Origin: Escherichia coli
GTDB lineage: Bacteria > Pseudomonadota > Gammaproteobacteria > Enterobacterales > Enterobacteriaceae
Reading direction: 5' to 3' (one strand)
Length of the DNA stretch: 64,000 nt
Assembly: GCF_048403405.1 (NCBI RefSeq)
Contig: NZ_CP183129.1
Shown here: piece by piece, positions 1 through 64,000 of the stretch
How positions within the stretch are numbered: position 1 is the stretch's first letter
How the letters are laid out: each line of letters opens with the position of its first letter
The notes under the pieces: model-generated
What the model saw: only the letters and a program-made list of their open reading frames with translations
Told to the model about the DNA's origin: nothing
Database searches by the model: none
Program-made: the position numbers and the translations under genes

Positions 1-1001
1 CCGGAAATAGACGCGTTCATTTTATACAGTGCACCAATCGCGCCCGCTGCCATAAAGTAACGGGTATAGATGTCCGGGCTAACCGATTCAATAAAGTGGT
101 CATAATAAGCCAGCACTGCCGGAACAATGCCACAAGCACCGTTGGTTGGCGCAGTTACCACACGACCACCGGCGGCGTTTTCTTCGTTAACTGCCAGCGC
201 AAACATGTTTACCCAGTCAATGACATTCATCGGATCGTTAGACAGTTTATCGCTGGAAACTAACATCCGGCGCAGGGCCGACGCACGACGCGGCACGCGC
301 AGCGGGCCTGGCAGTACGCCTTCGGTGTTCATCCCGCGATCGATACATGCCTGCATGGTTTGCCAGACATGAGCGAAATACTCGTCGATCTCTTTCTTGC
401 TGTGCAGCGCCAGTTCGTTCTGCATAGCGAGACCAGACAGCGAATAGCCGGTTTCATTGCAGTACGCCAGCAGTTCGGTGGCAGATTTGAACGGATACGG
501 CACGCTCACTTCGTTGGCGGCATCCTGACCAAAGTGTTCTTCATCGACGATAAAACCGCCGCCGATGGAATAATAAGTTTTGCTGTAGACGACTTCATCG
601 CCGTTATAGGCGTGGATTTGCATACCGTTTTCATGCAGCGGCAGGTTGCCGTTATGAAAACGCATCCCGTTGTCGCGCGGGAAATCCACTTCATGCCGTC
701 CCTGTGCCAGCAGCAGACGTTCGCGCTCTTCTACGTCGCGAATAAAACCGGGAATACTGTCGATATCCACGGTGGCAGGTTCGTTACCTGCAAGACCCAT
801 AATAATGGCGATATCGGTGTGGTGGCCTTTACCCGTCAGCGACAGTGAACCATAAACGTCCACGGCAACGCGAGTAACGCTATCCAGTAAGCCTTTTTCG
901 ACCAGATCATCGACGAACTGTTTACCCGCCTTCATAGGCCCTACGGTATGGGAAGATGAGGGACCAATCCCCACCTTAAACATGTCGAATAGACTAATCA
1001 C
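1..1001 (-). CDS. sdaA: L-serine dehydratase 1, partial (3' end lies beyond window start)
   Basis: Minus-strand translation from GTG at 1001 reads [33 protein letters not shown]...; frame stays open to position 1; adjacent to nudL-pabB as in E. coli. Confidence 0.85.
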
Positions 1002-1184
1002 GATAATACTCCTGACAAGGTGACTGGACTTCCAGTAACGAACTAATAACAGCGCATAGTGTAAGAGGGAACGCGGCGACTGGCTTAACTATTCACATGA
1101 ATTAAACTAATCAAAAACCGCGATTTAACTAATATTGCGATGATTGTCTCAAGTAGTGTTTTGTAGATGTAAAGATAAGTATAG

Positions 1185-1763
1185 TCAGGGTTTCACACCA
1201 ATTTGCAGCGCCAGCTCACGAATTATGCCTGCGGTCATTCCCCATACAAAATACTGTTCGTACCAGGACAGCCATACCCGATGTGAATCGCCACGGCGGT
1301 AGATATCTAAAGGGTGATAACGACCCAGATGTAATGCCTGGGCGAGCGGCATTTCAAACACCGCCGAGACTTCATCTTCACTGGCGCGATACGGCAGATC
1401 GGGCGGGATAATGCCGACCACTGGGGTTACCTGGTAGCCAGTTACGCTATCGACGGGCGGCAGCACGCCGATAACTTCAACGGCGGAAGGCGGTATAGCG
1501 ACCTCTTCTTCAGCTTCGCGCAGCGCGGCGGCGATAACTGATGCATCCGTGTCATCGACTGCGCCTCCAGGGAATGCCACTTGTCCAGCGTGTTTACGCA
1601 GATGAATTGAACGCTGAGTCAGCAACAACCCCGGTTGCGGTCGACGGACGATGGGGATTAACACGGCAGCCTGACGATGATTTAGGGTTTCCCGGTTAAT
1701 TTGCGGGCGCAAAAGTTGAAAGCGCGATAAAAAATCATCAAGCGTCAGGCTACGGTATTCCAC
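1185..1763 (-). CDS. nudL: CoA pyrophosphohydrolase, Nudix family
   Basis: 192-aa ORF with Nudix box [25 protein letters not shown]. Confidence 0.9.
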
Positions 1764-1766
1764 GTC

Positions 1767-3128
1767 TTACTTCTCCAGTTGGCGTAATATCTTATTAACT
1801 TTATCAAAAGTTTCCTGATATTCCGCTTCTTCCTGGCTATCGGCGACAATTCCACCGCCCGCAGAGCAGTATATTTGTCCGTTAATGGCAGTCAGAGTGC
1901 GGATAGTAATGCTGGTGTCCATGTTGCCGCAAAAGCTCAAATAGCCAATGCTGCCGCACCAGGCATTACGTCGCTGCGGTTCCAGTTCGTCGATAATTTC
2001 CATAGCCCGTACTTTCGGAGCCCCGGTTATTGAGCCACCAGGAAAAGCTGCGCGCAGCAGATCGCTGGCGTGTAACTGTTCTGGTAGTTGCGCCGTTATG
2101 GTGCTGACCAGATGATGCACGGCAGGGAAGGGTTCCACCACGAACAGCTCTGGTACTTTTACCGAACCTGCTACGGCAACACGACCGATATCATTACGCA
2201 TTAAATCGACAATCATCAGATTTTCGGCACGATCTTTCGCTGAGTTCGCCAGTTTTTCTGCTTGTTTGCTATCTTCCTGAGGATCGGGCAGGCGTGGTAG
2301 CGTGCCTTTAATCGGGCGGGTCTGGATTTCACTATTATCACAAAGGATAAACCGCTCTGGCGAAAGGCTTAAAATCGCACCCTGTTCAAGACGTAAAAAA
2401 GCGCTAAACGGCGCGCGGTTGGCCTGATTAAGCTGAAGGAATGCCTGCCATTCATCGCCAGAATAGGTCGCATGAAAACGCTGGGCGAGATTCACCTGAT
2501 AGCAATCACCGCTGTGCAGATATTCCTGTACCTGGCGAAATTTTTCGCCGTACTGCTCGCGGGTCATATTGGATTGCCAGTCGGAAGTGAGCGTGAAATC
2601 TTCCTGCGGGGAGAATTGCTGGCTTTCCAGCCATGCCCGACGGGCATTGACATCATTATGACTCAGCAAAGAAACTGTATGACGCTGGTGGTCAACAACC
2701 AGCGCCCAGTCGTAGATACCCACTGCCATATCCGGCAGAACGATATCTTGCTGCGCAATTTCTGGCAGTGACTCAAAACGGCGGCCCAGATCGTAGCCAA
2801 ACAACCCCAGTGCGCCGCCCTGAAATGGCAAATCTTCGTTATGCGTTGGGCGAATGTCTGCGCGATCCAGCACCTGCTGGAGCACCTGTAGCGGGTCATC
2901 AGTGGTCGTTGTGCGTTTTTCGCTTTCACTAACAACGGTTTCTTTACCGAAAGTGGTTAAAGTGCAAATCGGCTCGGCGACCACAATATCAAAGCGGCTA
3001 TATGGATGATCGGCATAGCCGGAGTGTAAAAGCATCGCCCACGGCAGGTGGCTTAAGCGGGAGAAATAAAATTCAGCGGCGTCCTGACGCCAGGGTAAAG
3101 TAATCACAGCGGGAGATAACGTCTTCAT
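1767..3128 (-). CDS. pabB: aminodeoxychorismate synthase component I
   Basis: 453-aa ORF, chorismate-binding enzyme family (…SLSPERF…, …PGGSITGAPK…); 3 bp downstream-adjacent to nudL. Confidence 0.93.
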   Translation of the reverse strand: MKTLSPAVITLPWRQDAAEFYFSRLSHLPWAMLLHSGYADHPYSRFDIVVAEPICTLTTFGKETVVSESEKRTTTTDDPLQVLQQVLDRADIRPTHNEDLPFQGGALGLFGYDLGRRFESLPEIAQQDIVLPDMAVGIYDWALVVDHQRHTVSLLSHNDVNARRAWLESQQFSPQEDFTLTSDWQSNMTREQYGEKFRQVQEYLHSGDCYQVNLAQRFHATYSGDEWQAFLQLNQANRAPFSAFLRLEQGAILSLSPERFILCDNSEIQTRPIKGTLPRLPDPQEDSKQAEKLANSAKDRAENLMIVDLMRNDIGRVAVAGSVKVPELFVVEPFPAVHHLVSTITAQLPEQLHASDLLRAAFPGGSITGAPKVRAMEIIDELEPQRRNAWCGSIGYLSFCGNMDTSITIRTLTAINGQIYCSAGGGIVADSQEEAEYQETFDKVNKILRQLEK

Positions 3129-3200
3129 CAGTCCTGACTCTACTGGCTATGTGCCGGGTAGCATGAAATAATTAGCGCCAACAATTTAGCAGGAGTTAAC

Positions 3201-3381
3201 AATGTTTGCAGGTTTACCTTCACTCACCCATGAACAGCAGCAAAAAGCCGTCGAGCGGATCCAGGAACTGATGGCACAAGGGATGAGCAGCGGCCAGGCA
3301 ATCGCGCTGGTGGCAGAAGAGCTGCGTGCCAACCATTCCGGCGAGCGAATCGTGGCGCGTTTTGAGGATGAAGACGAGTAA
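3201..3381 (+). CDS. yoaH: small UPF0181-family protein (59 aa)
   Basis: ATG at 3201 preceded by AGGAG; reads [59 protein letters not shown]; below ORF-track size cutoff. Confidence 0.75.
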
Positions 3382-3435
3382 CACACTAATCCGTATCGCT
3401 TTCGTTATAGAAGCCGATGATTATTTGATTGTGAG

Positions 3436-3472
3436 AAAAAGGACGCTTTTCATATGTGATTAAAAGCGTCCT
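3436..3472 (-). terminator. intrinsic terminator hairpin between convergent yoaH and yoaC
   Basis: Inverted repeat AGGACGCTTTT / AAAAGCGTCCT with 11-nt loop; A-run on plus side gives a U-tract for the minus-strand yoaC transcript. Confidence 0.6.
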
Positions 3473-3500
3473 GACCCATTTATGCTGATGTAAATTTTAC

Positions 3501-3800
3501 TCAGACCAGTGCTTTTAGTTCTTCCTGCATATATGTTGAAAAGTATTCAGGATTTTTAATCACAATGCGTTCACCAGACTCCATTTTTTTTGCCCATCCA
3601 ACCATTTTTTCCGTGAACCCCGGGTTCCAGCCTTCCTGGTCAGCTCGCGCCGTAATATCGGCGGCGCTCGCGGGTACTCCCAGTTCTTTTAAATATTTAA
3701 AGATTCCCTTCGCCGTGCTTTCATTCATCGAACTTGGTGTTGGTGCTGATACATCCATGGCACCAATGAAATCCAGGGCTTTATCTATTACAGCAGGCAT
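3501..3800 (-). CDS. yoaC: DUF1889 family protein
   Basis: Track ORF 3501..3860; internal ATG at 3800 (MPAVIDKALDF…) has an AAGGA ribosome-binding site, the 3860 start has none; gives 99 aa. Confidence 0.8.
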   Translation of the reverse strand: MPAVIDKALDFIGAMDVSAPTPSSMNESTAKGIFKYLKELGVPASAADITARADQEGWNPGFTEKMVGWAKKMESGERIVIKNPEYFSTYMQEELKALV

Positions 3801-4221
3801 ATTCTTATCCTTAAAATTAACCATGTTATCGATAAGGCTATATATGACCTTAATTTGCATCTAATATCAAAGGGATTATAACGATATGGCACGAGTTAAC
3901 CTGTTGACATTCAGGTGTTTTAAAGGTAGCAGTTCATGGTGTGTTATCCAGTAAGAGGGAGAAAATTGACGGTCAGTTCTCACGCTATAACCAAATTGTT
4001 CAGCTAAGAAAGAAAACCAGAGATGCTAATCGAAGGGCGAACACAACGGCATGGTTATGTTTATTTATATAGTTAGCTTTATAGCTAAAATTGAAATTAT
4101 AAAAATAAATAATGAATTAGCAGGAGCATCAACAGTAATATCTTAATCTCTGGTCGATTTATGTAAAACCGACCAGTATTATCGATAAATTATCGTCTGA
4201 CTTATTTTGCTTCGATAAAGC

Positions 4222-4566
4222 TTACACCGCAGCCACAATCTTAATTTCAACTTTATACTTCGGGTTCATCAAACCCGCTTGTACCGTGCAGCGCACCGGC
4301 GCATGACCCGCGACAACCCAGGCATCCCACGCTTTATTCATCGCCGCGAAGTCGTTTTTATCGGCCAGGAAAATGGTGGCATCCAGAATGCTCGATTTAT
4401 TGCTGCCCTGTTTTTCCAGCACGGCGTCAATCTGCGCCAGCGTGTTGGCGGTTTGCTCAAAGGCATCGGCGTCGAGGTTTTCCGGTACACCAGTGTAGTA
4501 GAGCGTGTTGTTGTGGATTACTACATCAGACCAGCGGGCTTCAGCATCGATACGAACGATAGTCAT
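4222..4566 (-). CDS. yoaB: RidA/YjgF-family protein
   Basis: Track ORF 4222..4614; start chosen at MTIVRIDAEARW… giving 114 aa. Confidence 0.8.
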   Translation of the reverse strand: MTIVRIDAEARWSDVVIHNNTLYYTGVPENLDADAFEQTANTLAQIDAVLEKQGSNKSSILDATIFLADKNDFAAMNKAWDAWVVAGHAPVRCTVQAGLMNPKYKVEIKIVAAV

Positions 4567-4697
4567 CATTTTGTCCTCATTATCCTTCCATTTTCGTGCT
4601 GCAAAGACTGCCACAATGTGAGGTCGCCGTCACCACTTCAACTGGCGAAAGCGCCCTCATCCTGACATAATCCCTGTTCAAATCAACAGGGGGTAGT

Positions 4698-6608
4698 GTG
4701 ACGGACGATTTTGCACCAGACGGTCAGTTGGCGAAAGCGATACCGGGCTTTAAGCCGCGAGAACCACAGCGACAGATGGCGGTAGCCGTCACCCAGGCGA
4801 TAGAAAAAGGCCAGCCGCTGGTGGTGGAAGCCGGAACCGGTACGGGCAAAACCTACGCTTACCTGGCCCCTGCGCTGCGGGCGAAAAAGAAAGTCATTAT
4901 CTCGACCGGTTCAAAAGCGTTGCAGGATCAGCTCTACAGCCGCGATTTGCCAACAGTCTCAAAGGCATTGAAATATACGGGCAACGTGGCGCTGCTGAAA
5001 GGGCGCTCAAACTACCTCTGCCTCGAACGTCTCGAACAACAGGCGCTAGCGGGCGGCGATCTGCCGGTACAAATCTTAAGCGATGTGATCCTGCTGCGCT
5101 CCTGGTCTAATCAAACAGTCGATGGTGATATCAGCACCTGCGTCAGCGTGGCGGAAGATTCACAGGCGTGGCCGCTGGTCACCAGCACCAACGACAACTG
5201 TCTTGGCAGCGACTGCCCGATGTATAAAGATTGCTTTGTGGTCAAAGCACGCAAAAAAACGATGGACGCCGATGTGGTGGTGGTAAACCATCATCTCTTT
5301 CTGGCGGATATGGTGGTGAAAGAGAGTGGATTTGGCGAACTGATCCCGGAAGCTGACGTGATGATCTTCGACGAAGCCCACCAACTGCCCGACATTGCCA
5401 GCCAGTATTTTGGTCAGTCACTCTCCAGTCGACAACTGCTCGACCTGGCAAAAGACATCACCATCGCCTATCGCACCGAATTAAAAGATACTCAGCAGTT
5501 ACAAAAGTGCGCCGACCGCCTTGCCCAGAGCGCGCAGGATTTTCGTCTGCAACTCGGTGAGCCTGGTTATCGTGGCAACCTGCGCGAACTGTTAGCTAAT
5601 CCGCAAATTCAGCGAGCATTTTTACTGCTCGATGACACCCTGGAACTTTGTTATGACGTGGCGAAACTGTCGCTGGGGCGCTCCGCCTTGCTGGATGCGG
5701 CATTTGAGCGCGCCACGTTGTATCGTACGCGGCTGAAACGGCTAAAAGAGATCAATCAGCCAGGCTACAGCTACTGGTACGAATGCACTTCGCGCCATTT
5801 TACTCTGGCACTCACGCCGCTCAGCGTGGCGGATAAATTTAAAGAGTTAATGGCGCAAAAGCCAGGTAGCTGGATTTTTACCTCGGCAACGCTGTCGGTG
5901 AACGACGATCTGCATCATTTCACCTCGCGGCTTGGCATCGAACAGGCGGAGTCGTTGCTGTTACCCAGCCCCTTTGATTACAGCCGCCAGGCGTTACTCT
6001 GTGTGCCGCGCAACCTGCCGCAAACTAATCAACCGGGTTCCGCACGGCAACTGGCGGCAATGCTGCGACCGATCATCGAAGCTAACAACGGTCGTTGTTT
6101 TATGCTTTGTACCTCGCACGCCATGATGCGCGATCTGGCTGAGCAGTTCCGCGCTACCATGACGCTTCCCGTTTTGTTGCAGGGGGAAACCAGCAAAGGG
6201 CAACTGTTGCAGCAATTTGTCAGCGCCGGTAACGCGCTTCTTGTGGCAACCAGCAGCTTCTGGGAAGGGGTGGATGTGCGTGGCGATACATTGTCGCTGG
6301 TGATTATCGACAAGTTGCCGTTTACCTCACCGGATGATCCACTATTAAAAGCGCGCATGGAAGATTGTCGTTTGCGCGGAGGCGACCCGTTCGATGAAGT
6401 ACAGCTGCCGGATGCGGTCATTACTCTCAAGCAGGGAGTAGGGCGATTGATTCGCGACGCCGACGATCGAGGGGTTTTGGTGATTTGCGATAATCGGCTG
6501 GTGATGCGCCCTTACGGCGCGACGTTTCTCGCCAGTCTGCCGCCAGCGCCGCGCACCCGTGACATTGCCCGTGCGGTTCGTTTCCTTGCGATACCATCCT
6601 CCAGGTAA
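4698..6608 (+). CDS. yoaA: ATP-dependent DNA helicase, DinG family
   Basis: 636-aa ORF, GTG start; Walker A AGTGTGKT and DEAH box (MIFDEAHQL). Confidence 0.93.
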   Translation: MTDDFAPDGQLAKAIPGFKPREPQRQMAVAVTQAIEKGQPLVVEAGTGTGKTYAYLAPALRAKKKVIISTGSKALQDQLYSRDLPTVSKALKYTGNVALLKGRSNYLCLERLEQQALAGGDLPVQILSDVILLRSWSNQTVDGDISTCVSVAEDSQAWPLVTSTNDNCLGSDCPMYKDCFVVKARKKTMDADVVVVNHHLFLADMVVKESGFGELIPEADVMIFDEAHQLPDIASQYFGQSLSSRQLLDLAKDITIAYRTELKDTQQLQKCADRLAQSAQDFRLQLGEPGYRGNLRELLANPQIQRAFLLLDDTLELCYDVAKLSLGRSALLDAAFERATLYRTRLKRLKEINQPGYSYWYECTSRHFTLALTPLSVADKFKELMAQKPGSWIFTSATLSVNDDLHHFTSRLGIEQAESLLLPSPFDYSRQALLCVPRNLPQTNQPGSARQLAAMLRPIIEANNGRCFMLCTSHAMMRDLAEQFRATMTLPVLLQGETSKGQLLQQFVSAGNALLVATSSFWEGVDVRGDTLSLVIIDKLPFTSPDDPLLKARMEDCRLRGGDPFDEVQLPDAVITLKQGVGRLIRDADDRGVLVICDNRLVMRPYGATFLASLPPAPRTRDIARAVRFLAIPSSR

Positions 6609-6665
6609 TTTGTGATGGAGTATGGTATGATGCGCGCCTTTTTATTGATCTAAGCACGAAGACCC

Positions 6666-7361
6666 ATGCGAATTCTGGCTATCGATACCGCGACAGAGGC
6701 CTGCTCTGTCGCCCTGTGGAACGACGGTACGGTCAACGCTCATTTTGAGCTTTGCCCTCGTGAACATACTCAACGAATCTTACCGATGGTGCAGGATATC
6801 CTGACCACCAGCGGAACTTCCCTGACTGATATTAACGCTCTGGCTTACGGGCGCGGCCCCGGTAGCTTTACTGGCGTGCGCATTGGTATTGGCATCGCGC
6901 AAGGGCTGGCGCTTGGCGCGGAATTACCGATGATTGGCGTCTCCACGCTAATGACGATGGCGCAAGGGGCGTGGCGCAAAAACGGCGCAACACGCGTGCT
7001 GGCAGCCATTGACGCGCGAATGGGCGAAGTTTACTGGGCCGAATATCAGCGTGATGAAAACGGTATCTGGCACGGTGAAGAAACCGAAGCCGTACTCAAA
7101 CCCGAACTCGTTCATGAACGAATGCAACAGCTTTCCGGCGAATGGGTGACGGTAGGGACGGGCTGGCAAGCCTGGCCGGATCTCGGTAAAGAGAGCGGGC
7201 TGGTTTTGCGCGATGGCGAAGTGTTACTCCCCGCTGCAGGAGATATGCTGCCGATTGTTTGTCAGATGTTTGCCGAGGGTAAAACGGTGGCGGTAGAACA
7301 TGCCGAACCGGTTTATTTACGTAACAACGTCGCATGGAAGAAACTTCCGGGCAAAGAATGA
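6666..7361 (+). CDS. tsaB: tRNA threonylcarbamoyladenosine biosynthesis protein TsaB
   Basis: 231-aa [21 protein letters not shown]…, inactive Kae1/YgjD-like fold. Confidence 0.92.
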
Positions 7362-7400
7362 ATCTTAAGAGTATGCCCTGAGAAAAAAAGGAGTCGCATC

Positions 7401-7982
7401 ATGGCGGTTCAAAAGAACGTTATCAAAGGCATACTGGCAGGTACGTTTGCGCTAATGCTGAGCGGTTGTGTCACTGTGCCGGACGCCATTAAAGGCAGCA
7501 GTCCCACGCCGCAACAAGATTTAGTTCGGGTGATGAGTGCGCCGCAGCTGTACGTTGGTCAGGAGGCACGCTTTGGTGGCAAAGTGGTTGCGGTACAAAA
7601 CCAGCAAGGGAAAACCCGCCTGGAAATTGCTACCGTACCGCTGGACAGCGGAGCCAGACCAACTTTGGGGGAACCTTCACGCGGGCGCATTTATGCCGAT
7701 GTGAACGGTTTTCTGGACCCGGTAGATTTCCGTGGACAACTGGTTACGGTAGTTGGGCCAATCACCGGTGCGGTTGACGGCAAAATCGGCAACACGCCCT
7801 ATAAATTTATGGTGATGCAGGTAACGGGTTACAAACGTTGGCATTTAACCCAGCAGGTGATTATGCCGCCTCAGCCGATTGATCCATGGTTTTATGGCGG
7901 TCGTGGCTGGCCCTATGGCTACGGTGGATGGGGCTGGTATAATCCCGGCCCCGCGAGAGTACAAACTGTTGTAACTGAATAA
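7401..7982 (+). CDS. yeaY: Slp-family outer-membrane lipoprotein
   Basis: 193-aa ORF with lipoprotein signal peptide and lipobox LSGC. Confidence 0.88.
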
Positions 7983-8003
7983 TTGCTTGTTTTTAAAGAA
8001 AAA

Positions 8004-8036
8004 GAAACAGCGGCTGGTCCGCTGTTTCTGCATTCT
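8004..8036 (+). terminator. intrinsic terminator downstream of yeaY
   Basis: Stem GAAACAGCGG / CCGCTGTTTC with loop CTGGT, followed by T-rich TGCATTCTT. Confidence 0.65.
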
Positions 8037-8097
8037 TACGGTAAAGATAAAAATAAATAGTGACGCGCTTCGCAACCTTTTCGTTGGGTAATTATCA

Positions 8098-8114
8098 AGC
8101 TGGTATGATGAGTT
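8098..8114 (+). promoter_or_regulatory. FadR operator in fadD promoter
   Basis: AGCTGGTATGATGAGTT matches the FadR consensus ANCTGGTCNGACNTGTT at most positions; lies about 70 bp upstream of the fadD start. Confidence 0.6.
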
Positions 8115-8186
8115 AATATTATGTTAACGGCATGTATATCATTTGGGGTTGCGATGACGACGAACACGCATTTTAGAGGTGAAGAA

Positions 8187-9871
8187 TTGAAGAAGGTTTG
8201 GCTTAACCGTTATCCCGCGGACGTTCCGACGGAGATCAACCCTGACCGTTATCAATCTCTGGTAGATATGTTTGAGCAGTCGGTCGCGCGCTATGCCGAT
8301 CAACCCGCGTTTGTGAATATGGGGGAGGTGATGACCTTCCGCAAACTGGAAGAACGCAGTCGCGCGTTTGCCGCTTATTTGCAACAAGGGTTGGGACTGA
8401 AGAAAGGCGATCGCGTTGCGTTGATGATGCCTAATTTATTGCAATATCCGGTGGCGCTGTTTGGCATTTTGCGTGCCGGGATGATCGTTGTAAACGTTAA
8501 CCCGTTGTATACCCCGCGTGAGCTTGAGCATCAGCTTAACGATAGCGGCGCATCGGCGATTGTTATCGTGTCTAACTTTGCCCACACTCTGGAAAAAGTG
8601 GTTGATAAAACCGCCGTTCAGCACGTAATTCTGACCCGTATGGGCGATCAGCTATCTACGGCAAAAGGCACGGTAGTCAATTTCGTTGTTAAATACATCA
8701 AGCGTCTGGTGCCGAAATACCATCTGCCAGATGCCATTTCATTTCGTAGCGCCCTGCACAACGGCTACCGGATGCAGTACGTCAAACCCGAACTGGTGCC
8801 GGAAGATTTAGCTTTCCTGCAATACACCGGCGGTACCACTGGTGTGGCGAAAGGCGCGATGCTGACTCACCGCAATATGCTGGCGAACCTGGAACAGGTT
8901 AACGCGACCTATGGTCCGCTGTTGCATCCGGGCAAAGAGCTGGTGGTGACGGCGCTGCCGCTGTATCACATTTTTGCCCTGACCATTAACTGCCTGCTGT
9001 TTATCGAACTGGGGGGCAGAACCTGCTTATCACTAATCCGCGCGATATTCCTGGGTTGGTAAAAGAGTTAGCGAAATATCCGTTTACCGCTATCACTGGC
9101 GTTAACACCTTGTTCAATGCGTTGCTGAACAATAAAGAGTTCCAGCAGCTGGATTTCTCCAGTCTGCATCTTTCCGCAGGCGGAGGGATGCCTGTTCAGC
9201 AAGTGGTGGCAGAACGTTGGGTGAAACTGACTGGACAGTATCTGCTGGAAGGTTATGGCCTGACCGAGTGTGCGCCGCTGGTCAGCGTTAACCCGTATGA
9301 TATTGATTATCATAGCGGTAGCATCGGTTTGCCGGTGCCATCGACGGAAGCCAAACTGGTGGATGACGACGACAACGAAGTACCACCGGGTCAACCGGGT
9401 GAGCTTTGTGTCAAAGGGCCGCAGGTGATGCTGGGTTACTGGCAGCGTCCGGATGCTACCGATGAAATCATCAAAAATGGCTGGTTACACACCGGCGACA
9501 TCGCGGTGATGGATGAAGAAGGATTCCTGCGTATTGTCGATCGCAAAAAAGACATGATTCTGGTTTCCGGTTTTAACGTCTATCCCAACGAGATTGAAGA
9601 TGTCGTCATGCAGCATCCTGGCGTACAGGAAGTCGCGGCTGTTGGCGTACCTTCCGGCTCCAGTGGTGAAGCGGTGAAAATCTTCGTAGTGAAAAAAGAT
9701 CCATCGCTTACCGAAGAGTCACTGGTGACTTTTTGCCGCCGTCAGCTCACGGGCTACAAAGTACCGAAGTTGGTGGAGTTTCGTGATGAGTTACCGAAAT
9801 CTAACGTCGGAAAAATTTTGCGACGAGAATTACGTGACGAAGCGCGCGGCAAAGTGGACAATAAAGCCTGA
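8187..9871 (+). pseudogene. fadD: long-chain fatty acid-CoA ligase, interrupted by a -1 frameshift in this sequence
   Basis: TTG at 8187 reads [14 protein letters not shown]…FIELGG then hits a stop at 9060; the next frame continues [23 protein letters not shown]… to 9871; one base missing after the G6 run at 9011-9017; the two parts total 561 codons. Confidence 0.85.
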
Positions 9872-9888
9872 GCGTTAAGTCAGTCGTC

Positions 9889-9917
9889 AGACGCCGGTTA
9901 ATCCGGCGTTTTTTTTG
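9889..9917 (+). terminator. intrinsic terminator of fadD, immediately upstream of rnd
   Basis: Stem GACGCCGG / CCGGCGT with loop TTAAT followed by T8. Confidence 0.85.
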
Positions 9918-9940
9918 ACGCCCACTAAAGAGAATACAAT

Positions 9941-11068
9941 TTGAATTACCAAATGATTACCACGGACGATGCGCTGGCTTCTTTGTGTGAAGCCGTCCGT
10001 GCCTTTCCGGCGATAGCCCTGGATACTGAATTTGTTCGTACGCGCACCTATTACCCGCAACTGGGTCTAATTCAACTTTTCGATGGCGAGCATCTGGCGC
10101 TAATTGATCCTCTCGGGATCACCGACTGGTCACCGCTGAAAGCGATCCTGCGCGATCCGTCCATCACAAAATTTCTCCATGCAGGCAGTGAAGATCTGGA
10201 AGTGTTCCTCAATGTCTTTGGCGAATTACCACAACCCCTGATTGACACGCAAATCCTTGCTGCCTTCTGCGGACGCCCGATATCATGGGGTTTCGCTTCC
10301 ATGGTGGAAGAGTATTCCGGCGTTACGCTGGACAAGAGTGAATCGCGCACCGACTGGCTGGCCAGACCGCTGACCGAACGTCAGTGTGAATACGCAGCGG
10401 CGGATGTCTGGTATCTGTTACCGATCACCGCAAAGCTTATGGTAGAAACGGAGGCCTCCGGCTGGCTACCTGCGGCGCTGGATGAATGCCGCCTGATGCA
10501 AATGCGTCGTCAGGAAGTCGTTGCACCGGAAGATGCCTGGCGTGATATCACCAATGCCTGGCAGTTACGCACACGCCAACTGGCCTGTCTGCAACTGTTA
10601 GCCGACTGGCGACTGCGCAAGGCGCGGGAGCGCGATCTGGCGGTGAACTTTGTCGTGCGCGAAGAGCATTTGTGGTCGGTAGCGCGTTATATGCCGGGAA
10701 GTTTAGGCGAACTGGACAGCCTGGGCTTATCCGGTAGCGAAATCCGCTTTCACGGTAAAACGCTGCTGGCGCTGGTGGAAAAAGCGCAGACATTGCCGGA
10801 AGAGGCCTTACCGCAGCCGATGCTTAACCTGATGGACATGCCGGGTTATCGTAAAGCGTTTAAAGCGATTAAGTCGCTGATTACTGACGTGAGCGAAACG
10901 CACAAGATCAGCGCCGAATTGCTGGCATCGCGTCGGCAAATCAACCAACTGCTGAACTGGCACTGGAAACTGAAACCGCAGAACAATTTGCCGGAGCTGA
11001 TTTCCGGCTGGCGTGGTGAGCTGATGGCGGAAGCATTACACAATTTATTGCAGGAATATCCGCAGTAA
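9941..11068 (+). CDS. rnd: ribonuclease D
   Basis: 375-aa ORF beginning at TTG 9941 (MNYQMITTDDALASL…); DEDD 3'-5' exonuclease and HRDC domains. Confidence 0.93.
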   Translation: MNYQMITTDDALASLCEAVRAFPAIALDTEFVRTRTYYPQLGLIQLFDGEHLALIDPLGITDWSPLKAILRDPSITKFLHAGSEDLEVFLNVFGELPQPLIDTQILAAFCGRPISWGFASMVEEYSGVTLDKSESRTDWLARPLTERQCEYAAADVWYLLPITAKLMVETEASGWLPAALDECRLMQMRRQEVVAPEDAWRDITNAWQLRTRQLACLQLLADWRLRKARERDLAVNFVVREEHLWSVARYMPGSLGELDSLGLSGSEIRFHGKTLLALVEKAQTLPEEALPQPMLNLMDMPGYRKAFKAIKSLITDVSETHKISAELLASRRQINQLLNWHWKLKPQNNLPELISGWRGELMAEALHNLLQEYPQ

Positions 11069-11074
11069 AATCTT

Positions 11075-11117
11075 CCGAAGCCGGACTGGGCGCACTCAGC
11101 GCCACATCCGGCTTCGG
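11075..11117. terminator. composite palindrome between convergent rnd and yeaX
   Basis: Outer stem CCGAAGCCGGA / TCCGGCTTCGG enclosing inner GGGCGC / GCGCC hairpin. Confidence 0.55.
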
Positions 11118-11121
11118 CAAA

Positions 11122-12087
11122 CTACAAATCCAACACCAGGCGTTTACCCTTCGCGCGCGAACAACAGATCAACATACTTTGCTGGCTGGCACGCTCTTCA
11201 TCGCTAAAATACTGATCCCGATGGTCAGCTTCACCTTCCAGTATTGCCGTTTCGCAGGTTCCGCATACCCCTTCACGACATAAACATTCCACTTTCGCGG
11301 CTTTATTATTTTCAATAACCTGCAAAATAGTCATCTCTTCCGGCACCACAAACTCTTTACCGGAACGGGCAAGCACCAGGGTAAATGCATCGCCGGTTTT
11401 GTCTTCAATCGCAAATTGCTCAAAGTGCAGCGTATCGGCGGCGATGTCCAGATGCGCAGCTTCACTTCTTACAGCTTCAATTAGCGCCTCGGGGCCGCAG
11501 GTATAAACATGTGTGCCAGGTTCGATATCCGCCAATAATCGCGCTAATTCCAGTCGTGTTCCGGTTGATGAATGATGAAAATGAACTTTCTCAGCCTGCG
11601 GATGCTGGACTAGCTCATCACGAAATGCGCAACTTTCTGGATTTCGCGAGCAGTAATGTAACTGCCAGTCGACGTCGCTGTATTGCAACTCTGCCAGGTG
11701 TGACAGGAAAGGGGTGATACCAATACCGCCCGCGATAAACAGATGCTTTCTGGCCGAGGGAATTAGCGCAAACAGGTTATTAGGCGTTGAAATCGTTAAC
11801 CGATCGCCCACTTTTACCTGCTGATGCAAAAAGCGGGAACCGCCGCGCGAGTTTTCCTCCAGTCGAACGGCAATCTGATAACAAGAGGTGTCATGCGGCG
11901 AACTCAGTAGTGAATACGCATTGCTGTACTCGTTATCACCATCGCTCATCTGCACAATGACGTGACTTCCTCCGGTAAACGCAGGTAATGGTTTGCCATC
12001 GGTTGCCACCAGCATGAAGCGTTTCACCTGTTCGGTAAGCGGTTCAACCTGGCTCACCTGTACTTCAAACATTTGATAGTCTGACAT
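11122..12087 (-). CDS. yeaX: carnitine monooxygenase reductase subunit (FMN/2Fe-2S oxidoreductase)
   Basis: 321-aa ORF; C-terminal plant-type ferredoxin cysteines CREGVCGTCE. Confidence 0.9.
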   Translation of the reverse strand: MSDYQMFEVQVSQVEPLTEQVKRFMLVATDGKPLPAFTGGSHVIVQMSDGDNEYSNAYSLLSSPHDTSCYQIAVRLEENSRGGSRFLHQQVKVGDRLTISTPNNLFALIPSARKHLFIAGGIGITPFLSHLAELQYSDVDWQLHYCSRNPESCAFRDELVQHPQAEKVHFHHSSTGTRLELARLLADIEPGTHVYTCGPEALIEAVRSEAAHLDIAADTLHFEQFAIEDKTGDAFTLVLARSGKEFVVPEEMTILQVIENNKAAKVECLCREGVCGTCETAILEGEADHRDQYFSDEERASQQSMLICCSRAKGKRLVLDL

Positions 12088-12142
12088 TGCTGTACTCCAT
12101 CAAAAATCAGCCCAGCGGCGGAAAATACCGCCGCCGATGTCA

Positions 12143-13267
12143 TTAGTCCTTAAACACCTGCGCCAGCAGATTATGGAAGTGGGCGATACCATGTTCGGAA
12201 ATTCCGCTACCGCTACTGTCGGCCATGATGCGCCCCTGGCCACGATAGCCACGCGATTTCAGCCCTTTCTGTACGCTTTCAACCAGACGTAAATCTTCCG
12301 GACGGAACACATCGCGATACCACTCAATCAGCGATTTTTGCTCGTCGGTTAACTCTTCATTGGTGAAGTAAATATCGTAGTTTTGCAGGGTAGTTTCAGA
12401 ATCCACCGGGAATTCATAAATGACCGTCATCATCCCTTTGATCGGGGTGACGTTCAGCATCGTGCACGGCCACAGCCAGAAACCGTGGAATGCCGCATCC
12501 GTGCCCTCTTCGAATTTGAAAGACTGTTCGGACGGTTTGGCGAAACCGTACTGCAGCGTCCAGTTACCGTGCATGGTGTGCCAGTAACGATCAACCTGTA
12601 CGGAGTCGGAGAAACCTGGATGCGCCGGACCACAGTGATAGCACTCGAGATAGTTATCGACAATGTTCTTCCAGTTGGCAGGCGTGCGGGTGGTAAAGCG
12701 GGCCGCCAGTTTCAGATCGTGGACTTCCGGGCAGGCTTCCAGCACTTTCGCCCCCAGACCGGGTAACTGATCTTCTACGCTGGTGGCGTTGGGGTCCATG
12801 TTGATGAAGACGAATCCGGCATATTCTTCCAGACGCACCGGAACCAGTTGCGCTTTGTCGCTATCGAAATTGGCGACGTTTTCGCAGTTACGCGCATGGG
12901 CCAGATTACCATCGAGTTTGAATGCCCAGGCGTGATACGGGCAGGTAATCACATTTTTCGCTTTCCCTTCGCCGCTCAATAACTGATGACCACGGTGCGG
13001 GCAAACGTTATAGAACGCGCGCAAAACCTTATCACGACCACGTACCAGCACGATGCTTTCGCCAATGATCTCACGCGTCACATAATCATTGGCATTCGCC
13101 AGTTCGCTGCTGTGAGCGACGCAAATCCAGCTTTTGGCGAAGACGTTCTCTTTTTCGTGTTCAAAGGCGTTCTGATCGGTATAAAAACGGGCAGGAATGG
13201 TCCACGCCTCTTGCGGGTTAGCGCAAAAATTTTCGGGTAGTACAAAGTCAGGGCTCAGATTGCTCAT
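12143..13267 (-). CDS. yeaW: carnitine monooxygenase oxygenase subunit (Rieske 2Fe-2S)
   Basis: Start taken at MSNLSPDFVLPENF… (374 aa) rather than the 414-aa track ORF; Rieske motif CPHRGH…CPYHAW. Confidence 0.9.
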   Translation of the reverse strand: MSNLSPDFVLPENFCANPQEAWTIPARFYTDQNAFEHEKENVFAKSWICVAHSSELANANDYVTREIIGESIVLVRGRDKVLRAFYNVCPHRGHQLLSGEGKAKNVITCPYHAWAFKLDGNLAHARNCENVANFDSDKAQLVPVRLEEYAGFVFINMDPNATSVEDQLPGLGAKVLEACPEVHDLKLAARFTTRTPANWKNIVDNYLECYHCGPAHPGFSDSVQVDRYWHTMHGNWTLQYGFAKPSEQSFKFEEGTDAAFHGFWLWPCTMLNVTPIKGMMTVIYEFPVDSETTLQNYDIYFTNEELTDEQKSLIEWYRDVFRPEDLRLVESVQKGLKSRGYRGQGRIMADSSGSGISEHGIAHFHNLLAQVFKD

Positions 13268-13298
13268 AGGGTTACCTTTATCGTTAGGATGATGGCGC

Positions 13299-14909
13299 TC
13301 AGTTGTCGCCTTTGAATACGGTTCCCGCAGGGAGCACTGGCGTTTTTTCCGGGGCTTCAACCGGTGTCTGCGGGAGATAATGTTCAACTTGATGAGCCGG
13401 AATGTCGGCGTAATCCTGTTTCAGCCAGCGAATAAAGCCACCGACTTTCACCAGTAAAATAACGAGGAAGGGCAGGGCTGTAAGTACCACAGTGGTTTTC
13501 ATGGTTTCCAGCGACGCGCCAGTAAATAAGATAGACAGTGGAATCAGGGTGATAACCACGCACCAGAACAGGCGAAGAGCACGGTCAGGGTCGTCACCTT
13601 CCTTAAGATTTCGCGTACTGGTCGCCGCCATGGTGTAGGCCACCGCATCCATATGCGAGGCAAGGAAAATAATCATCACGCCCAGGTATGCGGCGAGGAA
13701 CAATTTACCGGCTGGCAACGACATCAGAACTTGCTGCACAGCTGTCTCGCCGCCCAGTGTTTCCAGCACCTGTGGGACGTTGATTACGCCATTGATAAAC
13801 TGGTGAATGGCATAGCTTTCCATTACGCCGAAGAAGAACCAGCAACCGACGGTGCTGCCGAGGATCAGTCCCCAGATAACTTCTTTAATCTTACGACCGC
13901 GTGAAACGCGTGTGACAAACATTGCTACGCCAGGGGTGTATGAAATCCACCACAGCCAGTAGAAAACGGTCCAGTTGCGGGGAAATGAACCATCGCCAAG
14001 CGGATCGGTGAATAAGCTCATTTGCAGGAAGTTTTGCGTGGTCAGGCCGATGGCATTGATGATGCTGTTGGTAATAAATTCGGTTGGACCGACAATCAGC
14101 ACCAGTAATGGCAGCAGGAACGCGCCCCAGCCAACCATTTTGCTCAGACGTTGCAAACCGTTGTTGATACCAATCCACGAGCTTAGGCAAAAAATGCCGC
14201 CGGAAAGCAGGATCACAAATGCCTGCACGGTGAAGTTATCGGGTAAACCGGTCAGCGCGGAAAGCCCACGAGTAAAGGTTGCTGCGGTAACAACAAGGGA
14301 AATGGTCAGCGCACCGACAGTGGCGATCAGGAACATCAAATCGACCAGTTTTCCCCACGGGCCTTGCGGGCGAACGCCGGTAATCGCGGCAATAATGCCG
14401 GAAAGGCTCAGACCTTTGTTTTTCCGCACATGAAAGTGATAAGCCATGATTAATGAGGCCAGCGTATAAGTTGCCCAGGCGCTGATGCCCCAGTGGAAGA
14501 AGGAGTAAGGGACGCTAAATTCGAGTGCCTGTTGTGAACGCGGTGCGATATTTAATCCAGGTGTTTGATAATAATAGGCCCATTCAGCACCCCCCCAATA
14601 AAGCGTAGAAGAACCTAAACCGGCACAAATAAACATAAACAGCCAGGAGAGCGTGCTGTATTCCGGTTTTCCTTCTCCAAGACGAATATTGCCGTATTTA
14701 CTGGTGGCTAAATAAATCACCAGTCCCATTGCCAGCAAAACCAATACCTGTACGGCGGAACCTAACGTACGCGTAACAAAAGTGTATATTGCGTTGGCCG
14801 CGTCGGCCGATTGTTGTGGGAAAAGGCTTAATGCAGCTGCGATGAAAAGAATGGCCACCAGGCTGATGCTTATCAGCGGCACATCTTTTTTCTTAACATT
14901 GCTCATCAT
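13299..14909 (-). CDS. yeaV: BCCT-family transporter (carnitine/betaine type)
   Basis: 536-aa ORF with 12 predicted TM segments, aligns along its length with CaiT-like transporters; exact start codon uncertain. Confidence 0.8.
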
Positions 14910-15113
14910 GAGTCATCTCCTGGGCATAAAAGCCCGTCTCTGGCTTTTGCCAGTTGTAATTATTTGCAGGGTAATGAGTTGCATGTTGTGTTTAACAAAT
15001 TGATTATTTACATGTTACATAAATTAAACAATTAAGAATACGGAAAGCCATAAAACACGAAACGGAAACAATAAAAGGTGAAATGACGCAGGTTATTAAC
15101 TGCAAAGAACGAA

Positions 15114-15140
15114 TAAAAAAACCGCGTCAGTGACGCGGTT
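15114..15140 (-). terminator. intrinsic terminator downstream of dmlA
   Basis: Perfect palindrome ACCGCGTCA-G-TGACGCGGT flanked by A7 on the plus strand (U-tract on minus). Confidence 0.8.
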
Positions 15141-15159
15141 CAAATAAACTGGTTTGACC

Positions 15160-16245
15160 TTAACGCAAAATAATTTTGCAAATCGCGTCGGCAACCTGTG
15201 GCGTGGTGGCATTGCCTTTCATATCAGGTGTTTTCGGCCCGTGAGCAATCACTTCTTCAATCGCGGCCAGAATACCGTTATGCGCTTGCTGGAAACGCTC
15301 ATCGCCATTGCCGAGAAAATCGAGCATCATTGCACCGGCCCAAATTGTGGCGATAGGGTTAGCAATGTTTTTCCCGTAGATATCCGGCGCGGAACCGTGG
15401 ACTGGCTCGAAGAGCGACGGGAAAGTGCGTTCCGGATTCAGGTTGGCGGATGGGGCAATGCCAATGGTGCCGGTGCAGGCCGGGCCAAGATCGGAAAGGA
15501 TATCGCCAAACAAATTGGACGCCACTACCACATCGAAGCGTTCCGGCTGCATCACAAAACGCGCGCAGAGAATATCAATATGCTGCTTGTCCCAGCAGAT
15601 CTCCGGGTAATTCTCGGCCATTGCTTCCACTCGCTCATCCCAGTACGGCATGCTGATGGCTAAACCGTTCGATTTAGTGGCAGAAGTTAGCGTCTTACGT
15701 GGGCGGCTTTGCGCAAGTTCGAAGGCATAACGCAAAATGCGATCGACACCACGACGCGTAAATACCGATTCCTGAATGACGACTTCATGCTCTGTACCTT
15801 CATTCACTCTGCCGCCGAGCGAGGAATATTCGCCTTCGGTGTTTTCCCTGACCACGTAAAAATCGATGTCGCCAGGCTGTTTTCCCGCCAGCGGGCAGGG
15901 AACGCCAGGAAAGAGACGAACCGGGCGCAGGTTGACGTACTGGTCGAATTCACGACGAAATTTCAGCAGCGAACCCCACAACGAAATATGGTCCGGAACG
16001 GTGTCCGGCCAGCCGACGGCACCAAAATAGATGGCGTCGAAACGGCTAAGTTGCTCATGCCAGTCGTCCGGCATCATTTTACCGTGATGGCTGTAATACT
16101 CGCAGCTCGCCCACTCCATTTGCTCAAAACTCAAGGCGAAGCCCCAGCGCTCAGCGGCAGCCTGTAACACGCGAATCCCTTCAGGAAGGACTTCTTTGCC
16201 AATCCCGTCTCCCGGGATCGCAGCAATACGCATCGTTTTCATCAT
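15160..16245 (-). CDS. dmlA: D-malate / 3-isopropylmalate dehydrogenase (decarboxylating)
   Basis: 361-aa ORF, isocitrate/isopropylmalate dehydrogenase family (MMKTMRIAAIPGDGIGKEV…). Confidence 0.92.
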   Translation of the reverse strand: MMKTMRIAAIPGDGIGKEVLPEGIRVLQAAAERWGFALSFEQMEWASCEYYSHHGKMMPDDWHEQLSRFDAIYFGAVGWPDTVPDHISLWGSLLKFRREFDQYVNLRPVRLFPGVPCPLAGKQPGDIDFYVVRENTEGEYSSLGGRVNEGTEHEVVIQESVFTRRGVDRILRYAFELAQSRPRKTLTSATKSNGLAISMPYWDERVEAMAENYPEICWDKQHIDILCARFVMQPERFDVVVASNLFGDILSDLGPACTGTIGIAPSANLNPERTFPSLFEPVHGSAPDIYGKNIANPIATIWAGAMMLDFLGNGDERFQQAHNGILAAIEEVIAHGPKTPDMKGNATTPQVADAICKIILR

Positions 16246-16347
16246 TGGGTTCTCACTTCCTGACCATCAAAATTGACAACATCACCATCCTATAATTGAC
16301 TGAAAAGGAATTAATCCCTGTAACTGGTGAAACATAAAACACGAATC

Positions 16348-17271
16348 ATGAATAATTTACCGCTGCTGAACGATTTGCGCGTCTTTATGCTGGTGGCTCG
16401 CCGGGCTGGTTTTGCCGCCGTGGCGGAAGAACTGGGCGTTTCTCCAGCGTTCGTCAGCAAGCGCATCGCCTTGCTGGAGCAAACGCTAAACGTGGTGTTG
16501 TTACACCGCACCACCCGCCGTGTCACCATTACCGAAGAAGGAGAGCGGATTTATGAATGGGCGCAGCGGATTTTGCAGGATGTCGGTCAAATGATGGACG
16601 AACTTTCTGACGTGCGTCAGGTGCCGCAGGGGATGCTGCGTATTATCAGCAGCTTTGGTTTTGGACGACAGGTGGTGGCCCCGGCGTTATCAGCGCTGGC
16701 GAAGGCGTATCCGCAACTGGAATTACGTTTTGATGTGGAAGACCGGTTGGTCGATTTGGTCAATGAAGGTGTCGATCTCGATATTCGCATTGGCGATGAT
16801 ATCGCCCCTAATTTAATCGCCCGCAAACTGGCGACCAATTATCGCATTCTCTGCGCGTCACCGGAATTTATTGCGCAACATGGCGCGCCGAAACATTTAA
16901 CCGATCTTTCTGCATTGCCGTGCCTGGTCATTAAAGAGCGCGATCATCCTTTTGGTGTCTGGCAATTACGCAATAAAGAAGGCCACCATGCGATTAAAGT
17001 TACCGGCCCACTGTCGTCTAATCATGGAGAAATTGTCCATCAGTGGTGTCTTGATGGGCAGGGGATTGCTCTGCGCTCCTGGTGGGATGTTAGCGAAAAT
17101 ATTGCCAGTGGTCATTTAGTGCAGTTGCTACCGGAATATTACCAGCCAGCGAATGTCTGGGCCGTTTATGTTTCAAGGCTGGCGACGTCAGCGAAAGTGC
17201 GGATAACGGTAGAATTTTTACGCCAGTATTTTGCCGAGCACTACCCGAATTTTTCACTGGAGCATGCCTGA
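16348..17271 (+). CDS. dmlR: LysR-family transcriptional regulator
   Basis: Track ORF from 16327; start taken at MNNLPLLNDLRVFMLVARR… (307 aa); divergent from dmlA. Confidence 0.88.
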   Translation: MNNLPLLNDLRVFMLVARRAGFAAVAEELGVSPAFVSKRIALLEQTLNVVLLHRTTRRVTITEEGERIYEWAQRILQDVGQMMDELSDVRQVPQGMLRIISSFGFGRQVVAPALSALAKAYPQLELRFDVEDRLVDLVNEGVDLDIRIGDDIAPNLIARKLATNYRILCASPEFIAQHGAPKHLTDLSALPCLVIKERDHPFGVWQLRNKEGHHAIKVTGPLSSNHGEIVHQWCLDGQGIALRSWWDVSENIASGHLVQLLPEYYQPANVWAVYVSRLATSAKVRITVEFLRQYFAEHYPNFSLEHA

Positions 17272-17328
17272 TTAATGATTCAATTATCGGGTTGATATCG
17301 GGTTAAAACCTGATTTTCTCCTTTCTAA

Positions 17329-18036
<708 letters not shown>

Positions 18037-18043
18037 TGCTTTC

Positions 18044-18070
18044 AGCCCGCGTTGTCGCGGGCTTCCCATC
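18044..18070 (+). terminator. probable terminator of leuE (weak U-tract)
   Basis: Stem AGCCCGCG / CGCGGGCT with loop TTGT, followed by TCCCATCTG. Confidence 0.45.
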
Positions 18071-18119
18071 TGTAATCCTCCCTGATTCTTCTCTGATATG
18101 GTGCTAAAAAGTAACCAAT

Positions 18120-18143
18120 AAATGGTATTTAAAATGCAAATTA
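18120..18143 (+). promoter_or_regulatory. NsrR operator upstream of yeaR-yoaG
   Basis: AAATGGTATTTAAAATGCAAATTA resembles the NsrR 11-1-11 inverted repeat AAGATGCATTT-N-AAATGCATCTT; about 65 bp upstream of yeaR. Confidence 0.65.
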
Positions 18144-18208
18144 TCAGGCGTACCCTGAAACGGCTGGAATAAACCATTTTCAGCGCATTCACCGAAGGAG
18201 GGAAAAGG

Positions 18209-18568
18209 ATGCTGCAAATCCCACAGAATTATATTCATACGCGCTCAACGCCTTTCTGGAATAAACAAACTGCGCCTGCCGGAATATTCGAGCGTCATCT
18301 TGATAAAGGAACGCGCCCGGGAGTTTACCCACGCCTTTCCGTTATGCATGGGGCGGTCAAATATCTCGGCTACCCTGATGAACACAGTGCAGAGCCTGAT
18401 CAGGTGATCCTTATCGAAGCGGGGCAGTTTGCGGTGTTCCCTCCAGAAAAGTGGCACAACATTGAAGCCATGACTGACGATACTTATTTCAACATTGACT
18501 TCTTCGTTGCCCCTGAAGTCCTGATGGAAGGTGCGCAACAACGGAAAGTCATTCATAACGGGAAATGA
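18209..18568 (+). CDS. yeaR: DUF1971 protein (TehB C-terminal-like)
   Basis: 119-aa ORF MLQIPQNYIHTRSTPFWNK…. Confidence 0.9.
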   Translation: MLQIPQNYIHTRSTPFWNKQTAPAGIFERHLDKGTRPGVYPRLSVMHGAVKYLGYPDEHSAEPDQVILIEAGQFAVFPPEKWHNIEAMTDDTYFNIDFFVAPEVLMEGAQQRKVIHNGK

Positions 18569-18571
18569 ATC

Positions 18572-18754
18572 ATGGGCAAAGCAACGTATACCGTGACCGT
18601 CACCAATAACAGCAATGGCGTTTCTGTCGATTATGAAACAGAGACGCCGATGACTTTGCTGGTGCCAGAAGTGGCGGCTGAAGTGATAAAAGATCTGGTG
18701 AATACCGTGCGTTCTTATGACACGGAAAACGAACATGATGTTTGTGGTTGGTAA
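18572..18754 (+). CDS. yoaG: small protein co-transcribed with yeaR
   Basis: 60-aa ORF MGKATYTVTVTNNSNGVSVDYETETPM… starting 4 bp after the yeaR stop. Confidence 0.85.
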   Translation: MGKATYTVTVTNNSNGVSVDYETETPMTLLVPEVAAEVIKDLVNTVRSYDTENEHDVCGW

Positions 18755-18901
18755 TTATCACTGATCGTTGATGGCGCAATTTCTGCGCCATCGCAAAAAA
18801 ATCCTCCGTGATGCTCGTCACAAATCTTGCCCTCCCGATGTTGTGCTATGCTTTTTATCAGCGACTAACCCGCTAATGCAAAACAGATAAGTGAGGAAAC
18901 A

Positions 18902-19150
18902 ATGGGCATTCTGTCATGGATTATTTTTGGGCTTATTGCCGGTATTCTGGCGAAGTGGATCATGCCAGGTAAAGATGGTGGTGGATTCTTTATGACTATC
19001 CTGCTGGGGATAGTCGGTGCCGTAGTCGGCGGATGGATCAGCACGCTGTTTGGCTTTGGTAAAGTCGATGGCTTCAATTTTGGCAGCTTCGTGGTTGCCG
19101 TTATTGGCGCGATTGTCGTGCTGTTTATCTACAGAAAGATTAAAAGTTAA
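18902..19150 (+). CDS. yeaQ: GlsB/YeaQ/YmgE-family small membrane protein
   Basis: 82-aa ORF with glycine-rich TM helices (MGILSWIIFGLIAGILAKWIMPGKDGGG…). Confidence 0.9.
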   Translation: MGILSWIIFGLIAGILAKWIMPGKDGGGFFMTILLGIVGAVVGGWISTLFGFGKVDGFNFGSFVVAVIGAIVVLFIYRKIKS

Positions 19151-19163
19151 CGCGTAAATTGCA

Positions 19164-19198
19164 CAAAGGCTGCACACAGGCAGCCTTTGCTATTTTCT
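19164..19198 (+). terminator. intrinsic terminator of yeaQ
   Basis: Stem CAAAGGCTGC / GCAGCCTTTG with 6-nt loop, followed by CTATTTTCT. Confidence 0.8.
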
Positions 19199-19208
19199 AG
19201 ATGTGACG

Positions 19209-19283
19209 TTACCACCATCCCAGCTCAGTGCCGAGTACGACAATAATCGCCACACCCATCATAATAATCGTTGTTTTTTTCAT
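19209..19283 (-). CDS. yoaJ: small membrane protein (24 aa)
   Basis: Minus-strand ATG at 19283: MKKTTIIMMGVAIIVVLGTELGWW; below ORF-track cutoff. Confidence 0.7.
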   Translation of the reverse strand: MKKTTIIMMGVAIIVVLGTELGWW

Positions 19284-19285
19284 CT

Positions 19286-19384
19286 TTATGCTCCCGGGGC
19301 AGCATAGCCGCCAATAAAAAACCATGCTAAAAATACGACCGCTGTAATAAAGATTACAACCGGAAAAATAATACCGATTCGCAT
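19286..19384 (-). CDS. yoaK: small membrane protein (32 aa)
   Basis: Minus-strand ATG at 19384: MRIGIIFPVVIFITAVVFLAWFFIGGYAAPGA; stop 2 nt upstream of the yoaJ start codon. Confidence 0.7.
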   Translation of the reverse strand: MRIGIIFPVVIFITAVVFLAWFFIGGYAAPGA

Positions 19385-19416
19385 GTTATCACCAATCAAA
19401 AGGATGTGAATACGCC

Positions 19417-20442
19417 TCAGGAATGTAGCGCTGGATGCGCGACAAAAGGTGTTTTCTGTTTGCGTTTTTTCTCCTGATACATCGCGATATCGGCAGCATG
19501 CAGGGCACTGTCTGCATCGGTCGTTTCAGGATCGACTTCTACTATGCCAAGACTGGCACCGGGATAATACAAATCAACATCACCTAAGTGATATTCTCCG
19601 CATATTTGCTGCTGAATACGTTCTCGCAGAGACGAAATATCCGCATTCTCGTTGTTCAGTGAAACAACCAAAAACTCATCACCGCCGAGACGACCAATAA
19701 CTTCGCCATTTTGCTGGAGCGTATTAAGGCGCTCGCCAACCTGAATGAGGAACAAATCACCACTATTATGACCAAAACGATCGTTGATTAATTTGAAGTT
19801 ATCCAGATCGATAAACGCGATCATTATCTTATGGTTAAGATGTCGGGCGAGAGAAAACAGCGTCGTCAGGTTTTCAAAAATCGCCCGCCGATTCGGTAGC
19901 CCGGTTAACGAGTCGGTATACGATTGCGCAATCAGCGCAGCATTGGCTTCGCGCAGCTGTTCAACCAGTGCCTCTTTTTGAATATATTGTGCAATCAGTC
20001 CGGCGAATAACTGTAAAACCTGTTCCGCGCGTTCACTCCACTGGCGCTTCTCACTACTGGCGGCGCAAAGCGTGCCATAGAATGATCCATCCGGTAAGTG
20101 AATTGGCGTGCTCAGAAATGTGGTGATGCCAAGATTGCGTGCCGCAATACAGTCGCCCCAACGGTCAGGGACTTCATCGCTGAAAAAGCAGTTTTCATCA
20201 ATGGCGCGTTTGCATAACGAGTAATCCCACGAGACGGTAAAATTCTCCGGGATGTGCATTTTCTGGCTGTTACGGGCAAACATAATATGCTGCAGGCGCG
20301 CTTCGACATCCACTTTGGTCAGGTAGGTTGATTCCATATCAGTGACCATTTCCAGCATCTCCAGAAGCTGTCGGACCAGACTTTCCAGTGACTGTTCTTT
20401 GGCAAGGGATTGCGAGACGCGGGCGATAATCTGATCTGACAC
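19417..20442 (-). CDS. dgcP: diguanylate cyclase (GAF-GGDEF)
   Basis: Start taken at GTG 20442 (VSDQIIARVSQSLAKEQ…, 341 aa); intact GGDEF motif RLGGDEFLVV. Confidence 0.88.
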   Translation of the reverse strand: MSDQIIARVSQSLAKEQSLESLVRQLLEMLEMVTDMESTYLTKVDVEARLQHIMFARNSQKMHIPENFTVSWDYSLCKRAIDENCFFSDEVPDRWGDCIAARNLGITTFLSTPIHLPDGSFYGTLCAASSEKRQWSERAEQVLQLFAGLIAQYIQKEALVEQLREANAALIAQSYTDSLTGLPNRRAIFENLTTLFSLARHLNHKIMIAFIDLDNFKLINDRFGHNSGDLFLIQVGERLNTLQQNGEVIGRLGGDEFLVVSLNNENADISSLRERIQQQICGEYHLGDVDLYYPGASLGIVEVDPETTDADSALHAADIAMYQEKKRKQKTPFVAHPALHS

Positions 20443-20624
20443 GAAACAACTCCAGGATACGGCGGGTAAATGCTGATTATTTAATCTTTGCAGGCATGAT
20501 AAAACATCATCAACGAAGATGAAACAAGGCGTAATATGATTTGAGTGAATGTAATAAAAATAGTGCTGCAAAACAAAACGATACCGCGATACTCTAAGTC
20601 TGGATAAATATGTGAGATCAATAA

Positions 20625-20879
20625 ATGAAAATTATCAGTTTTGTTCTGCCTTGCTTGCTGGTCCTGGCTGGTTGTTCAACCCCTTCTCAGCCAGAAGCAC
20701 CCAAACCGCCGCAGATTGGTATGGCAAATCCGGCGTCGGTCTATTGCCAGCAGAAGGGCGGGACGCTCATTCCAGTGCAGACAGCGCAAGGGGTCAGCAA
20801 CAATTGCAAATTACCGGGCGGTGAAACGATTGATGAATGGGCATTGTGGCGACGGGACCATCCGGCTGGTGAAAAATAA
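20625..20879 (+). CDS. yoaF: DUF333 lipoprotein
   Basis: 84-aa ORF with lipoprotein signal LVLAGCSTP. Confidence 0.88.
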   Translation: MKIISFVLPCLLVLAGCSTPSQPEAPKPPQIGMANPASVYCQQKGGTLIPVQTAQGVSNNCKLPGGETIDEWALWRRDHPAGEK

Positions 20880-20900
20880 CCGCCGGATGCTGTACTAAAA

Positions 20901-21248
20901 TCACAAGCTACGTAGCCAGTCGGCCAGCACCAGCGCATGGTTCTGCGTGGTGTTTTTTGCTGAGTAGAGCAGGGTCAGCGGCTGTTTTTTGGCGATGTCC
21001 GCCAGCCGCTTTCCTTCTTGCTCATGTTGCGCCAGTTCTGCAAGATATTGCTCGCGAAAGGTTGCAAAATCGACGACTTCGCCGTGAAAGGCTTTGCGCA
21101 GTTCCGTTGACGGCGTGATTTCTTTATCCCACTCATCAAGGGCTAAATCGGTTTTTTTGATACCACGCGGCCAGAGGCGGTCGACCAGTACGCGATAACC
21201 ATCGCTCTGTTCTGCCGGATCATAAACGCGTTTGCACTGAATATTCAT
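20901..21248 (-). CDS. yeaO: DUF488 family protein
   Basis: Start taken at MNIQCKRVYDPAEQSDGYRVLVDRLWPRGIKK… (115 aa). Confidence 0.85.
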   Translation of the reverse strand: MNIQCKRVYDPAEQSDGYRVLVDRLWPRGIKKTDLALDEWDKEITPSTELRKAFHGEVVDFATFREQYLAELAQHEQEGKRLADIAKKQPLTLLYSAKNTTQNHALVLADWLRSL

Positions 21249-21302
21249 CGTGTTTGTTCTCCCTTCCACGCATGATTGGTCACGTCACTATAGCACCGGA
21301 TA

Positions 21303-22484
21303 TTAGCGAATTTCTTTGTCTCTCCCGGCGCAAAGTCCGAAAATCGCCATCAGTAGTGAAAGTATGGCAACACCCATCAATGGTATGGACCAGTCACCGT
21401 TAGTATCGTGTATTTTACCCATCAGCGGCGGCCCACAGGCTGCCAGCAAATACCCGACGGATTGTGCCATCCCCGAGAGTGCCGCCGCCTGATGCGCAGA
21501 ACTTGCCCGAAGACCAATGAACGTCAACCCCAGTATCATTGTTGCGCCGGAACCAAAACCGAAAAGCAGAGTCCAGGTGATCGCGTGCGCTGGCATAAAG
21601 CAGAGCCCAACCGCGCCCACTGCGCACATCAAGGCAACGAACGCTGCAACACCACGCTGATCTTTCACATGATGTAAGAAAAGTGGGATCAGCAAACCGG
21701 GAGCTGCTGTGGCTAGTTGCAGCAAACCATGCAGTGAACCCGCCTGTGCTTCGCTATAGCCGTGGCTGATGAGGATCGCCGGAAGCCAGCCAATAATCAC
21801 GTAATAGACCAGTGAGTTGATCCCAAGAAACAATGTTACCTGCCAGGCAAGCGGCGAACGCCAGATACCCCGAGTATGTAAGGCGCGTGAGGTACTCAAA
21901 TTTGCATGTTGTTGACTTCGCCACTGTGGCAGCCATAAAAAAAGAGCCAGCAGAGGAAAAGACATCAGCATGAGCAACGCGCCTTGCCAGCCAAAACCGT
22001 TCAAAGCCAGCGGCACGACCATAGCCGATCCCAGTGCCGCTGCAGCTCCCATTGTCAGGGAATATGCGCCGGTAAGTCTGGCGACGGAATGAGGGAAATC
22101 GCGTTTAATTAATCCTGGCAGTAAGACATTGCCTAATGCAATCCCACCGCCAATGACCGCTGTACCGCCAAATAAGAAGTAAGGCGAAGGGAGAGAGCGA
22201 ATTGCGATGCCAGCACAGATCAAAAGTAACGCGGCAAACAGGCTACGTTCCATACCAAAACGTCGCGCCACCGGGGCAGCCAGAGGTGAGATTAGCGCAA
22301 AGGCTAATAATGGCAGGGTGGTCAATAAGCCGGTTTGCGCCGTCGTCAGCGAGTAAGCGGAACGAATCGTATCCAGTAACGGTGCTGCGCCGGTAAAGGT
22401 GACGCGTAATGTTGTGGCAATCATTAAAATGCCAGCGATAAGGACAATCCTGTTTTTGCCGCTTAATGAAGTTGAACAGGTCAT
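21303..22484 (-). CDS. nimT: MFS transporter (CynX/NimT type), known as yeaN
   Basis: 393-aa ORF with 12 TM helices; divergent from the AraC-family regulator gene. Confidence 0.88.
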   Translation of the reverse strand: MTCSTSLSGKNRIVLIAGILMIATTLRVTFTGAAPLLDTIRSAYSLTTAQTGLLTTLPLLAFALISPLAAPVARRFGMERSLFAALLLICAGIAIRSLPSPYFLFGGTAVIGGGIALGNVLLPGLIKRDFPHSVARLTGAYSLTMGAAAALGSAMVVPLALNGFGWQGALLMLMSFPLLALFLWLPQWRSQQHANLSTSRALHTRGIWRSPLAWQVTLFLGINSLVYYVIIGWLPAILISHGYSEAQAGSLHGLLQLATAAPGLLIPLFLHHVKDQRGVAAFVALMCAVGAVGLCFMPAHAITWTLLFGFGSGATMILGLTFIGLRASSAHQAAALSGMAQSVGYLLAACGPPLMGKIHDTNGDWSIPLMGVAILSLLMAIFGLCAGRDKEIR

Positions 22485-22580
22485 ATGCTTCTCATTGTTA
22501 CAAACGAGGCTGTACCTTACCGTTTTTATTGTTATGTTGAATCAAGCTAAAATGACAAATTATCGCTAAATTCGGACAAA

Positions 22581-23402
22581 ATGATGCACAGGTTGAATCT
22601 CAATGGCTATGAACCCGACCGACACCATGAAGCCGCGGTCGCATTTTGTATTCACGCCGGAACGGATGAGTTAACCAGTCCTGTACATCAGCACCGCAAA
22701 GGACAGCTGATACTGGCGCTACATGGTGCAATTACCTGTACGGTGGAAAATGCTTTGTGGATGGTGCCACCGCAATATGCGGTTTGGATACCGGGCGGAG
22801 TGGAACATAGCAATCAAGTGACAGCTAACGCTGAACTCTGTTTTCTGTTTATCGAACCCAGCGCAGTGACAATGCCGACAACCTGTTGCACATTGAAAAT
22901 ATCGCCCTTATGCCGGGAATTAATTTTAACCCTGGCAAACAGGACGTCGACTCAGCGTGCTGAGCCGATGACCCGCAGATTAATTCAGGTCCTGTTTGAT
23001 GAACTCCCTCAGCAGCCACAACAACAGCTGCACCTACCCGTTTCTTCTCATCCTAAAATTCGCGCGATGGTGGAGATGATGGCGAAAGAGCCCGTCGAGT
23101 GGGGGTCATTGGGGCAATGGGCTCGCTTTTTTGCGATGAGTGAACGCAATCTTGCCCGACTGATAGTGAAAGAGACGGGGTTGAGTTTTCGCCAGTGGCG
23201 TCAGCAGTTACAGCTGATTATGGCGCTTCAGGGATTAGTGAAAGGCGATACTGTACAGAAAGTTGCTCATACGCTGGGGTATGATTCAACAACGGCCTTT
23301 ATTACTATGTTTAAGAAAGGCCTGGGGCAAACGCCAGGCCGATATATTGCGGGATTAACTACTGTTTCCCCACAATCAGCGAAACCAGACCCGCGGCAAT
23401 AA
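22581..23402 (+). CDS. nimR: AraC-family transcriptional regulator, known as yeaM
   Basis: 273-aa ORF; cupin-like N-terminus and C-terminal AraC HTH region. Confidence 0.88.
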
Positions 23403-23805
23403 GCGGGCCAACCGGTACGCCGCGAAACAGCGCCACGCCCAAAACAGTGCCCACCAGCAGCCCGGCGACCAGTTGCGGCTGGCTGCCCATTAACGTCACG
23501 CCGCGCCCACCTAGCCAGGAGACAATAACGCCTACTGCAATTGCCACCAGCGATTTCCAGTTCAGAAACGAGTGAATCAGGGTTGAGGGCGGTAGCGTCC
23601 CGCTGGCGATGGGGGCCATAACGCCAATCGTCAGAATGATTATCCCGATACTTAGCCCCTGTTTTTCAATCCACGGGAAAAAGGTGCTTAACGGTGTGAC
23701 GCGGACAATGATTAACACCAGAATTGAAACGGCGACAGTGGTGTTATGACTGATAAAGCCCAGCGCAGCTAACCCGAGCAGGATCAGCAAAGTGACATCA
23801 AACAT
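23359..23805 (-). CDS. yeaL: UPF0756 inner-membrane protein
   Basis: 148-aa hydrophobic ORF; convergent 3' overlap of 44 bp with nimR. Confidence 0.88.
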
Positions 23806-23974
23806 CGTGGTTTCCTTGCCAAAAAATAATAAGCCTGCTTACTTTACGCTTGCTGCAGGAAGGAAGTAGAAAATCTTTACGTTTTTTGCATAAAAAATCA
23901 GGCGAACTGTCATCAAACTGCAATTTGTGCACGCTAACAATAACGTGAAAACAGCTATCTCCCGGGGGCATACT

Positions 23975-24079
23975 ATGAACGATCAAATGTTCGTCGAGAC
24001 ACTGATTATCACGTCATCGTTTTTTGCCATTGCTGTTGTGCTGGTTTTGTCCGTTCTTCTTATCGAACGGACAGGCTAG
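23975..24079 (+). CDS. yoaI: small membrane protein (34 aa)
   Basis: ATG at 23975: [34 protein letters not shown]; below ORF-track cutoff. Confidence 0.7.
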
Positions 24080-24583
24080 TTACGCAGTGCGGCGGAAATT
24101 GACCAGTTCTGGTTGCGCAATGCGCAAATAATCCGCGGTTTTCAAAATAACGGATTTATCCAGCATGCCTGCATTGAAGGCGATTTCATCAAATCGTTCG
24201 AAGAGTAGGGGATCGGCAACCAGTTTGAGTTTTGGATGGAAGCTGAAAGGGGGGATCGCGCCGAAGACACAGCCTGTGAGTTCATCGACTTCCGCCGGGC
24301 TGGCCAACGAAGCGCGTAATCCGCCTATATGGCTGGCGAGTTGGCTCAGATCGGCCTGTTGATCGGCAGCGAGGATCGCCAGAACATGTTGATTTACACC
24401 ATTGCCTTTGACTTTACATACCAGTGCCTTAGCCCCCTGGCCTAAAGCGGTGCCACGAATTTCTGACACCGCTTCACATTTACCTACCGCTTCATGGGTA
24501 ACGACGCGGAAGTCAGCACCTTCTTGTGATAATAAAGCGATTAACCGCTGATGCGTCATGCTTCCTTTAGCCATTTCAGTCAT
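24080..24583 (-). CDS. yeaK: YbaK/ProX-family aminoacyl-tRNA deacylase
   Basis: 167-aa ORF MTEMAKGSMTHQRLIALLSQEGADFRVVTHEAVGKCEAV…. Confidence 0.88.
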   Translation of the reverse strand: MTEMAKGSMTHQRLIALLSQEGADFRVVTHEAVGKCEAVSEIRGTALGQGAKALVCKVKGNGVNQHVLAILAADQQADLSQLASHIGGLRASLASPAEVDELTGCVFGAIPPFSFHPKLKLVADPLLFERFDEIAFNAGMLDKSVILKTADYLRIAQPELVNFRRTA

Positions 24584-24625
24584 TTCATGCTCCTGAGATT
24601 ACAAGCAAACAACCACAGAAGGTTA

Positions 24626-25976
24626 TCATGAACGGCTGTTTTTGTTCTGCTTATTGACATATAAACGCTCATCGGAAGCTTTATACGCATCATGTAACGT
24701 ATCGTTTTCTTTCATCGCGTAAATACCGGAAGAGAAGCCGATCTCTTTCTGCGGCGCGATATGTTGCAGACGTTTTTCGATACGTTCAGGCAGTTGTGCT
24801 GCAATTTGCGGCGTCGAATCGACTAGAATGATGCAGAATTCATCGCCACCGAGTCGGATGGCATAATCACTTTTACGAATCGACTGTTTAATCGCCTGAG
24901 CTAATAACGTAATCGCTAAATCCCCCTCCTGATGACCGAGGGTGTCATTTATTTGCTTTAACTTGTCCATGTCAATTGCAATAAACATCACCGAAGAACC
25001 GGATTGCACCAGTTTTTGCAACCGCTGCTCCAGTTCAGGGGTTAAAATTTTGCGATTATACAGTCCTGTCATCGCATCACTAATATTTTCTCGCGACACA
25101 TTTTGGTATAAACGGAAGTGCATCCGCACCATATTCAGCAAAATTAACGCCGTCAAAATCCAGAACAGAACGCTTTTCCACGAAGACGTGATAAAGTAAA
25201 GAATATCAATGGATAACGAGACACGAATGCCGCCCGGTAAGTCATGGACGTAACTGACATACTGGAACAGATTATCTTCGCTCTGGTTGATGATAATGTC
25301 GCGCCCCGAATCGGTATCGGTTAGCGTGACATTGAGAAAACGCCAGAGGAGAGGGCGGTCATGAGTGTAAAAGATATTCCGCAGATTGTTTTTGTTAATA
25401 TCCAGCAGCACAATCCCTTTTAGCTGCCCTGCGACATATACCGGCGTCAGCAAACTCATCACGTTCTGTTTAGTACGCTGATCCTGGTAAATGCTCGATA
25501 AAACGGTACGCCCGGTAAATACCTTTTCAATATCTTTGCGATCGATGCCAATACTTCCTGACTGCAGGAAAGACCAGTTATTCATCGCAAAGTACTCAAC
25601 ATTAACCGGCTCATAAAAATAGACATAGCGGTCATTGAGATCGAGATAATAGTGAAATTTCTCGTCGGCCATCCCAAGACCTGAACCGTAATCATCCTGG
25701 TGGCGGTTGCCTTCCACTGCCTGATCAAAAGCGGGTAATAGTGCTGCAGCTTCCACAATTGTGTCGCAGTCAGTGGATGCGGTTTGTAGTGTGCCGCGTA
25801 AGCCAGGGTATTTATGGGCAGTCAGGTTTAAGCCATGGGTATTATTTGCAGACTCAAAAGCCTCGCAGATGGTGCGCCGCTGTTCTGGCGACAAGTTCAA
25901 AAATAAGGAAGGAAGATGTCAGCACAATGACACTTGCGGCGATAAAATGCCGGAGCATTCTATGGTGCAATTTCAT
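24626..25976 (-). pseudogene. dgcJ: diguanylate cyclase DgcJ, N-terminal segment out of frame with the body
   Basis: ATG at 25976 encodes the TM N-terminus MKLHHRMLRHFIAASVIVLTSSFLIFELV…, which stops at 25854; the 424-aa body (…RxxD I-site RKSD, GGDEF RLGGDEFCIIL) is in the +1 frame from 25900. Confidence 0.75.
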
Positions 25977-26156
25977 GATAAATGGCACTCCTTCGGTTAG
26001 TGAAACGAGAAAACCAGATAAAGTTCGATTGCGGCCTGGCACAGGGGCGCTAATTATACTCATCTCTGCGCCGCTGGGGAGGGGAAATTTAGGGGTAATA
26101 GTAATAAATTGTATGCAAAAGCCACGCAAAAAGCATGGCTCTGAATATTTTTGCAC

Positions 26157-27632
26157 TTAAATATGATGAATAATCACTTTGTTGCCCCCCTCGCTTTTCG
26201 CTTCGCGTAAGGCTTTATCTGCTTCCGTCATGACAAGCGAGATATTACGTGTGTCACCCGTTGAAAAAACCGTGCCAATACTGATGGTCATTTGCTCAGG
26301 AACATCATATCTGTTACTAAAGCCGGTCAGGAGTTCGACATTTTTACGCATACGTTCCGCAATGATTTTTGCCTGGGCACTATTGAGTTCGGTAAATAGC
26401 AAGCCAAACACCTCACCCTCCAGTCGCGCTAAAATATCATCGGGGCGGATGCTTTGCTGGATAATATCGACAATTGAAACCAGCACTTTATCACCCACAC
26501 GATGTCCCCATTGGGCATTGATGCGTTTGAACTGATTAATATCAACCAGCATGACACAGAAGTCCTTAACAACAGGTCGCGACAATAATGACTCTACGCT
26601 GTTGAAAAAGTAGCGCCGATTATAAATATTGGTCAGCACATCATGAACTGCCAGTTTGCTGGAGAGTTGCAGTTCCTGAAAAATGTTATAAATCAGAAAA
26701 GACACAACAAACAGTTTACTGGAGACTTCAATCCCGCGACTGATATACCAGATGGTGTAATTATACTCATCCAGAGTTAGTAGAAGTAAGTTGCAGCATA
26801 GCGATGCCAGACATAATAATGCTATTAACGGCCATAGTTCGCTGGCTAATCGTGTACGCATGATAATAAAGAACAGTAAAAATGCCCACAGACAAACCAA
26901 TGTTTTTGTATAGTTGATTCCCCAGGTCGCAGTATGGTTGTCCGGACAGTAATCGACGACATACAAAGAATAGTCAGCGTTATAACTGCTCAGATTGTGT
27001 GCCAGAAGGGGAAAAACTAAAAAAGGAATCAGCGCCAGTAACAGAATGCCAGTTTTTTTCTTATTGTTGTCAAGGATGTTGTCTTTCCCATAACAAAAGA
27101 GCGCCAGCGAGGTTAAACAAATGAAACTGAGTTGGCGGAAAATATAGAAAATAGAAACATCATTCGACTTTGTCTGGATCAGTGTACTGCCGTTGATTGG
27201 TTTATGGATAATTACAATGGTTTCAACTAAATAGATAAGGCCACTTAAAAATGCAAGGCTTAAAATGAGTGTTGGTAAAATTTGTTTGTTAGTGAAATAC
27301 TTCATTAACATGAAAAGAAAAATGACGGCGTTAAGGAAAAACAAAGCCACAACAACCATCAGGTAATTCATCTGTGGGATGAGTTTTACATTCGTGTTTT
27401 CGTTATATAAGGTAGTAATGCAAAATAAAATTAACGTCAGCAATAAGCTGAAAATAAAAAAGCCTTGAGCTTTTAATTTTTGTGTACCCATAGAAGCCAT
27501 AAAAAGGAGAGCAATGTGAGTGCTGGATTTTATTGATGGCAGAGATATATAGTTTTGACCAGGATCAATTTTCGTTAACGATAAAAAATATTTAAAGAAT
27601 AACCCCAGGGAAACACGTGTTGACCGAATCAT
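26157..27632 (-). CDS. cdgI: degenerate GGDEF-domain membrane protein (c-di-GMP binding)
   Basis: 491-aa ORF (yeaI); multiple N-terminal TM helices; GGDEF replaced by EGEVF with RxxD (RPDD) retained; strongly AT-rich coding sequence. Confidence 0.88.
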   Translation of the reverse strand: MIRSTRVSLGLFFKYFLSLTKIDPGQNYISLPSIKSSTHIALLFMASMGTQKLKAQGFFIFSLLLTLILFCITTLYNENTNVKLIPQMNYLMVVVALFFLNAVIFLFMLMKYFTNKQILPTLILSLAFLSGLIYLVETIVIIHKPINGSTLIQTKSNDVSIFYIFRQLSFICLTSLALFCYGKDNILDNNKKKTGILLLALIPFLVFPLLAHNLSSYNADYSLYVVDYCPDNHTATWGINYTKTLVCLWAFLLFFIIMRTRLASELWPLIALLCLASLCCNLLLLTLDEYNYTIWYISRGIEVSSKLFVVSFLIYNIFQELQLSSKLAVHDVLTNIYNRRYFFNSVESLLSRPVVKDFCVMLVDINQFKRINAQWGHRVGDKVLVSIVDIIQQSIRPDDILARLEGEVFGLLFTELNSAQAKIIAERMRKNVELLTGFSNRYDVPEQMTISIGTVFSTGDTRNISLVMTEADKALREAKSEGGNKVIIHHI

Positions 27633-27741
27633 TTTTCCGAATGATTGTTTTCTGGAACTAAATTGTGTAAAGGTTATGCTGTCATATTTAAAGCGATTGT
27701 AAGCTAATGTATGTAATAAATGAGATAATTTACAGTGAGCT

Positions 27742-27774
27742 AAAAATCAGCCAGGCGATAATGACCCGGCTGAT
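27742..27774 (-). terminator. intrinsic terminator downstream of yeaH
   Basis: Stem ATCAGCC / GGCTGAT with A5 on the plus side (U-tract on minus), 5 bp past the yeaH stop. Confidence 0.65.
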
Positions 27775-27778
27775 AGTT

Positions 27779-29074
<1,296 letters not shown>

Positions 29075-29174
29075 CTACATTTGCCAACTGTATGCTACGC
29101 CTGTGTTGCCGCTTCTCTGGCCCACGGTTCGCTGTCGTTGTAGGCCCGGTAGCATGTGTACCGGGCCAGGGTTG

Positions 29175-31109
29175 TTAAGACGATTTACGTACGCGCAAAT
29201 ACCATTCGCACAGTAAACGCACCTGTTTACGGGTGTAGCCTTTTTCCATCATACGGTCGACAAAATCGTCGTGTTTCTTTTGCTCGTCGGTTGACGTTTT
29301 GGCGTTAAACGAAATAACCGGCAACAGCTCCTCGGTATTGGAGAACATTTTCTTCTCAATAACCGTGCGCAGTTTTTCATAGCTGGTCCAGTTCGGATTG
29401 CGTCCGCTGTTATTCGCTCTGGCGCGCAGTACGAAGTTAACAATCTCGTTGCGGAAATCTTTTGGATTACTGATCCCCGCCGGTTTCTCGATTTTCTCCA
29501 GCTCGGCGTTAAGAGACTCGCGATCAAACAGCTGCCCGGTATCCGGATCGCGATACTCCTGATCCTGAATCCAGAAATCCGCGTAGGTAACATAACGGTC
29601 GAAAATGTTTTGCCCATATTCGGAATAGGATTCAAGGTAGGCCGTCTGGATCTCTTTGCCGATAAACTCGGCATATTTCGGGATCAGATAACCTTTCAGG
29701 AACTCCAGATAGCGTTCTGCCTGCTCTTGCGGGAACTGCTCGCGCTCGATCTGCTGTTCCAGGACGTAGAACAGATGGACCGGGTTTGCCGCCACTTCTA
29801 CATGATCGAAGTTGAACACGCGGGAGAGGATCTTAAACGCAAAACGCGTCGACAGACCGTTCATCCCTTCATCGACACCGGCGTAGTCACGATATTCCTG
29901 ATACGACTTGGCTTTGGGATCTGTGTCTTTCAGACTTTCGCCATCATAAACCCGCATCTTTGAATAAATGCTGGAGTTTTCTGGCTCTTTAAGGCGCGAA
30001 AGAATGGAAAAACGTGACAGCGTTTCCAGCGTGCCAGGGGCGCAGGGGGCGTGAGTCAATTCACTGTGATTAAGCAATTTCTCGTAGATTTTGATCTCTT
30101 CGGAAATGCGCAAGCAATACGGCACCTTCACGATGTAAACACGATCAAGGAAGGCTTCGTTGTTTTTGTTATTACGGAAAGTGACCCATTCGGATTCGTT
30201 CGAGTGGGCGAGAATAATCCCGTTGAACGGCAGGGCGGAGATACCTTCCGTCCCGTTGTAGTTACCTTCCTGAGTGGCGGTTAGCAAGGGATGCAGCACT
30301 TTAATCGGTGCTTTAAACATCTCAACGAATTCCATGATCCCCTGGTTGGCGCGGCACAGTGCACCGGAATAGCCGTAGGCGTCCGGGTCATTCTGCGCGT
30401 AGTGTTCGAGTTTACGAATATCGACTTTCCCAACCAGCGCGGAGATGTCCTGGTTGTTCTCATCACCGGGTTCCGTTTTGGCGATAGCAATTTGTTGCAG
30501 AATTGACGGCCAGACCTTCACTACCCGGAACTTAGTGATATCGCCACCAAATTCATGCAGGCGTTTTGCCGCCCACGGCGACATGATGGTGCCGAGATAA
30601 CGGCGAGGAATGCCATACTCTTTTTCCAGAATCTGCGCATCTTCCTGCGGATTGAAAAGACAGAACGGATGATCGTTGACCGGGCTACGCTCACCGTTGG
30701 CGCTCAATACATAAATCGGTACGAGCTGCATTAATGATTTCAGTCGCTCAGCAAGCGATGATTTACCCCCACCCACAGGCCCCAGCAGATACAGGATTTG
30801 TTTCTTCTCTTCCAGCCCCTGAGCCGCGTGTTTCAGATAAGAGACAATCTGTTCAATCGCGTCTTCCATGCCGTAAAACTCTTCAAACGCCGGATAACGT
30901 GCAATGACCCGGTTAGAAAAGAGTCGAGAAAGTCTGGGTTCCTGGGCTGTATCGACCATGACAGGCTCACCGATAGCCATCAATAGCCGCTCAGCCGCGT
31001 TGGCATAAGCACTGCGATCTTGCCGACAAGTGGTAAGAAACTCCTGCAGTGTGAACTCTTCGTCCTTGGCAGCTTCATATCGCTGGCGATAGTGATCGAA
31101 TATATTCAT
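29175..31109 (-). CDS. yeaG: PrkA-family serine protein kinase
   Basis: 644-aa ORF; Walker A LLGPVGGGKSSLAERLK. Confidence 0.93.
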   Translation of the reverse strand: MNIFDHYRQRYEAAKDEEFTLQEFLTTCRQDRSAYANAAERLLMAIGEPVMVDTAQEPRLSRLFSNRVIARYPAFEEFYGMEDAIEQIVSYLKHAAQGLEEKKQILYLLGPVGGGKSSLAERLKSLMQLVPIYVLSANGERSPVNDHPFCLFNPQEDAQILEKEYGIPRRYLGTIMSPWAAKRLHEFGGDITKFRVVKVWPSILQQIAIAKTEPGDENNQDISALVGKVDIRKLEHYAQNDPDAYGYSGALCRANQGIMEFVEMFKAPIKVLHPLLTATQEGNYNGTEGISALPFNGIILAHSNESEWVTFRNNKNNEAFLDRVYIVKVPYCLRISEEIKIYEKLLNHSELTHAPCAPGTLETLSRFSILSRLKEPENSSIYSKMRVYDGESLKDTDPKAKSYQEYRDYAGVDEGMNGLSTRFAFKILSRVFNFDHVEVAANPVHLFYVLEQQIEREQFPQEQAERYLEFLKGYLIPKYAEFIGKEIQTAYLESYSEYGQNIFDRYVTYADFWIQDQEYRDPDTGQLFDRESLNAELEKIEKPAGISNPKDFRNEIVNFVLRARANNSGRNPNWTSYEKLRTVIEKKMFSNTEELLPVISFNAKTSTDEQKKHDDFVDRMMEKGYTRKQVRLLCEWYLRVRKSS

Positions 31110-31544
31110 GGTATGCCGTCCTTTCGTTTTTTAGCACAGGTTAAGAGCCGTTCATATGAATAGTAGAGGCTCCCGGAAGAGGTAAACTGAACGACGTCTC
31201 TTGCTAAAACACAGCAACTCTCATGCCATTTTATCGACGATGAGAACAACGTGCCCGGTGATACACCTTCAAAATTAAGCGTAGATGGCAAATGGAAAAC
31301 TTGCCTGCACGGCTTTCTTAATTTCAATGGCATATCAACAACTCATCCATAAATTTTGCATAATTAATGTAAAGACCAGGGTCGCCAGTAACGCTAAATT
31401 CATTTGGCTGTAAGCGCGGTGTCATCCGCGTCAGGAAAATTAAACAGTTACTTTAAAAAATGAAAACGTAAAAAGGTTGGGTTTCGATGTATTGACGGGT
31501 AAACTTTGTCGCCCGCTAAACATTTGTTTAAGGAATGATTAATT

Positions 31545-32291
31545 GTGACCAAACTCAAACTTCTGGCACTTGGAGTGCTTATCGCAACGTCTGCAGGCGT
31601 AGCGCACGCTGAAGGTAAATTTTCCCTGGGCGCAGGCGTAGGTGTCGTTGAACACCCATATAAAGATTACGATACCGATGTTTACCCAGTACCGGTAATC
31701 AACTATGAAGGCGATAACTTCTGGTTCCGTGGCTTAGGTGGTGGTTACTACCTGTGGAATGACGCAACGGACAAACTTTCAATTACCGCTTACTGGTCGC
31801 CGCTTTACTTCAAAGCGAAAGACAGTGGCGATCACCAAATGCGTCACCTGGATGACCGTAAGAGCACCATGATGGCTGGTCTGTCTTATGCTCACTTTAC
31901 CCAGTACGGTTACCTGCGTACCACCCTGGCTGGCGATACCCTGGATAACAGCAACGGCATTGTCTGGGATATGGCCTGGTTGTATCGTTACACCAACGGC
32001 GGCCTGACCGTGACTCCGGGTATTGGTGTGCAGTGGAACAGCGAAAACCAGAACGAATACTATTATGGCGTATCGCGCAAAGAGTCCGCTCGCAGCGGTC
32101 TGCGTGGCTATAACCCGAACGACAGCTGGAGCCCTTACCTGGAGCTGAGCGCCAGCTACAACTTCCTCGGCGACTGGAGTGTTTACGGTACCGCGCGCTA
32201 CACCCGTCTGTCTGATGAAGTTACTGACAGCCCGATGGTGGATAAATCCTGGACTGGCCTGATTTCTACCGGGATCACCTACAAATTCTGA
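31545..32291 (+). CDS. mipA: MltA-interacting outer-membrane scaffold protein
   Basis: 248-aa ORF, GTG start after AAGGAA; signal peptide and C-terminal aromatic residue typical of beta-barrel proteins. Confidence 0.9.
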   Translation: MTKLKLLALGVLIATSAGVAHAEGKFSLGAGVGVVEHPYKDYDTDVYPVPVINYEGDNFWFRGLGGGYYLWNDATDKLSITAYWSPLYFKAKDSGDHQMRHLDDRKSTMMAGLSYAHFTQYGYLRTTLAGDTLDNSNGIVWDMAWLYRYTNGGLTVTPGIGVQWNSENQNEYYYGVSRKESARSGLRGYNPNDSWSPYLELSASYNFLGDWSVYGTARYTRLSDEVTDSPMVDKSWTGLISTGITYKF

Positions 32292-32321
32292 TAATGCATC
32301 TTTCCAGGGCATTTTGTGCAT

Positions 32322-32348
32322 AAAAACAGGGCGTCACGCCCTGTTTTG
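32322..32348 (+). terminator. intrinsic terminator of mipA
   Basis: Stem AAACAGGGCG / CGCCCTGTTT with loop TCA, followed by a T-run. Confidence 0.8.
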
Positions 32349-32380
32349 CATTACGGTGGTGCAATACCTGGGAGGAAACA

Positions 32381-33235
32381 ATGCAACAAAAAATGATTCA
32401 ATTTAGTGGCGATGTCTCACTGCCAGCCATAGGGCAGGGAACATGGTATATGGGCGAAGATGCCAGTCAGCGCAAAACAGAAGTAGCTGCACTACGCGCG
32501 GGCATTGAACTCGGTTTAACCCTCATTGATACCGCCGAAATGTATGCCGATGGTGGTGCCGAAAAGGTGGTTGGGGAAGCATTAACCGGTCTGCGAGAGA
32601 AGGTCTTTCTCGTCTCTAAAGTCTATCCGTGGAATGCTGGCGGGCAAAAAGCGATAAATGCATGCGAAGCCAGTTTACGCCGTCTCAATACTGATTATCT
32701 CGATCTCTACTTATTACACTGGTCTGGCAGTTTCGCTCTCGAAGAGACTGTCGCAGCGATGGACAAATTGGTCGCCCAGGGCAAAATCCGCCGCTGGGGC
32801 GTTTCTAACCTTGATTATGCCGATATGCAGGAACTCTGGCAGCTGCCGGGGGGAAATCAGTGTGCCACTAATCAGGTACTTTACCATCTCGGTTCACGAG
32901 GGATTGAGTACGATCTACTTCCCTGGTGCCAGCAACAGCAGATACCGGTGATGGCTTACAGTCCGTTAGCTCAGGCCGGGCGGTTGCGCAATGGGCTGCT
33001 AAAAAACGCAGTAGTCAACGAAATTGCACATGCTCACAATATCAGCTCGGCACAAGTATTGTTGGCGTGGGTAATCAGCCATCAGGGTGTGATGGCGATT
33101 CCAAAAGCGGCCACGATTGCCCATGTCCAACAGAATGCGGCTGTGCTTGAGGTCGAACTTTCTCCAGCGGAATTAGCTATGCTGGATAAAGCGTATCCGG
33201 CACCAAAAGGAAAAACTGCGCTGGATATGGTGTGA
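32381..33235 (+). CDS. yeaE: aldo-keto reductase
   Basis: 284-aa ORF, AKR family (…IDTAEMYADGGAEKVVGEAL…). Confidence 0.9.
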   Translation: MQQKMIQFSGDVSLPAIGQGTWYMGEDASQRKTEVAALRAGIELGLTLIDTAEMYADGGAEKVVGEALTGLREKVFLVSKVYPWNAGGQKAINACEASLRRLNTDYLDLYLLHWSGSFALEETVAAMDKLVAQGKIRRWGVSNLDYADMQELWQLPGGNQCATNQVLYHLGSRGIEYDLLPWCQQQQIPVMAYSPLAQAGRLRNGLLKNAVVNEIAHAHNISSAQVLLAWVISHQGVMAIPKAATIAHVQQNAAVLEVELSPAELAMLDKAYPAPKGKTALDMV

Positions 33236-33254
33236 TGTTGATACGTGCCGGATG

Positions 33255-33279
33255 CATCGCACCCGGCACACAACATTAA
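33255..33279. repeat. REP-like palindrome between convergent yeaE and yeaD
   Basis: GTGCCGGATGCATCGCACCCGGCAC: 7-bp arms GTGCCGG / CCGGCAC. Confidence 0.5.
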
Positions 33280-33285
33280 CGCAAA

Positions 33286-34170
33286 TTAACGTTTGGCAAC
33301 GCGAATGGATTGCGCCAGATGTGCAGGTTTTTCTTTGGTGACTTTTTGCGTTTCTGAAGCGTAAGCCGTTTCTACACAAACAAAGGTCTTGTAGCCATCG
33401 TCCGGCATGTCGCCCATGCTAACTGAAAGCGCCGGTCCCGGATTCCAGCCTACAACGTTCAGATGATGCTGGTGACCTACGGCGATAATACGATTCAGCG
33501 CTTCATCATTAATCACGCTGCAATCTTGCGGATTCAGATACACGCGATCGGTACGGTCAGGGAAGGTCTGAATACCGTCGGTCAGTACATCTTCTTTCGC
33601 GTCATTCACTTTATCAATGAAGCGATCGCCCAGCCCACTGACGCTTACCTTAGCGATATCACCCACGTTAAAGTAGGTATGCAGGGCAGAGGTGGTTTCA
33701 AATTCGCCGTGTGCTTCAAGATCGATTTCACAGGTTTTACCCACGCGGAAATACGCTAACAGCGTAAAGTCGTGCGGCCAGAATTTTTTCGTCTCTTCGC
33801 TTTGCGTCAATTCAAAAGTCAGCGCTACGCCATCAGCATCTTCATGATGTGATTTCAGCGTCCACGGCAGGTTGCGGGCAAAACCGTGCGCAGGCAGGCC
33901 TTGTTGTGCAGCCGGACCAAACCACGGCCAGCAAACCGGTACGCCACCGCGAATAGCGACGCCATTTTTGAACGGTGTGTTGTTACTCAACCACAGAACT
34001 TCTTCTTCACCCGCAGGTTTCCATGAGAGAAGGTGTGCGCCCTGTAATGCAAAAGAGGCTTTTACCTGGGGATGATCGACCACAATGAGGTCCAGTTCAT
34101 CCAGTTTACGACGGGAGAGGACAGGGGAGATTTGTTCGATGACCGGAAGGGCAAAAATTTTCTTAATCAT
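33286..34170 (-). CDS. yeaD: glucose-6-phosphate 1-epimerase
   Basis: Start taken at MIKKIFALPVIEQ… (294 aa); aldose 1-epimerase-like fold. Confidence 0.88.
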   Translation of the reverse strand: MIKKIFALPVIEQISPVLSRRKLDELDLIVVDHPQVKASFALQGAHLLSWKPAGEEEVLWLSNNTPFKNGVAIRGGVPVCWPWFGPAAQQGLPAHGFARNLPWTLKSHHEDADGVALTFELTQSEETKKFWPHDFTLLAYFRVGKTCEIDLEAHGEFETTSALHTYFNVGDIAKVSVSGLGDRFIDKVNDAKEDVLTDGIQTFPDRTDRVYLNPQDCSVINDEALNRIIAVGHQHHLNVVGWNPGPALSVSMGDMPDDGYKTFVCVETAYASETQKVTKEKPAHLAQSIRVAKR

Positions 34171-34201
34171 GACGCAGTCCTTTAACTTCATTTTATCAGG
34201 T

Positions 34202-34232
34202 AAAAAAAAGAGCGACCGAAGTCGCTCTTTTT
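34202..34232 (-). terminator. intrinsic terminator of gapA
   Basis: Stem GAGCGAC / GTCGCTC with loop CGAA flanked by A8 and T5. Confidence 0.85.
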
Positions 34233-34253
34233 AGATCACAGTGTCATCTCAAC

Positions 34254-35261
<1,008 letters not shown>

Positions 35262-35590
35262 CTATTTGTTAGTGAATAAAAGGTTGCCTGTAAAATTACA
35301 AAAACCTTACGCAGCGTCAAGCGGAATCGTGTCAATCATTGCGACAAATCAATCCTGTGCCTAAGCATTACGCGACTGACTCGCCTCACTCTTCCTTTGG
35401 GCTTGAGACCACATGGGGTCGGCGTCCCGAATTTTAAAGGGCAATTACGATAAAAATGTGATTTTCATCACGATTTAGGTGCAGCCATTTCGTCGAGATC
35501 AAGTTTAGGACAAATTTTTGCCAGTTGGTGTTAATGTTTTGTTAGAATCAGTCACGTAATGTGAGCACGATTAAAGTGAGATGTGAGCAA

Positions 35591-36004
35591 ATGGCTAATA
35601 AACCTTCGGCAGAAGAACTGAAAAAAAATTTGTCCGAGATGAAGTTCTACGTGACGCAGAATCATGGGACAGAGCCGCCATTTACGGGTCGTTTACTGCA
35701 TAACAAGCGTGACGGCGTATATCACTGTTTGATCTGCGATGCCCCGCTGTTTCATTCCCAAACCAAGTATGATTCCGGCTGTGGCTGGCCCAGTTTCTAC
35801 GAACCGGTGAGTGAAGAATCCATTCGTTATATCAAAGACTTGTCACATGGAATGCAGCGCATAGAAATTCGTTGCGGTAACTGTGATGCCCATCTGGGGC
35901 ATGTCTTCCCCGACGGGCCGCAGCCAACGGGTGAACGTTATTGTGTTAACTCAGCCTCTTTACGCTTTACCGATGGCGAAAACGGCGAAGAAATCAACGG
36001 TTGA
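35591..36004 (+). CDS. msrB: peptide methionine-(R)-S-oxide reductase
   Basis: Start taken at [14 protein letters not shown]… (137 aa); two CxxC zinc motifs and catalytic SelR domain. Confidence 0.9.
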
Positions 36005-36045
36005 AAAAACGATTCAGCAACTTATTCCACAGGAGCGGAAAAATT

Positions 36046-36318
36046 ATGAATCTTGATGACATTATCAACAGCATGACGCTTGAGGTATACCAGCGTTTGT
36101 CGACCGCCGTTGAATTGGGCAAATGGCCTGATGGCGTTGCGTTGACCGAGGAACAAAAAGAGAACTGCCTGCAACTGGTGATGCTGTGGCAAGCCCGCAA
36201 TAATACCGAAGCACAGCATATGACAATTGACACAAATGGTCAGATGGTCATGAAGAGCAAACAACAGTTAAAAGAAGATTTTGGTATCTCAGCAAAGGCT
36301 ATTGCCATGTTTAAGTAA
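36046..36318 (+). CDS. yeaC: DUF1315 family protein
   Basis: Start taken at MNLDDIINSMTLEVYQRL… (90 aa). Confidence 0.85.
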   Translation: MNLDDIINSMTLEVYQRLSTAVELGKWPDGVALTEEQKENCLQLVMLWQARNNTEAQHMTIDTNGQMVMKSKQQLKEDFGISAKAIAMFK

Positions 36319-36533
36319 GTGGTTTGTCCCCTTTTTGCCGCGGTTATAAAGGGGATAGCCAACAATAACCCCACGACTCATCTCAATTATCTCGTCACGA
36401 CCAGGCTAAGTCCCAGCCCGGTCTCTTGCAGTCGCGTTCACGCCTGAATGACTTCTCCTGAACTTAAGTCTCAGACCTATTTGGCCGGTAATCCCTCTCA
36501 AATTTGCTCATTTTGCGTTCCGCCTTCCATCAA

Positions 36534-36612
36534 CCTGTAACAGATCCAGCCATTTTCTGCGTAATTGTGATCTGAGTTGTAAAACGCAGATCATTATCTG
36601 TGTTTTACAGAT
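36534..36612. promoter_or_regulatory. array of ATCTG/CAGAT inverted half-sites upstream of ydjL (candidate operator)
   Basis: CAGATC at 36541, GATCTG-N12-CAGATC at 36570-36593, CAGAT-N4-ATCTG at 36587-36600, ATCTG-N7-CAGAT at 36596-36612; ends about 75 bp before the ydjL start. Confidence 0.4.
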
Positions 36613-36687
36613 TTAATGTTGACCTCAAAAATCATGTGGGTAAGTATGATGACCATCTAAGCAAAACAAAACACAGAGGATGACGCA

Positions 36688-37764
36688 ATGAAAGCACTGG
36701 CTCGGTTTGGCAAAGCCTTTGGCGGCTACAAGATGATCGATGTCCCACAACCCATTTGTGGCCCGGAAGATGTAGTGATTGAAATTAAAGCCGCGGCAAT
36801 CTGCGGCGCAGACATGAAGCACTACAATGTCGATAGCGGTTCTGATGAGTTTAACTCTATCCGCGGCCATGAGTTCGCAGGTTGTATTGCGCAGGTTGGT
36901 GAAAAAGTCAAAGACTGGAAAGTGGGGCAACGCGTCGTGTCGGATAACAGCGGTCACGTCTGCGGCGTTTGTCCGGCCTGTGAACAAGGTGATTTTCTGT
37001 GTTGTACAGAAAAAGTAAACCTTGGTCTGGATAACAATACCTGGGGCGGTGGTTTTTCCAAATATTGTCTGGTTCCTGGTGAAATTCTCAAAATTCATCG
37101 TCATGCATTGTGGGAAATCCCTGATGGTGTTGATTATGAGGACGCAGCCATACTTGACCCTATCTGTAATGCCTATAAATCCATCGCGCAGCAATCGAAA
37201 TTCCTCCCTGGTCAGGATGTGGTCGTCATCGGCACTGGCCCACTCGGGCTGTTCTCCGTACAAATGGCGCGGATTATGGGGGCGGTAAATATCGTCGTCG
37301 TTGGTCTACAAGAAGATGTGGCGGTCCGCTTCCCGGTTGCAAAAGAACTGGGTGCGACGGCAGTAGTAAATGGTTCTACCGAAGATGTGGTGGCGCGCTG
37401 CCAGCAAATTTGTGGCAAAGACAATCTGGGACTGGTGATTGAATGCTCCGGTGCCAATATCGCACTGAAACAAGCCATCGAAATGCTCCGTCCGAACGGG
37501 GAAGTGGTACGCGTTGGAATGGGCTTCAAACCTCTTGATTTCTCGATTAATGACATTACCGCCTGGAACAAAAGCATCATTGGGCATATGGCCTATGACT
37601 CCACCTCATGGCGTAACGCTCTCCGGCTATTAGCCAGCGGCGCTATCAAAGTCAAACCGATGATCACGCATCGTATCGGCCTGTCGCAATGGCGCGAAGG
37701 GTTTGATGCGATGGTCGATAAAACCGCAATCAAAGTGATCATGACTTACGACTTTGATGAATAA
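36688..37764 (+). CDS. ydjL: zinc-dependent alcohol/polyol dehydrogenase (MDR family)
   Basis: 358-aa ORF; zinc ligands GHEFAGCIAQVG and structural-zinc cysteines CGVCPACEQGDFLCC. Confidence 0.9.
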   Translation: MKALARFGKAFGGYKMIDVPQPICGPEDVVIEIKAAAICGADMKHYNVDSGSDEFNSIRGHEFAGCIAQVGEKVKDWKVGQRVVSDNSGHVCGVCPACEQGDFLCCTEKVNLGLDNNTWGGGFSKYCLVPGEILKIHRHALWEIPDGVDYEDAAILDPICNAYKSIAQQSKFLPGQDVVVIGTGPLGLFSVQMARIMGAVNIVVVGLQEDVAVRFPVAKELGATAVVNGSTEDVVARCQQICGKDNLGLVIECSGANIALKQAIEMLRPNGEVVRVGMGFKPLDFSINDITAWNKSIIGHMAYDSTSWRNALRLLASGAIKVKPMITHRIGLSQWREGFDAMVDKTAIKVIMTYDFDE

Positions 37765-37790
37765 CTACTCTCCTGAAGGAACGTTATCGC

Positions 37791-39170
37791 ATGGAACAGA
37801 TAACAAAACCGCATTGTGGTGCACGGCTGGATCGCTTACCGGATTGCCGCTGGCATTCGTCAATGTTTGCCATCGTCTCGTTTGGCTTGCTTGTCTGCTG
37901 GAGTAATGCCGTTGGTGGCTTGATCCTCGCGCAGCTGAAAGAGTTGGGCTGGACAGATAATTCCACCACTGCCACATTCTCAGCAATCACGACCGCCGGA
38001 ATGTTTCTCGGTGCGCTGGTTGGCGGCATCATCGGTGACAAAACCGGTCGCAGAAATGCGTTCATCCTCTATGAGGCCATTCATATTGCCTCGATGGTGG
38101 TCGGTGCTTTTTCACCGAATATGGATTTCCTTATTGCCTGCCGTTTTGTGATGGGCGTTGGGCTGGGAGCTTTACTGGTGACGCTGTTTGCTGGTTTCAC
38201 CGAATATATGCCCGGTAGAAATCGCGGAACGTGGTCCAGTCGGGTTTCTTTTATTGGCAACTGGTCATATCCGCTCTGTTCATTGATTGCGATGGGACTC
38301 ACGCCGCTGATTAGTGCAGAGTGGAACTGGCGAGTACAACTGCTTATCCCTGCAATATTGTCGCTTATCGCTACGGCGCTGGCCTGGCGCTACTTTCCTG
38401 AATCCCCGCGCTGGCTGGAATCGCGCGGACGGTATCAGGAAGCCGAGAAAGTCATGCGGAGTATAGAAGAAGGCGTCATACGCCAGACGGGAAAACCTTT
38501 GCCGCCCGTGGTTATTGCTGATGACGGTAAAGCGCCACAAGCGGTGCCGTATTCAGCCTTAATGACAGGAGTATTACTGAAACGCGTGATATTAGGCTCT
38601 TGTGTGCTGATTGCCATGAACGTTGTGCAGTACACACTAATTAACTGGTTGCCAACAATATTCATGACCCAGGGGATTAATTTAAAAGACTCGATTGTTT
38701 TAAATACCATGAGTATGTTTGGCGCGCCATTTGGTATTTTTATTGCTATGCTGGTGATGGATAAAATTCCGCGTAAAACAATGGGTGTGGGGCTATTAAT
38801 CCTGATTGCGGTGCTCGGATATATCTATTCACTGCAAACCAGTATGTTGCTCATAACGTTGATTGGTTTCTTCCTGATTACTTTCGTCTATATGTACGTT
38901 TGCTATGCCTCGGCAGTGTATGTCCCTGAGATCTGGCCGACAGAGGCCAAATTACGTGGCTCCGGTCTGGCGAATGCAGTAGGGCGAATCAGTGGTATTG
39001 CCGCACCTTATGCCGTTGCAGTGCTGCTCAGTAGTTATGGCGTAACGGGAGTCTTTATTCTTCTGGGGGCGGTTTCAATTATTGTCGCAATTGCTATCGC
39101 CACCATTGGAATTGAAACCAAAGGTGTCTCCGTTGAAAGTTTAAGTATTGATGCAGTAGTCAATAAATAA
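37791..39170 (+). CDS. ydjK: MFS sugar-acid type transporter
   Basis: 459-aa ORF with 12 TM helices. Confidence 0.9.
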   Translation: MEQITKPHCGARLDRLPDCRWHSSMFAIVSFGLLVCWSNAVGGLILAQLKELGWTDNSTTATFSAITTAGMFLGALVGGIIGDKTGRRNAFILYEAIHIASMVVGAFSPNMDFLIACRFVMGVGLGALLVTLFAGFTEYMPGRNRGTWSSRVSFIGNWSYPLCSLIAMGLTPLISAEWNWRVQLLIPAILSLIATALAWRYFPESPRWLESRGRYQEAEKVMRSIEEGVIRQTGKPLPPVVIADDGKAPQAVPYSALMTGVLLKRVILGSCVLIAMNVVQYTLINWLPTIFMTQGINLKDSIVLNTMSMFGAPFGIFIAMLVMDKIPRKTMGVGLLILIAVLGYIYSLQTSMLLITLIGFFLITFVYMYVCYASAVYVPEIWPTEAKLRGSGLANAVGRISGIAAPYAVAVLLSSYGVTGVFILLGAVSIIVAIAIATIGIETKGVSVESLSIDAVVNK

Positions 39171-39186
39171 TACTGGTGGATTCAAA

Positions 39187-40230
39187 ATGAAAAATTCAAA
39201 AGCAATATTGCAGGTGCCGGGCACAATGAAAATTATTTCAGCAGAAATACCTGTGCCTAAAGAAGATGAAGTTTTGATTAAAGTGGAATATGTCGGTATT
39301 TGTGGTTCAGATGTACATGGTTTTGAATCAGGCCCGTTTATTCCGCCTAAAGACCCAAATCAAGAAATTGGCTTGGGTCATGAATGCGCCGGGACGGTTG
39401 TGGCTGTGGGAAGCCGTGTGCGCAAATTTAAAGCGGGGGATCGGGTAAATATCGAACCTGGCGTTCCTTGCGGTCACTGTCGTTACTGTCTGGAAGGCAA
39501 ATATAACATCTGCCCGGACGTTGATTTTATGGCGACACAACCTAACTACCGCGGCGCATTAACGCACTATCTGTGTCATCCGGAGAGCTTTACTTACAAA
39601 CTGCCCGACAATATGGACATGATGGAAGGGGCGCTGGTGGAGCCTGCTGCAGTCGGGATGCATGCCGCGATGCTGGCAGATGTTAAACCGGGTAAGAAGA
39701 TAATTATTCTGGGAGCGGGTTGTATTGGTTTGATGACGTTGCAAGCGTGCAAATGCCTGGGAGCTACGGATATTGCCGTCGTTGATGTACTGGATAAACG
39801 TCTGACAATGGCGGAACAGCTCGGCGCGACAGTGGTTATTAACGGTGCAAAAGAAGACACTATTGCACGCTGTCAGCAATTTACCGAAGAAATGGGCGCA
39901 GATATTGTTTTCGAAACAGCGGGTTCTGCGGTCACCGTTAAACAGGCACCTTATCTGGTAATGCGCGGCGGTAAAATTATGATTGTTGGTACTGTACCGG
40001 GCGATTCGGCAATCAATTTCCTCAAAATCAATCGCGAAGTCACTATTCAGACAGTATTCCGCTATGCCAATCGTTATCCGGTCACGATTGAAGCTATTTC
40101 CTCAGGGCGATTCGATGTGAAATCGATGGTGACACATATTTACGATTATCAGGATGTACAACAGGCATTTGAAGAGTCGGTTAACAACAAACGCGACATT
40201 ATTAAAGGCGTTATTAAAATTAGCGATTAA
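39187..40230 (+). CDS. ydjJ: zinc-dependent polyol dehydrogenase (MDR family)
   Basis: 347-aa ORF; GHECAGTVVAVG and CGHCRYC zinc motifs; Rossmann GAGCIG. Confidence 0.9.
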   Translation: MKNSKAILQVPGTMKIISAEIPVPKEDEVLIKVEYVGICGSDVHGFESGPFIPPKDPNQEIGLGHECAGTVVAVGSRVRKFKAGDRVNIEPGVPCGHCRYCLEGKYNICPDVDFMATQPNYRGALTHYLCHPESFTYKLPDNMDMMEGALVEPAAVGMHAAMLADVKPGKKIIILGAGCIGLMTLQACKCLGATDIAVVDVLDKRLTMAEQLGATVVINGAKEDTIARCQQFTEEMGADIVFETAGSAVTVKQAPYLVMRGGKIMIVGTVPGDSAINFLKINREVTIQTVFRYANRYPVTIEAISSGRFDVKSMVTHIYDYQDVQQAFEESVNNKRDIIKGVIKISD

Positions 40231-40250
40231 TTAATACGGGAGAACAGAAT

Positions 40251-41087
40251 ATGCTCGCAGATATCAGATATTGGGAAAACGATGCCACAAATAAACATTA
40301 TGCAATTGCCCATTTTAACGTATGGAATGCAGAAATGTTGATGGGCGTTATCGACGCAGCCGAAGAAGCGAAATCACCGGTTATTATTTCTTTTGGTACA
40401 GGTTTTGTCGGGAACACCTCATTTGAAGATTTCTCTCACATGATGGTATCAATGGCAAAAAAAGCAACGGTGCCGGTAATAACTCATTGGGATCATGGTC
40501 GGAGTATGGAAATTATTCATAACGCCTGGACTCATGGTATGAATTCATTAATGCGTGATGCTTCCGCATTTGATTTCGAAGAAAATATTCGTTTAACCAA
40601 AGAGGCTGTTGATTTCTTCCATCCGCTGGGTATTCCGGTAGAGGCAGAATTAGGGCATGTCGGTAATGAAACCGTTTATGAAGAAGCGCTGGCGGGCTAT
40701 CACTATACCGATCCTGACCAGGCGGCTGAATTTGTTGAACGTACGGGCTGTGACTCATTGGCTGTCGCCATCGGCAACCAACATGGGGTTTATACGTCAG
40801 AGCCACAATTGAATTTTGAGGTCGTCAAACGCGTACGCGATGCCGTTTCTGTTCCGCTGGTTTTGCACGGCGCATCGGGGATCAGTGATACCGACATTAA
40901 AACTGCAATTTCGTTGGGTATCGCGAAAATCAACATTCATACGGAGCTCTGTCAGGCCGCAATGGTAGCAGTGAAAGAAAACCAGGATCAGCCTTTCCTG
41001 CATTTAGAACGTGAAGTACGTAAAGCTGTAAAAGAACGGGCATTGGAAAAAATTAAACTGTTCGGTTCTGATGGCAAAGCGGAATAA
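40251..41087 (+). CDS. ydjI: class II (metal-dependent) ketose-bisphosphate aldolase
   Basis: 278-aa ORF, FbaA/KbaY-like (…HWDHGRSM…, …LHGASGISD…). Confidence 0.9.
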   Translation: MLADIRYWENDATNKHYAIAHFNVWNAEMLMGVIDAAEEAKSPVIISFGTGFVGNTSFEDFSHMMVSMAKKATVPVITHWDHGRSMEIIHNAWTHGMNSLMRDASAFDFEENIRLTKEAVDFFHPLGIPVEAELGHVGNETVYEEALAGYHYTDPDQAAEFVERTGCDSLAVAIGNQHGVYTSEPQLNFEVVKRVRDAVSVPLVLHGASGISDTDIKTAISLGIAKINIHTELCQAAMVAVKENQDQPFLHLEREVRKAVKERALEKIKLFGSDGKAE

Positions 41088-41091
41088 TGAT

Positions 41092-42039
41092 ATGGATAAT
41101 CTCGACGTTATTTGTATAGGTGCCGCTATTGTTGATATTCCATTGCAACCGGTCAGTAAAAATATCTTTGATGTGGATTCTTATCCTCTTGAAAGAATCG
41201 CAATGACCACCGGGGGTGATGCAATAAATGAAGCAACAATTATTTCTCGTCTGGGCCATCGCACAGCATTAATGAGTCGTATTGGTAAAGATGCCGCCGG
41301 GCAATTTATTCTCGACCATTGCCGCAAAGAGAATATTGATATTCAAAGCCTGAAGCAGGACGTCAGCATAGATACCTCAATTAACGTTGGACTGGTGACG
41401 GAGGATGGCGAGCGGACGTTTGTCACAAACTGTAACGGCAGTCTGTGGAAATTGAATATTGACGATGTTGATTTTTCGCGGTTTTCTCAGGCGAAATTAT
41501 TATCTCTGGCCAGTATTTTCAACAGTCCTCTATTGGATGGTAAAGCGCTAACAGAAATTTTTACGCAAGCTAAAGCCCGGCAGATGATTATCTGTGCCGA
41601 TATGATCAAACCGCGGTTGAATGAAACGCTGGATGATATTTGCGAAGCATTGAGTTATGTCGATTATCTGTTTCCTAATTATGCCGAGGCAAAATTACTC
41701 ACCGGGAAAGAGACACTGGAGGAAATTGCTGACTGCTTTCTTGCGTGCGGCGTAAAAACGGTGGTGATTAAAACGGGTAAAGACGGCTGCTTTATCAAGC
41801 GTGGTGACATGACGATGAAGGTGCCGGCGGTCGCAGGAATAACCGCCATCGACACCATTGGCGCGGGCGATAACTTTGCTTCAGGTTTTATTGCGGCACT
41901 GTTAGAAGGCAAAAATCTGCGTGAATGCGCACGCTTTGCCAATGCAACGGCGGCTATCTCGGTTCTAAGCGTCGGTGCCTCCACCGGCGTAAAAAACAGA
42001 AAGCTGGTCGAACAATTGCTGGAAGAATACGAAGGATAA
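41092..42039 (+). CDS. ydjH: PfkB-family sugar kinase
   Basis: Start taken at MDNLDVICIGAAIVD… (315 aa); PfkB signature GAGDNFASGF. Confidence 0.88.
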   Translation: MDNLDVICIGAAIVDIPLQPVSKNIFDVDSYPLERIAMTTGGDAINEATIISRLGHRTALMSRIGKDAAGQFILDHCRKENIDIQSLKQDVSIDTSINVGLVTEDGERTFVTNCNGSLWKLNIDDVDFSRFSQAKLLSLASIFNSPLLDGKALTEIFTQAKARQMIICADMIKPRLNETLDDICEALSYVDYLFPNYAEAKLLTGKETLEEIADCFLACGVKTVVIKTGKDGCFIKRGDMTMKVPAVAGITAIDTIGAGDNFASGFIAALLEGKNLRECARFANATAAISVLSVGASTGVKNRKLVEQLLEEYEG

Positions 42040-42048
42040 TGAAGGCAA

Positions 42049-43029
42049 ATGAAAAAGATACCTTTAGGCACAACGGATATTACGCTTTCGCGAATGGGGT
42101 TGGGGACATGGGCCATTGGCGGCGGTCCTGCATGGAATGGCGATCTCGATCGACAAATATGTATTGATACGATTCTTGAAGCCCATCGTTGCGGCATTAA
42201 CCTGATTGATACTGCGCCAGGATATAACTTTGGCAATAGTGAAGTTATCGTCGGTCAGGCGTTAAAAAAACTGCCCCGTGAACAGGTTGTAGTAGAAACC
42301 AAATGCGGCATTGTCTGGGAACGAAAAGGGAGTTTATTCAACAAAGTTGGCGATCGGCAGTTGTATAAAAACCTTTCCCCGGAATCTATCCGCAAAGAGG
42401 TAGAAGCCAGCTTGCAACGTCTGGGTATTGATTACATCGATATCTACATGACGCACTGGCAGTCGGTGCCGCCATTTTTTACGCCGATCGCTGAAACTGT
42501 CGCAGTGCTCAATGAGTTAAAGGACGAAGGGAAAATTCGCGCTATAGGCGCTGCTAACGTCGATGCTGACCATATCCGCGAGTATCTGCAATATGGTGAA
42601 CTGGATATTATTCAGGCGAAATACAGTATCCTCGACCGGGCAATGGAAAGCGAACTGCTGCCGCTATGTCGTGATAATGGCATTGTGGTACAGGTTTATT
42701 CGCCGTTAGAGCAGGGATTGTTGACCGGTACCATCACTCGTGATTACGTTCCGGGCGGCGCTCGGGCAAATAAAGTCTGGTTCCAGCGTGAAAACATGCT
42801 GAAAGTGATTGATATGCTTGAACAGTGGCAGCCACTCTGTGCTCGTTATCAGTGCACAATTCCCACTCTGGCACTGGCGTGGATATTAAAACAGAGTGAT
42901 TTAATCTCCATTCTTAGTGGGGCTACTGCACCGGAACAGGTACGCGAAAATGTCGCGGCATTGAATATCAACTTATCGGATGCAGACGCAACATTGATGA
43001 GGGAAATGGCAGAGGCCCTGGAGCGTTAA
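42049..43029 (+). CDS. ydjG: aldo-keto reductase
   Basis: 326-aa ORF, AKR family. Confidence 0.9.
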   Translation: MKKIPLGTTDITLSRMGLGTWAIGGGPAWNGDLDRQICIDTILEAHRCGINLIDTAPGYNFGNSEVIVGQALKKLPREQVVVETKCGIVWERKGSLFNKVGDRQLYKNLSPESIRKEVEASLQRLGIDYIDIYMTHWQSVPPFFTPIAETVAVLNELKDEGKIRAIGAANVDADHIREYLQYGELDIIQAKYSILDRAMESELLPLCRDNGIVVQVYSPLEQGLLTGTITRDYVPGGARANKVWFQRENMLKVIDMLEQWQPLCARYQCTIPTLALAWILKQSDLISILSGATAPEQVRENVAALNINLSDADATLMREMAEALER

Positions 43030-43054
43030 ATACTCAACACGATTCACCTCTGTT

Positions 43055-43083
43055 TCTGTGAAAACTGTGATGAAAATCTGTGA
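43055..43083 (+). promoter_or_regulatory. three direct CTGTGA repeats upstream of ydjF (candidate autoregulatory operator)
   Basis: CTGTGA at 43056, 43065 and 43078; shares the ATCTGTG core with the ydjL-upstream array. Confidence 0.3.
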
Positions 43084-43165
43084 TTCAAACAGGTTATTTT
43101 GAAAGTAAACATCGGTTATGCGATAATCGCGCTAATGTGATGTAAAAAGATACAGGGGTGTAATC

Positions 43166-43923
43166 GTGGCGGCAAAAGACAGGATTCAGGCAATTAAGCA
43201 AATGGTTGCCAACGATAAAAAGGTGACAGTCTCAAATTTGAGTGGGATTTTTCAGGTAACCGAAGAAACCATTCGCCGCGATCTCGAGAAGCTGGAAGAT
43301 GAAGGCTTTTTGACCAGAACCTATGGTGGTGCTGTTTTAAATACAGCGATGTTGACGGAGAATATCCATTTTTATAAGCGCGCTTCATCGTTTTATGAAG
43401 AGAAGCAGCTTATTGCACGCAAGGCACTACCCTTTATCGACAATAAAACCACTATGGCAGCCGATTCCAGTAGTACCGTTATGGAATTGCTCAAATTGTT
43501 GCAGGACCGTAGTGACCTGACGTTGCTAACTAACTCGGCGGAAGCGATTCATGTTCTGGCTCAATCAGAAATTAAAGTCGTTTCAACGGGGGGGAACTAA
43601 ACAAAAATACACTTTCCCTGCAAGGAAGAATTACTAAAGAGATCATCAGCCGCTACCATGTCGATATCATGGTAATGAGTTGTAAAGGTCTTGATATTAA
43701 CAGCGGCGCGCTGGACTCTAACGAAGCGGAAGCTGAAATCAAAAAGACAATGATCCGTCAGGCGACAGAGGTTGCGTTATTGGTTGATCACTCTAAGTTT
43801 GATCGCAAAGCTTTTGTCCAGTTAGCTGACTTTAGTCATATTAATTACATAATAACTGATAAATCACCGGGTGCAGAGTGGATAGCATTTTGCAAAGACA
43901 ATAATATCCAGCTGGTGTGGTAA
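43166..43923 (+). pseudogene. ydjF: DeoR-family transcriptional regulator, interrupted by a frameshift in this sequence
   Basis: GTG at 43166 encodes the HTH N-terminus and stops after …VVSTGGN at 43600; the next frame continues ELNKNTLSLQGRITKEIISRYHVDIMVMSCKG… to 43923; break lies in the G7 run 43588-43594; the two parts total 252 codons. Confidence 0.85.
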
Positions 43924-44040
43924 TTTAAGCACACGTTGTCAATATTATTTGTTCCTGCGCCTGGAAAATAAAATGATGATAAAGATGCGGCAAGTGAATT
44001 TGCCGCAATTGCTACCTTTTTAGCAAATCCGAGGCACCTA

Positions 44041-45399
44041 ATGGAACAATATGATCAAATTGGCGCAAGACTGGACCGCTTGCCTTTGGCCCGGTTTCAT
44101 TATCGTATATTTGGTATTATAAGCTTTAGTCTGTTATTAACGGGTTTTTTGAGTTATTCAGGCAATGTTGTTTTAGCAAAGCTGGTAAGCAATGGATGGT
44201 CAAATAATTTCCTCAATGCCGCCTTTACCTCGGCATTAATGTTTGGTTATTTCATCGGCTCTCTTACCGGTGGGTTCATCGGTGATTATTTTGGGCGGCG
44301 CAGGGCTTTTCGCATAAATCTTCTCATCGTCGGTATTGCGGCAACAGGGGCCGCTTTTGTCCCTGATATGTACTGGCTCATCTTCTTTCGCTTCCTGATG
44401 GGCACAGGAATGGGGGCGCTGATTATGGTTGGCTATGCTTCGTTTACGGAGTTTATCCCCGCGACGGTGCGTGGAAAATGGTCCGCGCGGCTCTCATTTG
44501 TCGGTAACTGGTCGCCCATGTTGTCTGCGGCGATAGGCGTGGTGGTTATCGCTTTTTTTAGTTGGCGGATAATGTTTCTGCTGGGTGGTATTGTCATACT
44601 GTTAGCCTGGTTTCTCTCAGGTAAATACTTTATTGAGTCGCCTCGATGGTTGGCGGGGAAAGGACAAATCGCAGGTGCAGAAAGCCAACTTCGTGAAGTA
44701 GAGCAGCAAATTGAAAGAGAGAAGAGTGTTCGTTTACCCCCGCTTACTTTGAATCAGAGCAACAGCAAGGCTAACGTAATCAATGGTACTTTCTGGCTGC
44801 TGTTTAAAGGGGAAATGTTACGACGTACATTAGTCGCGATTACTGTTTTAATTGCAATGAATATTTCACTTTATACCATCACCGTATGGATACCGACCAT
44901 ATTTGTTAACTCCGGCATTGATGTCGATAAATCAATATTAATGACTGCTGTTATTATGATTGGCGCTCCGGTAGGAATATTTATTGCGGCATTAATTATT
45001 GATCATTTTCCTCGTCGATTATTTGGCTCCGCCTTACTTATTATTATTGCCGTGTTAGGCTATATCTATTCAATTCAGACTACAGAGTGGGCGATTTTAA
45101 TCTATGGCCTGGTGATGATCTTCTTTTTATACATGTATGTTTGCTTCGCGTCGGCGGTTTATATCCCGGAGCTCTGGCCAACGCATTTACGCTTGCGCGG
45201 TTCGGGTTTCGTTAATGCCGTCGGACGGATCGTCGCGGTCTTCACGCCTTATGGCGTTGCGGCACTATTAACGCATTATGGGTCAATCACGGTGTTTATG
45301 GTGCTTGGCGTGATGTTAGTGCTCTGTGCGCTGGTTCTCTCCATTTTTGGCATCGAAACGCGGAAGGTGTCGCTGGAAGAGATTTCTGAGGTGAATTAA
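44041..45399 (+). CDS. ydjE: MFS transporter
   Basis: 452-aa ORF with 12 TM helices, paralogous to ydjK. Confidence 0.9.
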   Translation: MEQYDQIGARLDRLPLARFHYRIFGIISFSLLLTGFLSYSGNVVLAKLVSNGWSNNFLNAAFTSALMFGYFIGSLTGGFIGDYFGRRRAFRINLLIVGIAATGAAFVPDMYWLIFFRFLMGTGMGALIMVGYASFTEFIPATVRGKWSARLSFVGNWSPMLSAAIGVVVIAFFSWRIMFLLGGIVILLAWFLSGKYFIESPRWLAGKGQIAGAESQLREVEQQIEREKSVRLPPLTLNQSNSKANVINGTFWLLFKGEMLRRTLVAITVLIAMNISLYTITVWIPTIFVNSGIDVDKSILMTAVIMIGAPVGIFIAALIIDHFPRRLFGSALLIIIAVLGYIYSIQTTEWAILIYGLVMIFFLYMYVCFASAVYIPELWPTHLRLRGSGFVNAVGRIVAVFTPYGVAALLTHYGSITVFMVLGVMLVLCALVLSIFGIETRKVSLEEISEVN

Positions 45400-45439
45400 A
45401 TCTTTCGTTGATGGCGTCAATTGCCAGATGTACCACTGA

Positions 45440-45474
45440 CGTGTTTTATCTGGCCTACAATGGCAGTACAGAAT
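45440..45474. repeat. REP-like palindrome between convergent ydjE and pncA
   Basis: 12-bp arms CTGGCCTACAAT / ATTGTAGGCCAG around an 11-nt loop. Confidence 0.6.
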
Positions 45475-45491
45475 TGTAGGCCAGCATAAAA

Positions 45492-46133
45492 TTACTCCTG
45501 CGTCTCTTCCCAGTCTGCCAGCGTATATAGCGTTGCCCCAGCTGCTGACATCTCCATAAACGCGTGCGCACTGTCCTGTGGCTGGATATTCACACCACGA
45601 CAACCATCGGTAATCACATTAACCTTATAACCTAACTGTAACGCGTCCAGTACGGTAAACTTCACGCAATAGTCAGTAGCCAGGCCCATAATGATCAATT
45701 CATCGATTTCATGATCGCGTAACCAGTCATCGAGCGTGGTTTTCTGCCGACGGCCGTTATCAAAAAAGGCACTGTAACTGTCAACTAAAGGATTTTCGCC
45801 TTTATGGAACACCGCTGCGATCGCTTTTTGGTTCAGTAACGGATGTAATTGTGCGCCTTCACTGTTCTGCACACAGTGATCTGGCCAGAAGGTTTGTGGC
45901 AAACCGTCGAGTTGGCCTGGCGTATAAGGCTCTACACCGTGCTGACTGGCAAAACTGCCGTGATTCGCCGGGTGCCAGTCCTGACTGGCGATAACCGCTT
46001 CACCGCGCGACTGGCACCAGTCAATCAGGCGGTTAGCGACATCCACCGTACTGTCACCTTCCGGCACGGCGAGCGCGCCACCAGCACAGAAATCATTTTG
46101 TAAATCGACCAGTAACAGGGCGCGAGGGGGCAT
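45492..46133 (-). CDS. pncA: nicotinamidase / pyrazinamidase
   Basis: Start taken at MPPRALLLVDLQNDFCAGG… (213 aa); isochorismatase-like fold. Confidence 0.9.
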   Translation of the reverse strand: MPPRALLLVDLQNDFCAGGALAVPEGDSTVDVANRLIDWCQSRGEAVIASQDWHPANHGSFASQHGVEPYTPGQLDGLPQTFWPDHCVQNSEGAQLHPLLNQKAIAAVFHKGENPLVDSYSAFFDNGRRQKTTLDDWLRDHEIDELIIMGLATDYCVKFTVLDALQLGYKVNVITDGCRGVNIQPQDSAHAFMEMSAAGATLYTLADWEETQE

Positions 46134-46143
46134 TGCAGTCTCC

Positions 46144-47160
46144 TTAATCATCCGGCGTCAGTTCGCCGCGCAGGTTTTGGCTCATGGCCTTGCGAATGGT
46201 TTCAGTATCCAGTTCCTGGCTAAGCAGGTAATGCAGTTTGGTTAGTGTGGCTTCTACAGTCATATCTGCACCGCCAATAACGCCGGCATGGGCGAGGGCG
46301 TTACCGGTGGCATAACCACCCATGTTCACTTTACCGGACATACATTGTGTCAGGTTGACCACCACAATACCGCGATCGCTGGCTTCTTGTAATTCCTGCA
46401 GGAAGGCTTTGTTTTGTGGCGCATTACCCACGCCATATGAGCGCAGAATCAATGCTTTCACCGGTTGGCGCAGAAAATTGCGCACGACGTCAGCAGAAAT
46501 CCCTGGATAAATCGTCACTACGCCAATCGGTTGTGGGGTGATTGGATGAACGATCAATTCCCCTTCACCGTGCGGGGCGGGTGGCGTATTCAAACGACGA
46601 ATATGGATACCTGCTTCCAGTAACGGAGGAAGGTTTGGAGAGGCAAACGCATCAAAACCATCGGCATGGGCTTTGGTGGTACGGTTGCCACGATAAAGTC
46701 GATTATTAAAAAAGAGAGTTACTTCGTTGATAGGATAATTCGCCGCAACGTACAACGCATTCAGCAGATTAATTTGTCCGTCAGAGCGTAACTCAGCTAG
46801 CGGGATTTGTGACCCTGTCACAATGACCGGTTTACCGAGATTCTCGAGCATGAACGACAGCGCAGAGGCGGTATACGCCATCGTGTCGGTGCCGTGCAGA
46901 ATGACAAAACCATCATAGTCGTCATAATGCGCTTTAATATCTTCAGCAATATGCTGCCAGTCTTCTGGCGTCATATCTGAAGAGTCCATCAGCGGCGTAT
47001 ATTCATGAATGGTGAAATCTGGCATCTCCGGGCGATGGAATTCCGGCATCAGCGCCAGTTGGCGCTGTAGATGACCTGACACCGGAATATAACCCTGCTC
47101 GGAACGCTGCATCCCGATGGTCCCGCCCGTGTAGGCGACGTAAATTGATTTCTTTTGCAT
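46144..47160 (-). CDS. ansA: cytoplasmic L-asparaginase 1
   Basis: Start taken at MQKKSIYVAYTGGTIGMQ… (338 aa); asparaginase threonine motif TGGTIG. Confidence 0.92.
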   Translation of the reverse strand: MQKKSIYVAYTGGTIGMQRSEQGYIPVSGHLQRQLALMPEFHRPEMPDFTIHEYTPLMDSSDMTPEDWQHIAEDIKAHYDDYDGFVILHGTDTMAYTASALSFMLENLGKPVIVTGSQIPLAELRSDGQINLLNALYVAANYPINEVTLFFNNRLYRGNRTTKAHADGFDAFASPNLPPLLEAGIHIRRLNTPPAPHGEGELIVHPITPQPIGVVTIYPGISADVVRNFLRQPVKALILRSYGVGNAPQNKAFLQELQEASDRGIVVVNLTQCMSGKVNMGGYATGNALAHAGVIGGADMTVEATLTKLHYLLSQELDTETIRKAMSQNLRGELTPDD

Positions 47161-47289
47161 GATATTGATATGAATGATATCGAAAGAGCAAAAGTATATA
47201 CGTGAGGCAGGGGGAGCGCACCTGATACTATGCGGATAAGGAAATATGGGGCGAGACAGCGGGAAGAGGATTCGTCGAGGTAAAAAAAT

Positions 47290-47312
47290 GTGGCCGACGA
47301 TCTGTCGGCCAC
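47290..47312 (-). terminator. intrinsic terminator of sppA
   Basis: Stem GTGGCCGAC / GTCGGCCAC with loop GATCT, A7 immediately upstream on the plus strand (U-tract on minus). Confidence 0.8.
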
Positions 47313-47324
47313 TCAGTACAAGAC

Positions 47325-49181
47325 TTAACGCACGTTGGCGCAGGTCAGGCAAAACGCATAACGGTTTTGTGGGTCGTTAAACGCGGCCAGCTTGTCGCTT
47401 TCACTTTTAACGGTAGAGGCTACCGAGGCCAGCGGTGCAGGTAACATGGCCTGGAACGCATCTGGCAACATTGCCCGGACAGAACCAGACATGTTGTCCA
47501 TCACTTTGTCGAAGAAGGTCGGTTCATCAACGTAGTATTCCAGATGCCACTGTTTCACTTTTGCCAGCTCTGCTGCTTTGGCGACCGCATCATCGAAATC
47601 CCCGAGACTATCGACCAGCCCGTTAGCTTTTGCATCCTGACCGGTCCAGACGTGGCCCTGGGCGATTTTATCAATCTGCTCCGGCGTCGAATGACGCGCA
47701 TCAGCAACCAGCGTGATAAAGCGTTTATAGCCATTCTCAATGCTTAACTGCATCATCTGCTGCGCTTCCGGCGGCAGTGCCCTGGTGATAGAAACATCCG
47801 CCAGCGGTGAAGTTGAGACACCATCAGTATGAACACCAATCGAATCCAGACTATTTTCTACGGTGGTGATCACGCCGAAGATACCGATAGAACCGGTCAG
47901 GGTGCTGGGGTTAGCCACAATGTAATTAGCTGGCGTGGAAATCCAGTAACCACCAGATGCTGCCATGCCACCCATCGATACAACCACAGGCTTACCCGCT
48001 GCCCGGGCTGCTGCCAGTTCAGCGCGAATCACTTCAGACGCGGTAACGCTGCCGCCTGGGCTATTAACACGCAGGACAATCGCTTTCACTTTCGGGTCAA
48101 GGCGAGCGTCGCGGATTTGTGCCGCAGTGGTATCACCGCCAACATTCCCCTGAGTTTCCTCGCCATCCATAATTGCGCCATTAGCGAAGACGACACCGAT
48201 ACTGTCACCGGTATCTGCCGGCGTTTTCAATGCGTAATCGTAATAACTGATGGCGCGATAATTTTTATCAGTTTTACTCCAGCCGAACTCTTTGGTCAGA
48301 GTTTTTTCGATTTCGGCACTCGATGCCAGTGCATCGACCAGCTTGTTTTCCAGCGCATATTTCGCGGTATCGCCACCGGTTTTGGTTAAACCCTCAAGCA
48401 CCCCTTGCGCGCCAGGGAATACCTGCTGAGCAGGGATCTGCCGGTTAGCGGCAACAGTATTCAGATAGTTTTGCCACAGCTCACCAATCCAGCGGCTGTC
48501 AGCTTCGCGGGCTGCAGGCGACATATCATCACGAATAAACGGTTCAACGGCAGATTTATACGTACCCACGCGGAACACATGGGTGGAAACTTTCAGCTTA
48601 TCCAGCAACGATTTGTAGTACAGACCGTTGGTGGCAAAGCCGTGCAGATCCACCACGCCTTGCGGTGACAGCCAAATTTTATTGGCGAAACTGGCGAGAT
48701 AATATTGCCCCTGGCTGTAGTTCTCGCCAACGGCATAAACCGGTTTCCCGCTGTCACGAAACTCTTTCAGAGCTTTGCCGATGTACTGCATAGACGGCTG
48801 GTCGCCACCTGCGAAGTTTTTCAGATCCATCACGATACCGGTGATATTGCGGTCATCCTTCGCCTGGCGAATGGTATTGACGATATCAAACAGTGAGTTT
48901 TCCTGCAGACGATCGGAACTGGCACCAAGCAGTTGGCGGCTTAATTTACTAAACCGCTGAGAACTGTCGGGTTTATCGACGATCACACCAGAAATGTCCA
49001 GCAGCAGTGCGCCACGACTGGCCGTTTCTTTCGAATCACCACCACTGACCTGCATCCAAATCCCCACACCAACCAGTACGAGAAAAATAAAGAACAGGTT
49101 AAGTACCATTTCACGGACGAAATTCAGCAGACGCCACGTCCATTTAAAAAATCCGGCAATAAATCGCCAAAGGGTTCGCAT
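47325..49181 (-). CDS. sppA: signal peptide peptidase A (protease IV)
   Basis: Start taken at [14 protein letters not shown]… (618 aa); tandem ClpP/crotonase-like peptidase S49 domains. Confidence 0.92.
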
Positions 49182-49341
49182 GTATTCTCCCAACTAAAGG
49201 TCACACCTGTCACAGGCGCAATAGATGTGGTTATCGTAATGACCCAACCGGCACTTGTCAGCAGGAATTGCGGACTGGGCTGTAACAAAATCCACTCTCG
49301 TGTTAATTTTGTGAATAAATATCACGACAGGAGTTAATCAA

Positions 49342-49893
49342 ATGGATGCACTCGAACTATTGATCAATCGCCGTAGCGCCTCCCGCCTGGCTGAACCTGC
49401 GCCAACGGGTGAACAACTGCAAAACATCCTGCGTGCGGGTATGCGTGCGCCGGACCATAAGTCCATGCAACCGTGGCATTTTTTTGTGATTGAAGGGGAA
49501 GGGCGCGAGCGTTTCAGCGCCGTTCTGGAGCAGGGGGCGATTGCTGGCGGTAGTGATGACAAAGCCATCGACAAAGCCCGTAATGCGCCGTACCGCGCAC
49601 CGCTCATCATAACGGTGGTGGCAAAATGCGAAGAAAATCATAAAGTCCCGCGCTGGGAACAGGAAATGTCTGCGGGATGCGCGGTCATGGCGATGCAAAT
49701 GGCAGCAGTTGCCCAGGGGTTTGGCGGCATCTGGCGCAGTGGCGCATTAACTGAAAGTCCGGTAGTGCGTGAAGCATTCGGTTGCCGTGAGCAGGATAAA
49801 ATTGTCGGTTTTCTCTACCTTGGTACGCCGCAGCTGAAAGCATCTACGTCGATTAACGTCCCGGACCCGACGCCGTTTGTCACTTATTTCTGA
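49342..49893 (+). CDS. ydjA: NAD(P)H nitroreductase
   Basis: 183-aa ORF, nitroreductase fold. Confidence 0.9.
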
Positions 49894-50009
49894 TAATTGT
49901 CGCGAAACTGTCTGGATTGTGAGCAAAGGCGCAGGAATTCAGACACTCTCACTTATCACTTCACGGAATGAGGGTTACCATACCCGGATTGCATTGACAG
50001 GAGATGTCC

Positions 50010-51053
50010 ATGAGCGAGAACTCGATTCGTTTGACCCAATACAGCCACGGAGCTGGTTGCGGCTGTAAAATTTCCCCAAAAGTGTTGGAAACCATCCTGC
50101 ACAGTGAGCAGGCGAAGTTTGTTGATCCGAATTTGCTTGTGGGTAATGAAACCCGCGACGATGCGGCGGTGTACGATCTGGGCAATGGCACCAGCGTTAT
50201 CAGTACCACCGACTTCTTTATGCCGATCGTTGATAATCCTTTCGATTTTGGCCGCATTGCGGCGACTAACGCCATCAGCGATATCTTCGCGATGGGGGGC
50301 AAACCGATTATGGCGATTGCGATCCTCGGCTGGCCGATTAACAAACTTTCCCCGGAAATTGCCCGCGAAGTAACCGAAGGTGGACGCTATGCATGCCGTC
50401 AGGCGGGTATTGCGCTGGCTGGCGGTCACTCCATCGATGCGCCGGAGCCGATTTTTGGTCTGGCGGTAACGGGGATCGTACCGACCGAGCGGGTGAAGAA
50501 AAACAGTACCGCACAAGCCGGATGCAAACTGTTCCTGACGAAACCGCTGGGGATCGGCGTTCTTACCACGGCTGAGAAAAAATCACTGCTGAAACCAGAA
50601 CATCAGGGACTGGCGACGGAAGTGATGTGCCGGATGAACATCGCAGGCGCGTCCTTTGCCAACATCGAAGGCGTAAAAGCGATGACCGACGTTACGGGCT
50701 TTGGTCTGCTGGGGCATTTAAGCGAAATGTGTCAGGGTGCTGGTGTGCAGGCGCGCGTCGACTATGAAGCGATCCCGAAACTGCCGGGGGTTGAAGAGTA
50801 CATTAAGTTGGGCGCAGTGCCTGGCGGCACCGAACGTAACTTTGCCAGCTACGGTCATCTGATGGGTGAAATGCCGCGTGAAGTGCGCGATCTGCTGTGC
50901 GATCCGCAAACTTCTGGCGGTCTGCTGCTGGCGGTCATGCCGGAAGCAGAAAATGAGGTCAAAGCTACAGCCGCCGAGTTTGGCATTGAACTGACGGCGA
51001 TTGGCGAACTGGTGCCAGCGCGCGGCGGTCGTGCCATGGTTGAGATCCGTTAA
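50010..51053 (+). CDS. selD: selenide, water dikinase (selenophosphate synthetase)
   Basis: Start taken at [23 protein letters not shown]… (347 aa); PurM-like fold. Confidence 0.92.
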
Positions 51054-51057
51054 TTCA

Positions 51058-53013
51058 ATGCGGTTGTTTATTGCCGAAAAACCGAGTCTGGCGCGCGCCA
51101 TTGCTGATGTCCTGCCCAAACCGCACCGGAAAGGCGATGGCTTTATCGAGTGCGGTAATGGTCAGGTGGTGACCTGGTGTATCGGTCACCTGCTTGAGCA
51201 GGCGCAGCCAGACGCCTACGACAGCCGCTATGCGCGCTGGAATCTTGCTGATTTGCCGATTGTCCCGGAAAAGTGGCAATTACAGCCCCGACCCTCCGTG
51301 ACCAAACAACTTAATGTCATCAAACGCTTCCTGCATGAAGCCAGCGAAATCGTTCACGCCGGTGACCCGGATCGCGAAGGGCAATTACTGGTGGATGAAG
51401 TGCTGGACTATCTGCAACTGGCACCGGAAAAGCGCCAGCAGGTGCAGCGTTGCTTGATAAACGACCTGAACCCGCAGGCGGTTGAGCGGGCGATCGACCG
51501 TCTTCGTTCCAACAGTGAGTTTGTGCCGTTGTGCGTTTCTGCACTGGCGCGAGCCCGAGCCGACTGGCTGTACGGCATCAATATGACCCGCGCTTACACC
51601 ATTCTCGGTCGCAATGCGGGTTATCAGGGCGTACTTTCCGTGGGACGCGTGCAGACGCCCGTACTCGGACTGGTGGTGCGCCGCGACGAAGAGATTGAAA
51701 ACTTCGTGGCGAAAGATTTCTTTGAAGTCAAAGCGCATATCGTGACACCTGCCGATGAGCGGTTTACCGCTATCTGGCAACCGAGCGAAGCGTGTGAACC
51801 TTATCAGGATGAAGAAGGGCGCTTGTTACATCGTCCGCTGGCGGAGCATGTGGTCAACCGCATCAGCGGCCAACCGGCTATTGTCACCAGCTATAACGAT
51901 AAACGGGAATCAGAATCCGCACCGCTGCCGTTTTCGCTTTCGGCGTTGCAGATTGAAGCGGCAAAACGCTTTGGTCTGAGTGCGCAGAACGTGCTTGATA
52001 TCTGCCAGAAGTTGTACGAAACGCACAAGCTAATCACTTATCCGCGTTCCGATTGTCGCTATCTGCCGGAAGAGCATTTTGCCGGACGCCACGCAGTGAT
52101 GAATGCCATCAGCGTTCATGCACCGGACTTGTTACCGCAGCCAGTGGTCGATCCAGATATACGCAACCGCTGCTGGGATGACAAAAAGGTCGATGCGCAC
52201 CACGCCATCATCCCGACCGCACGGAGTTCTGCGATCAACCTGACGGAGAACGAAGCGAAGGTCTATAACCTGATTGCCCGTCAGTATTTGATGCAGTTCT
52301 GCCCGGATGCGGTGTTCCGCAAGTGTGTTATCGAACTGGATATTGCCAAAGGCAAATTTGTCGCTAAAGCGCGTTTTCTTGCTGAAGCAGGCTGGCGCAC
52401 GCTGTTAGGCAGCAAAGAGCGCGATGAAGAAAACGACGGTACGCCATTGCCTGTGGTGGCGAAAGGCGATGAGTTGCTGTGTGAAAAAGGTGAAGTGGTA
52501 GAGCGGCAAACCCAGCCGCCGCGTCATTTTACCGATGCAACACTGCTTTCGGCGATGACCGGGATAGCACGTTTTGTGCAGGACAAAGATCTGAAAAAGA
52601 TCCTTCGTGCGACCGATGGTCTGGGGACAGAAGCGACTCGCGCCGGGATTATTGAACTGCTGTTCAAGCGAGGCTTCCTGACCAAAAAAGGGCGCTATAT
52701 CCACTCCACCGACGCCGGAAAAGCATTATTCCATTCGCTGCCAGAGATGGCGACGCGACCGGACATGACCGCGCACTGGGAATCGGTGCTGACGCAAATC
52801 AGCGAAAAGCAGTGTCGCTACCAGGACTTTATGCAACCGCTGGTGGGGACATTGTACCAGTTGATTGATCAGGCAAAGCGCACGTCGGTAAGGCAGTTTC
52901 GGGGAATAATGGCTCCCGGCGGTGGAGAAGGGAAGAAAAAGGATTCGCCACGCAAGAGAGCGCCGAAAAAAAGCCCGCCATCAGAAGAGGCGGGCAATGG
53001 AGTGATAACATAA
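51058..53013 (+). CDS. topB: DNA topoisomerase III
   Basis: Start taken at ATG 51058 ([19 protein letters not shown]…), 4 bp after the selD stop; Toprim and type IA topoisomerase domains; lysine-rich C-terminal tail. Confidence 0.92.
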
Positions 53014-53050
53014 AGGTTCTTTCAACCATCTGATACTGAAGATTTTTATG

Positions 53051-53080
53051 GCCGGATTAGGCGTTTGCGCTGTATCCGGC
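53051..53080. repeat. REP-like palindrome between convergent topB and gdhA
   Basis: GCCGGATTAGGCGTTTGCGCTGTATCCGGC: arms GCCGGAT / ATCCGGC. Confidence 0.55.
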
Positions 53081-53089
53081 ACAATTGTC

Positions 53090-54433
53090 TTAAATCACGC
53101 CCTGGCTTAACATCGCATCCGCAACCTTCACAAAACCGGCAATGTTCGCGCCCTGCACGTAGTTGGTTTGCTCACCTTCACCACCATGCTCAACACAGGC
53201 ATGGTGGATATCCAGCATGATGTGATGCAAACGTGCGTCAACTTTCTCGGCTTTCCAGCCCAGGCGCGCAGCGTTTTGCGCCATTTCCAGGCCCGATGTT
53301 GCTACACCGCCAGCATTAGCCGCTTTACCCGGTGCAAACAGTACGCCTGCCTGCTGGAACAGTTCAGTCGCTTCGATGGTGGTCGGCATATTTGCCCCTT
53401 CGGCGACGGCTTTAACGCCATTGGCGATAAGCTGATGCGCGGCGTCAACATCCAGTTCGTTCTGGGTGGCGCAAGGCAGGGCGATATCAACTGGTACAGA
53501 CCACGGCTGTTGGCCTTCGAGATAGACCAGACCAAATTCTTTGGCGTAATCTGCCACTCGACCATCGCGGCTGGCTTTGATTTCGATAAGACGCGCCAGT
53601 TTCTCTTTCGTGAATCCGCTTTCATCAACTACAGTGCCACTGGAGTCTGACGCAGTGATCACACGAGCACCAAATTCCATCGCTTTTTCGATAGCGTACT
53701 GGGCGACGTTGCCGGAGCCAGAAACGGAAACGCGCATTCCTTCAAAACCCATACCGTGGCGTTTTAGCATTGCTTCTGTGAAATAAACCAGACCGTAGCC
53801 GGTAGCTTCCGGGCGAATAAGACTGCCGCCAAATGAAAGGCCCTTACCGGTGAAGACGCAGGCGGTATTGTTGGAGAGCTTTTTCATCATCCCCGCCATA
53901 AAGCCGACTTCACGACCACCAACCCCGATATCACCTGCCGGAACGTCGGTATCCGCGCCCAGGTGGCGATACAGTTCAGTCATCAGCGCCTGGCAAAAAC
54001 GCATCACTTCACCTTCGCTTTTTCCTTTCGGATCGAAATCGCTGCCGCCTTTACCACCGCCCATCGGCAGAGTAGTCAGGGCATTTTTGAAGGTTTGTTC
54101 GAAGCCGAGGAATTTGAGAATGGAAAGGTTAACTGACGGATGGAAGCGCATACCGCCTTTGTACGGGCCGATGGCAGAGCTGAACTGCACACGCCATGCA
54201 CGGTTGACCTGTACCTGGTTGCGATCATCAACCCATACCACGCGAAACTGGATCACGCGCTCCGGTTCAACCAGACGCTCCAGTAATGACATCTGGCGAT
54301 ATTTTGGATTTTGTTCAAGAAAAGGCCAGAGTGTGGTCATTACTTCACGAACGGCTTGCGCGAACTCGGTTTGATTCGGGTCGCGCTTTTGGACATGGTT
54401 GAGGAATGACTCCAGAGAATATGTCTGATCCAT
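53090..54433 (-). CDS. gdhA: NADP-specific glutamate dehydrogenase
   Basis: 447-aa ORF MDQTYSLESFLNHVQKRDP…; Glu/Leu/Phe/Val dehydrogenase family. Confidence 0.95.
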   Translation of the reverse strand: MDQTYSLESFLNHVQKRDPNQTEFAQAVREVMTTLWPFLEQNPKYRQMSLLERLVEPERVIQFRVVWVDDRNQVQVNRAWRVQFSSAIGPYKGGMRFHPSVNLSILKFLGFEQTFKNALTTLPMGGGKGGSDFDPKGKSEGEVMRFCQALMTELYRHLGADTDVPAGDIGVGGREVGFMAGMMKKLSNNTACVFTGKGLSFGGSLIRPEATGYGLVYFTEAMLKRHGMGFEGMRVSVSGSGNVAQYAIEKAMEFGARVITASDSSGTVVDESGFTKEKLARLIEIKASRDGRVADYAKEFGLVYLEGQQPWSVPVDIALPCATQNELDVDAAHQLIANGVKAVAEGANMPTTIEATELFQQAGVLFAPGKAANAGGVATSGLEMAQNAARLGWKAEKVDARLHHIMLDIHHACVEHGGEGEQTNYVQGANIAGFVKVADAMLSQGVI

Positions 54434-54668
54434 AGATATAAAACCCTTATATATTAATACGATTGTGCTTATGTTGTTTATGTCATGTGCTTTTGCAGTT
54501 TTCGACTATACCATCAAGAATGTGACGGTAAGCAAGAAAAAAATGACCCAGGAAAGCAAATTAATAACGAGAGTAATCTCATAACCAAATGCGATAACTC
54601 AGACGCTAAAGTTTTGCCACCCGGCTACCGTTATCAGTAGCAGAGACAATAACGTTAAGGAGTTCCCT

Positions 54669-54941
54669 GTGAGTCGAGCATTGTTCGCCGTAGTATTAGC
54701 ATTTCCATTAATTGCACTGGCTAACCCGCATTATCGTCCGGACGTGGAGGTAAACGTACCGCCAGAAGTGTTCAGTTCAGGCGGGCAGTCAGCGCAGCCC
54801 TGTACTCAGTGCTGCATTTATCAGGATCAAAATTATTCTGAAGGGGCGGTAATTAAAGCCGAAGGAATACTGCTGCAATGCCAGCGTGATGACAAAACCC
54901 TTAGCACTAATCCGCTGGTCTGGCGGCGCGTAAAGCCATAA
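54669..54941 (+). CDS. ynjH: DUF1496 secreted protein
   Basis: 90-aa ORF with GTG start after AAGGAG and an N-terminal signal peptide. Confidence 0.85.
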   Translation: MSRALFAVVLAFPLIALANPHYRPDVEVNVPPEVFSSGGQSAQPCTQCCIYQDQNYSEGAVIKAEGILLQCQRDDKTLSTNPLVWRRVKP

Positions 54942-55314
54942 ACGCCTCTAATAATGGAATGTCAGCAGGGGCCAGCGGATATTGCAGCGCCTCTTCAGGT
55001 GAGCACCAGACCAGCGCCTGATGTTCATGTGCCTGTAACGTCCCGTGGAAGTCGGGTACGTGCCAGGCATGAAGATGGATAATCCGCCCCGAAACTTCTC
55101 GCTGATGGCTGGCAACATATTCACCCACAGCTGCTTCGATGCCCAGTTCTTCGCGTAACTCACGCACCAGCGCCTGCCGCTGGCTTTCATCCGGCTCGAC
55201 TTTACCACCGGCAAACTCCCATAATCCCGCCTGATCGCTATGGGCGGGGCGTTGCGCGAGTAAAATTTTGCCATCACGTTCGATGATGGCGGCAACAACT
55301 TCAACCATTTTCAT
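54907..55314 (-). CDS. nudG: CTP pyrophosphohydrolase (Nudix)
   Basis: 135-aa ORF; Nudix box GGKVEPDESQRQALVRELREELGI. Confidence 0.9.
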   Translation of the reverse strand: MKMVEVVAAIIERDGKILLAQRPAHSDQAGLWEFAGGKVEPDESQRQALVRELREELGIEAAVGEYVASHQREVSGRIIHLHAWHVPDFHGTLQAHEHQALVWCSPEEALQYPLAPADIPLLEAFMALRAARPAD

Positions 55315-55400
55315 AAATTACACACGGGTAGATAAGCGAAAAATGCCATAATATCCGCACTGTTGCTCAATCAGAAAGGCTTTATATTTAAGGAGTGCCT

Positions 55401-56021
55401 GTGCTAGACCGCCATCTTCATCCCCGAATTAAACCTTTGTTGCATCAGTGTGTGAAGGTGCTGGATAAACCCGGCATCACGCCAGATGGTTTAACATTAG
55501 TGGGATTTGCCATCGGTGTGCTGGCACTGCCTTTTCTGGCGCTGGGCTGGTATCTGGCGGCGCTTGTCGTCATTTTGTTAAACAGGCTGCTTGATGGTCT
55601 GGACGGTGCGCTGGCGCGGCGCAGAGGGCTTACCGACGCGGGCGGCTTTCTCGATATTTCTCTCGATTTTCTCTTTTACGCGCTGGTGCCGTTTGGTTTT
55701 ATTCTTGCTGCACCGGAGCAAAATGCGCTGGCAGGCGGCTGGCTGCTGTTTGCGTTTATCGGTACGGGCAGCAGTTTTCTCGCCTTTGCTGCACTGGCAG
55801 CAAAACATCAGATTGATAACCCCGGTTATGCACATAAGTCGTTTTACTATCTGGGGGGATTAACCGAAGGCACTGAAACGATCTTACTGTTTGTGCTGGG
55901 ATGTTTATTCCCTGCATGGTTTGTGTGGTTTGCGTGGATCTTCGGTGCGTTGTGCTGGATGACGACCTTTACGCGGGTGTGGAGTGGGTATCTGACGCTG
56001 AAGTCGCTCCAGCGTCAGTAA
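55401..56021 (+). CDS. ynjF: CDP-alcohol phosphatidyltransferase-family membrane protein
   Basis: Start taken at GTG 55401, 5 nt after AAGGAG (206 aa); motif DGLDGALARRRG. Confidence 0.85.
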   Translation: MLDRHLHPRIKPLLHQCVKVLDKPGITPDGLTLVGFAIGVLALPFLALGWYLAALVVILLNRLLDGLDGALARRRGLTDAGGFLDISLDFLFYALVPFGFILAAPEQNALAGGWLLFAFIGTGSSFLAFAALAAKHQIDNPGYAHKSFYYLGGLTEGTETILLFVLGCLFPAWFVWFAWIFGALCWMTTFTRVWSGYLTLKSLQRQ

Positions 56022-56029
56022 TTGCAATG

Positions 56030-57337
56030 TTATTTGCTGCTGTCCGGGCCGCGTTCACCGGTTGCAACCGGATTTTTTGGATCGCTGCTCCATTCGTACC
56101 AGCCGCCGTCGTAAACGGAGACGTTATTCCAGCCCATTGCTCGTGCGTACATAAAGGTTTCGGATGCGCGCCAGCCGGTGCCGCAGTAGAATGAAACTTG
56201 CTGATCTGGCTTGATATTCCATGCTTTCCACATAGCGGTAATATCATCGGCGCTACGCATGGTGCCATCCGGGTTATGGAAATCTTCCATATGCGTCGAG
56301 TCGCTACCAGCGTGTCCCCAACGTGCTCCGGCTATTTCACCTTTTGGTTTAATATAGCTGTAACCGCTGGTCGTACCGATAAATTCTGGCCACGAACGAA
56401 TGCTCACCAGCGATGCATCCTGGCGATGCAGCAGTCCACGCGCCTGTTCCATATCAAGCATCAGTTGCGGTTGTGCCGGGATCTTCACGCCGAAATCCGG
56501 TTCCGCTTTCACTTTCGGTGGCGTTCCGCGCTCAACAGGCAGTCCCGCGTCGGACCAGGTTTGCCAGCCGCCATCCAGCAGGCGCACATCTTTCACGCCG
56601 GCATAAAGCATTATCTGCGCCACACGCGCTGCAGCGTATACGTCACGCCCGTACAGAATGACCGTGGTGTCATGGCGAATGCCGTGTTTTGCCAGCATCG
56701 CTTTTAGTTGTTCATCAGAAACTTTGTTCCACAGCGGTTCGCTTTCCACTTCGTTGGTATCGATGTAGTCAGCGCCGGGAATATGACTGATAAGGTAAAG
56801 CTTAGGAGCGCCCCAGGCCGCTTCAATGACTTTCCAGTCACCGGCAGGTTTCGCCGTAACCTCTTTACCTTGTTGCAGGTCGTGCAGCCATTGCGGATAA
56901 ACCAGCTGCTCAAAGTGCGGCAGTTTTTGCAGACGGGAAGGTTCACTTAGCGCGTCACTCAGGATGGAGATATGCGTAAAACCTGCTTTTTGCAGACGCG
57001 TTTTGACGGCATCGACATCTTTGTCATTACCGTACAGCGCAACCGGAGCATCGGCTTTCAGGTTATGTAGCTTGATCCACGCGTTAAGCTGTTCGGTGCT
57101 CATTTTGTCGAGCCAGCTGGCAGAGAGGTTTAAGGCGGCAGGCTCATGACCAGAAGGGCCATTTAAGATTTGTGGCCAGCCGTTATAAAACGCGCTGGGG
57201 CGAGTATCTATCGCTTTGCCATTTTGTTGTTGAAGCTGGTCAAGTGTAAGAGGCTTCGCCAGTTCAGCGGCCCACGAAGAAGCGCAAGCCAGCCCTAAAG
57301 CCATTGCCAGCGCGGTCATTTGAGAAACACGTTTCAT
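56030..57337 (-). CDS. ynjE: periplasmic thiosulfate sulfurtransferase (rhodanese domains)
   Basis: Start taken at MKRVSQMTALAMALGLACASSWA… (435 aa); catalytic cysteine motif CGTGWR. Confidence 0.9.
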   Translation of the reverse strand: MKRVSQMTALAMALGLACASSWAAELAKPLTLDQLQQQNGKAIDTRPSAFYNGWPQILNGPSGHEPAALNLSASWLDKMSTEQLNAWIKLHNLKADAPVALYGNDKDVDAVKTRLQKAGFTHISILSDALSEPSRLQKLPHFEQLVYPQWLHDLQQGKEVTAKPAGDWKVIEAAWGAPKLYLISHIPGADYIDTNEVESEPLWNKVSDEQLKAMLAKHGIRHDTTVILYGRDVYAAARVAQIMLYAGVKDVRLLDGGWQTWSDAGLPVERGTPPKVKAEPDFGVKIPAQPQLMLDMEQARGLLHRQDASLVSIRSWPEFIGTTSGYSYIKPKGEIAGARWGHAGSDSTHMEDFHNPDGTMRSADDITAMWKAWNIKPDQQVSFYCGTGWRASETFMYARAMGWNNVSVYDGGWYEWSSDPKNPVATGERGPDSSK

Positions 57338-57403
57338 CGAAAATCCCGACATTGTAGTTTTGAGTGCGCCATTCTGAACTGACGCATTGGGAAAAACTTT
57401 GCG

Positions 57404-58057
57404 TTATCGCAGTTTGTTGTAATTTTCTGACCACTGCGCCATATCCAGAACAGAACTATCAGCAGGAACATCCTGGAGATCGTGCGTTACCTGAACGACT
57501 GGGATCGCCTGGGCGCGAACTTCGCTGAACACCCACTGGCGAAAATTATCGCGCAGAGCTACATCAAGACGGCTGAATGGCTCATCCAGTAGCAACGCTT
57601 TTGGCTGAGCGAGAAGAGCGCGAAGCAGAGCAACGCGCGCTCGCTGACCGCCAGACAAAGTGGCAGGATCCTGATGGAACATACCGCCAAGCCCCGCACG
57701 CTCCAGCGCATCATTTACCGCATCGCGCCTTGCAACACCTTTGAGTGCCGCTGGCAGAGCCAGCAGTAAATTTTGCCCGACGCTGAACTGGTCAAATAAC
57801 AGTGCATCCTGGAAAAGAATGCCAATCTGACGCTCTGCGGTGGGTAGCATGTCAATCCGTTGCTCATTGAGCCATAGCTCACCTGTACAAGAAAACTGTC
57901 CGGCCAGCGCACCAATCATCCATGAAAACAGAGTGGATTTTCCACAGCCAGACGGCCCCATTAACGTGACAATGTCACATTTATCCACCGTAAAGTTAAC
58001 GTTTGTCAGCAAGCAGCTTTCTGGTAAACGTAGCGAAACATTTTTCACGCAGAGCAT
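57404..58057 (-). CDS. ynjD: ABC transporter ATP-binding protein
   Basis: Start taken at MLCVKNVSLRL… (217 aa); Walker A GPSGCGKST, signature LSGGQRARV, Walker B LLLDEP. Confidence 0.9.
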   Translation of the reverse strand: MLCVKNVSLRLPESCLLTNVNFTVDKCDIVTLMGPSGCGKSTLFSWMIGALAGQFSCTGELWLNEQRIDMLPTAERQIGILFQDALLFDQFSVGQNLLLALPAALKGVARRDAVNDALERAGLGGMFHQDPATLSGGQRARVALLRALLAQPKALLLDEPFSRLDVALRDNFRQWVFSEVRAQAIPVVQVTHDLQDVPADSSVLDMAQWSENYNKLR

Positions 58058-59592
58058 TAGCGGAGTCCTTGTCTGACATAACCTACCCATTTTGCGACTA
58101 ACGCGGTCAGGGCAAAAATAATAAGCGGCAACAGTAGTTGCCATAAAGCCTGGGCGGCGAGAATACCGTTGCTGCCGCCGCTGCTTAATGCCACCGCTTC
58201 AGTGGTGAGCGTCGGAAAACGCCCCGCGCCCAGCCACAGCGTCGGCATATACTGTGCAATACTGACTGAAAATCCCACCGCGAAGACAATCAGCGCAGGG
58301 CGTAGCATGAGTGGGCATTTCACGTAAAAGAAGATTTTGGCCCGCGACCAGCCCAGTGTTTGCGCAATCAAAATTAACCGTGAATCAATGCGCTGCCAGG
58401 CGGGTTGCAGGATAAACAGCATCCACGGCATTACCCACAGCAGATGCCCCCAGACCACCGCCGTCCAGCTTCCATCCAGGTTTAGCCATAGCGCCAGCGT
58501 GTACTGGCCCGCCACCAGTGGCAGAGCGGGTAATAAAATGGGCAACCATAGCCACAACTGGCGACGTTGTGGCCCCCATTCCAGCCACAGCAGTAACAGG
58601 AGCAAAGCGATGAATGTCGCCACCAGCCCCATTGTCAGGCTGTTGATGAGCGCTTCACTATTGATCGTCGACTGATCCGCGAGGATCGCCAGCAGAACCA
58701 CACACAGCACACCGGTCAAGGGTAAAAAACTCGCCAGCGTATTGCCTGGCAATAAAGACGTGGCAGGCTTACGAACGCCATCTACGCGGGGAATATTACG
58801 CCGCCAGCCACGCCATAGCAGATAGCCCAGCAAAACGTAGGCGGCGAGTAACAGCATCAGCAGCAGGCTGGCGAGTGCGCCTTTCGTTTGTTGATCGGCG
58901 TCGCCCTGAGTTAACCACTGCCAGCTAATTACTGCCAGCGTCGGGGGATTACCTGGCCCAAGGATAATCGCCACATCCACGACCGACAGCGACCAGGCGA
59001 CAATCGCCAGCATCGCCATTGCCAGTGCAGGTGCGACGGAGGGCAACAACAGCCAGTTCAGGCATTGCCAGCGGCTGTAGCCCAGCGAATCCAGTACAAT
59101 GACCTGCTGCAACAGCCGTTTTTCGCTCAATACTGCTGCTAAGATCCACAGCAGAAATGCGCTTTCTTTCACTGCAAGGGTGAGGCCCAGCCCAATACCC
59201 AATTTGTCCATTGGCGGAGTGAAATACGGGAAATAGTCATAAAGCAGCCCTCCGTCAGCAAAGAGCAGAAGGGCGCTGGTGGCAAAAGCCACATGGGGAA
59301 TGGCGAGCAGCCACGGCAGACGGGCGCACATACGCTGCCATTTCGGCCCTGGCCACAGCGCCACAATCACCAGCAGGGCAATCAACAACGCCCCGACCGC
59401 CGCGATGGTTGTCGACACCAGCGTTGCCAGTAATGCCTGCGGTAACTGTGGATCGGCAAATAACGTCTGCCAGTGTGTCAACGACAAAGCAGGCGATATC
59501 AGCGTGAGAGCTGCCGGGATCAGCGGTGCATAAATCACCGCCACCATCGCCCACAGCAAAAAGATTAATGCGTACCGTAACGGTGTAGCCAT
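58057..59592 (-). CDS. ynjC: ABC transporter permease (two fused permease domains)
   Basis: Start taken at MATPLRYALIFLLWAM… (511 aa); stop overlaps ynjD start (TAATG). Confidence 0.88.
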   Translation of the reverse strand: MATPLRYALIFLLWAMVAVIYAPLIPAALTLISPALSLTHWQTLFADPQLPQALLATLVSTTIAAVGALLIALLVIVALWPGPKWQRMCARLPWLLAIPHVAFATSALLLFADGGLLYDYFPYFTPPMDKLGIGLGLTLAVKESAFLLWILAAVLSEKRLLQQVIVLDSLGYSRWQCLNWLLLPSVAPALAMAMLAIVAWSLSVVDVAIILGPGNPPTLAVISWQWLTQGDADQQTKGALASLLLMLLLAAYVLLGYLLWRGWRRNIPRVDGVRKPATSLLPGNTLASFLPLTGVLCVVLLAILADQSTINSEALINSLTMGLVATFIALLLLLLWLEWGPQRRQLWLWLPILLPALPLVAGQYTLALWLNLDGSWTAVVWGHLLWVMPWMLFILQPAWQRIDSRLILIAQTLGWSRAKIFFYVKCPLMLRPALIVFAVGFSVSIAQYMPTLWLGAGRFPTLTTEAVALSSGGSNGILAAQALWQLLLPLIIFALTALVAKWVGYVRQGLR

Positions 59593-60734
59593 TCTTGTTC
59601 CAGCGCATTTACCCAACCTGCGTGCGGTTCAGCCAGTACCGGCGGCAGATCCTGCGGCATTCTCGATTGCAATGTTTCGCGCTGCCCGTCAGGCAGTTTT
59701 TGCGGATCGAGAACAGAAGGATCGCCCCAGACAGCGGGATCTGCTTTACGCAATTGCGCATCGGGTGAGAGCAGGAAATTGGCAACTACCTTCGCCGCAG
59801 CACTGGCATTCGCGTTGGCAGGAATGGTGACGAAATGGACGTTGCCAATCATCCCCTCGCGAAAACCAAAACTGTAACTGCTTGCAGGCAAATCGCCGCT
59901 GGCGATTTTTTGCTGCGCATGAGCAGGATTAAAGGTCAGCGACAGGCGCAATGTGCCGGCTTTCAGCAGAGCATCCATCCGCGCGGGCGAAGGCGGGAAA
60001 TCCTTTCCTTCGCGCCATAAATACGGATGCAGTGCATCAAGATATTGCCACAAGGGCGCAGTGACACGGGCGAAAGTCGCAACGTCCGGGGTTTCTTTTA
60101 AAGCTGCGGGATCGGGCGTCAGCATAATCAGCAACTGTTCAAGAAACGCCGTGCCGGTAAAGTCCGGTGGGCGCGGATAGGTAACCGTGCCAGGATTGGC
60201 TTTAGCAAACTCCAGCAACGCTTGCGGCGTTTGTGGTGGCTGTGGCGTAACATCGCGGCGGGCGATAAACGTCAGTTGTGCGCCACCCCAGGGCGATTCA
60301 GCCCCTTCTGTAGGCACTGAAAAATCTTCCCGCACCGGCAGCTGTGTGTCGACATAGCGCCAGTTGGGCAGAGTCTCCACCCAGCCCGTTTGTAATAAAT
60401 TGGCCTCTTTTAAGGTGCGGAAGTTTTCGCCGTTCACCCAGAGCAGATCCACCGAACCGCCTGTTTTGCGTCCGGCAGCAGCTTCGGTCTGAATGCGCTT
60501 CACCGCGTCTGCGGCATCCGCGAGACGAACAATCTTCAGGTTTATAGCGTAATGGGTTTTCATCTCGCCGCTAACCCAGTCGAGATAGCGGTTAATTGCC
60601 GTATCGCCGCCCCAGGCGTTAAACCAGACGGTTTGCCCTTTGGCGTCGTTTTTGATTTCCTGCCAGTCACTGGCATGTGTTGCCAAAGAAAACAGCGATA
60701 ACAATCCCAGCAACCACACACAATGGCGCATCAT
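59565..60734 (-). CDS. ynjB: ABC transporter periplasmic substrate-binding protein
   Basis: 389-aa ORF with signal peptide; 3' end overlaps the ynjC start. Confidence 0.88.
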   Translation of the reverse strand: MMRHCVWLLGLLSLFSLATHASDWQEIKNDAKGQTVWFNAWGGDTAINRYLDWVSGEMKTHYAINLKIVRLADAADAVKRIQTEAAAGRKTGGSVDLLWVNGENFRTLKEANLLQTGWVETLPNWRYVDTQLPVREDFSVPTEGAESPWGGAQLTFIARRDVTPQPPQTPQALLEFAKANPGTVTYPRPPDFTGTAFLEQLLIMLTPDPAALKETPDVATFARVTAPLWQYLDALHPYLWREGKDFPPSPARMDALLKAGTLRLSLTFNPAHAQQKIASGDLPASSYSFGFREGMIGNVHFVTIPANANASAAAKVVANFLLSPDAQLRKADPAVWGDPSVLDPQKLPDGQRETLQSRMPQDLPPVLAEPHAGWVNALEQEWLHRYGTH

Positions 60735-60740
60735 CTCTCC

Positions 60741-61289
60741 TTAAGAACGTTTTTCAGGAATACGGCACAGCCCCTGAGCGGGAATGTCCATGGCAGAATT
60801 AAAACGGGCTGACAGGTTTTGCAGTCCGATCAATGCCGTCAGTTCGGTGAGCGCCTGGGCGTCAAAATGCGCAGCCAGTCGGGTACGCAGGGCATCATCG
60901 ACCGTTGGCGGCGTTACGCTTGCGGCTTCGGCGTACTCCAGCGCCAGCCGTTCTTCATCGCTAAAAAGCGGGCTTTGCCGCCAGTCAGCCACTGCCAGCA
61001 GTTTATCGGTGCTGCCAGTGCGCTCGGCGACTTTCATACTGGTGATATCCACGCAAAACTCACACAGACACATTTGCGCAATGCGCGCGCTGACAAGCGA
61101 TCGCACTACTGGATCCAGCGGTGAGCGTTTGCGCTCCAGCCAGCCGACAAACATCGACACCAGATAAAAGATAAACGGGATCCGCCCCCACCAGCGAATC
61201 GGGCTTAGCACCTCGCCGTAATGGCGACGATGCAGCCACGCCTGCGGACGTAAAATGAAAGGAATTTTGCTAAGCGGCGGTAAACCCAT
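60741..61289 (-). CDS. ynjA: carboxymuconolactone decarboxylase / AhpD-like protein
   Basis: 182-aa ORF. Confidence 0.88.
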   Translation of the reverse strand: MGLPPLSKIPFILRPQAWLHRRHYGEVLSPIRWWGRIPFIFYLVSMFVGWLERKRSPLDPVVRSLVSARIAQMCLCEFCVDITSMKVAERTGSTDKLLAVADWRQSPLFSDEERLALEYAEAASVTPPTVDDALRTRLAAHFDAQALTELTALIGLQNLSARFNSAMDIPAQGLCRIPEKRS

Positions 61290-61996
61290 CAGGCATTCCT
61301 CTTCTGGCGCTCAAGCCATATTTTCTTCGCCATAAAAATCACCACGGTCAGGGCAAACAGAATAAACAGTCCGGTGATAAACCAGAAAGTACCGCCTGTT
61401 AACATGCTGCCCGCCCAGGAATAAACAATAGTCGCCGGTAACTGACCAAGCCCGGTGGCGATAATAAACGAGCGAAAACGTATTGAAGTCAAACCGGCAG
61501 CATAGCTTACGGGATCAAAAGGCACAAAAGGCAATAATCGGCATACCAGAATGGTGTGTTTACCATAGCGGGTAAAAAAGCCGTCCATACTATTGAGTAC
61601 CGTTTTACCCGTTAACTTTTCCACCACTTCGCGGCCCATCACTCTGGCGATAAAAAAGCACAGCGCCGCGCCGGCCATCGAACTGGTCCACGACAGCAAG
61701 CCGCCCCAGAGCGCGCCAAACAGCGACGCATTGGCAAAGGTGATCAAAAACGCAGGTAGCGGTGCAGCAATGGCCTGTAAAATCATCAACAAGAACGAGA
61801 CAACTGCCGCCAGTGCGCCGTAAGACTGAATAAAGCGTTCTATACCCTGTTGGTCCACGGCGGCAAACGCCGCAACGCTGCGATTGATAAACTCATGGAC
61901 GCCGGGAAGCAGCGCCCATGCCAGCAGCATAGCGAACAACAGGATGATGAGGGTTATACGGTAATACCAGATTTTTCGCGATTGCATCTTCATCAT
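61289..61996 (-). CDS. ydjZ: TVP38/TMEM64 (DedA-related) inner-membrane protein
   Basis: 235-aa hydrophobic ORF; 1-nt overlap with ynjA. Confidence 0.88.
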   Translation of the reverse strand: MMKMQSRKIWYYRITLIILLFAMLLAWALLPGVHEFINRSVAAFAAVDQQGIERFIQSYGALAAVVSFLLMILQAIAAPLPAFLITFANASLFGALWGGLLSWTSSMAGAALCFFIARVMGREVVEKLTGKTVLNSMDGFFTRYGKHTILVCRLLPFVPFDPVSYAAGLTSIRFRSFIIATGLGQLPATIVYSWAGSMLTGGTFWFITGLFILFALTVVIFMAKKIWLERQKRNA

Positions 61997-62010
61997 CCTT
62001 TATTCTGGCT

Positions 62011-62688
62011 TTATTCGGTGATTTTAAAGGTAACCGTTGCCAGCGTGTTATCCGCCGGGAGAACCGAGGCATTGCCTTTGAATTTAACTTCACCTCGTTT
62101 TTCAACCGCACCATAAGTGTATGTTGCATTGCTGACGATGCCGACCGGGCAGCTATCCAGACACACCAGGCAGCCCGTTTTCTTCTCTTCTGCTGCCGTT
62201 AAATTACCGCCAAAGCGCATGTCCAGTTTCTTGCCATTACTGTCAACAATCACTTCATCGAAGGAATACGCTTTTGCCGCCCCTTGCCAGTTGACCGAAA
62301 TATCCAGTTTGCTGCCTGTGACATGAGTCGTTTCTTTATTATCCATCGTCATATTTTCGCCTGGCGTACCACCGACCTCTTTCAGGGCTTCATAAAATGC
62401 TTTCGGGGTCGCATAACCCATAAACAGCGATTTATGTCCGTTGGAGCCATCTTTAAACACAATACCGTGACGAGTGTCGTCGGTAAGGAAACGACCATTA
62501 ATTTGCACCAGCATGGTTACCGTATGGTTATTGGCATCGACGCGCAGCGGTTGGCTGTTCGAAAGTTCGTCGTATTCCACTTTTGCCGCCGCATTCTCTT
62601 TTTGATCGCAGCCGCTAAGCCCGGCAACAGCCAGTAAGCAGAGTGCAGTCAGTCCTTTTTTCCATGACGCTGAATAATGTTGCAACAT
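62011..62688 (-). CDS. ydjY: lipoprotein of unknown function
   Basis: Start taken at MLQHYSASWKKGLTALCLLAVAGLSGC… (225 aa) with lipobox LSGC; the longer track ORF has no plausible signal peptide. Confidence 0.82.
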   Translation of the reverse strand: MLQHYSASWKKGLTALCLLAVAGLSGCDQKENAAAKVEYDELSNSQPLRVDANNHTVTMLVQINGRFLTDDTRHGIVFKDGSNGHKSLFMGYATPKAFYEALKEVGGTPGENMTMDNKETTHVTGSKLDISVNWQGAAKAYSFDEVIVDSNGKKLDMRFGGNLTAAEEKKTGCLVCLDSCPVGIVSNATYTYGAVEKRGEVKFKGNASVLPADNTLATVTFKITE

Positions 62689-62692
62689 CGTT

Positions 62693-63403
62693 CTATCCTT
62701 CATTTTTTGGGTGAGTAAGTGGGCTGCGGCGCGAAGCAGACAGATCCACATGTTTGTGTCGAGCATAGAGTTTGGCGAGCTGGACGAGAATAAACAGCGC
62801 CAGGCCCGCCAGACAGAGTTGTAAAATAAAGCGCAGCGTAATGCCTTCATTGGCGAGATCGCTTGCCATCACGGTATAAATAACAATACCGGGCAGAGTC
62901 GTAAGTGCTGAAATAAGGGTATAAGGCCAGAAGGCGATTGTGGTTAATCCGTAAGCGTAATTTTGAATATTGTAAGGAAACAACGGGATTAAGCGGGTCA
63001 GAATAAGAAAATCAATACCGTTACGCGCAATGCCTTTCTCAATGGCCTGGAAGGTATGGCTATGGCCAACGTATTTCAGCAGTAAATCACGTCCCAGCCA
63101 GCGCGCCAGCAGGAATGAGCACGAGGAGGCCAGCGTGGCGGCAATTAATGATAGTAGTGTCCCTAAGAGCGGGCCAAAAACTATTCCTCCAGCGATCACC
63201 AGTATGCTTCCTGGTAACAGAAAGAGGGTGGCAATGATGAATAACAGAATATAGAGGCTATAACCGAACAATCCGCTCTGGCGAATGAGTGTCAGTAAAT
63301 GAGGTAAATCGGTGAGCAGCTCGAATAAACCGAAAGCGTGGAAAGCGTAAATGACCAGCGCAAAAATAAGACAGGCAAAAAGAAATTTACGCTCAGCGTT
63401 CAT
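62693..63403 (-). CDS. ydjX: TVP38/TMEM64 (DedA-related) inner-membrane protein
   Basis: Start taken at MNAERKFLFACLIFALVIYAF… (236 aa). Confidence 0.85.
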   Translation of the reverse strand: MNAERKFLFACLIFALVIYAFHAFGLFELLTDLPHLLTLIRQSGLFGYSLYILLFIIATLFLLPGSILVIAGGIVFGPLLGTLLSLIAATLASSCSFLLARWLGRDLLLKYVGHSHTFQAIEKGIARNGIDFLILTRLIPLFPYNIQNYAYGLTTIAFWPYTLISALTTLPGIVIYTVMASDLANEGITLRFILQLCLAGLALFILVQLAKLYARHKHVDLSASRRSPLTHPKNEG

Positions 63404-63569
63404 TGTGGAGTTTCCTATATCAAACTTGATAATAGAGAAGTGGTCAGACAACTAAAAACGCAGTGACGGTATAACAAAGGGCGGCAGGCAACAAATCATT
63501 ACTGACAGTTTGTTGATTTTTCTCAAGGTTAATTCTCCTGACCCAGTTTGAGCCAGGAGAACAGCTAAA

Positions 63570-64000
63570 TTAGCGGCGGAAGGTCGCCCAGACGGGGGCG
63601 TGATCGGACGGTTTTTCCATGCTGCGGATTTCATAGTCGATGCCGGTTTCTACGCAACATTCTGCCAGCGGTTGGCTGGCGAGAAGCAGGTCGATACGCA
63701 GACCGCGGTTATCGTCAAAACCTTTTGAGCGGTAATCAAACCATGAGAAACGATCGGCTGTTTGCGGATTCGCATGGCGGAAGGTATCGACCAACCCCCA
63801 GCTCATCAGTCTCTCCATCCATTCGCGTTCTTCCGGAAGGAAAGAGCATTTTCCGGTACGCAGCCAGCGCTTACGGTTCTCTTCGCCAATGCCAATATCC
63901 AGGTCGCCAGGACTGATATTCATATCGCCCATAATCAGCACCGGATTTTCACGCTTGAGTTCGGTTTCCAGGTAGTTTTGCAGATTCTGATAAAACTGCG
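63570..64000 (-). CDS. xthA: exodeoxyribonuclease III, partial (5' end beyond window end)
   Basis: Minus-strand frame open to the window edge; C-terminus …[16 protein letters not shown] with catalytic His. Confidence 0.88.

Follow-up and report, generated by a model that had tools for sequence, protein, structure and literature searches.

Conserved linkage of ynjF to the ynjBCD importer genes at an Escherichia coli locus

The ancient, translationally coupled partner of the importer encoded by ynjBCD is ynjF, a gene for a CDP-alcohol phosphotransferase family membrane protein, and not ynjE, the rhodanese gene that follows ynjD in E. coli. We therefore propose that the importer brings in the acceptor solute of YnjF. 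In the reading that we favour, to which we give somewhat less than an even chance, the importer would supply a polar head-group precursor that YnjF attaches to lipid, and ynjE would be an enteric, EanB-like periplasmic add-on. The locus consists of ordinary, known and long-catalogued E. coli genes, and its novelty is one testable comparative lead, the ynjF partnership.

The importer and its locus

Within the window (the whole stretch of DNA analysed, 64,000 nt), positions 56030-60734 match several E. coli chromosomes with 100% identity. Of 5426 complete E. coli genomes, 5408 carry at least 80% of this interval, annotated there as ynjB, ynjC, ynjD, and ynjE; these are real genes, not chance ORFs. 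All four lie on the minus strand of the E. coli chromosome, at 60731..56030 (Table 1), and the ATG at 60734 that a sequence-only reading took as the start of ynjB is one codon upstream of the RefSeq start. That reading described overlapping genes for a binding protein, a fused double permease and an ATPase, and the overlaps are confirmed at 28 nt for ynjB/ynjC and 1 nt for ynjC/ynjD (TAATG, with the ynjD start on the ynjC stop). It also correctly placed a multi-rhodanese gene after ynjD on the same strand, namely ynjE with its signal peptide and CGTGWR motif, although the 66-nt gap means that ynjE is near ynjD rather than coupled to it. The transcription unit extends beyond 56030-60734: ydjX-ydjY-ydjZ-ynjA-ynjB-ynjC-ynjD form a single tightly packed FNR-activated operon, and the ynjE promoter is separate and FNR-dependent (PMC3688515). 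ynjF is situated just outside the interval, on the opposite strand.

Table 1. Features of the ydjX-ynjF region (window coordinates; gene coordinates follow RefSeq starts)
Feature	Position	Strand	Description	Basis
ynjF	55401..56021	+	CDP-alcohol phosphotransferase family membrane protein, 206 aa, convergent with ynjE	PF01066
Inverted repeat	55992..56018	.	Perfect 9-bp repeat: CTGACGCTG, 9-nt loop, CAGCGTCAG	Read from sequence
ynjE	57337..56030	-	Exported three-domain rhodanese, 435 aa	Pfam, PDB
Palindrome	57399..57412	-	14-bp CTGCGATAACGCAA over ynjD stop codon; candidate FNR operator for ynjE promoter	
ynjD	58057..57404	-	ABC ATPase, 217 aa	ABC_tran 99.8 bits, motifs
ynjC	59592..58057	-	Fused double permease, 511 aa	BPD_transp_1, PhnU2 model, EAA-like loops
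ynjB	60731..59565	-	Periplasmic substrate-binding protein, 388 aa, signal peptide	RefSeq annotation, SBP_bac_8, NF008633
ynjA	60741..61289	-	CMD/AhpD-like, CEFC (CxxC) motif	PF02627 36 bits; 9-nt gap to ynjB
ydjZ	61289..61996	-	VTT/DedA-superfamily membrane protein, COG0398 branch	PF09335 85.8 bits
ydjY	62011..62688	-	Lipoprotein	NF040466 148 bits
ydjX	62693..63403	-	VTT/DedA-superfamily membrane protein, first gene of the operon	PF09335 93 bits; PMC3688515
FNR-box-like site	63513..63526	.	TTGATTTTTCTCAA upstream of ydjX	One mismatch to TTGAT-N4-ATCAA

ynjBCD encode a binding-protein-dependent ABC importer of the uncharacterised family COG4134-4136. YnjB has a signal-peptide-like N-terminus and matches SBP_bac_8 (54 bits) and NF008633 (559 bits; cutoff 203). 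Its AlphaFold model (pLDDT 95) is nearest to the solved folds of PhnS, PotD, FutA/FbpA, AfuA, and ThiB, at 12-18% identity. By profile, the YnjB family is closest to polyamine-binding and opine-binding proteins (E about 1e-6), and the residues of YnjB that appear to align with the ligand-contact positions of PotD, at that same 12-18% identity, are conserved W, N, E, and H. The YnjB family does not look like one of oxyanion binders, and a ligand of amine or polyol type is more likely. YnjC has approximately 12 hydrophobic segments and EAA-like loops at LGYSRW (aa 170) and LGWSRA (aa 413); BPD_transp_1 from Pfam scores just its C-terminal half and the PhnU2 double-permease model is matched in two stretches, one per half. 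YnjD has Walker A (GPSGCGKST), LSGGQ, Walker B (LLLDEP), and H-loop motifs and no C-terminal regulatory domain. Its best equivalog matches fall far under their cutoffs (PhnT2, 135 vs 458; ThiQ, 129 vs 245), and YnjD and YnjC are far below the CysA and CysT cutoffs.

The substrate and physiological role of the set, described as undefined in the sequence-only reading, are so in the literature that we searched, which documents no substrate (PMC9207381, PMC9184624, PMC10215317). YnjBCD is an "uncharacterized transport system" in COG (PMC9207381), according to a 2022 paper the ynjC substrate has not been studied directly (PMC9184624), and a 2023 paper calls the physiological substrate of YnjE unclear (PMC10215317). 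One alternative is that YnjBCD is a redundant thiamine, polyamine or 2-aminoethylphosphonate importer, with YnjE acting elsewhere and the neighbouring genes functionally unconnected. Homologues are labelled "putative thiamine transport system" in sources, the top sub-threshold matches are PhnT2, PhnU2, and ThiQ, and the closest folds and profiles are PhnS, PotD, and ThiB. We nevertheless consider this very unlikely, since all equivalog scores are far under their cutoffs, no PDB entry is related to YnjB in sequence at E <= 0.01, and the linkage and fusion of ynjF described below are too consistent for chance.

ynjF accompanies ynjBCD across lineages

Linkage was counted over the non-enterobacterial YnjB loci that include ynjD and have 700 nt or more of sequence downstream, 50 in all. 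In 37 of these, ynjF comes directly after ynjD in the same orientation, and its start, mostly overlapping, falls between -32 and +73 nt relative to the ynjD stop. One further locus has ynjF at -79 and another has it upstream. The loci come from Vibrionaceae, Comamonadaceae and other Burkholderiales, Neisseriales, Methylobacillus, Oceanospirillaceae, and a Desulfobacterota genome. The other 11 loci, mostly from Alphaproteobacteria, have no ynjF nearby. Within Enterobacteriaceae, ynjF is beside the cluster despite its inversion in all 13 loci that extend far enough. A metagenomic contig with independent gene calls agrees in gene order (TonB receptor, VTT::reductase, substrate-binding protein, permease, ATPase, CDP-OH_P_transf). 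A metagenomic protein, P0188, encoded downstream of two VTT genes, is a single 591-aa YnjF::YnjB fusion in which a full-length N-terminal YnjF-like half (35% identity, E = 2e-18, motif intact) is joined to a YnjB-type binding protein. Further YnjB-type fusions are with an ICMT/PEMT-type membrane methyltransferase and with a GT2 glycosyltransferase.

In a wider sample of 16 Enterobacteriaceae (enteric) and 64 other YnjB loci, ynjE adjoins ynjD in 15 of the 16 enteric loci and in none of the 64 others. As this adjacency is confined to Enterobacteriaceae, it is not an ancient functional link. The connection implied by the sequence-only reading between transporter and rhodanese has partial support, and ynjE has its own FNR-dependent promoter.

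YnjF scores 43 bits against PF01066 (cutoff 22), and all 41 YnjF orthologues retain the signature DGLDGALAR-x7-G-x3-D-x3-D. Its structural model (pLDDT 88) is nearest to PIP synthases, AF2299, and DIPPS (TM 0.65-0.79), ahead of PgsA. From these residues, YnjF looks catalytically competent. Our search of the literature returned no report of ynjF as FNR-regulated, and the E. coli gene runs opposite to ynjBCD. The inverted repeat in Table 1 lies within the last ynjF codons, 12 nt beyond the ynjE stop, and is a possible shared 3' end structure of the two convergent genes; overlapping convergent transcript pairs include ynjE-ynjF (PMC12288877).

In E. coli, ynjBCD is transcribed under anaerobiosis within ydjXYZ-ynjABCD. 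Under the head-group model, YnjBCD would import a small polar hydroxylated solute, which the character of the YnjB family suggests is likelier to be of amine or polyol type than an oxyanion. We infer that YnjF would join this solute, as alcohol acceptor, to a CDP-activated lipid, yielding a minor membrane lipid that the VTT/DedA proteins YdjX and YdjZ may redistribute across the membrane. ynjE would be a later, Enterobacteriaceae-specific insertion between ynjD and the inverted ynjF, with its own FNR promoter; the exported, EanB-like YnjE probably carries a periplasmic persulfide and may either modify the imported solute or accompany it. A P213S change in ynjC gives a strong fitness gain under colistin (PMC9184624), which we read as an envelope-charge phenotype and count in favour of this model. 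This simple model leaves the FAD disulfide reductase fusions, TIGR03169, SelD, YnjA, and the rhodaneses unexplained.

Rhodanese, redox and selenium neighbours

Pfam detects three rhodanese stretches in YnjE, which is nearly identical to PDB 3ipo and 2wlr apart from a few strain substitutions; the crystallised chains lack the N-terminus, which is the signal peptide. The active-site loop CGTGWR is at aa 385-390 (window 56185..56168). YnjE is periplasmic, and with purified protein the activity on thiosulfate or 3-mercaptopyruvate is low or absent (PMC10215317). The FNR study calls it "molybdopterin synthase sulfurtransferase" (PMC3688515), a label that would suit the reading of YnjBCD as a plain paralogue with YnjE acting elsewhere, for instance in molybdenum cofactor sulfuration. 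Against this, deleting ynjE leaves the chlorate and hydroxylaminopurine phenotypes normal (PMC3831636) and an exported YnjE is badly sited for cytoplasmic MoaD and MoeB; the earlier proposal of a role in molybdenum cofactor sulfuration is poorly supported. When 15 enterobacterial ynjD-ynjE spacers were compared, the candidate FNR operator of ynjE was conserved in most and degenerate in three. A -10-like CAGAAT (57376..57371) implies a start site 41.5 bp downstream of the palindrome centre, which agrees with the published FNR site at -41.5 (PMC3688515); just 5 of 10 bases match the FNR consensus. The FNR-box-like site upstream of ydjX is consistent with the published site at -60.5 of ydjXYZ-ynjABCD (PMC3688515).

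The best NCBIfam match of YnjA is a YciW-related family, at 101 bits against a cutoff of 310. ynjA switches between the ynjF and ynjB transcription units within Enterobacteriaceae: it precedes ynjF instead in Buttiauxella (8-nt overlap), Citrobacter, and Enterobacter. Among the loci examined, ydjY is in Escherichia and one Citrobacter only. Of the 16 enteric loci, 15 have VTT-domain genes with the cluster, as do 20 of the 64 others, and VTT is fused to an FAD class I disulfide reductase in 15 loci. Members of COG0398 are proposed phospholipid scramblases (bioRxiv 10.1101/2023.01.04.522824). DUF3047 is a further recurrent neighbour.

These redox genes bear on an alternative in which YnjBCD imports a sulfur compound made or used by YnjE (e.g., derived from thiosulfate or polysulfide) for processing by redox partners inside the cell. 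Besides the enteric ynjD-ynjE order, it draws on FNR activation of both promoters (PMC3688515), the export of both YnjB and YnjE, the CxxC AhpD-like YnjA, closest to YciW-type proteins, and the VTT::disulfide reductase fusions. Upstream of VTT-ynjBCDF, on the same strand, Vibrio mexicanus and V. rotiferianus encode an unrelated rhodanese, exported and of two domains, along with a GltD-like flavoprotein and a CCG (HdrB-like) protein; this association, independent of ynjE, weakly keeps some sulfur link alive. We judge the sulfur alternative unlikely: 62 of the 64 non-enteric loci have no rhodanese genes, ynjE lies 66 nt from ynjD and is served by a promoter of its own, purified YnjE shows little activity, if any, on the sulfur donors named above (PMC10215317), YnjB resembles polyamine and opine binders and not sulfate or thiosulfate binders, and YnjD and YnjC miss the CysA and CysT cutoffs widely.

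A selenium route has similarly low plausibility in our view. It would deliver chalcogen to the selenophosphate synthetase SelD, with the solute or a YnjE-bound perselenide imported and reduced by the associated flavoproteins for anaerobic selenoproteins. The TIGR03169 "Nterm_to_SelD" oxidoreductase is near 10 of the 64 non-enteric loci, and all five TIGR03169 proteins scanned (one SelD fusion included) are over the curated cutoff. SelD is near 5 of the 64, three times as a TIGR03169::SelD fusion, so that one or both are found at 11 loci, from Beta- and Alphaproteobacteria; the Burkholderiales cases are partly non-independent. In enterics, selD is found 3-7 kb from ynjF, and 11 of 16 loci have it inside the 10-kb flank, but it belongs to a different transcription unit and the unrelated topB, gdhA, and nudG intervene. 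FNR activation would suit synthesis of anaerobic formate dehydrogenase. A 2022 review knows of no high-affinity selenium transporter, and the P0188 fusion locus holds a C_GCAxxG_C_C protein, a family among the predicted selenoproteins (PMC9312934). However, this route does not explain ynjF, the strongest partner, the YnjB family is unlike oxyanion binders, and earlier comparative-genomic screens gave YedE, YedF, DUF3343, and LysR_Se but not the ynjBCD cluster (PMC5322559).

Comparison with known systems

The fused double permease of YnjBCD is shared with ThiBPQ (thiamine), PhnSTUV-type (2-aminoethylphosphonate), and FbpABC/AfuABC systems, which also have one periplasmic binding protein and one short ATPase for a single permease (~510-550 aa) formed by fusion of two halves. 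Their binding proteins are of the same fold class as YnjB, which is ~60 residues longer and 12-18% identical. YnjBCD differs in missing all of the curated equivalog models (ThiBPQ, PhnSTUV types, etc.) widely, and these systems have no coupling to a CDP-alcohol phosphotransferase, in contrast to ynjBCD with ynjF. By profile, the nearest solved relatives of the YnjB family are PotD/PotF/SpuD and the agropine-binding protein (E about 1e-6), with a common motif in the C-terminal lobe (AIPANAK..GAL..INFLL). The alignment covers just part of YnjB, the aromatic contact residues of PotD are replaced by the conserved W, N, E, and H, and no polyamine permease or ATPase signature is reached at cutoff by YnjC or YnjD.

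YnjF shares the full catalytic signature and six-helix fold of the PIP and archaetidylinositol-phosphate synthases, AF2299, and DIPP synthase but is far below their family cutoffs (64 vs 180 and 43 vs 170). We know of no inositol lipids from E. coli, nor of any YnjF-dependent species reported in E. coli lipidomics.

YnjE is 38% identical to EanB, the anaerobic, C-S bond-forming ergothioneine synthase of Chlorobium limicola and also a three-domain rhodanese (PDB 6h98, 6ktv, and 6kvw, tabulated as "Sulfurtransferase", which we take to be EanB from the residue numbering). Their active-site loops (FYCGTGWR) are identical and the equivalents of EanB E345, Y353, Y411, C412, T414, and R417 are conserved. 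YnjE differs in being exported, in having Thr for Tyr375 of EanB, and in that no histidine methyltransferase (EanA/EgtD) gene is near ynjE; Seebeck's group listed it among EanB-like enzymes, with function unknown (PMC9516567).

Through their VTT domain, YdjX and YdjZ resemble the COG0398 (TMEM41B/VMP1-like) branch of DedA/VTT proteins. That branch has been tied to aerobic metabolism (bioRxiv 10.1101/2023.01.04.522824), whereas E. coli ydjX and ydjZ are FNR-activated; its commonest reported fusion, to a pyridine nucleotide-disulfide oxidoreductase, adjoins ynjBCDF in 15 loci.

Organisation and regulation of the ynjBCD-ynjE locus

The stretch from 56030 to 60734 is 100% identical to several complete E. 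coli genomes, and 5,408 of 5,426 E. coli genomes carry at least 80% of it. A sequence-only reading had described it as an ABC transporter (ynjBCD) followed by a rhodanese (ynjE), and RefSeq annotation of the four genes, domain matches and motifs all agree with the gene identities and domain content that it gave. The ynjB and ynjC genes overlap by 28 nt, ynjC and ynjD overlap by one base within a TAATG junction, and a gap of 66 nt separates ynjD from ynjE. Upstream of ynjB on the same strand are ydjX, ydjY, ydjZ and ynjA, and the successive gaps (4, 14, -1 and 9 nt) indicate that the genes from ydjX down to ynjD form a single packed block. The transcription unit extends past the coordinates of that reading. 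The positions of the features discussed here are listed in the table.

Features of the ynjBCD-ynjE-ynjF region and its surroundings (window coordinates)
Feature	Position	Strand	Remarks
ynjB	60731..59565	minus	RefSeq annotation
ynjC	59592..58057	minus	RefSeq annotation
ynjD	58057..57404	minus	RefSeq annotation
ynjE	57337..56030	minus	RefSeq annotation
ynjF	55401-56021	plus	convergent with ynjE; just beyond the coordinates of the sequence-only reading
selD	about 50010-51053		4.3 kb from ynjF
FNR box upstream of ydjX	63513-63526		TTGATTTTTCTCAA; one mismatch
Palindrome across the ynjD stop codon	57412..57399		CTGCGATAACGCAA; 14 bp
Perfect 9-bp inverted repeat	55992-56018		in the final ynjF codons, 12 nt past the ynjE stop
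Overlap of nudG and ynjH 3' ends	54907-54941	nudG minus, ynjH plus	35 nt

Expression of ydjXYZ-ynjABCD is directly activated by FNR from a site at -60.5, and ynjE is entered separately in the same study, with a site of its own at -41.5 (PMC3688515). A search with the FNR consensus allowing up to two mismatches detected the ydjX site and nothing in the ynjD-ynjE spacer. The palindrome at the end of ynjD was seen only by comparing enterobacterial spacers, and is kept in most of the 15 ynjD-ynjE spacers compared (it is degenerate in three). Its centre lies exactly 41.5 bp upstream of the transcription start implied by a -10-like CAGAAT, a putative ynjE promoter. It matches only five of ten bases of the FNR consensus, so its assignment to FNR depends on the ChIP data (PMC3688515). 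A scan with promoter and terminator consensus sequences gave a TACAAT-containing match before ynjE and little else. Overproduction of BaeR causes mild induction of ynjABCD, which is probably indirect (PMC2731931).

The inverted repeat downstream of ynjE may serve the convergent ynjE and ynjF genes as a common 3' end structure. Both nudG-ynjH and ynjE-ynjF are among previously described overlapping convergent gene pairs (PMC12288877). An Rfam scan of 54500-64000 found no RNA families.

An orphan ABC importer and an exported rhodanese

YnjB matches SBP_bac_8 (54 bits) and NF008633 (559 bits against a cutoff of 203), its N-terminus is signal-peptide-like, and its structure model (pLDDT 95) has proteins of the PBP fold as neighbours. 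YnjC is a protein of 511 aa with about 12 hydrophobic segments and a BPD_transp_1 domain at aa 346-502. Although a direct BLASTP comparison of its two halves was not significant (E = 0.12-0.22), an internal duplication is suggested by two EAA-like loops (LGYSRW at aa 170 and LGWSRA at aa 413), the number of helices and an alignment with the PhnU2 model in two stretches. YnjD (217 aa) matches ABC_tran (99.8 bits) and carries a Walker A motif (GPSGCGKST at 34), a signature motif (LSGGQ at 134), a Walker B motif (LLLDEP at 155) and an H-loop (VTHD at 190). By receptor, double-permease and ATPase criteria, YnjBCD is predicted to be a complete binding-protein-dependent (type I) ABC importer. Its COG name is uncharacterised transport system, and a search of the literature turned up neither a documented substrate nor any transport measurements; the earlier statement that its function is undefined is accurate and already common knowledge. 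A P213S substitution in ynjC, recovered in colistin evolution experiments, confers a strong fitness advantage under colistin (PMC9184624). The ynjC gene is broken into two or three ORFs in one Klebsiella locus (L083, 11656-13190) and in Vibrio mexicanus (L065, 11128-12829), which may reflect pseudogenes or sequencing frameshifts.

One alternative is that YnjBCD is a plain paralogue of thiamine, polyamine or phosphonate systems. The closest folds to YnjB include proteins from such systems (PhnS, PotD, FutA/FbpA, AfuA and ThiB) at only 12-18% identity, the top match being the PhnS structure 4r6y (16% identity, TM 0.65), and searching the PDB directly with the YnjB sequence returned nothing at E <= 0.01. 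As only fold and profile searches reach these distant relatives, the ligand is not transferable by homology. The sequence profile of the YnjB family has polyamine- and opine-binding proteins nearest (E about 1e-6), and the conserved YnjB residues W98, N100, E102, N297 and H299 align with ligand-contact positions of PotD, weakly suggesting that the ligand may be of an amine or polyol type rather than an oxyanion. Plain paralogy fits poorly with the scores against curated equivalog models (ThiQ, PhnT2, PhnU2, CysA, CysT, PotA and ModC), all of which were missed by a wide margin. A ThiBPQ identity was rejected, as YnjD scored 129 against a cutoff of 245 and 127 against 298 for ThiQ, and YnjB and YnjC had no ThiB or ThiP match; the older "putative thiamine transport" labels are homology guesses. 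A 2-aminoethylphosphonate transporter of the PhnS2/T2/U2 type (PhnT2, 135 vs 458; PhnU2, 32 vs 593) and a CysPUWA sulfate/thiosulfate transporter (sulfate ATPase, 129 vs 343; CysA, 102 vs 502; CysT, 22 vs 246) were rejected in the same way.

YnjE is an exported rhodanese with three domains (three Pfam stretches) and a CGTGWR motif at aa 385-390, and is the protein of PDB entries 3ipo and 2wlr (E = 5e-286 to 3ipo). Beyond these entries, the closest PDB chains (E about 1e-89) carry no label other than "Sulfurtransferase"; we take them to be EanB, the anaerobic ergothioneine synthase, because of their entry codes and because residue numbers from the literature land on the right residue types. YnjE is 38% identical to these presumed EanB chains and has an identical FYCGTGWR active-site loop. 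EanB residues Glu345, Tyr353, Tyr411, Cys412, Thr414 and Arg417 correspond to YnjE E318, Y326, Y384, C385, T387 and R390, whereas Tyr375 is replaced by T348; the catalytic roles of the EanB residues have been described (PMC10903977, PMC9103826). Seebeck's group counted YnjE with the EanB-like enzymes whose function is unknown and which possibly transfer sulfur onto heterocycles (PMC9516567). We set aside ergothioneine synthesis as the function of YnjE because no methyltransferase gene, and so none for an enzyme forming hercynine (trimethylhistidine), was found within 6 kb on either side, and because YnjE is exported. The purified protein, described as periplasmic, has little or no thiosulfate:glutathione activity, and what it acts on physiologically is not clear (PMC10215317). 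Chlorate and base-analogue phenotypes are normal in a ynjE deletion, which undercuts a proposed sulfur-carrier role for YnjE in molybdopterin synthesis (PMC3831636).

Linkage of ynjF to ynjBCD across genomes

To place the locus in a comparative context, 80 genome loci with 10-kb flanks, taken from diverse YnjB homologues, were searched with the E. coli proteins. The loci were found with an 11-sequence YnjB alignment, and their diversity came from a search of representative homologues; the lists of YnjB and YnjF homologues in a 90%-clustered database held close enterobacterial relatives only. Within Enterobacteriaceae (16 loci), ynjE follows ynjD in 15 of the 15 loci that have ynjD, with gaps of 38-106 nt, and a convergent ynjF follows ynjE in all 13 loci that reach far enough. 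A YnjE-type protein was found in none of the 64 loci outside Enterobacteriaceae. The transporter-rhodanese adjacency of the sequence-only reading thus holds among enteric bacteria and goes no further, and the suggested sulfur link is a lineage-specific layer at best. The same distribution bears on the alternative that YnjBCD imports a sulfur compound and works with YnjE, which is in keeping with the constant gene order of enteric genomes but not with the 64 other loci.

A ynjF orthologue (47-64% identical) is the next gene on the same strand after ynjD in 37 of the 50 non-enteric loci that have ynjD and enough downstream sequence. Relative to the ynjD stop codon, these orthologues start between -32 and +73 nt, and most overlap ynjD; one additional locus has ynjF at -79 and another has it upstream of ynjB. 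Loci with this ynjF linkage come from Vibrio, Photobacterium, Comamonadaceae and other Burkholderiales, Deefgea, Methylobacillus, Oceanospirillaceae and Desulfosediminicola. On a metagenomic contig, gene calls made independently in a database follow the same order, namely a TonB-dependent receptor, a VTT::oxidoreductase, an SBP, a permease, an ATPase and CDP-OH_P_transf. The non-enteric gene order indicates that the ancestral operon was ynjB-ynjC-ynjD-ynjF, from which the enteric arrangement arose by inversion of ynjF and insertion of ynjE between ynjD and ynjF. In other bacteria, no gene has a more consistent link to ynjBCD than ynjF.

No functional account of ynjF was found in the searchable literature, from which the gene is essentially absent. 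YnjF, a CDP-alcohol phosphotransferase, matches PF01066 (43 bits against a cutoff of 22), and the D-x2-D-G-x2-A-R-x7-G-x3-D-x3-D signature is present in all 41 YnjF orthologues and in P0188, a YnjB-family protein. YnjF reached the cutoff of no substrate-specific subfamily (PIP, AIP, PC, PS or PGP synthase), its best matches being AIP synthase (64 vs 180) and PIP synthase (43 vs 170), both sub-threshold. Among solved structures it lies closest to archaetidylinositol-phosphate and phosphatidylinositol-phosphate synthases, AF2299 and DIPP synthase, with PIP synthases nearest in fold, whereas PGP synthase is far more distant.

P0188 is a single protein of 591 aa with a YnjF-like N-terminal half and a YnjB-type binding-protein C-terminal half. 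E. coli YnjF can be aligned with the N-terminal half over the full length (35% identity, E = 2e-18), the catalytic signature is intact, and the gene is preceded by two VTT genes and a C_GCAxxG_C_C gene. Other members of the YnjB family are fused to an ICMT/PEMT-type membrane methyltransferase or to a GT2 glycosyltransferase. We tie the importer to YnjF on the basis of the operon data and of these fusions, in which the partners are membrane enzymes acting on lipid-linked substrates.

The position of ynjA, which encodes a CMD/AhpD-like protein with a CxxC motif, varies (L005-L015 and L084): it lies before ynjB in Escherichia and Klebsiella, and before ynjF, with which it makes up a two-gene unit, in Buttiauxella, Citrobacter and Enterobacter. 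In Buttiauxella the two genes overlap by 8 nt (L084, 8436-9621). The ynjA gene is a mobile member of the ynjB-F gene set. A YnjB-family protein of 574 aa from an E. coli-like contig (P0002) is an in-frame YnjA::YnjB fusion with CMD and SBP domains; since the 9-nt spacer between ynjA and ynjB keeps the reading frame, a fusion of this type would arise if the ynjA stop codon were lost.

Redox and selenium neighbours and possible roles

Recurrent neighbours were counted in the non-enteric set of 64 loci, many of them truncated. A VTT-domain gene (the VTT/DedA family includes E. coli YdjX and YdjZ) is present in 20 loci, and in 15 of these it is fused to a class I FAD disulfide reductase. DUF3047 occurs in seven loci and a rhodanese in two, V. 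mexicanus and V. rotiferianus, where VTT-ynjBCDF is preceded on the same strand by genes for a rhodanese that is exported and has two domains, a GltD-like iron-sulfur flavoprotein and a protein with a CCG domain. In several Comamonadaceae (L035, L044, L020, L079, L054 and L040), MbnB/TglH/ChrH-like (DUF692), DUF2063 and DoxX genes lie directly upstream of ynjB, a set that resembles bufferin-type peptide clusters. On one metagenomic contig (L086), a TonB-dependent receptor gene (2462-4831) lies directly upstream of VTT::reductase-ynjBCD-ynjF, which hints that the solute requires active outer-membrane transport.

The TIGR03169 "Nterm_to_SelD" oxidoreductase was found in ten of the 64 loci (the five scanned, including one SelD fusion, exceed the curated cutoff) and SelD in five, three of them as TIGR03169::SelD fusions; one or the other is present in 11 loci. 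In several Burkholderiales, SelD or the fusion directly adjoins a ynjBCDF-VTT-DUF3047 cluster, and standalone TIGR03169 genes lie in or beside the operon in Deefgea, Pseudorhizobium and Aureimonas (loci listed for this adjacency: L034, L055, L021, L047 and L071). A single-copy gene should turn up in well under 1% of 20-kb windows, so this association is unlikely to be due to chance, even allowing for related genomes. It accords with the alternative that the cluster is a selenium acquisition route feeding SelD. The association is a neighbourhood signal and not an operon: in enteric genomes selD lies 3-7 kb from ynjF with unrelated genes between, and no TIGR03169 gene was found at this locus in E. 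coli. An ABC ATPase has reportedly been linked to an orphan SelD trait in one study. The lead is worth recording because no high-affinity selenium transporter had been identified according to a 2022 review (PMC9312934). We did not accept sub-threshold NCBIfam names (YciW-related, rhodanese-related and ExtH) as signs of a selenium function, as these reflect general family homology only.

The importer and a catalytically intact CDP-alcohol phosphotransferase form an ancient and sometimes fused partnership, often with VTT proteins alongside, whereas the exported EanB-like rhodanese of the FNR-controlled E. coli cluster is lineage-specific. Our preferred model is that YnjBCD imports a polar solute, supplying an alcohol that YnjF would join to a CDP-activated lipid. 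VTT proteins would then redistribute the lipid product, and the colistin phenotype would reflect an altered envelope. We hold this model tentatively, at a little under an even chance, and it leaves the recurrent YnjA, FAD reductase fusions, TIGR03169/SelD and rhodaneses unexplained. It seems improbable to us that the ynjBCD-ynjF core, VTT/DedA proteins, flavoprotein disulfide reductases, TIGR03169/SelD and enteric YnjE make up an undescribed envelope pathway, in which a small molecule bearing sulfur or selenium would be taken up and either built as head group into a redox-active membrane lipid of a new kind, or used to pass selenium to SelD. Delivery to SelD, if true, would be the specific route, long sought, by which enterobacteria growing anaerobically acquire selenium.

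Through the comparative result, three orphan families (COG4134-6, YnjF and the DedA proteins of bacterial COG0398) come to share a context that can be tested, the ynjC colistin phenotype acquires a rationale, and selenium uptake, which is still open according to reviews, gains a candidate. Taken alone, 56030-60734 is a known, annotated and functionally orphan E. coli locus, and an ordinary one. Judged by the searchable literature, the coupling to YnjF and the fusion, VTT and SelD-type flavoprotein leads are new.
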